64,000 nucleotides of DNA, taken from NCBI GenBank assembly GCA_010356995.1, contig ML996687.1, positions 497,803-561,802 of the forward strand. Direction: 5' to 3'. Shown one piece after another: positions 1 through 64,000 of this stretch (positions within the stretch are counted from its first letter, which is position 1; each line of letters opens with the position of its first letter). The DNA is from Trichodelitschia bisporula (Eukaryota). The notes beneath the pieces are model-generated. The model was not told the DNA's origin. It searched no databases and worked only from the letters and a program-made list of their open reading frames with translations. Made by a program: the position numbers and the translations under genes.

Positions 1-359
1 TCGGTGAGCTCGGCATGTGCGTCTTTTGGATTGGACGGCTGTGATACGGAAGGATTCGGGCGAACCTTCGGTTATTCGAGAGTCTTGGTGATACATGTAC
101 GCAATGCAGTAATAGATGTGTGGTTGAGATCAGTATCGTGCTTTTTAAGACGGATGTGAGATTCCTGTACTGGGAAGATGAAGTGCTCGATTGGGCAAGC
201 TTTTCCATCATGGCTGAGTGTATGAACTCGATATAAAGGTCCGTGACGAATCATGAAGGTGCAGTCTCCTCGGTCATCTCCCAATTCCTACTGCTGACCC
301 ATCATACAGTCGTAACCGTTACGACCATAGCCGTCCGGCGTTTCTGCCCCTAACCCTTA

Positions 360-1597
360 TTATTCATCATCGCCAAACTGCACAGCAACCTTCATGACAA
401 GCTTCTTCTCGTCATCCTCCGGCCTACTAGCCATCAAAAAGGCTTTCTCAACGTTCTCAAGTCCCTTGAAAGTGTGCGTGAGGAGTGTAGAGAAGTCCGG
501 AAGCTCTGTCTTCGCCTTCCGCAGCCTCTCAATGGCCGCAGGATAAGCGTTGGCGTACCGGAAGACGCCGATAAGGTCAATCTCATGGAGTGCAGCATGC
601 GATATAGGTAACGTCTGTACTGGCGTCCCCATCCCAATAAGCATAACCTTGCCACCTGGCCGTGTCACCTATGCGAATCAGTTTTATCGCCCACAAGGTC
701 GTCCTGGACCTACATATATTGCCGTCTGCAAACACTCCATCGCGCCCGTACATTCAAACACAGCATCGTACTGATCGTACTGTTGATTCTCGGTGAGCCT
801 CGATGCCACAGCCTGGGCCCTCATGAGTCCCTCCGTAACTCCAATCTTCCCTCGAACAGGAGGAACGACATGCCCATCCCCCAGCCAACTGGTAACCCCC
901 GCCCATCTCCCATTAACTGCAAACCTCACTCTGCCCCCATTTCCATCTGCAACAGTCACCCGTGCCCCATTCCCTCTCGCGACGGCGGCAACCAAGCATC
1001 CCACCGGCCCAGCCCCGAACACCAACACACGTGCTCCGGGTTCCAGTCCCGCGCGCTGGACCGCATGCTCCGCCACAGCCATGGGTTCGACCAAGGCGCC
1101 TAGGGACAGCGGAACCTCGCGCGGAAGTTTGAAAGTCCATTTCGCTGGGTGGTTGAGGAGGAGCTGCAGCGTGCCCTGGGTGTGCGGGACCAGCTTTGCT
1201 GAGCTGCGGAATTTCAACTCGGGGCAGATATTATACCGCCCTTCGAGGCAGCGGGGACAGATTGAGCACGGCTGGCCAACTTCGAGAGCAACGCGGTCGC
1301 CTGGACTGAAGGTGGTTACCTCTGAGCCAATAGCGGTGACGATGCCGGAGGACTCGTGGCCCAGAGTGAGAGGAGATGTTGCTAGAATAGACCCGTTGCT
1401 GAAGGAGGTGTAGTAGTGGACATCTGAGCCGCAGATGGTGGTGGTGTGGATTGCAATTTGGAGGTCGTTTTCTCTGAGAGGTTCGAGAAGACGGGATTCC
1501 TGTGAATTATGTGAGCCAGGAACATAAGAATTCGGAGCAGAGTTACTATGCGGAGGTCCTTCGGGCCATGGAGAACTGAAGCCTTAGTCTCGGTCAT
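360..1597 (-). CDS. Zn-dependent polyol dehydrogenase (sorbitol/xylitol dehydrogenase, MDR family), 3 exons
   Basis: ATG at 1597 (MTETKASVLHGPKDLRI). Introns ~1500-1546 (GTAACT..CAG) and 669-713 (GTAGGT..TAG). The spliced product has TICGSDVHYY and GHE (catalytic Zn), the structural Zn cluster PCSICPRC..YNIC, FRSSAK..PH.QGTLQ, Rossmann GAGPVG, FECTG and VFRYAN. Confidence 0.92.
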
Positions 1598-2369
1598 ATC
1601 GGCGTCTTTGGTAGGGATTATGGTCATTTGCACAATTGCAGGAGGATATCCCGAGATTTATAGAGATCAAAGTGAGGCATGTGGCTCAGCTCGATATTAG
1701 AGTGAAAGTCCTGGAAGGAATGTTTCATCTAGGCGAGAGGGGAGGTGGATGCACACCTCACCGCACCTATCTGTTCAATGGGAGGGACAGAGGTGCGACC
1801 TGGCACGAGGACGGCACTGCATACTCTATCAAGAAAACGAGATAGAGAGCTCAAGCATGTAGCATGTGTTGGACCAACGAGTATATGAGGACGGTTGTGA
1901 CAGCTGTGTCCTCTGGTCTTCCTTCAACGACTCCATGGTGCTCGGAGGGACAAGGCTTGTACTTTGACTCCGTGGTGATATGCCAAAATGCACGAGGTCA
2001 GTAGTTGAAGGGCTCGAGCTCCGCGTATAGATGGTAGAATGCAGTCGATTACATGAAGCAAGCCGTTGTCTCCCATCGCGGTGCGCTTACCGAGAATTCA
2101 TTAGTCCGTTCTTTGTGCAACGACCCTAGGAAAGGACGCGACGAGAAAAGAACGGCGCCTTGATCTTGAAGTTGAAGCAGTATTGCGAGTCTGAAACAAG
2201 GACGACCGAAATCGGCCCAGAAGATTATCATCACAGCGGCCCCGCGATGGGTATCTCAGCTGCCCCGCGACGGGCATCACTGCAGCCCGCCCCCCCTCCT
2301 CCCCCATCAGACATCAGATAACGCCCCGTAGCACCCACCAAGCCCAACACCAGCCTCACCTCACCCACT

Positions 2370-3196
2370 ATGCCCCCCGTCCTTTCTCTATTCTCTCTCT
2401 CGGGCCAAACCGCCCTCGTAACCGGCGGCACCCGCGGCATCGGACAAGCCATGGCCCTCGCCCTAGCCGAAGCCGGCGCCGACATCATCCTCATCCAGGT
2501 ACCCGCACCCACCTCCCGACGCATCGACTAAACCCGCAGCGCGACCACACCAATGACGCGACCCAATCGCTCATCCGCGCCCTCGGCCGTCGCGTATACA
2601 TCGTCACCTGCGACCTCTCCGACCCCGACTCCGTGGCCGGCGTCGTGCCCAACCTCAATATTGGCGGAGAGGAAATCACCATCCTGCTGAACTGCGCCGG
2701 CGTACAGGCGCGACACCCCGCTGAGGACTTCCCGGAGGACGACTGGGCCCGTGTGCTGCAGGTCAATCTGGGGGCTGTGTTCACGCTGAGCCGCGATGTG
2801 GGCAAGCAAATGCTTTCACGGGAGCCGGACCGCGGTGGGCGACGCGGGACAATCATCAATGTAGCGAGTCTGCTGTCGTTTCAAGGAGGGATCACGGTGC
2901 CGGCGTATGCGGCGAGTAAGGGCGGGGTGGCGCAGTTGACGAAGGCGTTGAGCAATGAGTGGGCGGGACGCGGGATCACGGTGAATGCTATTGCGCCTGG
3001 GTATATTGCGACGGATATGAATGAGGCGTTGTTGGCGGATGAGGAGCGCGCGAAGAGTATACTCGCACGTATTCCCGCGGGGAGGTGGGGGGACCCTGAG
3101 GACTTTAAAGGCGTGGTTGTTTGGCTGGCGAGTCGGGCCAGTGGGTATGTCACTGGTGAGGTTGTCACTGTTGATGGGGGCTGGATGGCAAGGTAG
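2370..3196 (+). CDS. Short-chain dehydrogenase/reductase, KduD / 2-deoxy-D-gluconate 3-dehydrogenase-like, 2 exons
   Basis: ATG 2370 [26 protein letters not shown] (TGxxxGIG). 41-nt intron 2499-2539. Also [25 protein letters not shown] (YxxxK; typical of KduD-like SDRs), [13 protein letters not shown] and VDGGW. Confidence 0.9.
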
Positions 3197-3665
3197 GTGA
3201 CGTGGCGGTCTGAGTGATGAGGTGATTCATTTTAGTACGAGGACAAGGGAACCAGATGAGACTGCTCCATAGATCGAATAGAAATACGCCCTATTAGGTG
3301 ATATGAACCTCAAAATCATCAGCAGGTTTGGTAGCTCATCACAAGGCCGCCACTTGAGTCACGTTTGTTGCACCTACAGTACAGCTTTGCACGACAGGTG
3401 TGAGCAAGTGAGGACTAGAGTACGAGTAGATTATGGTGACATGCTTTGGTAACACACATCTGTAGAGTGTTGAGCGCCCCGTCCGAGCAAGCCACTCTAC
3501 GTGGTTGTGGGGATGAGAACAACGGAGCTCGCAGTGGGTGGGAAATCATTGTCGCATTGCCCGCTATAGAGGCTGATGAACGCCTTCTCCCTAAAGCATG
3601 ACCCTTAAACCATTGACTAGCCCATTTTCACTCTCTTGACCGCCGACAACCCAGGGAACAGTTGT

Positions 3666-4389
3666 CTACGAAGCAGGAGCGCCACCACGCCCACGGCCTG
3701 ACAAATTGTTAGTAACACGATTATCATGCTGTGGAGATGCGTACCGAAGCCACCGCGCGCGAAGCTAGGCTCATAAGCGCCAGGAGCACCACCCTCCTTG
3801 CCCTCGCCGGCATCCCGCCGCCGGTAATCACCACGCTCACGCTCACCACGGGGAGCACCACGGCCACCGCCCCTCCGCTCACGGTCGTCACCGCCCAGCA
3901 TGCCGCGAGGAGGCGCGTGCGAACGCTGCTGCTTGATGTGGGTCTGGGGAACGATCTCAGCCGGCAGGTGGAGCCACTCGCGCAGGTAGTCGAGGCCCTC
4001 GGGGGTCAGAGTGTAGTAGTACCACTGCCACGAGAACTGAGTCTTCACATAGCCGCGGGAGTCGAGGGACTGCAATGCCTTGATGACCTGGTTGAAAATG
4101 TTAATGGCTGTCCAAATATACCGTACAGCACCGCTGCGGGAAGAGTCCGTACATAGAGGTTCTTGGTCTCAATCTGCTGATGCGCGGCCAGGTTGAAGTC
4201 CTTCTTCGCGACAACGACACCCTCTGGGAATGGCGTCAGTAATGGGCAAAGGTGCGGTTGTGCACCGCTCGGGGATGGGTGAAATTACCGCGGAAGAGGT
4301 ATTCGTGGATCTTCTTGCGATCCGCCTTGGGAATAAGCCTGTTCTGATTAGCGTCTCGTAACGGGCGAATTCCGAGCGATAGCATACAT
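3666..4389 (-). CDS. RPS10: 40S ribosomal protein S10 (eS10), 5 exons
   Basis: Spliced product [83 protein letters not shown] with an RGG-rich tail. Introns 4339-4387, 4224-4288, 4088-4152 and 3698-3744; stop TAG 3666-3668. Confidence 0.97.
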
Positions 4390-4794
4390 TGTGGCGGCGT
4401 GGAGTTTGTCGTTGGAAGAGGGTGGTCGTAGGAGAGGTTGAGGTTCTGCGGAATTCAATTGTGGCCGGTCTTCGCAAGGGCGTTTGATCGCTTAGATAAG
4501 ATAAGACCCTATTGGCCTTGGCATTTCTCCAAGGCGCGCTTGGGCCAAGTGACACCAACCATCATGCCCCATCAAAAGCCATCACCGGTTCTACTATTCA
4601 CGACTCCCACTACTTACTGGACCTCCTGCATCAGTCTCCCAACACAATAGTCTGCTCGCTCAGCACAATACCTTTGACGTCTTTGCTTTATTCACTTCGC
4701 CGCTACAAGGACTGTGGCTGCTCTGGTTGCTGTGCTCGCTCGAAGCATTCACTTACCGTTGAACTCGATCCTCGCCACCCCATCCAACCTCAAG

Positions 4795-5625
4795 ATGGCT
4801 CCGCACAAGATCAACGTCCTTCTAACATCCTTTCCTGGCCTTGGGCTGCCTAAAACCCTTGCACTCCCCGTAGACTCTTCGACATGCATCGGCGAGCTTA
4901 CAGACTTGATCTCGCAGCGCCTCCCTTCCACTGCGAACAACCTCATCCTCACAACCACCTCAAACAAAGATGTCTCCGCTCGTCGCCCATCAGAGCCCAT
5001 TACCTCGCTCCTCAGCTCTCCGCATGACACCATGCTCCCCCTCCGCCTCTCAGTTCCTCTGTGCGGTGGTAAGGGTGGCTTCGGCTCACAGCTCCGGGCA
5101 GCTGGAGGACGCATGTCGTCGCGGAAGAAGCGCAACCAGGGCGAGAACACGGGCTCAAGCCGCAGTCTTGACGGTAGACGGCTACGAACTGTCGCCACAG
5201 CCAAGGCGCTTGCTGAATATATGGCTGTCAAGCCCGGACTCGACCAGCGCGAAAAGGAGGACAAGAGGAAGCGGTGGCAGGAAGTTGTCGAGACTACGGA
5301 GCGGAAACAGGAAGAGATTAAGTACGGCGGGAAGGCTCGCTTGGATGGAAAGTGGGTTGAAGCCAAGGATGAGGCCACGGAGAAGACGCGGGAAGCGGTG
5401 CTGGCTGCCTTGCAGACGGAGGACGTCAAGGATTCCCTTGCAGAGAAGGACAGTGACGCTTCTACAAACACATCCGGAGACAGCGATACTGGTGGGAGCG
5501 AACGTACAGAATCGAACGGCAAGGCTTCGGGCGTACAGAACACTGCGACCACTTCACGTTCCTTCTATGGTTGGGACGAAGACGAGATGAGTGACAGCAG
5601 CGATGAGGAGAAGGAAGCTATATAA
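4795..5625 (+). CDS. SDE2: SDE2-family ubiquitin-fold-activated splicing / telomeric silencing factor
   Basis: N-terminal ubiquitin-like region ending LRLSVPLCGG|KGGFGSQLRAAGGRMSS, then SRSLDGRRLRTV and an acidic C-terminus; this is the Sde2 signature. Confidence 0.88.
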   Translation: MAPHKINVLLTSFPGLGLPKTLALPVDSSTCIGELTDLISQRLPSTANNLILTTTSNKDVSARRPSEPITSLLSSPHDTMLPLRLSVPLCGGKGGFGSQLRAAGGRMSSRKKRNQGENTGSSRSLDGRRLRTVATAKALAEYMAVKPGLDQREKEDKRKRWQEVVETTERKQEEIKYGGKARLDGKWVEAKDEATEKTREAVLAALQTEDVKDSLAEKDSDASTNTSGDSDTGGSERTESNGKASGVQNTATTSRSFYGWDEDEMSDSSDEEKEAI

Positions 5626-7218
5626 GTTGAGCCGTAGTTAGGAATGGGTGCGATGGTCTTTGATGCGTCTGTTGACGTTTGTTTTGAACTGGCGACAATG
5701 GGGTTTGAGGATAGGATAAGATACCCTGTGGATGATTTACTCCACATTATTGAATGACAATGTTTGATTCAATCTCTTGACCGGTGCTCTCTGATCAGAT
5801 ATACGAGGCTCCCACATACTGCCTGGATATCGTCGTAAGACCATTCTTATTCTTACAGTAGCATGGTGTGTTACTTACTACTCTATCCCGTATGCGCTAA
5901 CGCGTACAGTCGCGTCTCCAGCTGAGCCATTGTCCGTGCACACTAGTTCTACATAAAGGACGACGTCCGCTGCCTCGGAAGTGGCATCATATCTTTGAAT
6001 GCAACGAATACACCTCCACATCCTTCACAAGGCCATATCGGCCGCACATCACGTCGTGTGCTTCTATCTGCCGGCAGAAATTTCCTTTCACCCGCATTGG
6101 AGAATGCTGTGCACATAGTATATATCCTTCTGGTACTGGTTGGCTGGTGCCTAGCGCGTGTCGCTTTGCCTCTTGTGCATCAATAGTACTTTTTTTTGCA
6201 CCCAGTACAGTATTCGAGGTGGATGAGAGGTTTTCGGTCCAGACAACTCAATCGCCGAGGTACTGTAGCCAAAGTCAAGGTGGCCACCCGATGAAGAATG
6301 CTCCAAGCCATACATATACTGAGAGATTTTAGAGATGCAGCCCTCGATGTCGAACAGAAGCTGAAAGGTTTCCCTCCATCCATTGCTTGCACCCGTGTAA
6401 GCCTTGCCTCAGCCCACCCCCCTCACCCCCAGTACTCGCATATCATACCTGCGATTTTGCCGTCATGACCAACGAGATACATGCCAAGTCATACCACTTA
6501 GGAGGAACCCTGCAGCAGGGTAAGATGCGATGAGCAAAGAAAGAGCGACGCTTTCTGATTAAACAATCTTGCGTACGAACAGCTGCAACCATTGCACGTT
6601 GAATCAACCCGCAGCGAACTTAGCCTCTTGACAGCTATTCAACCGCTTTGCTGGCCGACCACACCCACAAGGATTGTGCAGCCTGGAGAGGGTGTGGAGA
6701 GATCTCCTAGACGGTAAGAAACTGACTAGCGAACGAGGTGTTGGGCACCTTCGTCTCCCCTTGACAATTGCGCCCCCTCACTGCCTCATCGCGCTGGCAG
6801 CAATCTAAGCGGTCTACGAACGATGAAAATCCGAGAGTTGTAGCCGGGATACCAATCACTGCTTCTTTCAGTTATCCGAGGTTAACAGCAACTAGTCCTG
6901 GTCTTGCTCGATTACTTGTGAGGCGTCGAAGACACGAGACTCGCTTGCTGCTGCCTATGGACCATGGATGAAGCATATGCCTGACTAATAATATCACAGA
7001 TGCGATGGTTTCACTGCAGCTTTGTGGGATGCAACTAGTATCGTAGCTGTGATATTGAGTTGCAATAGGGTATAGTATCCATGTTGGTGATGAGCCCAAG
7101 GGTGCCAGGCGTCATAGCGCTTGCGCCTCCAGCTCTCGTATTAATCTAGCCTGATCCTGCCAGCCAACTTACCTTCAACCCCTCCACCAGCTTCTCAAGC
7201 TTCCAGCATACACCAGCC

Positions 7219-9530
7219 ATGGCCAACATAACAGACTGTGATAACACGAAGCAGCAACGGGAAAATACTGGCTTCGTTGAAGACCCGCAGCCTCTTTCTG
7301 AATCGCTACCATCTCATCGTATAACGCAATGTCAGCAAGAAAGCGAAGAGAGTGTTGAACCAGAGCCCGGCATTTGGCGGCGCGAAACCGAATATACTCT
7401 CTTGTCAGCCACTTCAGGAACCTCTCGCACCACCATCACCCAAGCCTCCGGCCCTCATCCTCACATATCATCACTGGACTCCAGGCTGATGGTAAGCTGT
7501 TGACCTGCGTTGCCCTATACCGAGCTAATATCGCTGGCAGAAACCAGTTCTTTCGTTACGTGATACGCCACGCTCTCAGCGCTCGAGAGATTCAGAAGCC
7601 GAAGTTGAGCGATGGAGGACAGCGGTGTCGGAGCAAGCGGAGAATGATGCCGATCCATTGCCAGGATCAGGTGTCCATTCGAGGCGCCCGTCGGAGAACG
7701 AAATTGTCCTCAAGCAAGAAGAGCGTGAAAATCAGTCGACCCTTCCTCCGGAGTCGCCTCCGCAATTTGAGCATCACCCTGTCCTACATAATTCATCTCC
7801 AAGGGCCCCCATTCCCGACGATTTCCGTGGAATCGGAAGCCACTTACCTCATTCCACTATCCCGGAAGATGGCAGCAAAAATGATGGCTGCCTTGGCCAT
7901 ACCCAGTGTGAAGGCGACGGGGCTCCTCCATCGCCCGTGGATACTCTATCAGGGATTTCCTGTGCCGGTGATGGAGGAACGGAAGTCTCTCTACAGGTTT
8001 CTTCGAGCATCGAATGCCTCAACTCGATGACTCCTATAACTTGTGTGTCCCGGGATGTCGAGGATTTAATACCCACTACGATCCGACTTCTCCAGGAAAC
8101 GTGTACACACGAGCTTCCCATCAGATCACGACCAGCTGACGGGAATGGATATGGTGGCCGTACCGGAAACTTCGACCAGGCTTCCGGGACAAACTGGCCC
8201 GAGCGCGGCAATCCATCTGGTCATGGATGTCCGCCCACGCAGTCATCGAATGCATTCCCACCAAGCCGGATGCCTCGGTCTCCGGATGACGGCGAGGACG
8301 GTGATGATGACGATGGTGATGGCGATGACGACCCTAATCCATCTCCTAGTGGGGGTCGGGCTTCGAAACCCTATCTACCGTGCCCTTTCAAAGTCAAATA
8401 CCCCTCTTTGGCATGCAGGGACTTTCCGTACATGACGAGACTCAGGTAACTTATCTTACCACCATATGCAGTGCTCGCTAATCGCTAATGCAGAGCACAT
8501 ATTCTTAACTCTCATAGCCCCTTGGAGGGGCGATGCCAGAAATGCTGGCTAAAGTTCGGAACGAATCATAGGAAGTGCAATCCTAGAAATGAACCCACCA
8601 AGTTTCTCGACCAGGACGCGTACCTTCGGGTACAGAAGATAAGGACGGCCAACGATGACGACACTCGGTGGGCCAAATGGTGTGAACTTTGGAAGGTCGT
8701 CTTCCCACGTATGTGCGTCCATAAAGCTGCATACCTCCCTACTCCCTTTGTTCAGGCTTTGAGCGTTGTTTGCATTGCATTGAGCACTCCCTCCCATGCT
8801 GCTTGTTACTCCTTGTTTCTGGGTTGATTTTCGGTTGATATCTGATTCCATTTGAACAGGTTTCTCGCCACCATCCGAGGACATGTCATTGCAGGCCGCC
8901 TTTGACGGGTTTCCGGGGTTCCCTCACTTTCCTCCGCTGCCGGCGCAATTTTTGGTACAACCTTCTGCGCATCCTGCTCCAGACCTTATCCCTTCTACCC
9001 CGGTAAACATGACTTCTCCCGTGGTCTTCTCACCTTCGGGCTGTCTCCATCCTAAGGACGGGCATCCCACATCTGGGATGTACACAGCCCACACGCCTAC
9101 CATGGCCCACCCAGTCCAGGTCAGCATAAGCGACGAATCCCGATATCACAGCGTTGCAAGTTCAGCAGGACAAGAGGGTAGAGATCAGTTCCTAAAGGCG
9201 TCTGGGCGAAGCAGCACAAATCTCACGGTTCCCGATCCTGAAAGCCCAACCGCAGGCCGAGGAAACAGTGCACAGGGACTACCTGAAACCGACACCCTCG
9301 AACAGCGTCGAGCAACCCATGCCAGTGAATTCAAAATACCAGCGGATCAGCATGAACAGGCTATCTGTTCATTGAGGGCAGGCCTCATGGACCTGGATCG
9401 AGAGTGTAACTTCGATGAATGGTTCGAGATGCAAGTGGTTCACATCGACCGAATATCTCAGGCTAAGCGCCAAATGGAAAACAAGTTTGAGTCGTTGCTG
9501 TGCTCACTGAAAGCAGAGGACCTTGATTGA
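7219..9530 (+). CDS. Hypothetical protein with a C2H2-like zinc-binding region, about 4 exons
   Basis: Phase-compatible introns 7492-7540, 8446-8493 and 8709-8859 join four ORFs. The central segment reads LPCPFKVKYP..C..LRAHILNSH..RCQKCWLKF..C..WCELWKVVFP and is flanked by disordered S/P/D-rich regions. Confidence 0.65.
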
Positions 9531-11516
9531 ATTTCGAATGAATAAAGAGCTTTTCATGCTCAAGATTTTCTGAAATTTTCATCGTTTAGTTGATATGGAG
9601 TTTGGTGCTGCTAGTTCTAATCTCTTTGGCGAAGGTGCGTTTGATGGCGGATTTTAAGGATTCACAGTAGGAGCTCAGCTTTTCCCCTGACGGAGCAATG
9701 CGTTCTTGTCTTGACAAAGCTAGATACCCATATTTTGGAATTTTCTGTTCAAATCTCATCCCTCGTGATTTAGAGCGGTGATATCGTGTACTCCCCATTT
9801 CCGGCACTTTGTCCTTTCAAATACCCGTATCCTGCACTCCAGCCTTCACCGCCCTCCCGTCTCGGTCTCTGCATACTCCCTTCAGCTCCAGGTGACCTTC
9901 CTCCGCCACCACGACATGCCGCAACATCACAACCATCCCACCCCTCACATTTCAGGTGACACACCACCTCCGCTCCGCCCAAGCCCCACCGACCTCCACC
10001 CCTCAGCCTCCATTTTGCCACTACCACGCCATCCCGGCGCAGTGGCACCCAAAATTGGCATCAGCCACGACAGGGATTCTCTAGCCCAAAGTCGTCACCA
10101 CACTCTCGAGTCATGTCCCCCAGCCTGATACGTTGTTACACAACCAGAAAGCATAGCCAGCGGACTTGCCCACGGCTAGGAGCATCTGTGTAGTGCTTTG
10201 GTACTAGTGTAGGTTAGATCGTACATTGCAGGTAGTACGGTGTGGGGGGCTGATGGAAGACGTGAAGCGGAGCTCAGCCTTGTTTGCGAGCGGGGGCTGT
10301 TATGAGGTGTGGATTGCCGGGAAGAGAGGTTACCAATTGAAATCTGGGTAGTGGTAAGAACGGATAATTGGCACTGATTGTGATGATTGGAAGATGGGCA
10401 AGGGATCATTGGCATACGACGCGAGATGCCCCAAGGCTGGTGTGTTCCAGTCACGTGATATCTGCATCTGCATTCGGCAGGTACTAAAAATAAGGTTAGT
10501 GCAGGATAGCCTCCCCCAGCTCCCGCATGAGGTTAGACGTATGCCACTGTTACCGTACAATGGGAAATCACATGCCTCTAGCAGGTTTTCGAGCTTGTTT
10601 TACCGGCGGTTTTGAATCTAGGCTGCGTCAGATCCTGTCTACTCTAGTGGACCGTACAGAAAGAAACGTAGGACGTCTTAACAGAGCGGTGGAAGGAGCC
10701 GCAATGGCTCTCCAATACCGGCCACAAGGGCTCATTCCCTGCTTTCCGCCAGCCTCTCTAATTGCTGAACTTCGCCCTTACGCGGGCAGCCGGTGGAGAG
10801 GCGGGGACGCTCTTTGGGAGGGGAATTGACGGCTCGTTTGGGCTTCACCGGGGTTGGGCATATTTGTTGTTGGTGTTTTTTGATACACACCGAGGGTGAC
10901 TCGGAAATATTGTAGCCGCCTTACTTGGGCATCGTTGCGGGCTGGGGCGGCCAGGGCCTTTTCGGATGGCACATCTGGTCTTTGGTGTCCATGCGACTTT
11001 CGGGATGTGGTCACAATCGGCGTCACCATCGGGTGCTGGCTGGCGAGGAAGAAGTCATGGTGCTCGTGAAGAACCTTTCATATTTCTCCGTTTCGGATTG
11101 AGAAGGCGGACAATAGCGCGGTCATAATGAACCTGAAGAGTACTCGAAGGATCCCAGTTGATGGTAGCTCGGAAAACACGGAGAACTAGGGCGTACCAAA
11201 TAAAGCCGACTTGAATGGAAAGACTCGCGGTAAACACCTAAAAAAATGGATCTTCCCCACGTAACTGACATGCAGAGGCTCGAGAGACCGGCGTATGGAG
11301 GGAGCAACAAGAGAACTAAGCAGATCGGTGGCAAACGAGGGTGCGGCGCCACCATTTCCCGTTGGACTTGTAATATGCGCATCAAACTCCGAAACTCCTT
11401 TCCGGTCCCCATTTGATGTCGGCATCGTGCCTTGCTCGTCTTCGACTCCGTTCCCAAAAGATCAGCAAAACATGAGTAGCAGAAAGAAACCGACAACCCT
11501 GCAAGAGAGAGCGCAT

Positions 11517-12203
11517 TTAGCTAGACCAGTCATCCTCGAACTCCACTTCCTCCTCTCGTAGGAACATTAGCATCTCATCATAATGATACATCTCATGCTC
11601 CCTTAGCACGTTCTGCACGGCCGTTCCGTCGCTAGGGGTGGTCGTAGCCGTGATCCGGACCTCCTGGAACCACCCGCAGTTGAAAGAGCAGTAATGCGTA
11701 ACAATCATGTCATCAGGGGAGCTTGGGGAGTTTGCAGCTTCGGTGGAGTGTAGTGCACTGTCACTCCCGGGGTGGAGGGCTTCTCCGCCAGTGTCGGTCT
11801 GCAGAGTTTCTCCGCCCGTGCGGGTCTGCAGGGCCCCCTCTGCCGTCGGAGTGCTGACGCGCGGACCGGTCTTGTTGTCTTCAGAGGGATCCTCCTCCAG
11901 GGAAGGCTCTGGGTCATAAACATTTGGATCTTCACGATTGATGACGTCGACGTTGCCCACTGCCCCAAGCTCATGTAGCTTAGCTTCCGAGATACTGACC
12001 CCGCTGTCGCCCGAAGTCAATGAAGGCATAGTGTCAGAAAACATATCGGGTTCCGGAACCGGCGAGCTCGAAGCCTCGGCGGCTGCGGAGGATGTGACTG
12101 ATGTCGGGGATGCAGGCTCATTAGGCGGAGATTCGATGCCGTCTTGTTGCCAGAGCGCATTCCACGGCGGGCTTGCTGAATTGATGTTATGGTTGTTCTC
12201 CAT
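11517..12203 (-). CDS. Hypothetical acidic S/P-rich protein with a C-terminal Cys/His motif
   Basis: 228-aa ATG-initiated ORF with HYCSFNCGWF...LREHEMYH near the C-terminus and a 27-nt internal repeat (GGETLQTDT/GGEALH). Confidence 0.5.
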   Translation of the reverse strand: MENNHNINSASPPWNALWQQDGIESPPNEPASPTSVTSSAAAEASSSPVPEPDMFSDTMPSLTSGDSGVSISEAKLHELGAVGNVDVINREDPNVYDPEPSLEEDPSEDNKTGPRVSTPTAEGALQTRTGGETLQTDTGGEALHPGSDSALHSTEAANSPSSPDDMIVTHYCSFNCGWFQEVRITATTTPSDGTAVQNVLREHEMYHYDEMLMFLREEEVEFEDDWSS

Positions 12204-15200
12204 GGCTATAGAGGTTGATGGCGATCACCTAAAAATTGATCATCGAAGTTGGTTTGATTGCAGTGGGTCCGTAACGTGGGTGGATGACGTTGAAAGGAGC
12301 TGTAGAAGCACTTGCGGGGGAAGATGGCAGATAATATAGTGCATTCCAGACAGCCCACTTGAACAACGCATAGTGTGTCGAGTCACGGTCAGAGGACTTT
12401 TTCACCTCCAATCAACCAATATCTTTCGCGGTACTTGGTGACTGCAGTGGGAATGAGAGGGGGCATTAAGGCAATCCTGTACGCTGGCACCTTCCGTCCA
12501 CTCACTCCGTATGAAGAAGCCCATCAAGGAAAACTTCGGTGTGCGCTCACTGCTTTCTGCAGAGAATGGCAGCTGAGAGGTTTGGTGGTCGAATTACGGG
12601 GACAGCCACGACGTCAATCTCGCCGACACGTGCCAGTCTCCAGCAGCAGCTGTGCAGCCCACCTCAAAGCCCATGAGGACGAACTCGGTTGATTTCCGAA
12701 TATTGCCTACATCATTTGAAACGCTGCTGCTAGCTCAACCGGGTCCACGTATGTGGCACAGTTGTGACGGCGTGTAGAAAACGGACAGCGCTCGAGAGTT
12801 AGGAGCATATCCCCCCCCCCCAGCTGCTGCTATCCTCCACTAGTAGGCGAGACCATCGGATGGACGGAAGGCAAGCGGCCACAAACTATCCGAAGAAGGT
12901 CTTGACCGCCTCAATTCTCAAAAACACCCAGACGAGGGCAGCTGCAGTGGGGCGTACTTGTTATGTGATATCTGCGGAAATCCACATGAGGAATGAATCG
13001 CGTGATAGCAGGTACTGGCTTGAGGCTGTACAATCGTGTTCAGCTCCTGTTCGTGAACCTCGCCGCCCAAGCGTCGTTTGCGGTGACTTTCTTAAGAGCT
13101 GTGATAGTGCGCTGGCAGCGCCGAGTCTAGGCTTGTGCCTAGGACCGATGTGGCTGCGTATTCCCGCCGCCTAAAATGCAGAGAGGAGATGCAGTGAAGG
13201 CGCCACGTCATGATCCGAAGTGATCCGCGCCGGGATCCCGGAGGTCGGGAGGAGGGCGCTATAGGCGTGGCACCGAGAGGAGATGGCCGTCACCGGGGAA
13301 CGGGTCAAAAAAAGAAAGGGGGTTGTGCAACAAGCTCTTGAGTTTGAAGTGCCGCCGTTGGAACGGCAAGTCGCCCTGGCGATGTGGCGTTTTTGACAAG
13401 GCTTATCCCGGTCGATGGGAAATCTCCCAACGGCACTTCGAACCACTTGGCTCACGCCCTCGGTGTGTCGTCAATGTAGCTTTCGCACATGAGAGTCCAG
13501 CTCGATATGGGAATATGGGAAGCGGTCCGGTTGGCCATCGGTCAGATAGTGCTTGATTGTTCGCTGCGCAAGACAACGACATACCGACTATAACCGGTAC
13601 TCGAACGGCTGAAGGTATCGGTCGTGACTAGCAAATGTCGCATTGACGTGGATATAGACATAGCTCCGACATACAGATCCTCTGGGCGTTACGCACGATG
13701 TATGGCGTGCAGCTTCGCTCGAAGTTCGGAGCATCTTATTTCTTCAGGCCGTAAGGTGTCCACCGGCTTCCGTAGCCGAGCCCACAGAAGGCCGAATAAT
13801 TGAGATCCAGGCCATCCGTCCCAACTCCAATGCTTCGCTCTCAGTTGATGAAGACGGATGCCCTTTCCCCAAGGGAAGGGCAAAATTGGAGGTCCTTCCA
13901 GGTACGAACCCAGTTACAGGATGCGATCCATGGTCCAGAGTACGAAGCGTTGCGCGTTTCCATGCGAAGAAGAGGCCAGTTTTGGACCAAGAGAAGGCCA
14001 GCTTTGGACCAGGAGGCGACGCAGCAAAGATAATTGAGGTGAAAGTCCTCAAAAGGATAGTCCTGCCAAAAATCAACCAAGGAACATCCGGTTCCCCTCA
14101 CCCGGTACCGGAATCTGAACGAGACTGCCTTAGGTCGAAGGACGTTCCATCCAATCAAGTCAAGATCGAATATAAGCTTCCACGGCCTGATTGGTTTCGC
14201 CCGGTTCGACGTACCACTTCCGTCGAGGCCGCAATGTAACGAAAGGGCCCTCTCCAGCGCTGCCATCGCCAGCTTCATGTGCCGGCGTGATGACGTGCAA
14301 CGTATCTCGTCTCTTCGGTTTTGTTGAATGGTACCTTTTCCGCATCAGTCTTCAAGTGCCCTGCCCATCTCCAAATTGGGGGTCTCGAGCTTATACGTCT
14401 TCAAGCTAATGGTTCCACGTCCTTCTTCCGGCATCCTTTTACTGCCACAATTCCGCCTGCTTGGATGACGACCTACTTGGGCTGCAGCACTTTGAAGACC
14501 AGTTGAGCGCTTTGCAACCTGTTGGCTTAATACCAGTGACTTGGAAATACTGTGGCGATGATCATTGACTTCTATTAGCAGCGATCTGGATGTCGATGCC
14601 TGACGCCACATCGAACGTGGCATAGGCTTAATGGCTTTTTCGATCACAGCCTCAATATCCCAAAAGCGGATGAACTAGACAGCAGCACCCTACGATAGTA
14701 ATTGCTGCCAGGCTACTGAGATCCGGCTTTCGCCGCAATTTTCCCCCCCTTCATCATCGTCATCGAGTAGAGAGGCCTAAAACGCACTGATCGTTCCACC
14801 GCATCTCCAGGCTTCTTCGCCTCCACCGTCGAATTATGGTTTTCAGTCGGGGATTTTCGAGTGCATGGACTTTAGCTTGGAGTGCCTTGAGTTTCCCGTC
14901 CGATGCGATAAATTCCGCTGAATCCAAAGCCATGGGGTAGTCGCAGAAGTCAAAAATGGCTCCCTCGCCTCTCCAACGCTCAGCACGGGCGGGGATAAAG
15001 GTGCAGGGCTAGGGAATCCATGGAGGCCCGGATGAATCGGAAGACCAATGTCGTGGGTTAGAGACAAGGTGAATACAGATACGAGATGTGCGGGGGGGTC
15101 ACCTTGCTAGCGTTGGGGTGTCTCGCCCTACCGGCCCATGGTAAGGCGTGAAGTTAGCACGGCGCACGAGCATTCACTTTCCGACGGTCCCATGGCACAA

Positions 15201-16589
15201 ACCGCTTCACCACTCTTGACAGCTCACACTTTCCTTCACAATATACCCCCATTTCCAGATGGTCACTTCCTCGCCGACCAAGCCGAATAGGCGCGTCGCC
15301 AGCTGCGACGCCGCGACAACGGGGACAAGGGAGTCGAACAGAGTGCGGGCAGACGATGTCTGCCGGGTCCATTTCAGGTCAGCAATTTCTTAAGTACCAG
15401 TATGCCAGCGGCTCCCAAAAGGAAGTCGATTCGAATCCGTACACGCTGCTCTTTGATCGCACCGACCAGCTTCTCCATAGCGTCCGTCGCGGGATTTACC
15501 TGAGCCCGAACATTGCTGTTGTCCAGGTTGCCCCAATTCTCACTGCGGTGGTAGACGGCCGCGGTACCGGAGTATCCGTTTAAGCTACGTGCAACGCTAC
15601 ACTGGTGATACCCAAATGCGGAGGGTTCGATCCCGCCACATTTGAGCTGGACAGAGATCCTGGCGCCCTGAGAGGACGTACCTGCTTAACCGGAGTTCCA
15701 ATGGCCGTCGACCGCTCTTTCCGACCTTGGGGCCAGATGGAGAAACAGCAATCCAGCAGCATGATCTCGCGTTCCCCGCAGATATCCGTTGTTGGGAAAG
15801 CAATTTCCACTCTTCTGCGCAACCTTGTCATGGACTGCTCTGCCATCCCTCCGGATTGCCAACTCACTTGTATTCAGCAAGTACCACCGTATGGCAAAGC
15901 CGTCGATTCTGCCATGCTTTCCAGTGCCCTGAGCCGAGACGGCGTCCGATGGTGAATCCCGTATCTTATTGACTCCAACATGCGGGAATCGAACACCATC
16001 ACACTGACCAATTCTGTTGGCGTCGATCACTATGCGCAAATAATCTGGCTAGTGTCAAGGCAGCTGCAAGAATGCAAACGTAGCGCTTCAACAGTCTACC
16101 GTACCAGTTCACAGATCTCGCCCAGTGGCTGCTCTAACAAGCTCACCTACCCCTAGGCCCTTGTACAAAGCGTGGCTGCCAAATGCAGATATGGTGTTGG
16201 TGCAAGGATGCAACTGCATTGAGTCTTCTAGCACCTCGCACTGGTATGGCAGCTCTGTTCGGCCGAATCTTTCAATCGCCATGCCGCTGCGTGCCCATCA
16301 CAGCATCTGTGGCAACAACGCTTGCCGGCTGACGCCCCTTCCATCATTCTCTACTACATAGCATAGAGCGGCAACTGCATCCATAATGGCGTTGAACCTG
16401 TTCGATATGCTGCTGTCACAGCCCTCTTCACTTTCGATCAACCATCTCAACATCTTCACACAGCGGACATCTCAGCCTATCTCTCACTAGCACATTCTTA
16501 ACAAGTTATCCTTCGTTCACCCATTTATTCAGATCTCTCACTCAATACCAAGCTGCTTGAGCAACGGTGGTTTCAGTGGCTCCATTGAC

Positions 16590-17993
16590 ATGGAACTATG
16601 CGTGGGCTCGGATGCCCCGAAGAATGACGAAGTTCCCAGTGCTTCAGACCCTCATAGCCCTCACGGAGGTCTTCAAAGCTCTTCGGATGCCGGGAATGCC
16701 AGCGGTCCTGACGGCAATGACTATGAGGACAATGGGTCCGACGGCAAGGAATCCGACGTAAAGTACTCCGGTGGAGAGTCCTCCATCGGAAAGGCATACG
16801 ACGGCGACCACTCCAGCGGCCATGGCGGTGACGGATCCAGTGCCTCGTGGATGTTCCATTCAAGTAACGACTCCGACAGCCCTCTTGAACAGGCGGTCGC
16901 CCCGTAACTGATCCTCGAAGACCCCATTACGCATCAGCTAATTTTTCCCAGCGTGCTCACTCTGAAAGAAATCTGGGACAGAAAGATGAAGGAGCAACGG
17001 AGCAGCTGTCGATGGAGCCCGCCCCATGATCATGATACTTACCCTCTCAACTGGTTTGGATCTGTGGAGCGGGGGAGAGCACTTCTAGCCATGATGAAAG
17101 CTGGTTCCCTCGCCGAAGCGTCACGAATCTACGGCAATGATGCCTCAAGCAAGTTCCCTGACCTGACAGGCGACGTGATGAAGGATTTCGGCTGGGCTAC
17201 CGAGCGCGGTGATGGTAAGCTGAACCAGTTCATTACCATGTACTACAACATGTACGATGTTCTAGAGACCACCGACGACCCATTTGGTGTCGACATCATG
17301 GTGGACCACTTATATCCGTGGTTCGACGAGGAAAATAATTTCCATAAAGTAAATTACTACTTCCGGGCTTGTCCCTTGACACTGAAATAGCAGGGAACCA
17401 AAGCTTCTTACAAAAACACGTATCTCGTGGATAGCGGAATCATCATTGCCTGGTCAAACTTCAGTCCAGGGCATATGATAGCCAGAAACCAGGACATAGA
17501 GTGGGATCCGGAAGATCCTCCGGATTTTGAGACAGCGGAAATTCCCCCGCCTCTCCATCACTGGTCCGACTTTGCGCACCTTTTTTGGAGAGAGCAGTGC
17601 ATTGAGAACCTGGTCGATCCGGCAACGCTACGCTACGTAGCGTGCGACTGGATCATAAACGAGGCCACCCATCACATCGTAAAGTATGCAATATTGTGCT
17701 TGACTCAAGAGCTCGAACTCCCTCGTTGGGAAACGGGTCCATTTGTGATTTCCATGGAAGAAGACGAGGGTCTGGCTCTTTTGGGCAGCCCGAAAGGGCG
17801 GGGTATCGGATGGATGCTCCTCCAGCACAAGGATACTTTTGGAGTGAAAGCAGTAACCCACGCCTTGTGCTTCAGGACTGCTCTCAGCAAAGACTTTTTT
17901 CCCGGGGAGTGGTACGAGAGCATAGAAATTATCTTTGTCATCGATGATGTACCCGCAGAGGCAGCGGGCGAAAACAAAATTCCGCATGGGTGA
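16590..17993 (+). CDS. Hypothetical fungal protein (unknown domain; paralogue of 61371-63112), 3 exons
   Basis: Phase-compatible introns 16904-16951 and 17349-17390/17393. C-terminal domain GIIIAWSNFSP..LHHWSDFAHLFW..LRYV..ALLGSPKGRGIGWMLLQHKDTFGVKAV. Start codon uncertain. Confidence 0.7.
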
Positions 17994-19593
17994 GAAGGAC
18001 AATACGGAGCAAAGTGACAGTCCAGTATAGAGGGCGAGAAAATCTTTGCCTGATTCCGCGGATGCGTAGATGGCTTGGGTTCTGTTGTTGCATTCATTCG
18101 GGGTATGTTCTCGTTTGTTCCGCAGATCGAGTTCGCCTCACTGTTCAGCTAACCTTAAGAAGACTTTCGTTTAGCACGTTGCTTGTTCCCGTGGTTAGGA
18201 TCGAAGGTCGCTTAAACGGTGTGACCATTCAGTCATTTTCGCTACATCAGAGTGTGAGACAGAGCCAGACCTGGGCCCGAGCCCACCTGTGTCTATCGGT
18301 GGTGATTGCAATGGCTCTTGACTGTCAGTGGAAGGGAAAATATGCAGTGTTCACTGTCGCAATATCAAGAGCGCCTAGAAAGTCCATCTTTTGTACTCTA
18401 ATAGTTCTAGTCGGTATTCACAGTCGCGTGGTCGAAAGTGACGGAATCAGAGTTCTTCCCCTTGAACCGATCACCATCTCGTCAGACCCTGAAGAGCCGC
18501 CGTGAACTGTCACACATGTCCATTCAGACGGAAGCTCCTTCAACCGAGAGGCAGCAGTGCACCAACGCTCCGAAAGTGTGATCATTCAGTTTCACCTCCA
18601 CCCGAAGCTGAAACGGGCCTCAAGAAGCGCGATGAAGCTCAAAATAGGATCGAGCAAGTTGAGGTTGGTGATCACGAGACAATTATCCGTCTCCACCTTA
18701 AGACCCTGGCGTTTCGTTTCACTTTGATGGTGAAGGGCACCATGATTGGCCTCGCGTTGCGCCCCCGAAGCGCCGCAGGAAAACGGCCCCAACCAATCGC
18801 CTGAACACAGCCATTTCACGACGATGTCGCGCCCGGGAGTGCACGCCGGCGCTTTCGTCGTGAGAGAGTGGGGCGAAAGAGAAAACACCAAAAGTCAGGA
18901 GAGGAGATGCTCGCGATGTCGACGGAGCTACGGCTTCGTGGTGCAGTTCAATATGTCCATCTTCAGGGCGATGCATCGAAGCCCGTGGCACCGTCCAGAG
19001 TGGCCTTGGCGGCCCCAAAGCCCGTGGCCGCGATGACATCACTACGCCACATGGGCCCTTTGCCCTGCAAACTGGGCAGGGTCATGAGCTTTAAAACCAC
19101 GTCGCTTCCCACCAGCCTCATCAAGTCGACGCCCTCCGCCTCGAAAAGGACAGAAGTCACCGTCCACCCCATCGCTTCAAGCCTTCGATAATAATCCACT
19201 GCCCCCCCCGCATCAGCTCGCAAATAGAACGGCGCGCGCGCATCCGAAAGTGCTTCTGTCTCCCCCGTTTCGCAGGGCAGGCAGCAACAGCACGGACAAG
19301 CAGCAGGATGCGCGCGCGCTGCGACTCTGCCCTCTGACGTTCGCTCCGTGTCGACGACTCTCATCGTCGCGCGGGGCACTGGCTGGGACGCCACGAGTGG
19401 CTCCGGCAGTCGAGGAGCCGCTGCGGGGTTGTGTGCGGTGATTGGGTGGACGGTGGGCGGATCCTAGGCGCCCGGCCTTTGGGTCGTTTCATGTTTTGGT
19501 GGAGAGAGTGGGCGGCAGGTGAGTTTCGTACCCTTCCTATTTTGGCTGTGGTCCTCTTTTGGGCGTTGATGCTCCGTCGGTGAACGTCGTTTG

Positions 19594-19681
19594 CTTTGTT
19601 CACGATGCGATGCGATGCGATGTCTTTGTTTCGCCTTGGCGGGGTGGGGCCGTGTGACTTGTCCTTTGTTGCCGCTTTGTA
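19594..19681 (+). promoter_or_regulatory. Cluster of HMG-box-type CTTTGTT sites upstream of PRM1
   Basis: CTTTGTT at 19594, 19624 and 19664 plus CTTTGTA at 19675, about 270-360 bp upstream of the PRM1 ATG; (CGATG)4 lies between the first two sites. Confidence 0.5.
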
Positions 19682-19949
19682 TGAGTGGTGTTTTCCGTCA
19701 ATGGCTTTATTGAGCGGACTACTCCCCGCCCATGGAACTCTTCTATTCTGCAGACTTCTCTCAATAGCCTGGCGTCCATCCATCGCTTTCCCTTCCTGTG
19801 TGTACTTCGTCAATAGTTTCCTCTTTTCTTAATCCTCGCTCTGGCAGCTATTCACCTCGTCTCAATTCACACAGCCTGGCGCTGCCCATAATCAGCCTTT
19901 CTAATACCTCTCCCAGACCTCCACCACCTCATCATCACCAACCTCCATC

Positions 19950-22157
19950 ATGGCCTTCGTGGAAAACCGACAGCAAACCCTTTCGGCTATGCCTCCGCCC
20001 TCCTCCGCTGGCGATCATGAGATGCGAGACTACTACGCCGGTCAGGATGCACCGCGACCTTCCCCGAACCAAGCACCGTACCTTACGCCATACCTCGGCC
20101 TCCGGGCCCGCCTATCCCAAGTTTGGATCAACCGATGGACTATTCTCTTACTCCTAGTGCTCGTCCGCACTTTACTCGCCATCGCGAGTACCGACAACCA
20201 ACTGAAATCGGCTCGCCGCGAAGCTCTCTCTGCATGCACCAATGTCGAAAAGGTCGGTAGCGCCATGGCCTCCATGCCACACTACATGAGCCAGGGCGTC
20301 AACAAAATGACCGCCACCGGAATCACGCGCGCTGTCAACGGACTTGAGAGCGTCACCGAGTTGATGGTCACCGGCGTTGAGGAGATTGTCGTGTTCTACA
20401 TCGGAATGCTGACTAATACCTACCTGTGCCTGACCACCTTTGCCGTCACCGGCAGCCTCTCCTCCACGCTTGAGGGGCTCCAGAAGGCGCAGGATGGCCT
20501 GAACAATGCCATTGGTACTATCACTAGCGACATCAGCTCCACTGCCGACACTCTCCAGCAAGGCCTCAACGGGCTCACGTCGGGAGTCAACACCTTCACG
20601 GGCGGTTCGCTCCCCAAGGTCGACTTCTCGAAGCCGATCAACGAGCTCAAGAACCTCAAGCTGCCCACCGACGTCACTGGCGACCTGCAGAAGCTCAATT
20701 CCTCCATGCCGACCTTTGTGCAGGTTAAGAACGCCACCGAGACGGTGATCCGTTTCCCGTTTGACGAGCTCAAGAAGCTCATCAACAGCACCATCGGCGG
20801 CTATCAGTTTAACACGTCGGTGCTGCCTGTGCCGCAAAAAGAAGCTCTTAGCTTCTGTTCTGACAATAACGGCATCAACGACTTCTTTGATGGCCTCTTG
20901 CACGTCTCACACGTCGCGCGTATCGTCTTCATCGTCGTGCTCTTGACGCTTGCGATCGCCATCTGCCTCCCAATGGCATGGCTCGAAATTCGCCGCTGGC
21001 GCAGCTTGCAGCAGCGTGCACCGCTCATCGCAAAGCACGCGGTTGACCCCATCGACGGCATCTACATGGCCTCGCGCCCGTACACCTCGCGCCTCGGCAT
21101 TGCCGTCGCCGACCGCGTCCACTCACCGCGTGCCAAGCTTGTCGCCCGCTGGGCCGTTGCCTACTCAACATCCATGCCCGCGCTGTTCGTTCTTGCACTC
21201 GGTCTCGCCGGTCTATTCGCTTGCCTGTGCCAGTTCATCCTGCTCCGCGCTCTTCAGAAGCAGGTCCCGGGCTTGACGGATCAGGTCGCCAATTTCACGG
21301 GTGCCGTCGTGCGCAAGGTCGACGCTGCGTCCATGCAGTGGGCCAACGGCACTAACGCGGCCATTGCGGCGGAAAATGCGCGCTTCAACGAGGAAATCTT
21401 TGGGTGGGTCAATACCAGTACCACGGCGGTGAACGCGACTCTCAACAAGTTTGTCGACGAGACAATGTCGCTGCTCAACGCATCTTTCGGTGGTACTCCG
21501 CTCTACACGCCCATCAAGGAGGTCTTCAACTGCCTCGTCGGCCTCAAGGTCGCGGGCATTCAGTCCGGTTTGACGTGGGTACACGATAATGCCCATGTGT
21601 CCTTCCCGACCTTGGGCAATGACACCCTGTCACTCACCGCGCTGTCCAAGAATTCTGACTCGACCTCCGATGACAATTTCCTTGCGAACCCAGAGAGCGC
21701 TTCCCGCGACGACATCAGCAATGCCGTCCTGCGCGTCACGGACCTTATCGCTGCCGCGATCCGGCAGGAAGCCATTATCTCGACTTGCATCCTGCTAGTG
21801 TGGCTCATCATTGTGCTCATCGGCATTGGCCGTGCCATCATGATGCTGTCATCACAGGATAAGGTCCGCGGCGAAGCCGGCAATGAGTACAACATCCCAC
21901 GTGGCTACAACCCGACGGTGCCTGAGCACTTTGGGGCGGAGCCCAAGATCCCTCGCCCCCAGAGCGCTGCTCCGCCATACGTCCCGCGCGAAGACGTCGA
22001 TCCGGACGTCAACACGCATTCGCCGTACACGCTCAACCCGCATCCGTTTCCTCGCAAGGATGATACTCGGCGCGAGAGCGCATCGAGCGCGTGGCCGTTT
22101 CAGCGCAACCTGACTGGTGGTGCGCAGCACAATAACGAGAAGAGTGGTTTCATTTGA
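19950..22157 (+). CDS. PRM1: Plasma membrane fusion protein PRM1
   Basis: 735-aa intronless ORF with PYLGLRARLSQVWINRWTILLLLVLVR, ASMPHYMSQGVN, LTNTYLCL, FGWVNTST and CLVGLK, and several TM segments; characteristic of fungal Prm1. Confidence 0.93.
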   Translation: MAFVENRQQTLSAMPPPSSAGDHEMRDYYAGQDAPRPSPNQAPYLTPYLGLRARLSQVWINRWTILLLLVLVRTLLAIASTDNQLKSARREALSACTNVEKVGSAMASMPHYMSQGVNKMTATGITRAVNGLESVTELMVTGVEEIVVFYIGMLTNTYLCLTTFAVTGSLSSTLEGLQKAQDGLNNAIGTITSDISSTADTLQQGLNGLTSGVNTFTGGSLPKVDFSKPINELKNLKLPTDVTGDLQKLNSSMPTFVQVKNATETVIRFPFDELKKLINSTIGGYQFNTSVLPVPQKEALSFCSDNNGINDFFDGLLHVSHVARIVFIVVLLTLAIAICLPMAWLEIRRWRSLQQRAPLIAKHAVDPIDGIYMASRPYTSRLGIAVADRVHSPRAKLVARWAVAYSTSMPALFVLALGLAGLFACLCQFILLRALQKQVPGLTDQVANFTGAVVRKVDAASMQWANGTNAAIAAENARFNEEIFGWVNTSTTAVNATLNKFVDETMSLLNASFGGTPLYTPIKEVFNCLVGLKVAGIQSGLTWVHDNAHVSFPTLGNDTLSLTALSKNSDSTSDDNFLANPESASRDDISNAVLRVTDLIAAAIRQEAIISTCILLVWLIIVLIGIGRAIMMLSSQDKVRGEAGNEYNIPRGYNPTVPEHFGAEPKIPRPQSAAPPYVPREDVDPDVNTHSPYTLNPHPFPRKDDTRRESASSAWPFQRNLTGGAQHNNEKSGFI

Positions 22158-24223
22158 ACGCTCTGTTTGATCCAAAAAGAAAATAAAAAAATTGTTTGGC
22201 CTGGAACTCTTCGCGTCGCCGCTGACCTTTCCCCCTCCGCCTTCGGGTGTGTAGGCTCTGAGTCTATGGTCGACGCCCAGGAATTTTTCGTCATTCTCTC
22301 CATAGGCTTTCCCGGATACCGAAATGGCCGGATGGTCCTCGTCGTGTTGAGGGACATTTTTTCTCCTCGACGAAACCGCTATTAAATGATTGACGGGCGT
22401 CTGTCCTCGTCGCTTATTACCGGAAACCGTGAGCTTGTTTTTCGAGTGTTTGAGTTGCGTTGTTGCCTTCCTTGTCCGACGTTGAGCCGGCCCAGCTCCC
22501 CTTTTCCCTTCTGCTGTTTATCAGGAGCACGTGGAAAACGCGGCGAGCAGGCCGTCCCTGTACCGGTAAAGTTCTCGAACTCGCAGCCCTCTGCCTCCCG
22601 CCTCCAGTCTCCCACGTCCGAACCCCGTGTTCATCCCCCCGCCCGTAACCCTCCCTCTCACTCCAAACCCCCTGCTGGTTGTATCTTCGGACCCGGCTGT
22701 GCGCGGATGCAGTGAGTGGGCGGGCCGGGTTGTGCGCGGTTGATGGGCCGGGCCGAGGGCGTGGGGTTCTGTGCCGGACATATTGGGTATGGTCGCTGCA
22801 CTTCCCTGCTTAGCTAACGTGGAACTGCGCGGCTGGGCGAATCCTTGGACCCGCGTTTGCACGCTGGCTGTATCCTTGGATTCCCGTTGTGTGGTGCCCG
22901 TGGGCGACGTTGGGATAACATGTGCCTAAGAGCGTTCGATAGTGATATCGACACCCGAGCCTCCGTCCCGCCTGGCTGGTATTTTTGTATTTGTTTCAGT
23001 TGTTGAGGGGACCAGCCAGTGTGGGGGAATAATTGACCTTAGGGGATTGCGTTCCGATGAGGACGGGTTGAGGAGGATTGCGTTGTGGGCGCGCTATGTG
23101 GGCGTTTCCCTTTCTGACTTAGATCGTGGGCCGGTTTATGCCCGGAGGACATTTGGTGGGGGAATCACTTTCTTGTGAGGTGTGATGGGGTCGCGGGCAG
23201 ATTGTATGATTCACGGAGGTCTGTGTTGTCGAGATGTGGACCGTCACTCTTTTGGTTGTCGGCTGGGGAGATGGTGGTTCCGGCCACTGTGATGGACCTA
23301 CAGTGAATTAAGATACTTCTCCCCGTTTCTTGTGCTTTGATGGTGATGTTCTCTGTGATGTATGACTGCAGTGGAACCAGTCCAATGCCCAACTCTCAGG
23401 AATGCTGCAACGTGCCCCTTGCATCCGCGGAGACCGCCGTCATAGCAAAGGCATTGTCCGCTTCTTTCGACCCTGTAGTTCTAGGTGTTTGGTTCGCCCC
23501 GATGAGGCGGCTCGGAATACGGCATGGGGCCGAACCTTAATCCAACCACGTTGTCCCTCTCAGCCTTATGGACAAGGCTAGGAGCACAGCTTCCGCAGGC
23601 AAGGGCATATCTTGTGTGGGAAGTATCTACCACCAGCATGGGATGAACACGAACTTTGTCTCAAGCGGCTCCACTGCCCACATCCACCTCCGCTTGCTCG
23701 TCGTCATTATACATACTTACATTTCTGCAGTCGTTGTCATCGCACTTGTGCGGTGAGCATTCTTCCACCACCGGCGCCATCGGACACAAGCGCCCATTCA
23801 ACTGGCCCACCATCCGTCGCTATATCGTGTACTTGAAAATGCTTGGCGGCGTGCAAGGGAACGACCCCCAACGAGGGGAGCAAACACACAACATACCTGC
23901 TCGCCAAGGAGAAGAATACCAAATGGGCCAAGGAGAAGACTACCAGATGGGGTCCCCCATTGACCATCCCCACCATTTCCTCCACAACAACTTTCCCAGC
24001 AAGCCATTCCCATGCTCCACTGATCTCATCGCTATTGCACTCGCAACCCTTTGCCTCCTCGAATTCAAGCTTTCAGAGAACACAAAACTTCTTCAAGAGG
24101 TACGTACCGGAGAAACCGGTTCTAAAAACATTGTTCCCGGCATTTTATTCACTGTCCAAGCCTCTCGCCAGCCATTTGCTCTGCCTCCTAGAACTGGTAC
24201 CGCCGATCACCGGAGTCGGCAAC

Positions 24224-25168
24224 ATGAATCACGAACTGTGGGCTCCGAAGAAGACCTACGTCGATTGGGGCACTCAGACCCCTCAACCAAAGGCGAAGAT
24301 CGAGTGGGCGACCGAGACCAACGCCTCGGAGGGCACCGCCAACACCGGAGAAGTCACCAATGGCGGAAAGGTCACCAACGCGGGACAGGGCACCCAGACG
24401 CCGGTAAGCCGCTCGCCACAGCCGATCCTGGATCTCAGTGATCTGTCGGGATTCCCGTATGAACCGCGCACGCCGCCATACTGTGGGCGCAGGACTTCTC
24501 GTTTCTTTCCGAGCCCGTCAGCGGTTAAGGAGGGTTCTACTACCAGTATCACCGCGGATGAGCCAGCAAGCCGCTCACCGCAGGCGTTGCCCGATCTTAG
24601 CGATCTAGCCGGGTTCCGGTATGAACCGAGCACACCGCCGTACCGTGGCCGGAGAACCTCTCGTTTCTTTCCGAGCCCGTCTCCTGCGGAGGAGGCTCCT
24701 ACGACCGGTACCGCCGCGGATGAGGATATTGCTACCAGAGCGGATGAGAAGGTTTATACCAGCGCGGATGAACAGGTTCCTACCACCAGCACCACCCCGG
24801 AGAAACTTGTGGTTCCATATTCTCTGCGCTCTCGTTATGTCTCGGGCGACCGAGCTCAACCAAACACTGCTGGTGTTTGGAACATCCCGCACGTTCGTAC
24901 CTCCCTTTAGTACAAGCTCTTCAAACCCCCCAGACGGCCATCCCGCGCCCTTGCGTGTTTCCCAAATGAGGACGAACTGACACGTGCCCGTATGCAGATG
25001 ACCGAAGAGCAGATCGTCGAGGCTGAGCGCGATGTCGCCCAGTGGCCCACGCCGGCTCAGGCAACGGACGCTCCTAAGCGCGCCTCCCAGGGTGCCGTGG
25101 AGCCGGTCACGCCGCCTCCGAAGTCGAAGAAGGGTGGACAGGGGAGCAAGATCGATCTGTCGAAGTAG
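24224..25168 (+). CDS. Hypothetical T/P-rich protein with an internal 54-aa duplication, 2 exons
   Basis: ATG 24224 within the open frame 23843-24910. Putative intron ~24893-24997 leads to exon MTEEQIVEAE..IDLSK* (TAG 25166-25168). Confidence 0.5.
24407..24725 (+). repeat. Two imperfect 162-nt direct repeats (coding)
   Basis: SRSPQPILDLSDLSGFPYEPRTPPYCGRRTSRFFPSPS at 24407 vs SRSPQALPDLSDLAGFRYEPSTPPYRGRRTSRFFPSPS at 24569. Confidence 0.9.
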
Positions 25169-26302
25169 GGATTGTCATGCACGGCGGACTGGCGTTCGGG
25201 ACTCTGGTGTGACATTCAGTGTGGCGAAGATATCGAACCTCAAGATGTACTAGCTTGCGGTTGATGAGTTGTCCATTTCATAACGGCCCATAGAGGTCAA
25301 TCACGTTTCATCCAAGTTCCTGTGCTCGCTTCGGTTTTCGGTTGTCTCAGGTGATGTTCGCTTATAATGCCAAGGATGTCCTAATGCGGCAGGGCACTGA
25401 TTACCCGGCACGCGCCCAACCAAGCTGCCGTCTGACTACACCTGGTAAGCGCCTGGCCACATACCTTGAGCGCAGTGAGATACTTGCCGGGGCAGATTGC
25501 AGTTGATTTACTGTCGTGTACTGACCCCTTAGCGATGGGTTCTAGTTATCTCAAATCACCCGGTAGTCATATCCTGCTTTAACATCCGGCGCACGGTGCG
25601 ATTGAGGAAGAAGATGACCAAAAGCTTTTATAAAAGCTATGTAGGGTGTAGTGAGCAGAGACTAATGTATGAGCTCCGTCAATAAAACACGTTTCGTGGT
25701 GTCAGAGGGCAGTGTTTCTCCCCCAAGATCGGGAGCTGGTTGCCAGGGGGAAATTGTGGAACTGAGGTTCCGAGCATCCCCACATTCTTGATGAGTGGTA
25801 GAGACAAATACTCGTACAAAAGTACTTGCTGGTACGGTGTTGCCCTCTCGGCGTTTGAGAAGGCGTTCAAGTGAGCGCAGCCGCAAAGCTGAATGTGTGA
25901 CGGGCTCTCGTCGCTGCGACCTCTACATCATCTCACTCACACGTCTTCTCTCCCTCAACTCCGCAACGCCACATCCTTGTTTTGTCAAAAATTTCTTCAT
26001 TGTCCACACTGCCTCCATTCACATAGAGACAAACTGGAACAAAATACCGCCAGCACGAAGCATCTCTCCACAGCCATGCAATCTCCGGAGAAGCGCTCGC
26101 GATGGGCCTCCATATTTGAGGCGCAAGAGGCTGCAGCACTCAAAGGACGTCTCGTTATGCAAGAAGAAAACACGGAAAGGTACTGAGCAATCGTGCAGCC
26201 TTTCGAGGAGACGCTGACTCGGAAAACAGAGAGAATCAAGGTGCCTCCTCAAGGCTCACAAACCTCAAGACGACGGCAGCTCCACCCAACCAGACATACA
26301 GT

Positions 26303-27220
26303 ATGTCCGACCTGCGTGCCGATTTGGAGAAATGGGGGCGCTTTTGCGCTTCTGAGGTCTCCGCTTCGCATTTCGTGCCCATGAGCTTCCAAGAGTTTTG
26401 CCAGCACCATCACAAACTCGCGGCGCAGCACAGTTTTCATCTCCGCCACCAGGCCTCGGCTCAGCCACCCACCTTTCAGTACACCCCCCTGACCAACGAG
26501 CCCATGCGGAGCGCCGTACTCAGTCAGACGACGATTTGGACCCCTGCTGCCGGCGAGGGTGGTGACCGCCAGCTGGCATACCGGCCATCGACTCAGGAGC
26601 TCGCCTGGGAGGGACAAAACCGGATCAGGAACAACCCAAACTTTCGTCATGTTCTGCCTTTGTCTCGAGTGCCGCGAGGGAACACAGTCTGGTACGAGCG
26701 ACCCTTAACGGAGGTTTTGCCACTGGACCAAGTGGGCATGGTTAGCTTCCGGGAAACCGACAACACATTCTATCCCGCTGCTGACGAGCACGAGCTGGTC
26801 GAACCGAATCTGGGCCAAGGACTTATGGATGCGCTGAATTGCAAAGACGATGGGTGCAGTCGCACTTTACGGAGCAAGCATGCGAATGCGGCGGGCTGTA
26901 AACAGGCAAACGGTATTAACCCAGAGAGCCCGGAGGAGGGGCGTGCGGAGGCGGAAAAGAAGAAGAAGAAGGGGAGGGGAAAGCGGGGGACTTGGAGGCG
27001 GGCGGAGGAAGAGAGGAAGAGGCAGGCGGAGGCCGAGAACTCCAATGAGCATGAGCTGGTGGAGCCCAGTTTGAGGGGAGAACTTAATGCTACGCTAGAT
27101 GGCAAGAACGATGTGCGGAGCGGTGTTCCGGAGGACGAGCAGCTGAATGCAGGTGTTTATGAGGAGGATAGCGGCGTCAATGCCAAAGAGCCTGGAGGAC
27201 AGGCGTGCGGCGAAAAATAA
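26303..27220 (+). CDS. Hypothetical protein with a duplicated C-terminal module and an apparent +1 frameshift; possible upstream exon from 26076
   Basis: 305-aa ORF with core RPSTQELAWEGQNR..RHVLPLSRVPRGNTVWYERP..PLDQV. The module starting EHELVEP occurs twice (26786, 27047); the basic tail of copy 2 continues in another frame to 27365. Confidence 0.55.
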   Translation: MSDLRADLEKWGRFCASEVSASHFVPMSFQEFCQHHHKLAAQHSFHLRHQASAQPPTFQYTPLTNEPMRSAVLSQTTIWTPAAGEGGDRQLAYRPSTQELAWEGQNRIRNNPNFRHVLPLSRVPRGNTVWYERPLTEVLPLDQVGMVSFRETDNTFYPAADEHELVEPNLGQGLMDALNCKDDGCSRTLRSKHANAAGCKQANGINPESPEEGRAEAEKKKKKGRGKRGTWRRAEEERKRQAEAENSNEHELVEPSLRGELNATLDGKNDVRSGVPEDEQLNAGVYEEDSGVNAKEPGGQACGEK

Positions 27221-27818
27221 GAGGAGGAATCGTAAGAAGTACGAAAAGCGGAAGGGAAGGAAGCTGGTGGCGGCTGAGGAGAAGCGGACGTCGGCTGAGA
27301 AGGAGATACAGGAGACTGAGGGCTTGGATAGGACGCCTGCAAGGCAGAGGGCCCGGACGATCTAAACGAGGACTGTGTACCATAATCGGACCATTAAAAG
27401 GAAGGCAGTTGTGCTGCCGACCAGAGGCCGAACAGAGCGGTTGAAGGCTAGGGGATTCGCTTCTCTCTCAACGACGTGCACTATTGCAATATGTACATTA
27501 GTGGACTATAATTGACGCCAACCGACATGGGGGAGGGATGATGGTCAGAGCTCCATAAGCACACCTTCTGTTGTTGCACCTTCCCTTTATTTGGTGGTCG
27601 TAGTTGCGGTAGGTGCGCCTCACTCCACCCTGGAGACAGGTGGCAAGTGAACTTCTTACGCCTCTTGTTTCTACTGGCCGCACCTGGACCTTTCGCTCGA
27701 CCATCCACGTTACATCGGTACGTTGCATTATTTGGATCGACCATCATAACCATCATTTGGAGCTTTAATTAATTTTTACCATTCTCAACTCCGACTGGTC
27801 AGCGTGCAGACCGGCGCC

Positions 27819-28118
27819 ATGTTCTCCAGGTTCAGATCTCGCACCACTCCCGACGGAATATTCGCCGAGCTGCCAGGGTTCAAACTTAGCGCCACTCCCA
27901 ACGGACTAACCATTCAGTTTCGATGCCGGGTGTTTATTTCATGGGCTACAATGATGCTCACGGGGTTTCTGATATGGGTTATGGTTGCATTCAATCTTTT
28001 CCCCCATATGCTCGGAGCCATTCTGCTTCTCGGCCACTTCAGGGATCTTCTCCGCAGGTACTTCCGGGGTCGCATAACGCACTTCAACCCGTTCCACGGC
28101 CGTGGCGATCCCTTTTGA
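27819..28118 (+). CDS. Possible small membrane protein
   Basis: ~99-aa ORF from MFSRFRSR with the hydrophobic stretch VFISWATMMLTGFLIWVMVAFNLFPHMLGAILLLG; no family recognised. Confidence 0.3.
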   Translation: MFSRFRSRTTPDGIFAELPGFKLSATPNGLTIQFRCRVFISWATMMLTGFLIWVMVAFNLFPHMLGAILLLGHFRDLLRRYFRGRITHFNPFHGRGDPF

Positions 28119-29224
28119 CCTCACCTGAACCCCGCCCTGGACTCTCTCAACGTCATCGGGCACCTAGCCCACAGACCAACTTTTTTAAAGGGCCACGAGG
28201 AATTGCCACCCCCAATACATCCGTACTTCACAATGACATCCGACCCAACCCTTCGCTCCGGACACATGTTGCGGCAAGGCTGTTGCGATTAGTACCCGGC
28301 CCGGTTTGACGTGGATGATGATCGATTTCCCCTTGCACTTTTGCCCTGGATTTCACAGAGTTTCGACGACAGCGCATGACCAGGCGTACACCGCGCCGGT
28401 TGCTGTCGAAAACCCAAATACGCGACGGGTATGGACCGAATGGCTGCCATCTCTTCCGTGGATACAATGTCTCTGCTTCAACGCATGCCGCTTTTTCTCG
28501 TTGGAAAGGGATATGGGCGCTGGGTGCCGTTCGAAGCGGGGATCACAAGTTTTTGGTATGGCCGTCGAGCATGGCTTTGGTTAAGATCATGGCGAGATTT
28601 TCAATAGAGCGTGCGGACGGACTTTGCTGCCGGTTAGAAAACTTGCTCCAGGATAGATTGTCGTGAGAGAGCGGACAAGCCTTCGGGTGTTTGACAGGTC
28701 GGACATGGAGTGTGCCGTGATATTGGAACTGAATCCAGAATTGGGTACTGAAGACAGGCCAAGACATGCCATGAGACGCAGGAGCTTACCATACTTTCGC
28801 AATTCCAAAACTAACTTCACAAGAACCAGATGTGTTCTCGTCTCAAGGAGCCCACTCCTGACGTCCCGTTAACCTCCCGCTCACCCCCTGCAAGAGCGGG
28901 CGCTAACGCCACCCAAACAGGCCCGGGGCCGCGGATCGGGTGGCTCGTGTCAAACCCCGTACCCACGTCCGGCGATCAGGTGTTCGGGAATGGGGACACG
29001 GTCGGAGCATTGTGCGGCGTAGTACTGGCCGTTTATTCGGCCTCGTGCAGGCACACATGGCACCGTGACAGCCGCGAATACGGGAAGACGGGGAGCGGCA
29101 GTGTACTCGCAAGGTCCCCGCAGCAAGCAAGCCATTCGAAGCTCTATCGTTCGTCTACCCCTCTCCAAACCCGCAGCAACATACAAGAAAGAAGCCACCC
29201 ACCCACCCATCTCTAAAACCGCTT

Positions 29225-31880
29225 TTAAAAAGCCGCCAACCGCATCAACCCATACCCAAGCGTAACCACCACCGCAAACGTAATCAAACTCGCCGGCACG
29301 CCCCTCGTAATAAAATGCTTAACCTGCAAATATCGCTGTCCCGTCTGGCTATCCTCCATCATAATTGCCGCTGTAACCATTAGCCGTTATCCCCGCAAGA
29401 GGGGAAAAGTACTCACTCATATTCGGGAACCCGCTCGTGGGCAAACCCATGGCGGCCGAGCACATCAACACCCCGCCCATGACGAGCAGATTTGGATGCG
29501 GTTCCTCCATATTCTGCCCCACCTGCTGCACGAGCGGAAGGAAAATCAGTGCCGCGACCGTGTGGCTAATGAACGTCGCGACGACCAGGATCAGCGCTGC
29601 GAACGCGACCATCGTGCCGTAAAGACTCATCCCATTCAACCGCTGCATAATAACCTCCGCCAGCGTATGCAGCAACCCCGACGAGTTTACAGCTTTGCCG
29701 AGCGCCAGCCCGCCAGCGGCGAGTATGATGATCGTCCACAGGAAGTTGTTAAAGTCCTCTTTGGTCAGGATCCCGGTGCCGAAGAAAATGACCATGGGGA
29801 GCACGGCTACGACGCCCATGTCGCCGAACACGGGCTGGAGTTGGTGCGACACGCACCACAGTCCGATTGTGACGATGGTCACGGCGCTGATGAACCACTG
29901 CATGCCAGAAAAGCGATCTTTCATCGCGCGGATCGGGACAATTGTCGTTCCGCGCCCGGGCTGGAACGTAGCCAGCAGTAACAGCCAGATGAGCACGATG
30001 CTAATTACGCAAATCGGCAGCGCGACGAAGAACCACGTCCCCCACCCCGGCGCGGGGTTCATATTCTGCAACGCAATCAGGTTCTGCGGACTGGCGATCG
30101 GACTCGCGGCGCCGCCGATGTTACTCGCGAGCGCGATGCCCATGAGCAGCGCCTTGGACATATTGCTCTCTGGTGGCAAGTTGCGTAGGATCGGCTGTAT
30201 GATGCTGTAGCACAGGACGGGGGCGGCGACGTTGCTGATCCACATGCTGGCGAACATGGCGACGAACATGCTGGTTAGCAGGACGGTGCGCGGCTTCGTG
30301 CCTGCTTTGCTGAGGACGAAGGTCGCCATCATTTTGGCGATGTTGTATTTTGAGAGTGCAGCGGCGATGGTGAACCCGCCGAGGAGGAGCATGATTACAG
30401 GGGTCCACATGGCGCTGAAGATGTAGGATGTTGCGGCTTTAGCGTCGAGGCGTGCGTGGGGCTTCTCGTCCGCGCGCACGACTTGGAGGACGACGACGAG
30501 GAAGGGGACGAGCAGCGAAGTGACGAACAGCGGAATCGCCTGTAGAACTCGTTAGTCAGTCCCTGACAGCAGTCAAATACGCACCTCAGTCGCCCACAAC
30601 AAGCTCACAAACACCACCATAGCAAGACAATTCTGCTGCTCCGGCTGCTCCATAATCGGCAGCGCAAGCAGCAGGAAAAACACCACAAAGATAACAATGA
30701 GCGTATACAGCGTAGGCGTCAACAGCCACACCGGACACGTGTACCGGCCGAGCGGCGTGCTAATCTCCTTCGTCTCCATCACCAGCTCGTCGCCCTGCAG
30801 CCGCGCATTCGCATGGTCCGGATCCGCACCCAGAATCGGGTGCCGCAGACCCATGTTCGCCGCCTGCGCTTTGCGCTCGATGCCGATCATCTCCCGCCAC
30901 ACCGTGTTGCGTTCCCACACGACGTGCTCGCGCAAGTGGAGCCGCAGTTCGCGACGCGCCTCGTCGACCTTGCCTTGCGTCACCACCGACGCGTACACCT
31001 GCTCGAGGCGGGAGATATTCCCACTAAGCCGATTCATAGTCGCAGGCTGGAACGGGTACGCCGGCTCGACATGCTTCCCAATATACCCCTCCTTCAAATT
31101 GCGATCCAGAATCTTATCAAACTTCTTCAACACCTTCGAAAACCCCGTCCGATTGAGCTGGATGAAGCTCCGCAGTTCGCACAACGAGACATAAACACCC
31201 ACAACACGCTTCTTAAGTGACACACCCGAGTCGTACAGGACGGAAAACGACATATCATTGTAATCCTCGAACACGGTGCTCGTGCGCCGGCGCGCCGACG
31301 GCTGGCTGCGCTCGTCATCCGGGCCGCCGTCGTACGACCGACTCTTCGCCAGTGCCGCGCGCTCGTCGTCCTCGTCGCTGTCCTCGTCCTCGTGCCCATG
31401 GCCCGAGGAACTTAGCGTGCTGGCGCGCCGCCGCGCGCCGGGCCGGATGCTGTGTAGGATACTCTCCGTGCGTTGGGGGCGGTCGTTGCCGCGGCTGCGT
31501 GGGGGCTGGCCCTCATTGTGTTCCTGCTGTTCCGCGTCGTAGGTCGATACATCGCGCAGGACGTCGTCGAGTTCGCCGTAGATTTCGCTCTCTTTGAGTT
31601 GGTAGAAGGAGGATATCTTCTCGAGTTCCTGGTCGAGCGCATTCTCGAACGCTTTGTCCACGTCCCCGGTAGAGCCCGTGAGCAGCGGGGAGGACTCATG
31701 GTCGGGTACGGCCGGCGCGTGATTGAGCTGCTTCTCGAAGGTGTAGATCCTGCCTCTATTAACCCCATATCCACCCACCCGACCACCACACACTTACAGC
31801 TTCTTCAAGTTACTGTACGCAATGTAATGACTGCTCCAGTCCGGCACAGCATTGAACTGCAAGCTGTGCGAGAACTTCAT
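29225..31880 (-). CDS. SPX-domain low-affinity phosphate transporter (PHO87/PHO90/PHO91 family, SLC13/DASS), 4 exons
   Basis: N-terminal MKFSHSLQFNAVPDWSSHYIAYSNLKKL (SPX), FIQLNRTGFSKVLKKFDK, HLREHVVWERNTVWREMIG, LWATEAIPLFVTS, WISNVAAP and GLPTSGFPNM. Introns near 31750-31797, 30540-30582 and 29371-29417; stop TAA 29225-29227. Confidence 0.93.
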
Positions 31881-32905
31881 GATGTTGGCGAGGGCAGTCT
31901 GCCGATCAGCGCTTAGGAGCGGCTGCCGCCTGCGGCCCCGTCGGTGTGCGGTGCGCGGGTCGGAACGGGTAGCCTTCTCTTCGTCGTAGCGGGGCTCAGG
32001 ATACCGCGGGGGCGGGAGCTCGATGAGTTCGAAGGTTTCGTCCGGGGAGGGTGGAGCATGCGCGTCCAGAGTGGGCGAGTTTGGGGGGGTGACAGTACCG
32101 CGATGGGCAGGTTGTCGGGTGAAAGGGAGCGAGCGAGAGTAGCGGGGGGATATATAAATGATAGTGGAGGAGGCTAGGGATTTTTCGTGAGGCTCTAGAG
32201 AGTGGCCTAGTGGGAAGGGAAGCGTGCTGAGGTGACAGATAGCTGATCGTGATTCGCGGTGACAGGGCTACTCGCTTCGTATCACTGGGGCCCCGTGGTG
32301 TGACCGGGAAAGGGTGCGGCAAAGTCACGGGACTGGTTACGACACTGCGGCACGCTAACTGGTTGTTGCACTTGTGGCGCATTCATATCGTCTTGCTCCC
32401 CCACATGGAGATCGATCTAGCGTCAACACCACGCACGCATTGACAGCAGATCATCAAGATAGAAGATGTCCATTTGAAGCAGCAAACAACATTTTGAGGT
32501 CCGCGCCTATGAGCTACGGGTAGTTCTGTCCTGTCGTTGTGCCACCAACAGCAATCAGTTTGGCCCTGTGCAATTACCTCATCCAGCCCAAAATTCACGC
32601 CATACATGCAGCATCCCGGGCGATCAAAGATATGGATATCAATAGGCAGATCTCAAGCCTCCGTTTCCCCTTCATGTATAGAAGTCTCTTTTCCTCTGTA
32701 TCATTGCGAAACAGCAAAATGCCACCCATGGCGTATTCCGCTCGTCCAGCCTGAAAGTGTCCCAGATTCGCCCAAACCCTCCCATCGCGACACCGGAACC
32801 CTATGCCATTAGAGCTACAAGTACAAACCAGACACCCCATCTCTATCAGAAAAGCCTCCCAGGTATTAGCTTTATACATAACCTAAACGCCAGTCCAGGT
32901 GAAAA

Positions 32906-34798
32906 CTATGCCAGACGCACAACCGACGCATGAGCGTACTCCACAGTCCCTTCTCGGGTGCTGAACCCAACAGCAATTTTCTTCCCATTCGCATCCCAAG
33001 CGAGATTGACACACCACTCGTCGGCACTCGCAATACGTCGCGTCTCCTCAGCCCACAGCGCGTTCCACGTCGCCTTGGGCAGTTGCCCGTTGTCATCAGC
33101 GCGCCACACGCCCATAGCCGTTGACCCTGCAGCGGCGAGGTAGAAGCCATCCGGCGAGAAGTCGATGGCCTGGATATCGCGCAGACCATCCATGGACAGC
33201 TTGCCCAGGTAGTCCAGGCTTGCCGCTGCCCACAGGTGCACGATGCCGTTCCCTAGCGAGGTCGCTAGCAGGCGCGGGGTCGCGGGATCAAGCGCTGCGG
33301 GGTTTGGAATTGGCTGGAACGCAAATGCAGTGATCTTCGTGGGTCGGGACGTGCCATTTTGTTGCCCCGAGGGTGGTGCTGGAGGTTGGGAGCTTGAAGT
33401 ATGGATAACGGTCATGGATGCTGAATTAAGGATACCTATCACAGTTCGTGACTGATCGACAAGTGCGACGAGACCCGATAGAGGGTCCCACTTGACCTGG
33501 CGCCAGGCATGTTCGGACTGGAGAGGCTCCAACTCTTTGATATCTTCGTTGCCCGGAGTGAGCTCAAAGAAGCGTAACCGGGGGCCACCGGTCAACACAA
33601 ACTTTGTGTCCGAAATCCAGGCTGCCTCCTCAAACTCGCCCTCGAGAGACATAAATGCTCCTGCTCTATAGTTGTTCTGAACATCATACACTCGCACCAC
33701 ATTGGTGCGGGCGCATGCGAGGTAGAGTAGCAAGTTTGAGCTCTTGCTGTACGCCAATGACGTGACAAGACCGGGCAGAGGCGGCCCTTCCAATAGTTGC
33801 GAAGTTTGACACCAGTTTGTAAGGGCGTAGAGCTGTGTGCGCATCTGGCTTGGAGGACCTCCCGAGTTGACCACAGCTACTGCGCAATTGGGAGTCGTCC
33901 AGCAAAAGGCATCCACATTCTCAAGCTGGGCCGGGAGAGCGACGTCGACGGACTTGTGTTCAAGACCGGACTCGGCAGACGACGCATCTATCCTGTTTAG
34001 TCGCAGATATCCCTTTCCCATCGACAGCAGACAGCCAGGATCATATGGCATCCATTCAAGGCGCTCCAGGTATCGGTCCGGGAGCACGTCCAGCAGCGTG
34101 GTGTCCTGGTTAAGATTTCGTGGCTCGTGGGTGTAGATGGCTCTGCTGTGGCCGGTGTCGAGGGTCGTGGCTGGTGGCGTTTCCTCAACCACGGGAGCTG
34201 GAGATTCTTCCTCGGCTGGCATAGGTGCGTGACCGTTGACATCTTCCATGGCGACATCGCCGTTTGTTACACTGGCTCCTGGTGTTTTGCGCTTCCTCGA
34301 TGGCTTACGTTGTGGTTCAGCGGCAGGTGATGTACCGTCTTCAGTGTGCGGATGGGCTTCGGGTGCTTGACTTGTAGTGCTGGAGCGAAGAGCAGCTTCC
34401 GGCGCATTCTCGTCCAGACCCGGGTGTATTGCGGCATGCTCAACAGTATGCTGGCCACTAAAGACATACCGTGCCGGTATCTAGGAGAATGAGTGTACAA
34501 CAGAAATGAAAAGAGTGGTACACACCTGTTTCGCGCGCGACTCAAGGTGGTCCAGAAACATCGCATCTTGAGCCATATTGATTAGGCAATGCTGCGGGAC
34601 ATTAGATGCGAACGGCAGGTGTTCGGGATGGCCCTCTGAACCGAGCCATTCGCGCCGGAGCCGCTCTGCCGCAGACCTGTAGCCTTGGAACGTTAGTATT
34701 TTGGTGTATCGAAGACACGTGGAGAACATACCGGCATCCTGAAGATACTTGAAGATGACAAAGTTAAGCGCGTTTGTCGTGAGTGCTTCGATGGCCAT
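32906..34798 (-). CDS. LisH + divergent WD40-repeat protein (Sif2/TBL1-like), 3 exons
   Basis: N-terminal LisH motif LTTNALNFVIFKYLQDAGYRSAAERL (introns 34684-34731 and ~34481-34525), a disordered linker, then WD-like blades (LATSLGNGIVHLW, IQAIDFSPDGFYLAAAG, LAWDANGKKIAVG). Confidence 0.65.
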
Positions 34799-35571
34799 GG
34801 CGGCGGTTGTCGTAGGCGATGGGACCGGTATGGGCACTGTTTCCGCTTTGCACCAACTTGCCGCGCCCGCGACCTCCGAGTTGCGCATATCGGAGTGCGG
34901 GGGCACAATCTTCCGTGCATCTCTTGGCAGAGGGGGCTGCGCTTGGCTCGTCGAAGGGACAACATCATCTCATCCTTGATATGTATATCTCTTGATAGGT
35001 TTGGATGACTGACAGTTCAGATTCTCCATCTTCGCCCTTCGATCATAGTTTGAGGTCGTAGAACCCTACTCTCGGGTGCTGCAAAGCTACGCATTCCCTG
35101 AGCATTCATGTCACAGATCGAAATGAAGTTTCGCTGACGCCATGTCAACTTGATCTCCGCTTCATCTCGATATCTGTTTCGTCTTCGTGGCCATGTTACG
35201 GCGGTGCTGGATGCATTGTAGACAGCGACGACCGTGCTCTACCAGATAACGTTATTCCATCTGCGCCATCCCGCCATTGCGATGAACACAGCCCCTCAAT
35301 GTAAAGAGCAACTCGAAAAATGCAAGACCACGGCCAATTGTGCCTGTTCTCTCCCTTACAAGGCGTGCTACTGTAACTTCTCCATTGCATACTCCCCCTC
35401 CTTTACCGGAGCCCCGTGGTTGGTCAGCCCCATTTTATAGAGGCGGCGGTCACGTGTCACGCGATGCACCATCTCCTGCCACGGCGCCGCAACTCTCCTA
35501 TGTCTCCTTCTGACCATTATTCTCCCAGAGCTTCCTAAGTCAACTTCACGCCCCAGCTTGCGATCTCAGCC

Positions 35572-36727
35572 ATGGCGAGAATCAACTTGCCGCCCCTCAC
35601 GCGCTCACTGCTTGTCACCCTCATCGCCTTCTCCCTCATCAATGCCCTCCTTCAGCCAGTCCGCTCGACAGCTCTCGGCGCCATAACACGCAAAGGCCAT
35701 GGCTCACCATACCTGTGCCTCGTTCCCGGCAAGTCCTTCAAGTATCCCTGGACTTTCGTCTCAGCGTCGTTCGTCGAGCAGAACGTCTTCGGCCTACTGG
35801 TCACCGGCCTGACGCTCTTCTACGGCGGTCGTTACCTCGAGCGCGCATGGACATCGTCTGAGTTTGCAAAGTTCATTGCGTTTGCGTCGCTGGTGCCGAA
35901 TGTCTTGTGTTTTCTGCTCTACGTCTTCTTTTACACCGTCAGCAGCAGCGGCCGCGCCATGTATGTGCTCCCTCTCGCCCTCTTCTCACGTAACTAACGC
36001 GCGCAGCAACACTACCATCCAGGGCGGCATTCCTCTCCAAGCGGCCTTTCTCGTAGCCTTCAAGCAACTCGTCCCAGAGCACACGGTCAGCATTATGCGG
36101 GGCGTCCTACGCATGCGCGTGAAGCACTTCCCCGCGCTGTTTCTGCTCGCGAATACAATTTCTGGAGTACTCTTTGGCACCGAGACCGCAATGTTCCTCT
36201 CCTGGATCGCCTTCCTCGAGTCTTGGGTATACTTGCGCTACTTCAAGGTCTCGCCGCTGCTCACAAGCGCTGCGACCAACGATGGGCTAACAATCCGCGG
36301 CGACGCAAGCGACACGTTCGCCTTTGCATACTTCTTCCCCGAGCCCTTGCATACGCCTATCACCGCCGTTTCGGACCAGGTGTACAATCTGCTTGTGGCG
36401 CTGCGCGTGTGCACGCCATTTTCGGCCGACGATATTGAGTCCGGCAACGAACAGGCCGTGGCGCGCGCGGAGGGCGGGCTGCCCACCATAATGACATCGC
36501 GGGGCAGCGGCCGCAGAGAAGAAGCGGAGCGCAGGAGAGCCCTGGCCCTCAAGGCCTTGGACCAGAGGCTGCACGCTGCGTCTCAAAGGGGTACCAGCCC
36601 TATGAGCTCCAGTTCAGCCGGCATCACGAGGCCGGCGCCGGCGGCGAGAGAGGAAAGCAGAGATGGCCATATCATTAACACCAACGGTACCACCGGAAAC
36701 AACTCCAGTGACGAGTCTGGCGCTTAG
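35572..36727 (+). CDS. TMEM115 / DUF1751 rhomboid-like integral membrane protein, 2 exons
   Basis: Intron 35961-36006. Motifs YPWTFVSASFVEQN, GRYLERAWTSSEFAKF, FLVAFKQLVPEHTV, WVYLRYF, RGDASDTFAFAYFFPEP and EAERRRALALKALDQRL. Confidence 0.85.
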
Positions 36728-37450
36728 TTGATGTTGGTTTAGTATCACTCGAGTGCGCCAGCGAGCCTTCCTTTGTACTCTACGGTGAATTTAACGGTGA
36801 AATCAGGCGTCGGGGCACGGCGTTGGAAAAGGATACCACAGGCCTGGACGGCTGATCTGACGGTTTTCTGTACTTTGTACTGCATGTGCTGGATCTGGTT
36901 CCGGAGCATTATGCGTTAGTGTTGCGTACGTTGCTGGATAGTCGAGGCGGTAATAGGTGGAGGTTGGAGTACAGTGCTGGCAGTGGGCTTATGATTTCGA
37001 ATCCGTAGAGTCTCGTCGAATCAACATGAGCTCTTTGGGCAATGTTACCGTTGTCTTGACATCTAAATCAACCCGAAGGAACTTGTTAGAAGTTGTCCAG
37101 TGCGAGCAGGAGGGCTGTCGCCATCAATATTCCACTGATATGGAGCCGACATCTACCCACCAGGTTAGATTCTCCATTAGAGCCTTTCTTTGCCAGGCTA
37201 CATCCACCCTCGCAAACTCGTTATATCTTCATATTCTTTTGTCCTGCATGTTGGCCGCATAAATTGTGCATGAATGATGCATGAAACGCCAGCATCACAA
37301 ACAAATCGATGCCGAGGTTTTCCCGTTCCCTGATCCTAGACAGTGGCCAGGTGTATCTTTATGGCGCGGAGGTGTCAGCGCCCGCCAGAGCTTCCTCCGC
37401 TCTCCAATGCCGCTGTCAATGTTTCGTCTTCGGGGATGCTGACTTTTCGC

Positions 37451-40400
37451 ATGCCCTTCCGTAAGGCTGGAGTCGCATCAGACACTACAACACCATGGCT
37501 GACTCTGCTGCTCTTCTGCATCACGCTGTGGGCGACATGCGCGCAGTCCATGACAGATGAAGCCATCGCGACACTACGGTACGGCAACACGCAAGACCGA
37601 AATGCCAGACACCACTAACGCCCTGCAAGTCAGGAAACCCGCGACATCTTCTATCACGGCTACGACAACTACCTCGAGCACGCCTTTCCAGAGGACGAGC
37701 TCCGCCCGCTGACCTGCGGCGCGCTGACCCGCGACCGCGCCAACCCCGCGCACATCGAGGTCAACGACGTGCTGGGCAACTACTCGCTGACGCTGATCGA
37801 CAGCCTTTCGACGCTGGCTATTCTCGCGTCCTCGCCGCCGCCGGGAAAGTCCCCCAACCGCGCCCTCCGCGAATTCCAAGACGCTATCGCGCTGCTGGTT
37901 GAATACTATGGCGATGGCACGGAGGGGCCTCAGGGCCAGGGCAAGCGCGCTCGCGCCTTCGATCTCGACAGCAAGGTGCAGGTTTTCGAAACGGTCATCC
38001 GCGGTGTCGGTGGCCTGCTCTCAGCACACCTGTTTGCCGTCGGCGAGCTGCCGATCCGTGGGTACGATGCGAAGGTCCGGACGCGGCGCGGACGAACTGG
38101 GATCGCGTGGCCGAACGGGTTTGTGTACGATGGGCAGTTGCTGCGGCTAGCTCATGATTTGGGGAAGAGGCTGTTGCCGGCGTTTGAGACTGTGACGGGG
38201 ATACCGTATCCACGCGTCAATTTGCGCACCGGCATCCCGTTTTATCTCAACGCGCCCCGGAATGCGGATGCGGGCGGAGAGTGTCCTCGCACGCAGCCTG
38301 CTGGCGCTGAGATTACGGAGACATGCAGTGCGGGCGCCGGGAGCTTGGTTCTCGAGTTCACAACGTTGAGTCGCTTGACCGGTGATCAGCGCTTCGAGGA
38401 GGTGGCGAAGACGGCATTTTGGTCCGTTTGGCAGCGGAGGAGCAGTATTGGACTCATTGGGGGTGGTATTGATGCGGAGAGCGGGCAGTGGGTTGGGCCG
38501 TACACAGGTGTAGGTCCAGCAGCAACTCCCAGATTTTTTGTACCTAATATTCTCAGGTTGGTGCCGGCATTGACAGCTTTTTCGAGTACGCCTTCAAATC
38601 GCATATCCTCCTGTCTGGTCTACCCACGGAGCAGCCGCAGGGCAGCATGCATCCGTCCGACATATTCCTGCATGTGTGGCAGGAGGCTCATGCCGCGATT
38701 AAACGCCACATATACCGCGGAGAGTCGTTCCAGCATCCGCACTACGTACAGGGCGACTTGTACACCGGAGCCTTGCGTGCATTCTGGATCGACAGCTTGA
38801 GCGCATACTACCCGGGCCTCTTAACGCTGTCGGGTGAGCTCGAAGAGGCCATCTCCACGCACCTCCTCTACACGGCCCTTTGGACACGCTACTCGGCCCT
38901 GCCCGAGCGATGGTCTACGGCTACGGGGCGCATCGAGGGCGGCCTGCGGTGGTGGGGCGGCCGGCCCGAGTTCATCGAAAGCACGTGGTACATTTTTCGC
39001 GCCACGAAGGATCCATGGTATCTCCACGTCGGCGAAATGGCGCTTCGCGACATCAAGCGGCGGTGCTGGACTGAGTGCGGCTGGGCTGGGTTGCAGGACG
39101 TGCGGACTGGGGAGTTGAGTGACAGGATGGAGAGCTTCTTTCTCGGCGAGACGGTCAAGTATCTCTTCTTGCTGTTCGATGAGAGCCATCCGTTGAACCA
39201 TATGGATGCGCCGGTTGTGTTCACCACCGAAGGGCATCCCCTGGTTATCCCCCGAACGCGAGGCAAGTACAGCGAGTCGACGAGCCACGACCCGGACGCC
39301 CATCCTGATACTAAGGCTGTCTGCCCTAAGCCGCCAGCCGCCATTCCGCTCACCTTCTCGTCCACCGCAGCGCGGAGCGACATCTTCCACGCCGCCAGCC
39401 TCGCCCGCCTGCACCTCCTGGAAGACAAGCAAACGGAATACACAACCGACGACCCCAGCACCTCCCACCCTTCCCCCACAAACCACACCTTCTACCCCTG
39501 GACTCTCCCCCCCTCCCTCATCCCCGCCAACGGAACCTGCGCCCCCATCGCCACGCGCAGCACCTTCGACCTCTCCTTCCCCAACTTCCCGGACGGAACC
39601 ACGAGTCTGTCCTCCCTCACCCGCGTCTCCGAAGGCATCCTCGTCGGCAGCATGTCCGGTCTGCGCCTGGGCATGGTGCGCGACGATCCGCCCCTCTTTC
39701 GCATCTACACGATCAGCAACGTGGCCCTCGGCCGCGATGAGAAGGTCTTCCTCCCGCGTTCTATCCTCTCGACTTTCCACCCCGTCGACCCCTATTTCAC
39801 CCGCATCCGCGACACGCAGCGGCTGGATCTGGTGCTGGAAATTGGGCCCGAGACTCTCTCGGATCCTACCCCTGACCCGGATCCCGACGCTGTTAATGCC
39901 TCCCACCAAGCTGATCCAGGCCTGCTCACCTCCATCCTCAGCACCCTCTCCTCCATCCTCCTCGACCCCCCAACGCCCCTCCCCGTCGCCCCACAACGCA
40001 CCGAACTCTCCGCCGCCCTCCCCGCCGGCCCCGGCGCAGCCCCCCTCCCCGACATCCCCGACGCAGACGACGGCCCCCTCCCCTGGACCAGCGTGTACAT
40101 CGCCGACTCGCTGTGCTCAGGCGTGCTCGACGCATCCGTAGTGCGCAATCACCATATCCTCGTCGTGCGCCGCGGCGGGTGCAGCTTCGGGGATAAACTC
40201 CGTAATATACCCTCCTTTGCACCCAGTGCCCAGGGCCTGCAGGTCGTTGTTGTGGTCTCCGGGGATGATGGGGAGGAGGGGCTGGTGCAGCCACTGCTGG
40301 ACCATGTGCAAAGGACGCCGGGGGGGTTAGTGAGGGTTAATCCGTTGGCTATGATGGTTGTAGGGGGTGGGGAGGGGACGGTGGAGATGCTGAGGCGGGT

Positions 40401-40476
40401 GAGGGGGGTGGGGGCTCGGAGACGGTGGTGGTTTGAGAGCCAGGGGGTTAGGATTGGGAATTTGATTGTTGTTTAG
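37451..40476 (+). CDS. ER degradation-enhancing alpha-mannosidase-like protein (GH47, EDEM/HTM1/MNL1 type) with C-terminal PA domain, 3 exons
   Basis: Signal-peptide-like N-terminus (ATG 37451 or 37436); introns 37579-37629 and 38510-38556. GH47 motifs FYHGYDNYLEHAFPEDELRP, VQVFETVIRGVGGLLSAH, GAGIDSFFEY, RPEFIESTWY, DRMESFFLGETVKY and FTTEGHP; PA motif VVRRGGCSFGDK. Confidence 0.92.
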
Positions 40477-40508
40477 GGAGGGGATGCATGGCCGTAGAGG
40501 GGTGTATG

Positions 40509-41020
40509 ATAGTGGGTTAAGGGATGCATATACGGTAACGGAGGTTGTACGTGGGTAAACTGAATATGATCTGTGAAAAGGCGGGAGATGGAATTCTACT
40601 ACCTTTACTGTTGTGAAGTCAATTTGCCTGCCGGAGACCCGTCCAATTACCCGAAACCTAACTACTCGGCCAGGCAATTACTCGGCGAACCCAGCTACCC
40701 GGGGTATCCAACTACCCGGCCACCCAACTACCCAGCTGCCCAACTACCCGTCAATCTAGCTACCCGGCAATAGTGGGTAAAGGGATGCATACATGGTGGT
40801 AGGGACTGCATGAAGCAAAGCTGAACATACTCTGTGAAAAGACGGGAGATTCCATTCTACTACCTTCACTATCGCAAAGTCAATTTGCCTGCCGGAGACC
40901 CATCCAATTACCCGCAAACACAACTACCCTGGCGAACACAACTACCCGGGCAATCCAGTTACCCGGCCATCCAGCTGCTCGAGTCATTCAACTACCCGGC
41001 CATCCAACTACCCGAAAGCC
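40509..41020. repeat. Two diverged ~261-bp direct repeats, each containing a 15-18-bp minisatellite (core CAACTACCCG)
   Basis: Units start ATAGTGGGT(T/A)AAGGGATGCAT at 40509 and 40770 and share AAGTCAATTTGCCTGCCGGAGACCC; they carry 8 and 7 copies of the YTACCCG-like core. Confidence 0.92.
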
Positions 41021-41069
41021 ACACCAAAATCGTTACACATCCCCCTCGGACTCCCATCCGCATCCGCAT

Positions 41070-43703
41070 CTAAACGCTGTTTTCCACCGTCGTAATAACA
41101 AGCCACAACTCCGGATCCCCCTCATCCCCCTCATCCCCCCCACGCCCCCTACCCCTCCCTCCCCTCCTTCCCTCCCTCCTCCCCTCCTTCCTCCCCCGTC
41201 TCCGTTCCTTCCTCTCCATCCTCCTAGCCCCGCGTTCCATCCTCCTCGTCGCCCTAACAGCCCTCTTCTCCGCCTTCCTTGCCCCCCTCTCCACTTTCCG
41301 CGCCTGGCGCCTCGCGCCCTTACCCCCCTCCCAAGCATCCCACTTCGCGCGTTCGCCCTCCAACCACTGCCGCTGCTCCGCCGCCTCGAGCAGGCCATGC
41401 TGGCGCCACATTTCGATAGCAGAGGCGGGCATTTGCCCCGCTGCGCGCTGGCCCTCGGCGCGGGCTTCAGTGGCTGCGACTTGTAGGTCGAAAATGCGGG
41501 ATGGAGTGGGGGGGCGGGCGTACGGATGTGCGGTGCGGCGGTGGAGACGCTCCTCTTCGGAGTCTGAGTCCGAGTCGTCAGAGGAGTCAGAGTCGCTGGA
41601 CTCGGACTCGGAAGATTCGTCCGACTCGGAGGGTTCGGACTCAGCGGGCGCTTTGCCCTTGCCCTTGTACTTCGCCTTCTCGCGCTCGCGCTCGCGCTTC
41701 TCGCGTTCCTTCTCCTTCCTCTCCATCTCCTTCATTTTCCTCTCGTGCTCCTTCTCCTCCTCCCTTATCTTCCTCTCGCGCTCTTTCTCCTCCTCGCGAA
41801 TCTTCCTCTCGCGTTCCTTTTCAATTTCTTTCCACCGCTTATAACCTCCCCTCTCCTTCTCCTTCCACTTCTTCCCCTCCTCCTTGGCCATATCCGCAAT
41901 CCGCTTCGATTCCTCCTTCGCCATCTCCTTCCACTTCTTCATATCCTCCTTCTTTCTCTCGCGCTCGCACTTCGCCCTCTCCCGCGGACACCCATCCTCG
42001 GGCGCACCCGCACCTCCCGACGGCGGCGCCCCGCACCCCGGCGGCCCACCAGCACCAGCGCTAAACTGCGTAGCCCACTCCGTCATCCTCCGCGCAAACT
42101 GCTCGCTCCACTCCCCCACACCCGCACCAACATTCGCACCCATAGCACCAATCTCAGCACCCACACCAGCACCAACACTAACCGGCCTACCAGTCCCACT
42201 CGGCCCCGCAACCCCCTCACCCGCACCCCACCCCCTCTGCCCCCACCCACCACCACCACCACCACCACCACCCCACCCGCGTCCCCGTCCTCTCTGCGCG
42301 CCCCAACCCCCCCACCCACCCCAGCCTCCCCATCCACCCCACGCCTGCGCCCCGGGCTGTCCGCGCCCGAACGGGAACCCGGGAGGGCCGTGGTCCCCAG
42401 CCATACCAGCCAGATGTCCTGCCATACCAGCCCGATGTCCTGCCATACCAGCCCGATGTCCTGCCATAGCCGCCTGATGTCCAGCCATAGCAGCCTGCCG
42501 TCCCGCCAAATCAGCCTGATGCCCCGGATGCCCAGGATGTCCGAACCCATGCCCAGGGAACATAACGCCGTGTGGCACCATCGCGGGGACGTGGTACCCA
42601 AGCGCCGGATGCACGGGATGTGTGCCCGGCGGCGGGCCGAAGGGGAATTGAAATGGGAAGGAAGGGGGTGCGCTCGTGGGCGCGGCCGGCGCGTGAGGGC
42701 TTGGGCTTGGGGTGCTGAGGCTTATGGCGCCGAGGCTGGCGGCGAGACTCGTGGTGCTGGTGCGGGGGTCAGGTGTGCCGCGGGGGGCGCCGGTTGGCGA
42801 GGACGCGGCGTACGGTGGTGCTTCGTCGGGGGCTGGATGTTGTGCACTGAGTGCCCGGGCTAGGGATTCGAGTTCCATCGTGCCTTTTTCTTCCTCCGGG
42901 ACTGCCGGGCTGAGACGCTCGATATATGGTACGAGCGATTCAGCGGCGGCGAAGGCGGCGCCCGATGCCGCTGCTGGGAGGGGGATGCCCGCGCGGCTAA
43001 GCCGGCGTGCTTCCTCCAGAAGCGCGGCGCGGACGGTGGGGTTTCTGATTGCGGAGTCGAGGAGGGTGGGGAGGGAGATGAGGGATGCGTGGAGGGAGAG
43101 TGGGTTGAGGAGGGTTGTGTTTAGGTGGGTTAGATAGGTTTGGACGAGGGTGAGGTGGGGTGGGGTGAGGAGGAGGGCGTTGAGCGTGTCGAGGATTGTG
43201 GCTGTTTGTTGCGGGGTGAGGTGTGCGGATAGCGCGGGGACGGTGCACCGCGCTAAACGCGGAGGGTGCGAGGGCGAGCGGGAGAGCGTGGGGATGGCGA
43301 TTGGTGAACGTGGTGGGGTGGGCCGGATGGAGGGGGCGTTGAGGAGGGGTGTTTGTGCGAGGGCGCGGGTTAGGAGTTCGGTTCTCGGAGAGGAGGGGCG
43401 GATGGGTGTCGATGGAGGGGGGTTTTGCTCATGGTGTTCCTCCTTCAGCGGCGGATCGGGTGGGATGATTGTTCTGAAGACCTGGATTGATTCAGGCGGC
43501 GGAGCGGGGAGGGGCGCGTCACGGCGGCCCGCGGCGGCGGCTTGCGATTCATCGTAGGAGGGCGGGAGGTCTGGGTGGTCTGCTGAGTGCGGCGTGAGGA
43601 CGGGAGATGAGGTCGTGGTTTCGAAGTCGCTGTCTTCGAAGTCGATGAGTGGGGGTTGGGGATGGGTCGGAGTGGAGATCTGGAGGGGTGGTTTTTCGTC
43701 CAT
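41070..43703 (-). CDS. Hypothetical low-complexity protein (Pro-rich N-terminus, His/Met heptad repeats, GW/RG region, charged coiled coil)
   Basis: 877-aa intronless ATG ORF with PPSY/PPY motifs, one likely folded segment (PIAIP..ILDTLNALL..YLTHLNTTLLNP) and C-terminal LWLVIT. Confidence 0.75.
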   Translation of the reverse strand: MDEKPPLQISTPTHPQPPLIDFEDSDFETTTSSPVLTPHSADHPDLPPSYDESQAAAAGRRDAPLPAPPPESIQVFRTIIPPDPPLKEEHHEQNPPPSTPIRPSSPRTELLTRALAQTPLLNAPSIRPTPPRSPIAIPTLSRSPSHPPRLARCTVPALSAHLTPQQTATILDTLNALLLTPPHLTLVQTYLTHLNTTLLNPLSLHASLISLPTLLDSAIRNPTVRAALLEEARRLSRAGIPLPAAASGAAFAAAESLVPYIERLSPAVPEEEKGTMELESLARALSAQHPAPDEAPPYAASSPTGAPRGTPDPRTSTTSLAASLGAISLSTPSPSPHAPAAPTSAPPSFPFQFPFGPPPGTHPVHPALGYHVPAMVPHGVMFPGHGFGHPGHPGHQADLAGRQAAMAGHQAAMAGHRAGMAGHRAGMAGHLAGMAGDHGPPGFPFGRGQPGAQAWGGWGGWGGWGGWGAQRGRGRGWGGGGGGGGGWGQRGWGAGEGVAGPSGTGRPVSVGAGVGAEIGAMGANVGAGVGEWSEQFARRMTEWATQFSAGAGGPPGCGAPPSGGAGAPEDGCPRERAKCERERKKEDMKKWKEMAKEESKRIADMAKEEGKKWKEKERGGYKRWKEIEKERERKIREEEKERERKIREEEKEHERKMKEMERKEKEREKREREREKAKYKGKGKAPAESEPSESDESSESESSDSDSSDDSDSDSEEERLHRRTAHPYARPPTPSRIFDLQVAATEARAEGQRAAGQMPASAIEMWRQHGLLEAAEQRQWLEGERAKWDAWEGGKGARRQARKVERGARKAEKRAVRATRRMERGARRMERKERRRGRKEGRREGRRGGRGRGRGGDEGDEGDPELWLVITTVENSV
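42398..42512 (-). repeat. 21-nt coding tandem repeat (AGHxAxM heptads)
   Basis: GCCATACCAGCCCGATGTCCT-like units on +, translating AGRQAAM AGHQAAM AGHRAGM AGHRAGM AGHLAGM. Confidence 0.9.
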
Positions 43704-44744
43704 TGTGGTAAGTATGAAGCTGACAAAATGGTGGAGGGAGCACCAGAGAGATGGATAAGATGGAGGCTTAGTTGTATAAGATGGAGCCTGATTGTGCTGA
43801 CGTAGACCTTCTGCACCGGATACGATGCGTTCAATGAAGGTCGTTTGAAAACTGCTGCCTGGTGCAATGAGGAGACATGGCGCTGGTGTTGAGGTACAGG
43901 GCTAGCCTTTTTCAGCCCTAACCCCGCAGGCCCTACTTCGGGCGGAGCAGGGATCGGCGGGGCCGTGAGGCTGTGGGGGCCGGGCCTTGACGGAGCGGGC
44001 CGAGTAGGGTGGAATGCGTGGTACGGGAGACTCGGACTTGTGACTTCATCGTTCTTTGTTCTCGGAACTGGAGGCACGAAGGAATCGGTGAACAAAGCAA
44101 ATCTCTTCTGTGGCAAGGCTGAGAGCTTCAAAGAGGTTTTGTTCTCTGATTGCCCTGTCCACAAACTCGCTTTTAAATGTCTCGTTCTCCGCGGTACTCG
44201 ATTCTTGAGATCATCTACATCTCAAGAACCTCATATCTTAACCAAAATCATCTGTTTATCGTGCCCTAAAGCCTTGGATATGCGGTCACAGTCCGTTCAG
44301 AAGCCGAACCCAGAAGCAGCTGTGCCGAAACGGCGACCGCAACTCACCGACTTGCCACGCCTTCAAACCGAGCCCCCACCGACTCTGCAAGACCGCTATT
44401 GGCAGATGCTGAAGAAGCTTACAAATGCCCAGAAGTTGTCGCCGACTTTTCTGAGGCCGCAAACTATGTCTAGAGGTGGGCACTTCTTCTGAAATTCGAG
44501 AAAGATTCATGAGTCTGACTCCAAGTTAAGGGAACATAACGAGCTGATCTCCGATCTGGGAGTGCTACTCTCCTCGGAATGCTGAGGCTGAGCTGCATGT
44601 GTGCCAAGATTCTATTGGCTATTTGGCGTTATCGTCGTTCTGCACGCGCCCGTCTAGCGGGATTTCGCATCCATAAGTGCTATCCTCTCGCCCGCTGGCA
44701 CGCTTCTTTGTCGCAGGCTAACACAAGCGCAGCTTTGCCTCATC

Positions 44745-45713
44745 ATGCCCACCCGTCACATTATACCCCCCCCCATCCTCGCATGCATCATCTTCGCCCA
44801 ACAGGTATTCGCCGCAACGCGCTATTCCAATAACTACTGGGCCGCCAGATGGCTCAACTCCACCGATCTCGAAGCCTGCCATTACCGCACCGCCCGGACC
44901 CCACCCCCTGGCCAGTGCTATGAGATGGCCAACTGCATCCTAGAATCCCTCTCCGAGTACGCCAAAGTGGGCCTTGCGTCCGGCACCTCGGTCCTCAGCC
45001 TCGTCCCCTCGGCCCTCGCACTGATACCCGCGCGCGGGAGCGGAGTCGAAGAAATCTTCGAGACCATGGGTGTGCTGTACTTTCTCCTTAGCATCTTCTC
45101 CGGGTACGTACGCATCGGCGACGCGAGCTCGCACTTGGCCAAAGAAATTGGAGCCGAGCCCAACGCCGCCGAGGCCCAGTTTGAAAGGGGAAGAGAAAAG
45201 TACAGGCTGGGGAAGCGGCACTACGCTTTTTGCGGCTTGACGGCGGCGCTGGCGGGGATTACGGTGTTCCTTGCGACGGAGCTCGGCGTCCAGACCGTAG
45301 TGACATGGGCGTGTAACCACGAGCTGCTTCACGTCGGGTGGCTGTTCTGCCGGATGCTGCCCGGGTTGGCAGAGTTTGCTCTTGTGCGGCTGGTGCGGCG
45401 CATGCTTCAAAATCGTCCATCTTGGTCTGTCGGTGGTGTTGGATCCCGCGGATGGATCCTCGCGAAGGGGGCGAATGGTCTGAGCTTGGCCCTGTATGGC
45501 TTGGTGGTGATTTACGGGACAGGTCTTTTCGGCTCGACAAATTTGATTGATGGGGGCGAGGTCATGTGGAAGTATATGGTCATGTTTCCGCTATTGTACT
45601 TTGTTATGCAGTCCATGTTAGCAGCGGGTACGGTATGGAGGATATCCGACTCTCGAGGGTGTAGGAACGCTTCCCCTGGAGCGGTAGCTCTATCTGTTCG
45701 ACCAACCAAATGA
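44745..45713 (+). CDS. Hypothetical multi-pass membrane protein with signal peptide
   Basis: 322-aa ORF with an N-terminal hydrophobic leader, a Cys-containing segment (ACHY..QCYEMANCILESL..ASGTSVLSLVPSAL) and several TM stretches. Confidence 0.7.
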   Translation: MPTRHIIPPPILACIIFAQQVFAATRYSNNYWAARWLNSTDLEACHYRTARTPPPGQCYEMANCILESLSEYAKVGLASGTSVLSLVPSALALIPARGSGVEEIFETMGVLYFLLSIFSGYVRIGDASSHLAKEIGAEPNAAEAQFERGREKYRLGKRHYAFCGLTAALAGITVFLATELGVQTVVTWACNHELLHVGWLFCRMLPGLAEFALVRLVRRMLQNRPSWSVGGVGSRGWILAKGANGLSLALYGLVVIYGTGLFGSTNLIDGGEVMWKYMVMFPLLYFVMQSMLAAGTVWRISDSRGCRNASPGAVALSVRPTK

Positions 45714-46825
45714 GAAAATCTGCGACTTTACACCAGTTACGGGACTCAAGATGCGGATAATCAGAAGGAGAGGTAACCTTCCTGTTAGAATTAGCGTACT
45801 CGAGTGCTTATACAGGAACATATTCTTGATAGAGGTCGTCTAGTCAGTGAACCGGCAAAGCTTACGTCGACATCCTTCACGATCGCGGCTCGACCGCCAC
45901 AATTCCAGGGTCATCATGACGTTCATTCGTCGGAAGCAGAAGAAGATATCAAAAAGGTTGGTTTGCGGACATTATCAATGCCCTGAGCCCTGGCAATTTG
46001 GTCCTGTTGCTCGAATCTGCCCGCGTATTCTTAGAAACTTGACGTTGAGCGCTTCTATTCCTGGCTTTCTCCGCGGCAATTCAGTGGGTTAGGTGTTGTC
46101 TTTCCTTGCGTCCACGAACACCCGCGCGTGGAAGCCTCGAGGTGCCAGTCCGCCTCAAGGTGCACGAGATCGGGGCTGCGCCATTGGCAGATCGGCCCGG
46201 GAAGCGTGTTGGTGGCGCAGCACCGAGAATAGTAATTCGGCCCGCGAACTCGGTATTGACGTATGCTCGACCACTCAAGTGCAGCGTCCCACGGTTGTGC
46301 CGCAAAGGAGCCTCCAATATTAGAATTAAGGATATGCAAGTTCGCTGCACAGACTTCCTGTCGCGGGGATCGGTGGTGACTTTCACCTCCCCTTGATTGG
46401 ACCGGGTGTACCCGTTGCACTTAGTGCGGAGTTCGTGACCGTGAGGTCAGGAACCGCACTCGCATATGTTCCACTCCACCATGAACTGACCTGGTGAGAG
46501 TCTTGTTGCGCATTCTGCCTTTGCGGGACTGTTGGTGGCAATTAGCAGCGGAAGGTGCCGCAGTGCCCGGGCCTTGGGACAGGTCTGCAGCTCGAGATGT
46601 TGGACCAGACCCGTGCATCATCCCACCATAGTGGATATATCTTTAGCTCTTCAAGGTGAGTATATAGACCGATGAAACACCAAGCGCCTCTTGGACAATC
46701 CGACCACAGTCACAACCATCATCATTGATCCTCAGCCTTCAGTCACCACCTCAGCCTCGCACTACAACGCCTCTGCGTGTGTCGTACATAACTGTTGCCG
46801 AATTTATACACTCTCCCACTCCGCA

Positions 46826-47422
46826 ATGGCAGCATCCACCCGCCTCATCTGCCTCAGCGCCTCGGATATCAAACACGTCGAGCATCAAGCCATGGCCGCC
46901 AAACTCCGTCGAAAACCCTCCCTCCACCTCATTACCAGCTTCCCCACACCTCCAACCTCATCACACCGGTACTCGCGCTTCCAGCTCTCACCTCTCCACT
47001 CGACCTTCCCCTCTCAACAACCCACCTCGCACTTCTCCTGGGACTCCGACTACGGGCATCCAGAACCTTCATCAGCAAGCCCCTCATCCGCTTGCAGCAG
47101 CGCCAGTACTTCCGAAGGGTCGATGCTAGACCGGTACATGCTCGAGCCGCCGCTGGTGGTCCCGGTTGCACGACGAGTACGCCAGCCTGTACTGGCCTCG
47201 CCGAGCCCGAGCCCCAGTCCTGTCGAACGACAGTGCGAGCTCGGCGTGCACTTTACCACCGAGGAGGTCCCGGTCGTGATGATGTGTCCGATGGTGAATA
47301 GAGGCCGGGTGGGGATGGGAGACTATCTTTCCAAAGTGCATTTAAGGCACCGGGGGGAATGTATAGAGGGATGGACGGCTGTGGGCGACGCTGGAGGGGG
47401 GGTTTATAGGCTTGGCGTTTAG
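46826..47422 (+). CDS. Ser/Pro-rich 'FxLSP' family member 1 (short form)
   Basis: ATG 46826 within ORF 46691-47422. Motifs RYSRFQLSPL and SMLDRYMLEPPLVVPVAR are shared with the next ORF. Confidence 0.6.
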   Translation: MAASTRLICLSASDIKHVEHQAMAAKLRRKPSLHLITSFPTPPTSSHRYSRFQLSPLHSTFPSQQPTSHFSWDSDYGHPEPSSASPSSACSSASTSEGSMLDRYMLEPPLVVPVARRVRQPVLASPSPSPSPVERQCELGVHFTTEEVPVVMMCPMVNRGRVGMGDYLSKVHLRHRGECIEGWTAVGDAGGGVYRLGV

Positions 47423-49052
47423 GTTGGGTCAGGAAGGAGCGATGGGCTTCTGGGTGCGATGACGATATACATCAGACCCTCCGGTTTGACTGCAGTTCGG
47501 GAGCACGGGCATTGTCGATGGGCGCCAGTTTCATTTGCTTGAAGTTGGGATGTCTGTACGCGTAGTAGTTGATATGAGGCGGCAAAGAGCCTAGGAGATC
47601 AGTCAGTCGTCCTATTACAGTAATGTCCCAAAGCATGACTTGAACTTGAACATGCGCGATGGTCTGACGTCATAGAGTATGTGTGCTCCAAAGAAGCTGT
47701 CAGATGTGAGACCCGAAGCATCGGACTTAAGATAGCAATAGGACGGCGATGGCAGAATCCCCCCAGCTCAGGAGTCAGGGGAATATGCGAGCCGTTGAAT
47801 GTCCACCGAAATGTGTGTGCGTAGATGTACCCAGCCAAAAGGTGACTGGGATAGAAGCTCAGCCGGGAGGGCCCAGCTGTCAACAGAGTAGAGAGCAACG
47901 GCCATGAAGGGCAGCCTCAATGAGGGAGTAGGTGCGAATCGAGAAGGTCTGCTTCGTTGACAACGAATCTTCCATGGCTCCACTTCTCTACCATGCGAGG
48001 CTTCCTGTCCTGAGATTATTAGTGGCTGATTTGACATTTCGGTGGGTCGATCTGGCGATGAAGCGATTGGTTGTTAGGCTTCCCCAACCTTCATCCAGCC
48101 TATCTCCATTGACCATGTGAGCATCAAGACGAATCCGTCACTTTTTCCATCGCTCGACTTTCAAAGGCAATTGGGCAGCATGGAGCCTGCAAATATTTGC
48201 CGTCAATTCAGTTACTTCCTTACCATTCGCCTGCCGTGCGGGGAAGATACACATAAAAATGCGCTAATTTAGTGCAATTGGCTCACAGCGGCTGGACTGC
48301 AGCCTCTTTCGCATCAGTCACCATCAACCGTCCTCAACCCCAACCTCAGCTTTCTTCCCCTCCTTACGGATGTGCACAGTACGGACGTACTCGCGCATAC
48401 TCCGTAGAAACCCGAGCAAAAGGTCAGCTCACTCTCACTCCCGAGAAGAACACAGAGCAGCTCCGGGCTATCCGGCTGTGTAAGTACTCTCTTCTCCCCC
48501 ATTCCCAACCTCCCCCCCCCCACACTTGCTGTCTAATATTATCCCAAGCTTGCCCGAAGGTGTGCCCTGCAGGTTTCCAGTGCCAAGGTCACACCTCATG
48601 CGCCCATCACGCCCACGCACCTGCTATCCACCCGGCCTCATTGGCGGCCATGTTGGCCGGGGTAGCGCAACGGAACGTTTCGTGCCCTGTGGCGGGGAGA
48701 GTGGCCGCGGGGGCATGACCGGGTAGCAAACTGCTCCAAACCCGGTTCGGGCCCATTTCGGAGAACAATGTGGTGATGCGAGAGTCAGTTGCAGGCGCCA
48801 TTTTTTCCCTGGCTACCGTAATCACTAAGGACTACGAGCAAACATGCGACCCGCATTGCGCTCGTTCCTGGCCCCCCCGACACCTCCTTCCCCCGCAAAA
48901 CCGCCGTTGGGTCCTCTCCGCCGGGTGATATTCTTACTTAACGACCCGCAGCCGCCCAGTCAACCCGCGCGCGACCCAAGCTCTTCGCCGCGACCCACAC
49001 CGGGTGTCCGTACCCACCGTCCCACCTCCTCTCCTCCGCACGGCCTATCCCG

Positions 49053-49766
49053 ATGCTTCCCCGGCGTCCGTCACCCCCGCCCTCCTACCGCCCCTCCTCC
49101 CATCCCTCTCGCACCTTAACCACCTCCCCACAGCCCGAGAGCGCATCACCCTCACCCTCCCCACCACCATCCTCAACCTCAACTCCCGCACCACGCGTCC
49201 CCCTCAACCTGAACGCATCCGAATTCATTCTCTTCCAAAAGGCAACCGCAGCAACCCGTCTCCGGCGCCCCTCCTCCCCCACCTCCCGGCCTGACACACC
49301 CGATCAAGCCCCGGCCCGCACGCAGTCGAGCCCAAAATATGGCCGCTTCGCGCTGAGCCCGCTGTTTCCGCCGCGCGATCTCGCCCTCCCGGTGCCGGCG
49401 CCGGCGCCGGCGCCTCGCCCACGGAAGAAGCGGGACGATTACATGCTGCGCCATTTCATGGCTGAGCCGCCGATTGCAGTGCCCGTCCCACGGGGGCCGG
49501 TGCCGGCACCGGGACTGGAGCTTGGCCGGCGAGCTTTGCCTACCGGCAGCGCCAGCGCCGACACCTCGCCTGTTGTTGAAGATACGAGCCCGGTGGGCGC
49601 GGGCGGGAAGGCTTGGTCGTATCATGGCGGAAATCCGCGGGGGGATGAGCGCGGGTACGATTTTAAGCCCTTCGTGGTTTACTCAAAGAGGAGGGGGGCG
49701 GAGGAGGAGAGGAGGGAGAGGAGGGGGCTGGACGGGAGTGAGAGGGGGGGATTCGAGCGGCGATGA
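49053..49766 (+). CDS. Ser/Pro-rich 'FxLSP' family member 2 (short form)
   Basis: Motifs KYGRFALSPL and YMLRHFMAEPPIAVPVPR; the 5' end is uncertain (a possible upstream exon could not be resolved). Confidence 0.6.
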   Translation: MLPRRPSPPPSYRPSSHPSRTLTTSPQPESASPSPSPPPSSTSTPAPRVPLNLNASEFILFQKATAATRLRRPSSPTSRPDTPDQAPARTQSSPKYGRFALSPLFPPRDLALPVPAPAPAPRPRKKRDDYMLRHFMAEPPIAVPVPRGPVPAPGLELGRRALPTGSASADTSPVVEDTSPVGAGGKAWSYHGGNPRGDERGYDFKPFVVYSKRRGAEEERRERRGLDGSERGGFERR

Positions 49767-51770
49767 CCATAGTAGAAGGGCAGAATTTTTGATGGGATGA
49801 AGGAAGGGCTGGTCAACCAAGCGGCCCTACGGTGATGAAGCGGCCTTGCGGCGACGGGACCTGTAAAAATGGTCTCTGGAGCACTTGCATCATGATGCCC
49901 TGCGGCGGGTAGTCGCGCAGTGGCCCGCATTACCCGCAACTGGCGTCTGTAATTTTGAGATATCCTGGATCCGAATGCGGTCCTTTAGCGGTAGATGAAA
50001 AGCAAATTAGCAGTCCTCATAACCGAAGCCAAATCTTGCAGTGATTGAAGTGCAGCCAAAAGGTGAAGCTGCAGGCGACTTTCCATGCCACGTGATGAAG
50101 TCTCGGGCGGTTCGGCAATCTCGCTTATCGTCGCTTATCGCGGCTCGATCCGCGTTACACGACGTTGGGTTCGAATTATTGGTACCACGGAAGTACCCCG
50201 CTTCATGGCACCGGCTGCATATGTCTGGTGCTCTCGCGGTCGCAAAAGCGGTCAGAATGCCTGTCCCGTCCTGCAGGCAAGGTACGCGCCTTTACAGCCG
50301 GGCATTGGCCAGCGCCATGCACTCGAAGCGCCCCTAAGTTGTTAGGCCCCCCCCGAACCTTGGAGGTCAACAGCCGGACTTGAGCGGGCGAGCATATGTA
50401 TCTTGGAAACGATAGATCCGTTTCCTACACTGTACCAATCCGCGCGACCACCCAGCCGCCGGGGAGCTTCCATCTTTCGCTGGGCAGGAGAAACATCACA
50501 AGTGCGGAGATGCCATGACAAGTGCGGAGAAATCGGGTTTCGGGCGATCCCACGATACTGTGGATTGATATCTCGTTTCAACACGCGGGAGAAGGCAACG
50601 AGAGCTTCTAGTCCGCCACGGCGAGGGGTCGGTGTGCAACTGTGTTACCTGAAGAAAAACGAAATCACCTCAAAACGGCGCAGTGCATCCTGGCCAATGG
50701 CCGCTAATTAGTCCCGTTTTCCTTGCTAATTAGTGGCGTCTCCATTGCTATCTGTGCGTTTGGCTCCCCACATGGAGCGCGACGCACTCACTTGCAGAAA
50801 ATAATGCCGCGGGTGAACTCACTTATCAACCATCGAAATGTCTGACTCCTAACGAAGAAGATCTACGCGAAGGATCCTCAGATGCTGCGTCAGGCTGGGC
50901 CATTGAGCCTCCACTTTAAAACCGGACACAGCGGAACTCAAAAGCTCACGGTTCGAGAGAACGTTTTCGTGGACATTCCTCGAGTCCAGGCGACTTGTGA
51001 GAAGTACATTTGCTCCTCAACCACTAACTCCGCTCCATCCTGGCGCAGCCCTTGACCTCATTACCGCTGGCCGAAAGGCAGACCATACCGTACTTTCTTA
51101 ACCGTACCAAACCAGGCCAGGCCGGAATCCCATCTTCTGGGATTCAGCAATCAGATGGAAACATCAGGTACGATACGTTGCAAATGGCTTCTGATGAACT
51201 TCGAGGTGCAAAGGGTCATTAGTACCTGGACTCCACACCCATGGAGCACCAGATGTTTTGTCCGCGAAGATATTATGATGGCTCTGATTGAAAGTCCACG
51301 ATGCTCAAGTATTGGCTAACGCACCAGCCATCGGCTGGGCAGCGGTTCTGTACGACCATGGGCCGTCCCGATCCAGTAACATCGGAGACCTTCCCGCCAG
51401 CTCGTCCCCCAAGATGGTCCGTCCCCTTTCACCCTGCGTCCATCAACCCGGCATCCCTGCCCCTCATCATCCACCGCGTGATGGCCGAATGCGGGGAGTG
51501 GTTCAGGGCGTTAGCACGGGCGGGTAAATTCGACTCCTTCAGGTGAAATTAGGAGAGTTCTAGCCACATCCAGGGGCGTTTGTGTCCCTTTTGCTAGCTG
51601 AGTACAGCCTTATCTAGTTATATGGCAGCCTTTCCAACTTCTACTTCAGCACCGCCTTCGTCCTTCCCCTAGATTGATGGTGGTTGTTCCGTTCCTGCTT
51701 GTTCGTCTTTCAGTATGATCCAGGTAGCAGCTATCCGTACCGGGTAGTCGATCTGCAAACACCAGCGACC

Positions 51771-54140
51771 ATGGCCAGCCCAACCGAAGCAGTCAGCCTG
51801 GTCTCTACCACGATTCCGGAAATTGACATCGCCCTCGCAAAGTCCCAGGCGTTCGCTTCGAAAGAGCGCCGTATGAAGCGGAACTCAGAACAGCGGCCGC
51901 TGTTCAACTGGCTAGGAGAGCGGTACAGCCAATTCGCACTCTCACCGCCGTCCCCCAAGGCCTTCACCTTTGCACACCACTGCTCCATCAGTGAAGCCTC
52001 AGTACCCAAGTCGTTGCTGGAACAGCACCTCGACAAGTCACCCCCACCCGCGTCCTCACACAGGCTGTCGACAGCCCTGGAAGGCAAGCCTGTCCGAATC
52101 GACGCCTCGAGGAAACAGATCAATGTCGAACCCGTAGTCAAGCCCGTGGTGAAGCCCGCCAGAATCAATGCCTTGAAGAAGCAAGCCACCGTCGAGGCCT
52201 CGCTCACCAGCCCCACCGTCACCAAGAACCTCTGGGCCTACCTCGCGGGCATCGGGTCCAAGGCTGAGCGTCCCGTGCCAGTCCTCGACCCAGCAAGGGT
52301 GACCTCTAGTCTGCCCACCGGTCCGAAGGATCCAGTTGCAAAACCTGTATCGGGTCCCCGGGCACCACACAAGCGCTCCGAGAGCGGTGCGGCCGTAAGG
52401 CCGGGCAGTGTGCATCGTTCCAGCGGGATCACCAGCAGCGTCTCAGCCTCACCGAACCCAACGGCTCCCACTAGGACACCCAGTCCCCCGACTGCCGGTC
52501 CAGCGCCTTCCTCCCACTCACTCACGCCGACAACCATCTCCCTGCCCATCGTCTCGGGTGGGCTTGTACACGGTACGAGCGGTGCGGAGCCCAGAAGCCA
52601 CTTTTCACCGATCAGCCCGGACAGCGCCGTGAGCGGCCCACCCGCAGTGCGAAGCTACTTCTCGCCCATCAGTCCGGACAGTTCGGCGAGCAGTTCACCC
52701 GCAGTACGGAGCTACTTCTCACCCATCAGTCCGGACAGCGCCACGGGCAGTACACCTTCGGTACATGCCGCGGTCAGGAGTCACTTCTCGCCTATCAGCC
52801 CCAACAGCGCTGTGAGTAGTCCACCCGCCACCAGGAGCCACTTCTCGCCCATCAGTTCGGACAGTACTGTGAGCAGTCAAAGGTCATCGGATGCCTCGCT
52901 TGTGTACACCACACCCCGGACCAGAAATCCAACGGAGCCGATTTCCCCGCCGCCCATGGCGCCGACTGCAGAGTCGTTCGGCCGTGAGTATATGCTGATG
53001 ACAATCAGCTTGTCACCATCGATCTACGATCCGCCGCCTGCTCCCACCCTCAGCGCGTTTCCTGTCGACCTCCCCGCTAGCCCGACCATTTCCCGTCCAT
53101 GCCCGATCGATACCTCACCGAACCCCCGCTCCCTCATCGCCGACTCGCCATACCCGGGCTTCGGCACCGCGACCTCCAGCACCGACTCTACATACGGATC
53201 CACCTCCTCCCTCGCCGGTCCCGACACCCCCGCCCCCCTAACAGCAAAGCGCATCGACTCACCCCCCGCGCCCACTCACAGCCACTTCCCCTCATCCCGC
53301 CCCGCCCCCCCCCTCCTCAAACGCAGCTCTGCCCTCTACCCCATCTCCCCCTTCCCCTCCCCGAGGTTGCCCGGCAGCCCAGCCCCCACCCCGCGCTTCG
53401 CCCGTTTCCCGGCGAACCGGGCGCTGCGCGCGCTGGACACGAGCGTCGGCGGACTGAGCAGCCGCATGTCGCCGAAGAGCATGGACGACGCGTATGAGGA
53501 TGAGGATGTGACGCCGACGGCGGAGCGGCCGCGCGGGGGGTTGCATAGTGCGCCGGCGAGTGCGGCGCCGGTTACGGCGGTTGAGCTTGGGGCGGGGATG
53601 GGGGGGCAGGAGGGTGTGGGGAGTGGGAGTGAGGGGGGGAGTACGCCGAGTAGTGAGCGGAGTGATACACCGTTTCCGATGACGCCGACGGCTGTGGCGT
53701 GGCCGTCGTTTGAGGATCGCGTGGCCAGTGGAGAGAAAAAGCTAAGGGAGGAGGAGGGGGATTTTCTTGTACCGGTTGAGAGGGGTGGGGCTGTGAGAGT
53801 GGGCGAGGGAAGTTCGGTGGAGGATTTGCTTGATTTGCACTTCAATGAAGAAGTGCGTGGTCGCGGGGAAGGGCAGCGTATATCGCGTGAGCTGCCGGAG
53901 CGGAGGAACAGGAGTGAGAGCCCATTGCGCTCGCCAACTGCCGGGTTGTATTCGGAGCTGCAGAAGAGGCCCGGCGCGACGATGACGGAGGAGTTGCTGA
54001 CGCCGGCGGTGTATGACCCGCACGCGGACAACATGTTTTCGTCGGTGATGCCGAGCAAAAAGTTTTATGCACTGCCGTCGGGGAGGCAGAACGACAAGAA
54101 CTTCATCTTGGGGGTGTATTTTAACCGGTCGTCAGGTTAG
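51771..54140 (+). CDS. Ser/Pro-rich 'FxLSP' family member 3 (long form)
   Basis: ATG 51771 in an 818-codon open frame. Motifs RYSQFALSPPSPKAF, PTVTKNLWAYL, LDTSVGGLSSRMSPKSMDDAYEDED, TPFPMTPTAVAWP and LTPAVYDP. Confidence 0.8.
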   Translation: MASPTEAVSLVSTTIPEIDIALAKSQAFASKERRMKRNSEQRPLFNWLGERYSQFALSPPSPKAFTFAHHCSISEASVPKSLLEQHLDKSPPPASSHRLSTALEGKPVRIDASRKQINVEPVVKPVVKPARINALKKQATVEASLTSPTVTKNLWAYLAGIGSKAERPVPVLDPARVTSSLPTGPKDPVAKPVSGPRAPHKRSESGAAVRPGSVHRSSGITSSVSASPNPTAPTRTPSPPTAGPAPSSHSLTPTTISLPIVSGGLVHGTSGAEPRSHFSPISPDSAVSGPPAVRSYFSPISPDSSASSSPAVRSYFSPISPDSATGSTPSVHAAVRSHFSPISPNSAVSSPPATRSHFSPISSDSTVSSQRSSDASLVYTTPRTRNPTEPISPPPMAPTAESFGREYMLMTISLSPSIYDPPPAPTLSAFPVDLPASPTISRPCPIDTSPNPRSLIADSPYPGFGTATSSTDSTYGSTSSLAGPDTPAPLTAKRIDSPPAPTHSHFPSSRPAPPLLKRSSALYPISPFPSPRLPGSPAPTPRFARFPANRALRALDTSVGGLSSRMSPKSMDDAYEDEDVTPTAERPRGGLHSAPASAAPVTAVELGAGMGGQEGVGSGSEGGSTPSSERSDTPFPMTPTAVAWPSFEDRVASGEKKLREEEGDFLVPVERGGAVRVGEGSSVEDLLDLHFNEEVRGRGEGQRISRELPERRNRSESPLRSPTAGLYSELQKRPGATMTEELLTPAVYDPHADNMFSSVMPSKKFYALPSGRQNDKNFILGVYFNRSSG
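52593..52880 (+). repeat. Five coding repeats, mostly 57 nt (RS[H/Y]FSPISPDSA)
   Basis: Units start at 52593, 52650, 52707, 52776 and 52833. Confidence 0.9.
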
Positions 54141-54189
54141 ACTTACGGCCTGGCGCCGCTGGCTGGACGTTGGTGCATCTGAGGGTTGG

Positions 54190-54330
54190 GATGCGGGTAA
54201 CCCGTCGTGAATGCCGGGTAACCACGTGTGGATGACGGGTAACCTGACGTGGGTGACGGGCGCCTAGCTGTCTAAGACGGGTAAAAGGGTATTCATGACG
54301 GGTAACGAGCGTGTCAGTTACGGGTAACTG
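54190..54330. repeat. Phased array of 7 CGGGTAAC-type motifs with 21-bp periodicity and variable spacers
   Basis: CGGG cores at 54194, 54215, 54236, 54257 (degenerate), 54278, 54299 and 54321. Confidence 0.88.
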
Positions 54331-54969
54331 GACGTCAACGGACTTGGGAATGAAACGGACATTCATCGATTCGCAAACATGGCATGGGAAATAGGTTGGA
54401 CGTTTACGCTGGGAATGGATCAGGGCGGACATCTGGAAATTTGCGGTCTCAGACATCGTGTCTTTCTCTTTTGGGCAAGCATTGGCGCTTGGGTGGTTAC
54501 CGTCCTTTTGATTAGTTAGCTAATGACGAACGGCTGGAAGACGAGCGATACTGACTGGTCCAAGAACTACGGATCAACGAAAGAAACGCCCTTTTATAAT
54601 GCAGTGAAACATCTAAAGCATACTGAAACAGCTGCTCTGGAGCGTGCCAATTGTTGCAGTCGGCTGATGTTGGTTGCCGGTGATTGGAGGTCGTTGGACG
54701 AAGAATTGTGGCGGATCACGGAGTTCTGACGCTCCTAACTACCCGACATGGAATGTCAAGCACCAGACAGTCCAATGCTGCGCTGAAATACACCAGAAGA
54801 GGCGTGGAAGTACCGAGCATCGGAATCGCTCCGGAACGATAACCATCAATATTCAAGTCTTCATATACTGACTATGCTAACATTACGCTGATATAAGCAA
54901 TCCACCCACCATGGGCACGTATATCTCTATGCATTCCATCTCCACACAACGCCAAACCCAACCCCCCAA

Positions 54970-56262
54970 CTAAGCCCCCATCCCAACCCCAAACACCTCC
55001 CTCTCCTTCCCCGCACCCCCCCCACCCTTCTCCCCCAAATCCACACTCCCTAACCCCCTAACAACCCACCCCGGCACCCCCTCCCCCTCCTCCACCCCCA
55101 CCCCCACCACCCCTCGCGGCCACGCCATCGCCACAGGCGTCATCGGACTAAATGGATACGGACTCTCCGTCGAACCCGCCGTCGCCGGACTCTCCATAAC
55201 CCGCACATCCGCCCGCGCCGCAAACCGTACCCGCGCCCGACTCGCATTCCTCTCCCTCTCATCCACCACCCGCCTATCATCCCCCCATCTCGCCCTCGCC
55301 CCCTCCTCCTCCTCACTCTCCCCACCTCGCGATCTAGACCGACTCCCAAGCCGCGGCGTCGGCCGCGCAGCCGTAGGTGTAGGATCATCGTCCTCCTCCG
55401 CCCGTCCCCGGCTGCTGCTCCGCAGCGCCCGCAGCCGCGCCGCACCCACACTCGTGTCCAGCGCGCCGAGTGCGTGCGTGCCGCGCGGCGCGGGGACGGG
55501 GACGGTGTGCGCGCGTTGTGGCGGGGGGCGCGCGGTGAGCGGGATTGCCGTCTGCGGACCGTCTGGCACGTCGCGGCTTTGAAGGGAGGAAAGTGGCGCA
55601 GGGCGGGATTTAGGCGGTGAAGACAGAGCGGAGGAGAGGGAGGAGAGGGTCGAGGTTGCAGAAGCGCGGCGCGCGGGGCTGGGCGTGCGCGAGCGCGCGG
55701 AGTGTAAGGAGGAGCGGCTGGAGGAGCGGGAGCTTGCGGCGCTGGGTGTGCGGGACGATATGCGTGTGCGCGAGCGCGGGGGCGGAGTGGGGAGAGCGGA
55801 GGCGAGGGAGGAGAAAGTTGTGCTGGTGGTGCTCGGCGATGCGGCGGCAGAGCGGCTCGAGAAGCTCCCGAGCGCGCGCAGGATCGGGCTCGTCGCAGGA
55901 TCGATCGGCCCGTCGCGCTCGGCCCAGCGACTCGTCCACCCCAGATCGCGAGCGCTTGTCGGTGTGGCGGCCGCGCTCGGTGACGGCGCGATGGGGAGGT
56001 CGGCGAGGAAGGCGTCGAGCATGACGGGTTTGCGCCCCGCGGTGGGCGTGGGTGGAACGTCTGCTGAGGTTGAGGGTTGCGGGCGGAGGGAGAGGACTTT
56101 GGGACTGAGGGGTGAGATGGCGAAGTGCGTGTATTTGCGGTCGCGATCTGGGAAGTCGCTGGCGATGGTGCGCTCGATGCTGGGCGGGAGGTGGGTGCGG
56201 CGGTCGCGGAGGGAGGATGAGCCTGGTGGGGTAGAGGCGGAGGGGGTGGTTGGGCTGGGCAT
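54970..56262 (-). CDS. Ser/Pro/Arg-rich 'FxLSP' family member 4 (intermediate form, inverted)
   Basis: 430-aa ORF with RKYTHFAISPLSPK, VMLDAFLADLP, LGALDTSVG, EEDDDPTPTAARP and PFSPMTPVAMAWP. Confidence 0.78.
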   Translation of the reverse strand: MPSPTTPSASTPPGSSSLRDRRTHLPPSIERTIASDFPDRDRKYTHFAISPLSPKVLSLRPQPSTSADVPPTPTAGRKPVMLDAFLADLPIAPSPSAAATPTSARDLGWTSRWAERDGPIDPATSPILRALGSFSSRSAAASPSTTSTTFSSLASALPTPPPRSRTRISSRTPSAASSRSSSRSSLHSARSRTPSPARRASATSTLSSLSSALSSPPKSRPAPLSSLQSRDVPDGPQTAIPLTARPPPQRAHTVPVPAPRGTHALGALDTSVGAARLRALRSSSRGRAEEDDDPTPTAARPTPRLGSRSRSRGGESEEEEGARARWGDDRRVVDERERNASRARVRFAARADVRVMESPATAGSTESPYPFSPMTPVAMAWPRGVVGVGVEEGEGVPGWVVRGLGSVDLGEKGGGGAGKEREVFGVGMGA

Positions 56263-57848
56263 GATAAACGGAAGATCGCAAGGATGCTGACGGCCGATCT
56301 GCGCGCCGGTTCAGGATGCGACGGCAGAATGGCACTGTCGACGACGGAGACAAGACGGGACGGGATGACGGGGGATCTAGGGCGAAGATATGCAAAGGGA
56401 AGGCTAAAGGAGGTGCTTTGGAGGGGAAGGGGGGCCGCGAGATGGGCCGCAGGTTAAAAGGATGCTCATCCGCAGTGTGCGAGTGCACAGCACAAGCGCA
56501 TGCCCCGTGTGGGAGATCAGACGTTGCAGGCTAATGCACGAGGGGGCAGCTGCCCGTATGGCTGCCCGGCTACGGTGCGAGGTTCTAAGCCACAGACCGC
56601 GGCGGTCGCCCGGCTGTGTGATGCCTGACCAGGGCGGGAGGGGGGGTTTCCGAGTGAAAGGGCGGGGGCTGGGCCGGGAGACTGATGGCGGAATATTAGC
56701 TTCAGTGCGATGCATTCGGGGGCGTATTCTGAGGGCCAATATCGATACAGGATGTGTTAATGAGACGGAAGGGGAAGTATTAGCTTCAGCCCCGGACACC
56801 TGGGGGGTGGATGGAGAGCCAATACAGGCTCATTTTGCCTGCAAGTCGGGGCAACTTGGCCCCTTCCTAATGCGGTGAAGTTGGTAGTATTTTGCTAGCC
56901 GGGGCGCGTAAATTCGGCCACTGACAGGAGGCATGTTCAGGCTGGGGGAAGGGCACGGGTCGAGGCAGTACGGTAGAGTTTTGATCGGCGAGGCGCAGGA
57001 GGGCGGAGACGGGATGGAGAGGGGAAGGCGATGGAGAGCACTCAAAGGATTGAGGCATTTGGGACATAAAAAGTAAAGAAGTAAAGAAGTAAATACTGTT
57101 AAGAGGAAGTTCCATTCCTTGCAGTTGATGATCCTTTGATGCAAGAAATGTTGGATAATTAGCAAGAGAATGAAGGAGGACCACTGTCTTCTGTTACACA
57201 AGATCCGTCGTACCCAGTGGAGAGGTGAGGGGAAACACGGCCGAGAAAGCGGCCGACTCCTTCGCTCTCTAAGCGCCGTGGTTGTGCGCTACGTCCGAAT
57301 CAGACGTGGGGAACCAACACAACATTCTCCAATTGGCCAGAAAGGCCCTGGGCTGCGATTCTTCAGCCTCGCGATTGGCCCCACCCCCCGCACCCCCCAG
57401 ACAACGCCATGTCGAACTGCCATGTCCTCCCCTGTACAACACCACACTACACGTGAAGCCTCTTCACGCTGCATGAAGGAAGCGGGGGACCCAGGCGGGA
57501 GAGCCCTAGGAAATACGGACCTGTAGCAATCGACTGAGGCGTTCGGGTCAACAGTGATCAACCCATCCGAGGGAGGGGGTATAAGTTTCTTGGGGGGCCT
57601 TGCAGCGAGCACCGCAGCACACATTTCCGCCAGCAGTTTCCCGTCTGCGTTGCTCCCCCCCGTCAGTATTTCATTTGCCTCGCTGTCGGGTTTCCTTTTC
57701 TGTTCCTCTTTTCTCTCGTGCTTTGTCATTTGGTTGCTGTTGTCGTCTTCGTTGCTGTCTTCATTGTCGGTGTCGCCTTCATCGTTCGCATCTGCATCTG
57801 TGGAGCATAATCACTCCTTAATACGCCTAATCGCTCACCACACTCACC

Positions 57849-60800
57849 ATGTCCTCCAACACCACCAACCCACGGGACGTTCTCCCAGCACCCAAACCCG
57901 AGCTCACCCTCGCAATCGCCAAATCCCAATCCGAAGCCCAAGCCAGCAAAGACCGCCGAGCAAGCAAAATCTTCGCCCGGACCGAGAAACCCCTCCTATC
58001 CCGCCTCGGAGACCGTCTAGACCGAAAATACAATCAATTCGCCCTCTCCCCCCTCTCCCCAAAAGCCTTCGGACCCTCACTCCACCAATCTACAACCCGC
58101 GGTCCCTCAGCGCCCATGCAACGCTTCCTCGACCCAGGCCGCACGCCCGCCGCCTCCGCCGCACCTAACCAGCCTCAACTCGTCGTCCGTGCCGTCGCAG
58201 ACGCTCAGTCCCTCGACAACCAACCGCCCAGCCCGACGGTGAGCAAGAACCTCTGGGCCTACCTCAGCGCAATGGGGAAAGAGCAGCGCAGCGTCCCGGG
58301 GCCGGGTCTACCCGCGCACCCCAAAGCTCCGGGCCCGCGGCCCACCAAACGCTCCCCGCTCGCGTACCGCACGGCCTCAGCCTCCGGGCAGACCAGTCCC
58401 GCGGCCAGCACGCACAGCCTCGCGTCCGCGGCATCTGGGCGGACAGAGCGCTCGACCCGGAGCCGCAGGGAAAAGGCCCCCGTCCAGCCGGCCGAGGCGC
58501 CGCGTATCCAGCCCACGTATGAGAAGATCGAAGCGCCGCTGTCGAAGCCGACAGGCATGTATCCGCCCCCGGCACCTGCTCGGATGGAAACTAGCCAAGC
58601 TTCGGCGGCCCCCAGCGCTTCGGTGGCCCCCAGCGCTTCGGCCCGATCGTCAGGATCTTCGGGTGCGACCCGCAGCTCAGGGTCCTCAGGAACGAGCCGC
58701 GCCGTCGTGGTAGGCTTGCCAGGCTCGAACCCCGCACCGGTCCGCTCCCCTGGCGCATCATCCGTCCGATCCTCAGGGTCAGGCGCCATGCGGTCGCCGG
58801 GCGCGTCAAGCGTGCGCTCGAGCAGCAGCCGCGCGAAGGAGACGACGCGCACGACAATCCCACCTCCGGCGCCGACGCACGACTCCTTCACGGCCGATCT
58901 CCCGAACATGAGTATCAGCATGAAGCCCTCGGTGTTCGATCCGCCACCCGCGCCGACCCGCGACGCTTTCGCCGCCAAACCGGTTCCCCCGCAAAGCCCA
59001 CCGCTGGCTATGCGCTCGCCGTTCGATCCGCCGCCTGCGCCTACGCGCGATGCTTTCCCGGCTAAAGGAGCGGCGGCGCCGCAGAGCCCGCCGCTAGCTA
59101 TGCGCTCGCCGTTTGATCCGCCGCCTGCGCCGACACGGGATGCTTTCCCCGTCAAAGCTAGTGCCCCGCAAAGCCCACCGCCGGCGATGCGCTCGCCGTT
59201 CGATCCCCCGCCAGCACCCCTGCGGTCCGAATTCCCAGTCGATCTCCCGAACAGCCCGCCACTCACCAAACCCTCACATTTCGACCCACCCCCCGCACCG
59301 ATGCTGTCCCAGTTCCCTGTCGACCTCCCAGCAAGCCCAACCGTCGCGCGGCCCTACCCCATCGACATCGTGGCATCAAACGGCCCGCAGCAGCAGCGCT
59401 CTCCCGCCATCGCCGACTCGCCCTACCCGGGTCTCGGCAACTTGACCCCGTATCCAATGTCCCCGTTCCCGGAACCGCCCGCCGCCCCGACGATAGGGCA
59501 CTTCGTCGAGGTGCGCCCATCCGCGACGCTCACGCTCGCAAACATGCCCGCCAGCCCACCGGCCGATATCCCCGACCCGCCCTCCGCGCCGATGAAGAGC
59601 CGCTTCCCCGAAAGCAGGCCCGTCATGAGCGTGACGGTGTCGAACCCAGGTTCGCCCGCACTGGTCCCGAACAGTCCGCCCCCAGCGCCAGTAAAATCGC
59701 GTTTCGCGGAAAGCAAGCCGACGGTGGCACCTCTCTCTCCACCGCCGCCACCCGCAGCCGCCCCAACCGGTTTATCGCGTTTTGCTCCCCCGCCCGCACC
59801 CGTAAAGGGGCGCTTCGCCGAAAGCAAACCCGCCGTCGCACCCCTCTCCCCACCAGTCCGGGCAGCCACCTCGCCCGTCCCCGCACCACTCCCCGCACCT
59901 ACACGGCCGAGCTTCGCAGCGCCCACGCGTCTCAGCTTCGAGTCACGCGGGCGCCGCCTGCTCGGCCCGCTGGACACGAGCGTCGGTGGTCTGAACTCGC
60001 GGATGAGCCCGCGCAGTATGGACGACGCATACGAAGACGAGGATCCAACGCCTACGGCCGCAAAGCCACGCGGGCGGGGTTACGGGCTGCACAGCGCACC
60101 AGCAAGCGCAGCGCCAGTAACCGCAATCAACGCGCCCATCATCGAGCGGGAGGAGCGGTCGCCCCTAGCCGAGGCCGCGACGCAGTCCCACGCTAACCAG
60201 TCCCAAGCGACCACGCCCAAGGGCGTCGTATTCACGGGACGTGACGAGGTGCACAGCCCGCTCAGCGGGCCGAGCAGCGGCCCATCCAGCCTAGGCAGCC
60301 CGAGCAGCGAGCGGAGCGACACGCCGTTTCCGTTTTCGCCAATTACGCCCGTGGCAATGGCGTGGCCTGCCTATGGCGACGCCGTGAGCTCGAGCGAGGC
60401 GGCGCGGCGGCGGGCAGAAGCGGCGGCGGCGGAGGAGGAGGGGGATGAGGATGATTTCATTGTGCCGATGGATACGAATATGATGCTTAGCATCAAGGGG
60501 GCGGCGGCGGTTAACAGTGCCAAGGCCGATCCGTTGCCGCTACACATGTTTAGGGGCGAGGAGTTCCGTGGGCGGGACGCGAGTGTGGCGAGCCAGCATA
60601 GGCGGAATCGGAGTGCGAGTCCGATGCGCCCGTCGAGTCGGGGGTTGATGAAGAGGCATGGGACGGATGCGGAGATGCTGACTGCGGCGGTGTATGATCC
60701 GAATGCGCCGAAGACGCGGGGGTTCCGTGCCATCTCGTCGAAGAAGTATAGCGACAAGGGCTTGATTCTCAAGACGTACTTTGATCGCTGCTCGACGTAG
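57849..60800 (+). CDS. Ser/Pro-rich 'FxLSP' family member 5 (long form)
   Basis: 983-aa ORF with RKYNQFALSPLSPKAF, PTVSKNLWAYL, LDTSVGGLNSRMSPRSMDDAYEDED, PFSPITPVAMAWP, LTAAVYDP and LILKTYFDR; collinear with 51771-54140. Confidence 0.82.
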   Translation: MSSNTTNPRDVLPAPKPELTLAIAKSQSEAQASKDRRASKIFARTEKPLLSRLGDRLDRKYNQFALSPLSPKAFGPSLHQSTTRGPSAPMQRFLDPGRTPAASAAPNQPQLVVRAVADAQSLDNQPPSPTVSKNLWAYLSAMGKEQRSVPGPGLPAHPKAPGPRPTKRSPLAYRTASASGQTSPAASTHSLASAASGRTERSTRSRREKAPVQPAEAPRIQPTYEKIEAPLSKPTGMYPPPAPARMETSQASAAPSASVAPSASARSSGSSGATRSSGSSGTSRAVVVGLPGSNPAPVRSPGASSVRSSGSGAMRSPGASSVRSSSSRAKETTRTTIPPPAPTHDSFTADLPNMSISMKPSVFDPPPAPTRDAFAAKPVPPQSPPLAMRSPFDPPPAPTRDAFPAKGAAAPQSPPLAMRSPFDPPPAPTRDAFPVKASAPQSPPPAMRSPFDPPPAPLRSEFPVDLPNSPPLTKPSHFDPPPAPMLSQFPVDLPASPTVARPYPIDIVASNGPQQQRSPAIADSPYPGLGNLTPYPMSPFPEPPAAPTIGHFVEVRPSATLTLANMPASPPADIPDPPSAPMKSRFPESRPVMSVTVSNPGSPALVPNSPPPAPVKSRFAESKPTVAPLSPPPPPAAAPTGLSRFAPPPAPVKGRFAESKPAVAPLSPPVRAATSPVPAPLPAPTRPSFAAPTRLSFESRGRRLLGPLDTSVGGLNSRMSPRSMDDAYEDEDPTPTAAKPRGRGYGLHSAPASAAPVTAINAPIIEREERSPLAEAATQSHANQSQATTPKGVVFTGRDEVHSPLSGPSSGPSSLGSPSSERSDTPFPFSPITPVAMAWPAYGDAVSSSEAARRRAEAAAAEEEGDEDDFIVPMDTNMMLSIKGAAAVNSAKADPLPLHMFRGEEFRGRDASVASQHRRNRSASPMRPSSRGLMKRHGTDAEMLTAAVYDPNAPKTRGFRAISSKKYSDKGLILKTYFDRCST
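58860..59860 (+). repeat. Coding repeats: ~87-90-nt units (PQSPPLAMRSPFDPPPAPTRDAF) followed by three APxKxRFxES(K/R)P units
   Basis: Seen directly in the translation of ORF 57849-60800. Confidence 0.88.
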
Positions 60801-61370
60801 GTTGCATGGCATTGTCCAGCGCGGGTGGAGAGACTGTTTGCACTTCAGCTCGGATTTGGCGTTTTGGTTTGGATTCAATACATACTGATTACGCTCCGGT
60901 TGCGCATGGAAGGCGGACCTCGCATCTCAATCTCGAACATCTGGATGACAGATGGAATGTAGAAGAGCCTGCTCATCGCGAGCCTTTTTTGTTGAACCTT
61001 CGGGCAAGCATAGCGCAGGAGCTGCCGCTGCCTGTACATTTTCCCGCTGGTCAGTAGTCTCGGACTCCAGCGTGGCGCAATTGAAATAGCATTGTACAAT
61101 GATCGATGATGGTCCCACCGTAGCTCTTCTGCCGTGTTGATGTCTTGCTCGTTGATTAGCCAAGGGCTGGAGCTCAATGACTGAATTGGATAAACGTTCT
61201 CGTCCTGCTCTGCGGGCACAACGTCAAGCCAGGTGCCCGATGGGAGGGTAAGTACGCAAATAGCCAGCCAAAAGACAAAATCACCAATGTGCCATTGCTC
61301 ATAACTCTAAAACGTGTGACGGAGCGTGACCAACCCCCCAACAGCTATCCCAAAAACGAAGGCCATAGTG

Positions 61371-63112
61371 CTATGTCTCCGACTCCATTACGTTTTCCGG
61401 TATGTTGCGCAACTGGTAAAGCATCATAAACGCCATCGTCCCCGGATATATCGAGACCGAATCGATGACCTTGACGCCGAGCTCCTTCTTTCTCCCAATG
61501 AGCATCATCCCAAGATCCTCGGAGAAGTCACTCCCAAGTAGAGTAAAGAATTCAGTGTCCTCGACGGTGTATCGTACCCATCCGCCCGCCCAGATGTGGG
61601 AGGCGTCGAGATTCTGAGCGCTCATTTGCGCCCATCGACAGACGGCCTTCGAGGTCTCATCCCGGTAGCCGACCTTGTACAGCACGTATTCTAGCCCCTT
61701 AGGATCCGCGTTGTATGCCGCGGTCACTTCCATCCAATGGAAAAATGCAAAATCTCTCCAGTCGCTGAGCGCTGGCATGTCCGAGTCAGGGTCCAGGAAT
61801 TCAATCGGGACGTAATTGGCCACTATAATCATGCCCACGTGAGGGCAGTGGTGGTTGATAAAGTACGCCTCCGTTGGCTATCGCCGTGAGCTTCGCATCT
61901 TAATATGGACAGCATACTTACCTCCTCGAGTTTGCCCCACTCCCCGCCGATTTGCTCCCACGGAATGTAGTGAATGGCTACTCGCGCTTCCTCGGTCGTA
62001 TCCAAGCCCTCTAAACGCAGTGCTTTCAGGATGGGGGCAACAGTCGGCGACTTGAGAAGAGGCGCATGAGAAATTGGCTCCTCGGTCTCGATGAGAAGAG
62101 CATACAAGGGGTTGTCCGTCCACCCATAGGCGTGCAAAAGCGCGCTGTCGAGTTTGGGGAATGGTACTGCTATATCCTCTTTTACATAGTCCGAGGCTTC
62201 CTGTGTGGTTCGTCGGTTCATCGCTTCATATGCCTTCCTTCCTCTGGATGCCAATTCTTCCAAGCCTTCGCTATTGGCGACAAGGGTACGACGGCGGGCG
62301 GTAAACTGACGTGGTGGAATATCTTCATGCGATCCGTCCAACGGCGGAGCCTTCGAACGATGGCCTCTCTCAGGGGACCCAGGGATCTCATATATCACAG
62401 GGATGTCGTTGAAGGAAACCTTGCGTCGGCGGGGCTCCAAATCATCGGGGTTCAGAGCCAGCGGGTCTTCAGTGTAACTTGGGTCCGAACTTGGTTTGAC
62501 GGCGGGCTTGGGGACGAGTAGGTGAGAGAGTACAGTGGCCGCGATTTCATCTACATATGTTACTCCATCGTCATCGGCTCGCGTCGCAGGCCGAGTCGAC
62601 CGAGATGCAGATCTGGCCAAAGGGGCACCGAAATCAATCATTTCCGGTGGAGAGGCCGCGATGTCCTCTACATATGTGACTCCGTCATCATCGTGTTGCT
62701 TCGCAGGCCGGGCAGGCCGGGATGCAGTTCTCGCCAAAGGAAAGCCGAAGCCAGCCGTGTCCTGTACAGAGGCCGCGGTGTCCTCTACATATGTGACTCC
62801 GTCATCGCCGTCTTGCTTCGCAGGCCGGGCAGACTGGGGTGCAGATCTCGCCATAGGATGGCCGAAGTCAATCACTTTCGAAAGCGGAGACTTTGATAGC
62901 TCTCGCTCGGCGTCTTCATCAAGATTGAGAGACGTCGGGTCTTCAGTGGAACCTGGATTCGAGCTTGGTTCGACGGCGGGCCCAGTTTCGACCGGGTGAG
63001 AGAGTGGAGGGGCCGCGATGTCCTCCATGGCGAATATTGTTCCATATTCATCGTCTTGCTCCGCTGGCCGAGATGTATGGGATATCAAAAAAGGGTGGAC
63101 GGGGTCAATCAT
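61371..63112 (-). CDS. Hypothetical fungal protein with N-terminal repeats (paralogue of 16590-17993), 2 exons
   Basis: 44-nt intron 61878-61921 (GTAAGT..TAG) joins ORFs 61829-63112 and 61371-61838. C-terminal domain GMIIVANYVP..LSDWRDFAFFHW..LEYV..TLLGSDF..GMMLIGRKKELGVKVI. Confidence 0.72.
62545..63070 (-). repeat. Three ~120-nt coding repeats plus one diverged copy (FG.P.AR.A.RPA.QDDDDGVTYVEDIAA)
   Basis: TCTACATATGT(G/T)ACTCC(G/A)TC occurs three times on +. A second duplicated segment, PAVEPSSNPGSTEDP / PAVKPSSDPSYTEDP, is also present. Confidence 0.88.
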
Positions 63113-63462
63113 GCTGGGAAGCGGATGTACTGGCTAAGATAGATGGTCAAAGAAATACGGTGTACGAAGTTGGGTAAAAGCGGATGTCTGGGTAGATGTG
63201 GAGTTGAGAGGATTGCAAGCTCGCGAGGACATGTAGATCTGGCAGTGCCATCTCTGCGATGGCAGGTGTGCCAGGCAACGGGCGGTCTTTCCATGAAGGG
63301 CGGCTGTGGAGGGACGGATTGCGCCTGGAGAGAAGTTGAGGTACTTGGAGCGGAAATGGCGATGGAATCAGAATGTGGTCGCTAAACGGCAGGCTCCCCC
63401 ACGCCCGACAGGCTGCTCTACGGACCGGCCTACCGCTGATGTCGTCCATCCCATCCAAAATT

Positions 63463-63549
63463 GGTCGGTTAGCTCAGTTGGTTAGAGCGTGGTGCTAATA
63501 TGTATGTCATGTAACGCCAAGGTCGCGGGTTCGACCCCCGTACTGACCA
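63463..63549 (+). tRNA. tRNA-Ile (anticodon AAT) with a 13-nt intron
   Basis: Acceptor stem GGTCGGT/ACTGACC, D-arm GCTCAGTTGGTTAGAGC, anticodon stem TGGTG/CGCCA with loop CT-AAT-A, intron 63501-63513 after position 37, T-arm GCGGG-TTCGACC-CCCGT, and a T-run Pol III terminator at ~63559. Confidence 0.95.
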
Positions 63550-64000
63550 TCACCAGTCTTTTTGCTGCTGCTGCCATTTGAGGTACGCCGCTTTTTGCCC
63601 GCTGTCGACATCTGGCGTGGACAGAGTGTTGGCGATAGTCCCTTCCCCCATGCGGTACATGGCGGGCGGAACGCGGATGACGGCCATGGTCGTTCCGATC
63701 GACGGAGACTAGCTTCATCGTTCCGTTTGCATGAAGATTTGCAGCACATACTGTGTGACAGATTAGCATATACACAGTCCCCTTTGTTCGTGGAGCATCT
63801 TCGTGATGCAGTGAGTATCTTGCCGAGCACCAAATGGTAGTTGTAACGCGGTGACCCAACGATCGATATCATCAGGATCAAGACAATGTTTTAGCACAAG
63901 CTGTTCAAAGCATCACGGTATAATGAGCTCGGCTCAGTGGCGACAGAGTCGAGCAAGGCAGTACAGTAGTATGCACCGGTAAAGTGTGGAGAAGGAACAG

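Follow-up and report, generated by a model that had tools for sequence, protein, structure and literature searches.

Five neighbouring Ser/Pro-rich genes of Trichodelitschia bisporula look like tandemly expanded members of an unnamed protein family of fungi

The window analysed here, a 64 kb stretch of DNA taken as a whole, carries five consecutive open reading frames (ORFs), each found in the ORF list and its translations where the sequence-only reading had placed it. They comprise two short forms, member 1 (P0001; 46826-47422, + strand, 198 aa) and member 2 (P0002; 49053-49766, +, 237 aa), a long form, member 3 (P0003; 51771-54140, +, 789 aa), a middle form, member 4 (P0004; 54970-56262, -, 430 aa), and the fullest form, member 5 (P0005; 57849-60800, +, 983 aa). 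All five are genuine genes with unbroken reading frames, covered without internal joints by contigs from two public runs. Member 1 is covered by a contig at 46719-47946 with no joint. Member 2 is covered by a contig at 48549-50013 and by a second one in which 48338-48479 is joined to 48549-49078, revealing a leader intron at 48480-48548 with GT..AG ends. Contigs at 51325-53580 and 53650-54571 cover member 3, whose leader displays a joint from 51164 to 51325 or 51340, also with GT..AG ends; member 4 is covered at 55143-56562, and two contigs (57649-61877 and 57719-61864) span the whole ORF of member 5 without a joint. The genes had been described as intronless; within the reach of the contigs this is true of the coding sequences, introns being observed in the 5' leaders of members 2 and 3. 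As the kind of both runs is unrecorded and was guessed to be RNA, the ORFs are classed as probably transcribed.

The exact sequences of members 1 and 2 are present in NCBI/UniRef. Member 3 is represented in the protein collection by its last 153 aa only (P0006), and the exact sequences of members 4 and 5 are absent from the collection searched; independent annotation of the models of members 3-5 is therefore lacking. The GC3 values of members 1 and 2 are 0.66 and 0.71, and those of control genes 0.59-0.79. Members 4 and 5 are divergently oriented and separated by an intergenic region (56263-57848) in which a 28-nt repeat (family D10) occurs at 56678, 56762 and 57166. No upstream 8-mer signal common to the five genes was detected (4 were shared; control mean 2.4, sd 6.1), a suspected upstream 11-mer has two occurrences only, and an Rfam scan of 45000-62000 returned no match.

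The shared motifs listed in the sequence-only reading were all recovered from the translations. Motif 1, (R/K)YxxFx(L/I)SP, is present in members 1 to 5 as RYSRFQLSPL, KYGRFALSPL, RYSQFALSPP, KYTHFAISPL and KYNQFALSPL, respectively, followed in each by a hydrophobic patch (MLDRYML, MLRHFMA, LLEQHLD, MLDAFLA and MQRFLD). The two short members have EPP(L/I)xVPVxR in common, the three long members LDTSVG, an acidic run followed by TPTA, and P(M/I)TPxAxAWP, and members 3 and 5 additionally IAKSQ/LAKSQ, KNLWAYL, LTxAVYDP and a C-terminal YF(N/D)R. Member 1 contains the N-terminal module only, with a basic patch, RYSRFQLSP at 46970-46993 (+) and MLDRYMLEPPLVVPV; member 2 displays KYGRFALSP at 49338-49361 (+) and MLRHFMAEPPIAVPV. 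Member 3 contains the N-terminal module (motif 1 at 51924-51947, +), KNLWAYL, five 19-aa SxFSPISPDS-type units (DNA repeat 52583-52877), PPPAP...F...PIDT repeats, LDTSVG (53433-53450), the acidic-TPTA run, PMTPTAVAWP and a C-terminal module (53844-54137); a G-rich tract at ~53590-53640 takes the place of the K-x-V-R-F slot described below. Member 4 comprises the N-terminal module (motif 1 at 56133-56110, -), LDTSVG (55461-55444), the acidic-TPTA run, RVRF (55233-55222, -), PMTPVAMAWP and then a Gly-rich tail, without the family's C-terminal module. Member 5 combines the N-terminal module (motif 1 at 58029-58052, +), KNLWAYL, many PPPAP...F repeats (at 58925-59218 as three tandem copies of 87-90 nt), LDTSVG (59970-59987), the acidic-TPTA run, KGVVF (60219-60233), PITPVAMAWP and the C-terminal module (60555-60797).

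These resemblances exceed what composition would produce. The relaxed pattern [FY]xxFx[LIM]SP has five matches in the six frames of the window, one per ORF of the five. Among 5000 shuffles preserving the composition of the five proteins, scored with patterns formulated after inspection of the data, none reached motif 1 in 5/5 proteins, none carried the hydrophobic patch in 4/5 and none the three long-member motifs in 3/3. BLASTP relates member 3 to member 5 (1e-43 and 1e-16), member 4 to members 5 (2e-13 and 2e-5) and 3 (3e-5), member 1 to member 2 (9e-6) and member 2 to member 4 (3e-4). Smith-Waterman z values (200 shuffles) were 34.7 for members 3 and 5, 9.4 for 4 and 5, 7.2 for 3 and 4 and 8.1 for 1 and 2, but only 1.2-3.1 for short against long members. 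A C-terminal-half match between members 1 and 4, seen by eye, was unsupported (BLASTP E of 0.56). Together with the low short-long z values, this leaves the N-terminal module as the sole link between short and long forms.

That link was recovered independently of the window. When 986 window ORFs were ranked with a profile (HMM) of the N-terminal module that was derived from 23 foreign relatives and excluded the window's own sequences, the five came first (E of 1.3e-4 to 8.4e-3, next 0.29), with 1.5e-4 for members 1 and 4, 8.4e-3 for member 2 and 1.3e-4 for member 5; a full-family HMM without window rows found member 1 at 1.2e-6. The C-terminal-module HMM matched members 5 (1.1e-7) and 3 (2e-7) and had no match in members 4, 1 and 2. 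In hhalign comparisons with the foreign alignment A5, member 1 aligned over 50 columns (probability 71%, E 3.6e-5) and member 2 weakly over 15 (probability 3%, E 0.015). Judged from their sequences, members 1 and 2 are the N-terminal module only rather than miniature full copies.

Outside the window, 29 distinct relatives (P0007-P0035) display the same motif order, bearing out the earlier proposal of a real, old family. The named relatives are three 'hypothetical proteins', from Venturia effusa, V. inaequalis and Tothia fuscella, and on these matches the family is also present in apple-scab-type fungi. Word-prefiltered searches miss the family and a profile is needed: an exhaustive profile search of 1.84 billion representatives gave eight matches at E<=0.001, namely the window's own fragment and seven relatives of the same architecture, and two more profile searches gave 24 and 11 matches, while the C-terminal third of member 5, used alone as a query, found no match among 8000 candidates of 540-1721 aa. 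Over 28 aligned rows the conserved blocks are collinear, with Ser/Pro-rich stretches between them whose length varies widely. The blocks begin with a basic S-K-E-R-R patch, Y-x-R-F-x-L-S-P (motif 1 in 24/28 rows) and L-L-E-R-Y-L (26/28), continue with one to nine copies of a P-P-P-A-P-T...F-P...P-A-P-I-D-T-S repeat, K-x-V-R-F-A and S-P-x-T-P-V-A-M, and end with R-G-R and R-x-R-S-x-S-P and a C-terminal T-V-Y-D-P...I-L-x-x-Y-F element. The five window members carry graded subsets: member 5 has all blocks, the V-R-F slot has been lost in member 3 and the C-terminal element in member 4, and members 1 and 2 retain the N-terminal module alone. Every relative whose DNA was examined is a single ORF. 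At nine metagenome loci no short form was found beside the relatives' genes, and no flanking synteny with the window was found beyond the family itself.

The local origin of the cluster is indicated by a tree that unites the three long members in a single clade (SH-aLRT 94), within which members 3 and 5 pair at 98, as the sequence-only reading had anticipated in calling the family locally expanded. The cluster thus looks like the product of tandem duplication within one lineage, in a fungal protein family that has no name. Internal tandem duplications are recent. The further proposal that motifs are under selection while linkers drift is borne out only in part. Between window paralogues, identity is higher in the motif blocks than in the remainder (47 vs 39% and 36 vs 24%); of the columns occupied in a single member, 33 lie within blocks and 293 outside. 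Among relatives, however, dN/dS is 0.16-0.57 overall and 0.17-0.57 in the linkers of five pairs, so that the linkers are constrained as well, and block values fall below linker values in only three of the five pairs.

No folded domain was recognised, in agreement with the sequence-only reading: Pfam gave no family at E<=1 for any of the five proteins, the only row for seven relatives was a sub-threshold UNC119_bdg (E 0.083), and a PDB profile search gave no match at E<=10. A literature search with three motif strings found no paper containing them, and nothing relevant stood among the matches listed for Venturia disordered gene families and disordered tandem paralogues. As far as these searches reach, the family is, as proposed, undescribed. 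Composition supports disorder in the five proteins, S+P+T+A+G content being 43-57% vs 38-41% in four folded window controls. The index from the charge-hydropathy formula is ambiguous, with 37-65% of 51-aa windows negative vs 0-26% in controls. On a crude hydropathy scale, used in place of a dedicated signal-peptide or anchor predictor, 19-aa windows peaked at <=1.09 (3.01 in a control transporter), and the first 30 residues, with a best value of <=1.01, contain no hydrophobic segment. By this measure the proteins are predicted to be soluble and non-secreted, and a secreted or wall-bound Ser/Pro-rich protein, which would carry a signal peptide or membrane anchor, was rejected. [ST]P dipeptides exceed the compositional expectation in members 3 and 4 (the real count is equalled or exceeded in 0 and 5 shuffles out of 1000) and show no enrichment in member 5 (315/1000); the phospho-regulated scaffold or adaptor role put forward in the sequence-only reading is on this footing a candidate one.

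A candidate function is suggested by the K-x-V-R-F-A slot, where 25/26 rows fit the RVxF pattern [KR]x0-1[VIL]{P}[FW]; 20 random residues of equal composition would fit with a chance of 0.025. Of the window proteins, members 4 (RVRF) and 5 (KGVVF) conform to it, whereas member 3 departs from it and the pattern is absent from members 1 and 2. The bare pattern is not enriched in the five proteins, since the two that carry it are equalled in 1492/5000 shuffles, and no PP1 gene was found among the other ORFs of the window. According to the review PMC6506691, most fungal regulatory subunits of the PP1 phosphatase Glc7 (Bni4, Afr1, Scd5, Gac1, Reg1, Bud14) bind via RVxF. The likeness to such targeting subunits (Bni4, Afr1, Scd5, Bud14, Gac1 and others) is one of description: the proteins are long and apparently domain-free and carry one conserved K/R-x-V-x-F, flanked by proline-rich repeats and many S/T-P sites. 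One long and both short window members are without the motif. The long forms would then be cytoplasmic or nuclear multivalent adaptors in which K-x-V-R-F docks PP1 (Glc7-type) and targets or localisation partners attach to the proline-rich repeats and terminal modules, this binding being tuned by phosphorylation of the numerous S/T-P and basic R-x-R-S-x-S-P sites; the short forms may compete for the ligand of the N-terminal module. Conservation of the slot goes beyond what RVxF needs, R and A hardly varying, so the slot may serve another partner. A multivalent PP1-type adaptor is a best guess of a tentative kind. The whole explanation, in which real genes of an unnamed family expanded in tandem and the long forms are putative PP1 adaptors, falls somewhat short of an even chance. 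That the family is a new motif-only class of phosphatase-targeting (or similar) adaptors, the cluster being a working set of paralogues that differ stepwise in motif content but share one N-terminal docking module, and whose short forms titrate the common partner and so tune the long forms, we consider highly doubtful.

The same family could serve as a Fir1-type signalling hub for kinase, 14-3-3 or cell-cycle docking and for phosphorylation, with no PP1 and another partner at the V-R-F block, a reading we regard as unlikely. It is suggested by a protein atlas that places relative P0009 nearest a cluster automatically named 'Factor interacting with REF2'; the score of 0.84, the best obtained, is a lead below the level of evidence, scores under 0.9 being reached by shuffled proteins a third of the time. 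The [ST]P enrichment of members 3 and 4 is consistent with such a hub, as is an R-R-N-S-F-P block in 14/28 aligned rows that fits RxxSxP, the 14-3-3 mode-1 site, but this block is missing from all three long window members (0/3) and from the Venturia group. Likewise HxRRx[ST], the Cbk1 phosphorylation site, and [F/Y]xFP each occur in 1/28 rows, both in P0008 at unaligned places, and in 0/3 window rows. PMC6314563 describes Saccharomyces cerevisiae Fir1 as a cytokinesis-checkpoint hub of short linear motifs, disordered, without folded domains and rich in conserved short motifs, its defining Cbk1 docking motif being [F/Y]xFP. The present family resembles Fir1, as described there, in its absence of a folded domain, unusually many conserved short motifs and rapidly evolving chain, but is without the Cbk1 docking motif and phosphorylation consensus. 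TCO89 (PF10452) and Etd1 (PF20162), likewise Ascomycete disordered regulators, were low-ranking atlas look-alikes (0.76-0.83); Pfam matched neither the five window proteins nor the seven relatives to them at E<=1.

Whatever the partner, members 1 and 2, and perhaps 4, might be decaying truncated duplicates without function of their own, leaving only 3 and 5 as working genes. The restriction of family similarity in members 1 and 2 to the N-terminal module, the C-module matches confined to 5 and 3, the non-significant comparison of members 1 and 4, the 3% probability for member 2 and the absence of short forms beside the relatives' genes at the nine metagenome loci all fit decay, yet both short ORFs are intact, publicly annotated exactly as read and contig-covered, keep motif 1, the hydrophobic patch and the shared extension EPP(L/I)xVPVxR, and resemble control genes in GC3, making decay distinctly unlikely in our estimate. 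It is less probable still that bulk material properties, in the form of condensate- or plug-forming disorder, underlie the proteins' action rather than specific motif-partner pairs: low-complexity Ser/Pro-rich composition, repeat numbers varying from 1 to 9 units and recent internal duplications would suit such a role, but about a dozen specific short blocks are strictly collinear across distant relatives, as partner-binding motifs would be and as bulk properties do not require. Chance open frames with coincidental motifs are scarcely credible. The DNA here is GC-rich (56-69%) and the genes are overlapped by long antisense ORFs, but for members 3-5 the shuffle tests, foreign-profile matches, 29 relatives, relatives' dN/dS <1 and contigs on the ORFs refute this reading, and for members 1 and 2 their mutual BLASTP match, the public record, the N-module HMM and the hhalign result of member 1 argue against it.

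Families of this kind are largely invisible to standard annotation, there being no Pfam model; the public record holds two of the three long genes not at all and the third as a 153-aa stump, and the three named relatives are 'hypothetical'. Until a binding partner is identified for the family proteins, their practical importance is modest. If the V-R-F block docks PP1, a lineage-restricted targeting subunit would be added in fungi including scab pathogens; if not, the block marks another, new docking interaction. With one motif skeleton in five neighbouring copies that differ in their motif subsets, the cluster constitutes a clean natural series, suited to asking which short motifs do what and how disordered proteins duplicate and lose modules. 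In an unrelated lineage, two family paralogues lie close together on opposite strands; were the cluster a working set, that pair would mean that selection keeps such sets together.

Five neighbouring ORFs lying within 46.8-60.8 kb of the window encode proteins of 198, 237, 789, 430 and 983 aa (members 1 to 5, or P0001 to P0005, with member 4 on the minus strand), which belong to a family of motif-skeleton proteins that is both undescribed and lineage-restricted; the five copies carry graded sets of its motifs. ORF calls and translations placed the five exactly at the positions listed in the sequence-only reading, and every motif quoted there was found in the translations. Across the 64 kb window, read in six frames, the pattern [FY]xxFx[LIM]SP matches five times, with one match in each ORF and none outside them. 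The similarity of the five ORFs exceeds chance, as does the motif likeness on which that reading relied: 0 of 5000 composition-matched shuffles put the motif into all five, and 0 of 5000 composition-keeping shuffles reproduced either the hydrophobic patch in four proteins or, in three proteins, any one of the three motifs of the long members, figures that are descriptive rather than formal tests since the patterns were drawn up after the data had been seen. Comparisons within the long group (members 3, 4 and 5) are significant by BLASTP (1e-43, 2e-13 and 3e-5), with Smith-Waterman z scores of 34.7, 9.4 and 7.2, as is that of the two short members, 1 and 2 (BLASTP 9e-6; z score of 8.1). Similarity of short versus long members is weak (z scores of 1.2-3.1), member 1 against member 4 giving an E value of 0.56.

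Membership was assessed with an HMM of the N-terminal motif block built from 23 foreign rows (relatives without any window sequence) and run on the 986 window ORFs of at least 40 aa. The five ORFs rank as the top five (1.3e-4, 1.5e-4, 1.5e-4, 1.4e-3 and 8.4e-3) and the next match stands at 0.29. An HMM of the C-terminal module retrieves members 5 (1.1e-7) and 3 (2e-7) only. Alignment of the foreign-only profile by hhalign covered 50 columns of member 1 (probability 71%, E 3.6e-5) and 15 columns of member 2 (probability 3%, E 0.015), the latter corresponding to motif 1, (R/K)YxxFx(L/I)SP. Because this hhalign match is weak, member 2 is assigned to the family by way of motif 1, its hydrophobic patch and a clear likeness to member 1. 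Member 5 displays the full set of skeleton blocks. In member 3 the V-R-F slot is lost and a G-rich tract occupies its place, and in member 4 the C-terminal module is replaced by a Gly-rich tail. Only the N-terminal module is present in members 1 and 2, together with a common extension, EPP(L/I)xVPVxR.

The skeleton was defined by aligning members 3-5 with 25 relatives (28 rows in all). It comprises a basic patch, S/T-K-E-R-R-x-x-L-P, together with Y-x-R-F-x-L-S-P (24/28 rows), P-L-R-T-x-L-L-E-R-Y-L (26/28 rows), T-L-A-x-A-G-I-S-D-A-L-P-T-P and a repeat present in 1-9 copies, S-P-F-D-P-P-P-A-P-T-x-x-x-F-P-x-x-F-P-A-S-P-x-R-S-K-P-A-P-I-D-T-S. The repeats are followed by K-x-V-R-F-A; further blocks are S-P-x-T-P-V-A-M, R-G-R, R-x-R-S-x-S-P, L-P-x-T-V-Y-D-P (25/28 rows) and, near the C-terminus, S-D-K-x-I-L-x-x-Y-F. 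Two blocks occur in a subset of the rows: S-P-P-E-T-N-S-D-C-F-S-P-V-L-G-T-G-P-A-E, and R-R-N-S-F-P, which is carried by 14 of the 28 rows, all of them foreign. LDTSVG of the window resembles a copy of the P-A-P-I-D-T-S unit and, in one alignment, is matched to a unit of this kind in the relative P0010. Within member 3, at 52583-52877, a 19-aa unit (R-S-H/Y-F-S-P-I-S-P-D-S...) is repeated about five times; the likeness of its aromatic-plus-SPxSP core to motif 1 is tentative, as the N-module HMM gives it an E value of only ~190.

The absence of a recognised domain, proposed from the sequence, was borne out by Pfam, which at E<=1 gives no match for any of the five members. A first profile, made from members 5 and 3 and scored against 1.84 billion representative proteins, gave eight matches at E<=0.001. 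One is P0006, a 153-aa public fragment from the window itself that corresponds to the C-terminal end of member 3, and the others are seven proteins of 375-783 aa. These seven foreign matches are distant (E 1e-7 to 9e-4) and carry motifs the same in kind and order. Two further profile searches, each scoring the 8000 candidates with most words in common, returned 24 and 11 proteins, bringing the relatives to at least 29 distinct proteins overall. Three are named, all as "hypothetical protein", from Venturia effusa, Venturia inaequalis and Tothia fuscella, and the remainder come from metagenomes and public-run assemblies. No Pfam domain was identified in the seven relatives scanned, the family profile has no PDB match at E<=10, and three family motif strings do not occur in the literature searched.

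It had been suggested that the motifs are under selection while the linkers drift. With blocks taken from 25 foreign rows, the identity of members 3 and 5 is 47% in blocks and 39% outside, and that of members 4 and 5, and likewise of 3 and 4, is 36% in blocks and 24% outside; alignment columns occupied by just one of members 3 and 5 number 33 in blocks versus 293 outside. Among five pairs of relatives, for which blocks were taken from rows outside the clades compared, dN/dS is lower in blocks than in linkers in three (0.19 vs 0.47, 0.22 vs 0.33 and 0.22 vs 0.32) and equivalent in two (0.54 vs 0.57 and 0.16 vs 0.17). The linkers are thus looser and rich in indels, but they are not neutral (dN/dS of 0.17-0.57 in the relatives).

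A maximum-likelihood tree was calculated from 24 rows, leaving out the fragmentary P0012, P0013, P0020 and P0024, as well as P0032-P0035 and the short members. It joins members 3 and 5 (SH-aLRT 98) and places member 4 as their sister (94); the position of member 4 is less sure given its long branch and odd composition. Since the long members group together, apart from the Venturia/Tothia group and two metagenome clades, the cluster represents a local expansion, as the sequence-only reading had held. Nucleotide identity between members in motif-coding islands is 73-89%, and internal tandem duplications of young age occur in members 3 and 5, with unit lengths of 57 nt and 87-90 nt. Close pairing recurs elsewhere: metagenome contigs L001, L002 and L006 each carry two paralogues of another lineage on opposite strands, ~3.3 kb apart (spanning 1797-9717 in L001 and 4185-12097 in L002, where a GST-N-like ORF lies between them at 7370-7909, minus strand). 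No short form was found near these pairs, and the flanking genes of the metagenome loci are unrelated to those of the window.

The family ORFs have a GC3 of 0.66-0.76, similar to four control genes of the window (0.59-0.79); every relative with DNA in hand is a single uninterrupted ORF, and dN/dS in the five pairs of relatives is 0.16-0.57. Two public runs of one sample, of unrecorded kind and guessed to be RNA, contain the stretch, and their contigs were placed on 45000-62000. They cover member 1 (46719-47946), member 2 (48549-50013), member 3 (51325-53580 and 53650-54571), member 4 (55143-56562) and member 5 (57649-61877), with no joints inside the ORFs, so that the coding parts are intronless over the extent of the contigs. 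The 5' leader of member 2 contains an intron at 48480-48548 with GT..AG ends (joint 48479>48549), and that of member 3 a GT..AG intron at 51165-51324/51339 with two alternative acceptors 15 nt apart. As such joints resemble cDNA splicing, transcription of the family ORFs is probable, in runs whose kind is unrecorded. The break between the member 3 contigs coincides with the G-rich tract, and P0006 (window 53679-54140) begins just past it; we suspect that this public model is truncated at the tract. Members 1 and 2 are present in NCBI/UniRef with exact sequence. Full-length members 3, 4 and 5 were not found in the protein collection, where the exhaustive search saw P0006 only, and the long cluster genes seem to be missing from, or truncated in, public annotation.

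A hydropathy scan identified no signal peptide or membrane-spanning hydrophobic segment in the five proteins. The function of the family is inferred, its most specific clue being K-x-V-R-F-A. At the aligned slot, 25 of 26 rows match the PP1-docking pattern [KR]x0-1[VIL]{P}[FW], compared with a 2.5% chance of a match in a random 20-aa stretch of equal composition, and RVxF is used by most Glc7 regulatory subunits, including the septin- and endocytosis-linked Bni4, Afr1 and Scd5, according to the review PMC6506691. On these two grounds we favour, tentatively and at rather low probability, a PP1-targeting adaptor, in which the K-x-V-R-F-A block would provide putative PP1 docking and the repeats and terminal modules might bind targets. 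Against it, the docking pattern is a short one, conservation of the block goes beyond what RVxF requires and three of the five members have no K-x-V-R-F block.

The nearest functional analogy is a Fir1-like hub (PMC6314563), Fir1 being the nearest atlas name (score 0.84), but its docking motif is absent from all window rows and was matched by just 1 of the 28 rows aligned. Overall, the original interpretation is partly supported, and the phospho-regulated scaffold or adaptor is its hypothetical part. Members 3 and 4 have more [ST]P sites than their composition predicts; member 5 does not.

Several elements adjoin the family genes. A 28-nt element occurs three times (56678-56705, 56762-56789 and 57166-57193; 68-82% identity) in the intergenic region separating members 4 and 5, which are divergently oriented. 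Where the convergent members 3 and 4 face each other, directly 3' of the stop codon of member 3, CGGGTAAC is present in five copies within 135 nt (54194-54328), out of six in the window versus 1.29 expected by chance. It is a candidate Reb1-type site, its reverse complement being similar to TTACCCG, and sites of that type can serve as transcription roadblocks. Elsewhere the window, which is eukaryotic, contains ordinary fungal genes, encoding alcohol and short-chain dehydrogenases, ribosomal S10, Sde2, an SPX-CitMHS transporter, a WD40 protein and a GH47 mannosidase. Adjoining the cluster at 41070-43703 (minus strand) is a low-complexity 877-aa ORF with His/Gly/Ala-rich repeats, a Gly-Trp run and a long Lys/Glu/Arg-rich stretch; it has no Pfam match, and motif 1 was absent from it in the six-frame scan of the window. 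At 61371-63112 (minus strand), in the gene that follows member 5, two ORFs are joined via a 44-nt intron (joint 61877>61922, CT..AC on the plus strand), and their product, also lacking a Pfam match, comprises three copies of a ~35-aa repeat containing DDDGVTYVEDIAA. A 90-nt tRNA-His with the unusual anticodon ATG was called by ARAGORN at 63462-63551 (plus strand) and may be an intron-containing tRNA whose anticodon was misread.
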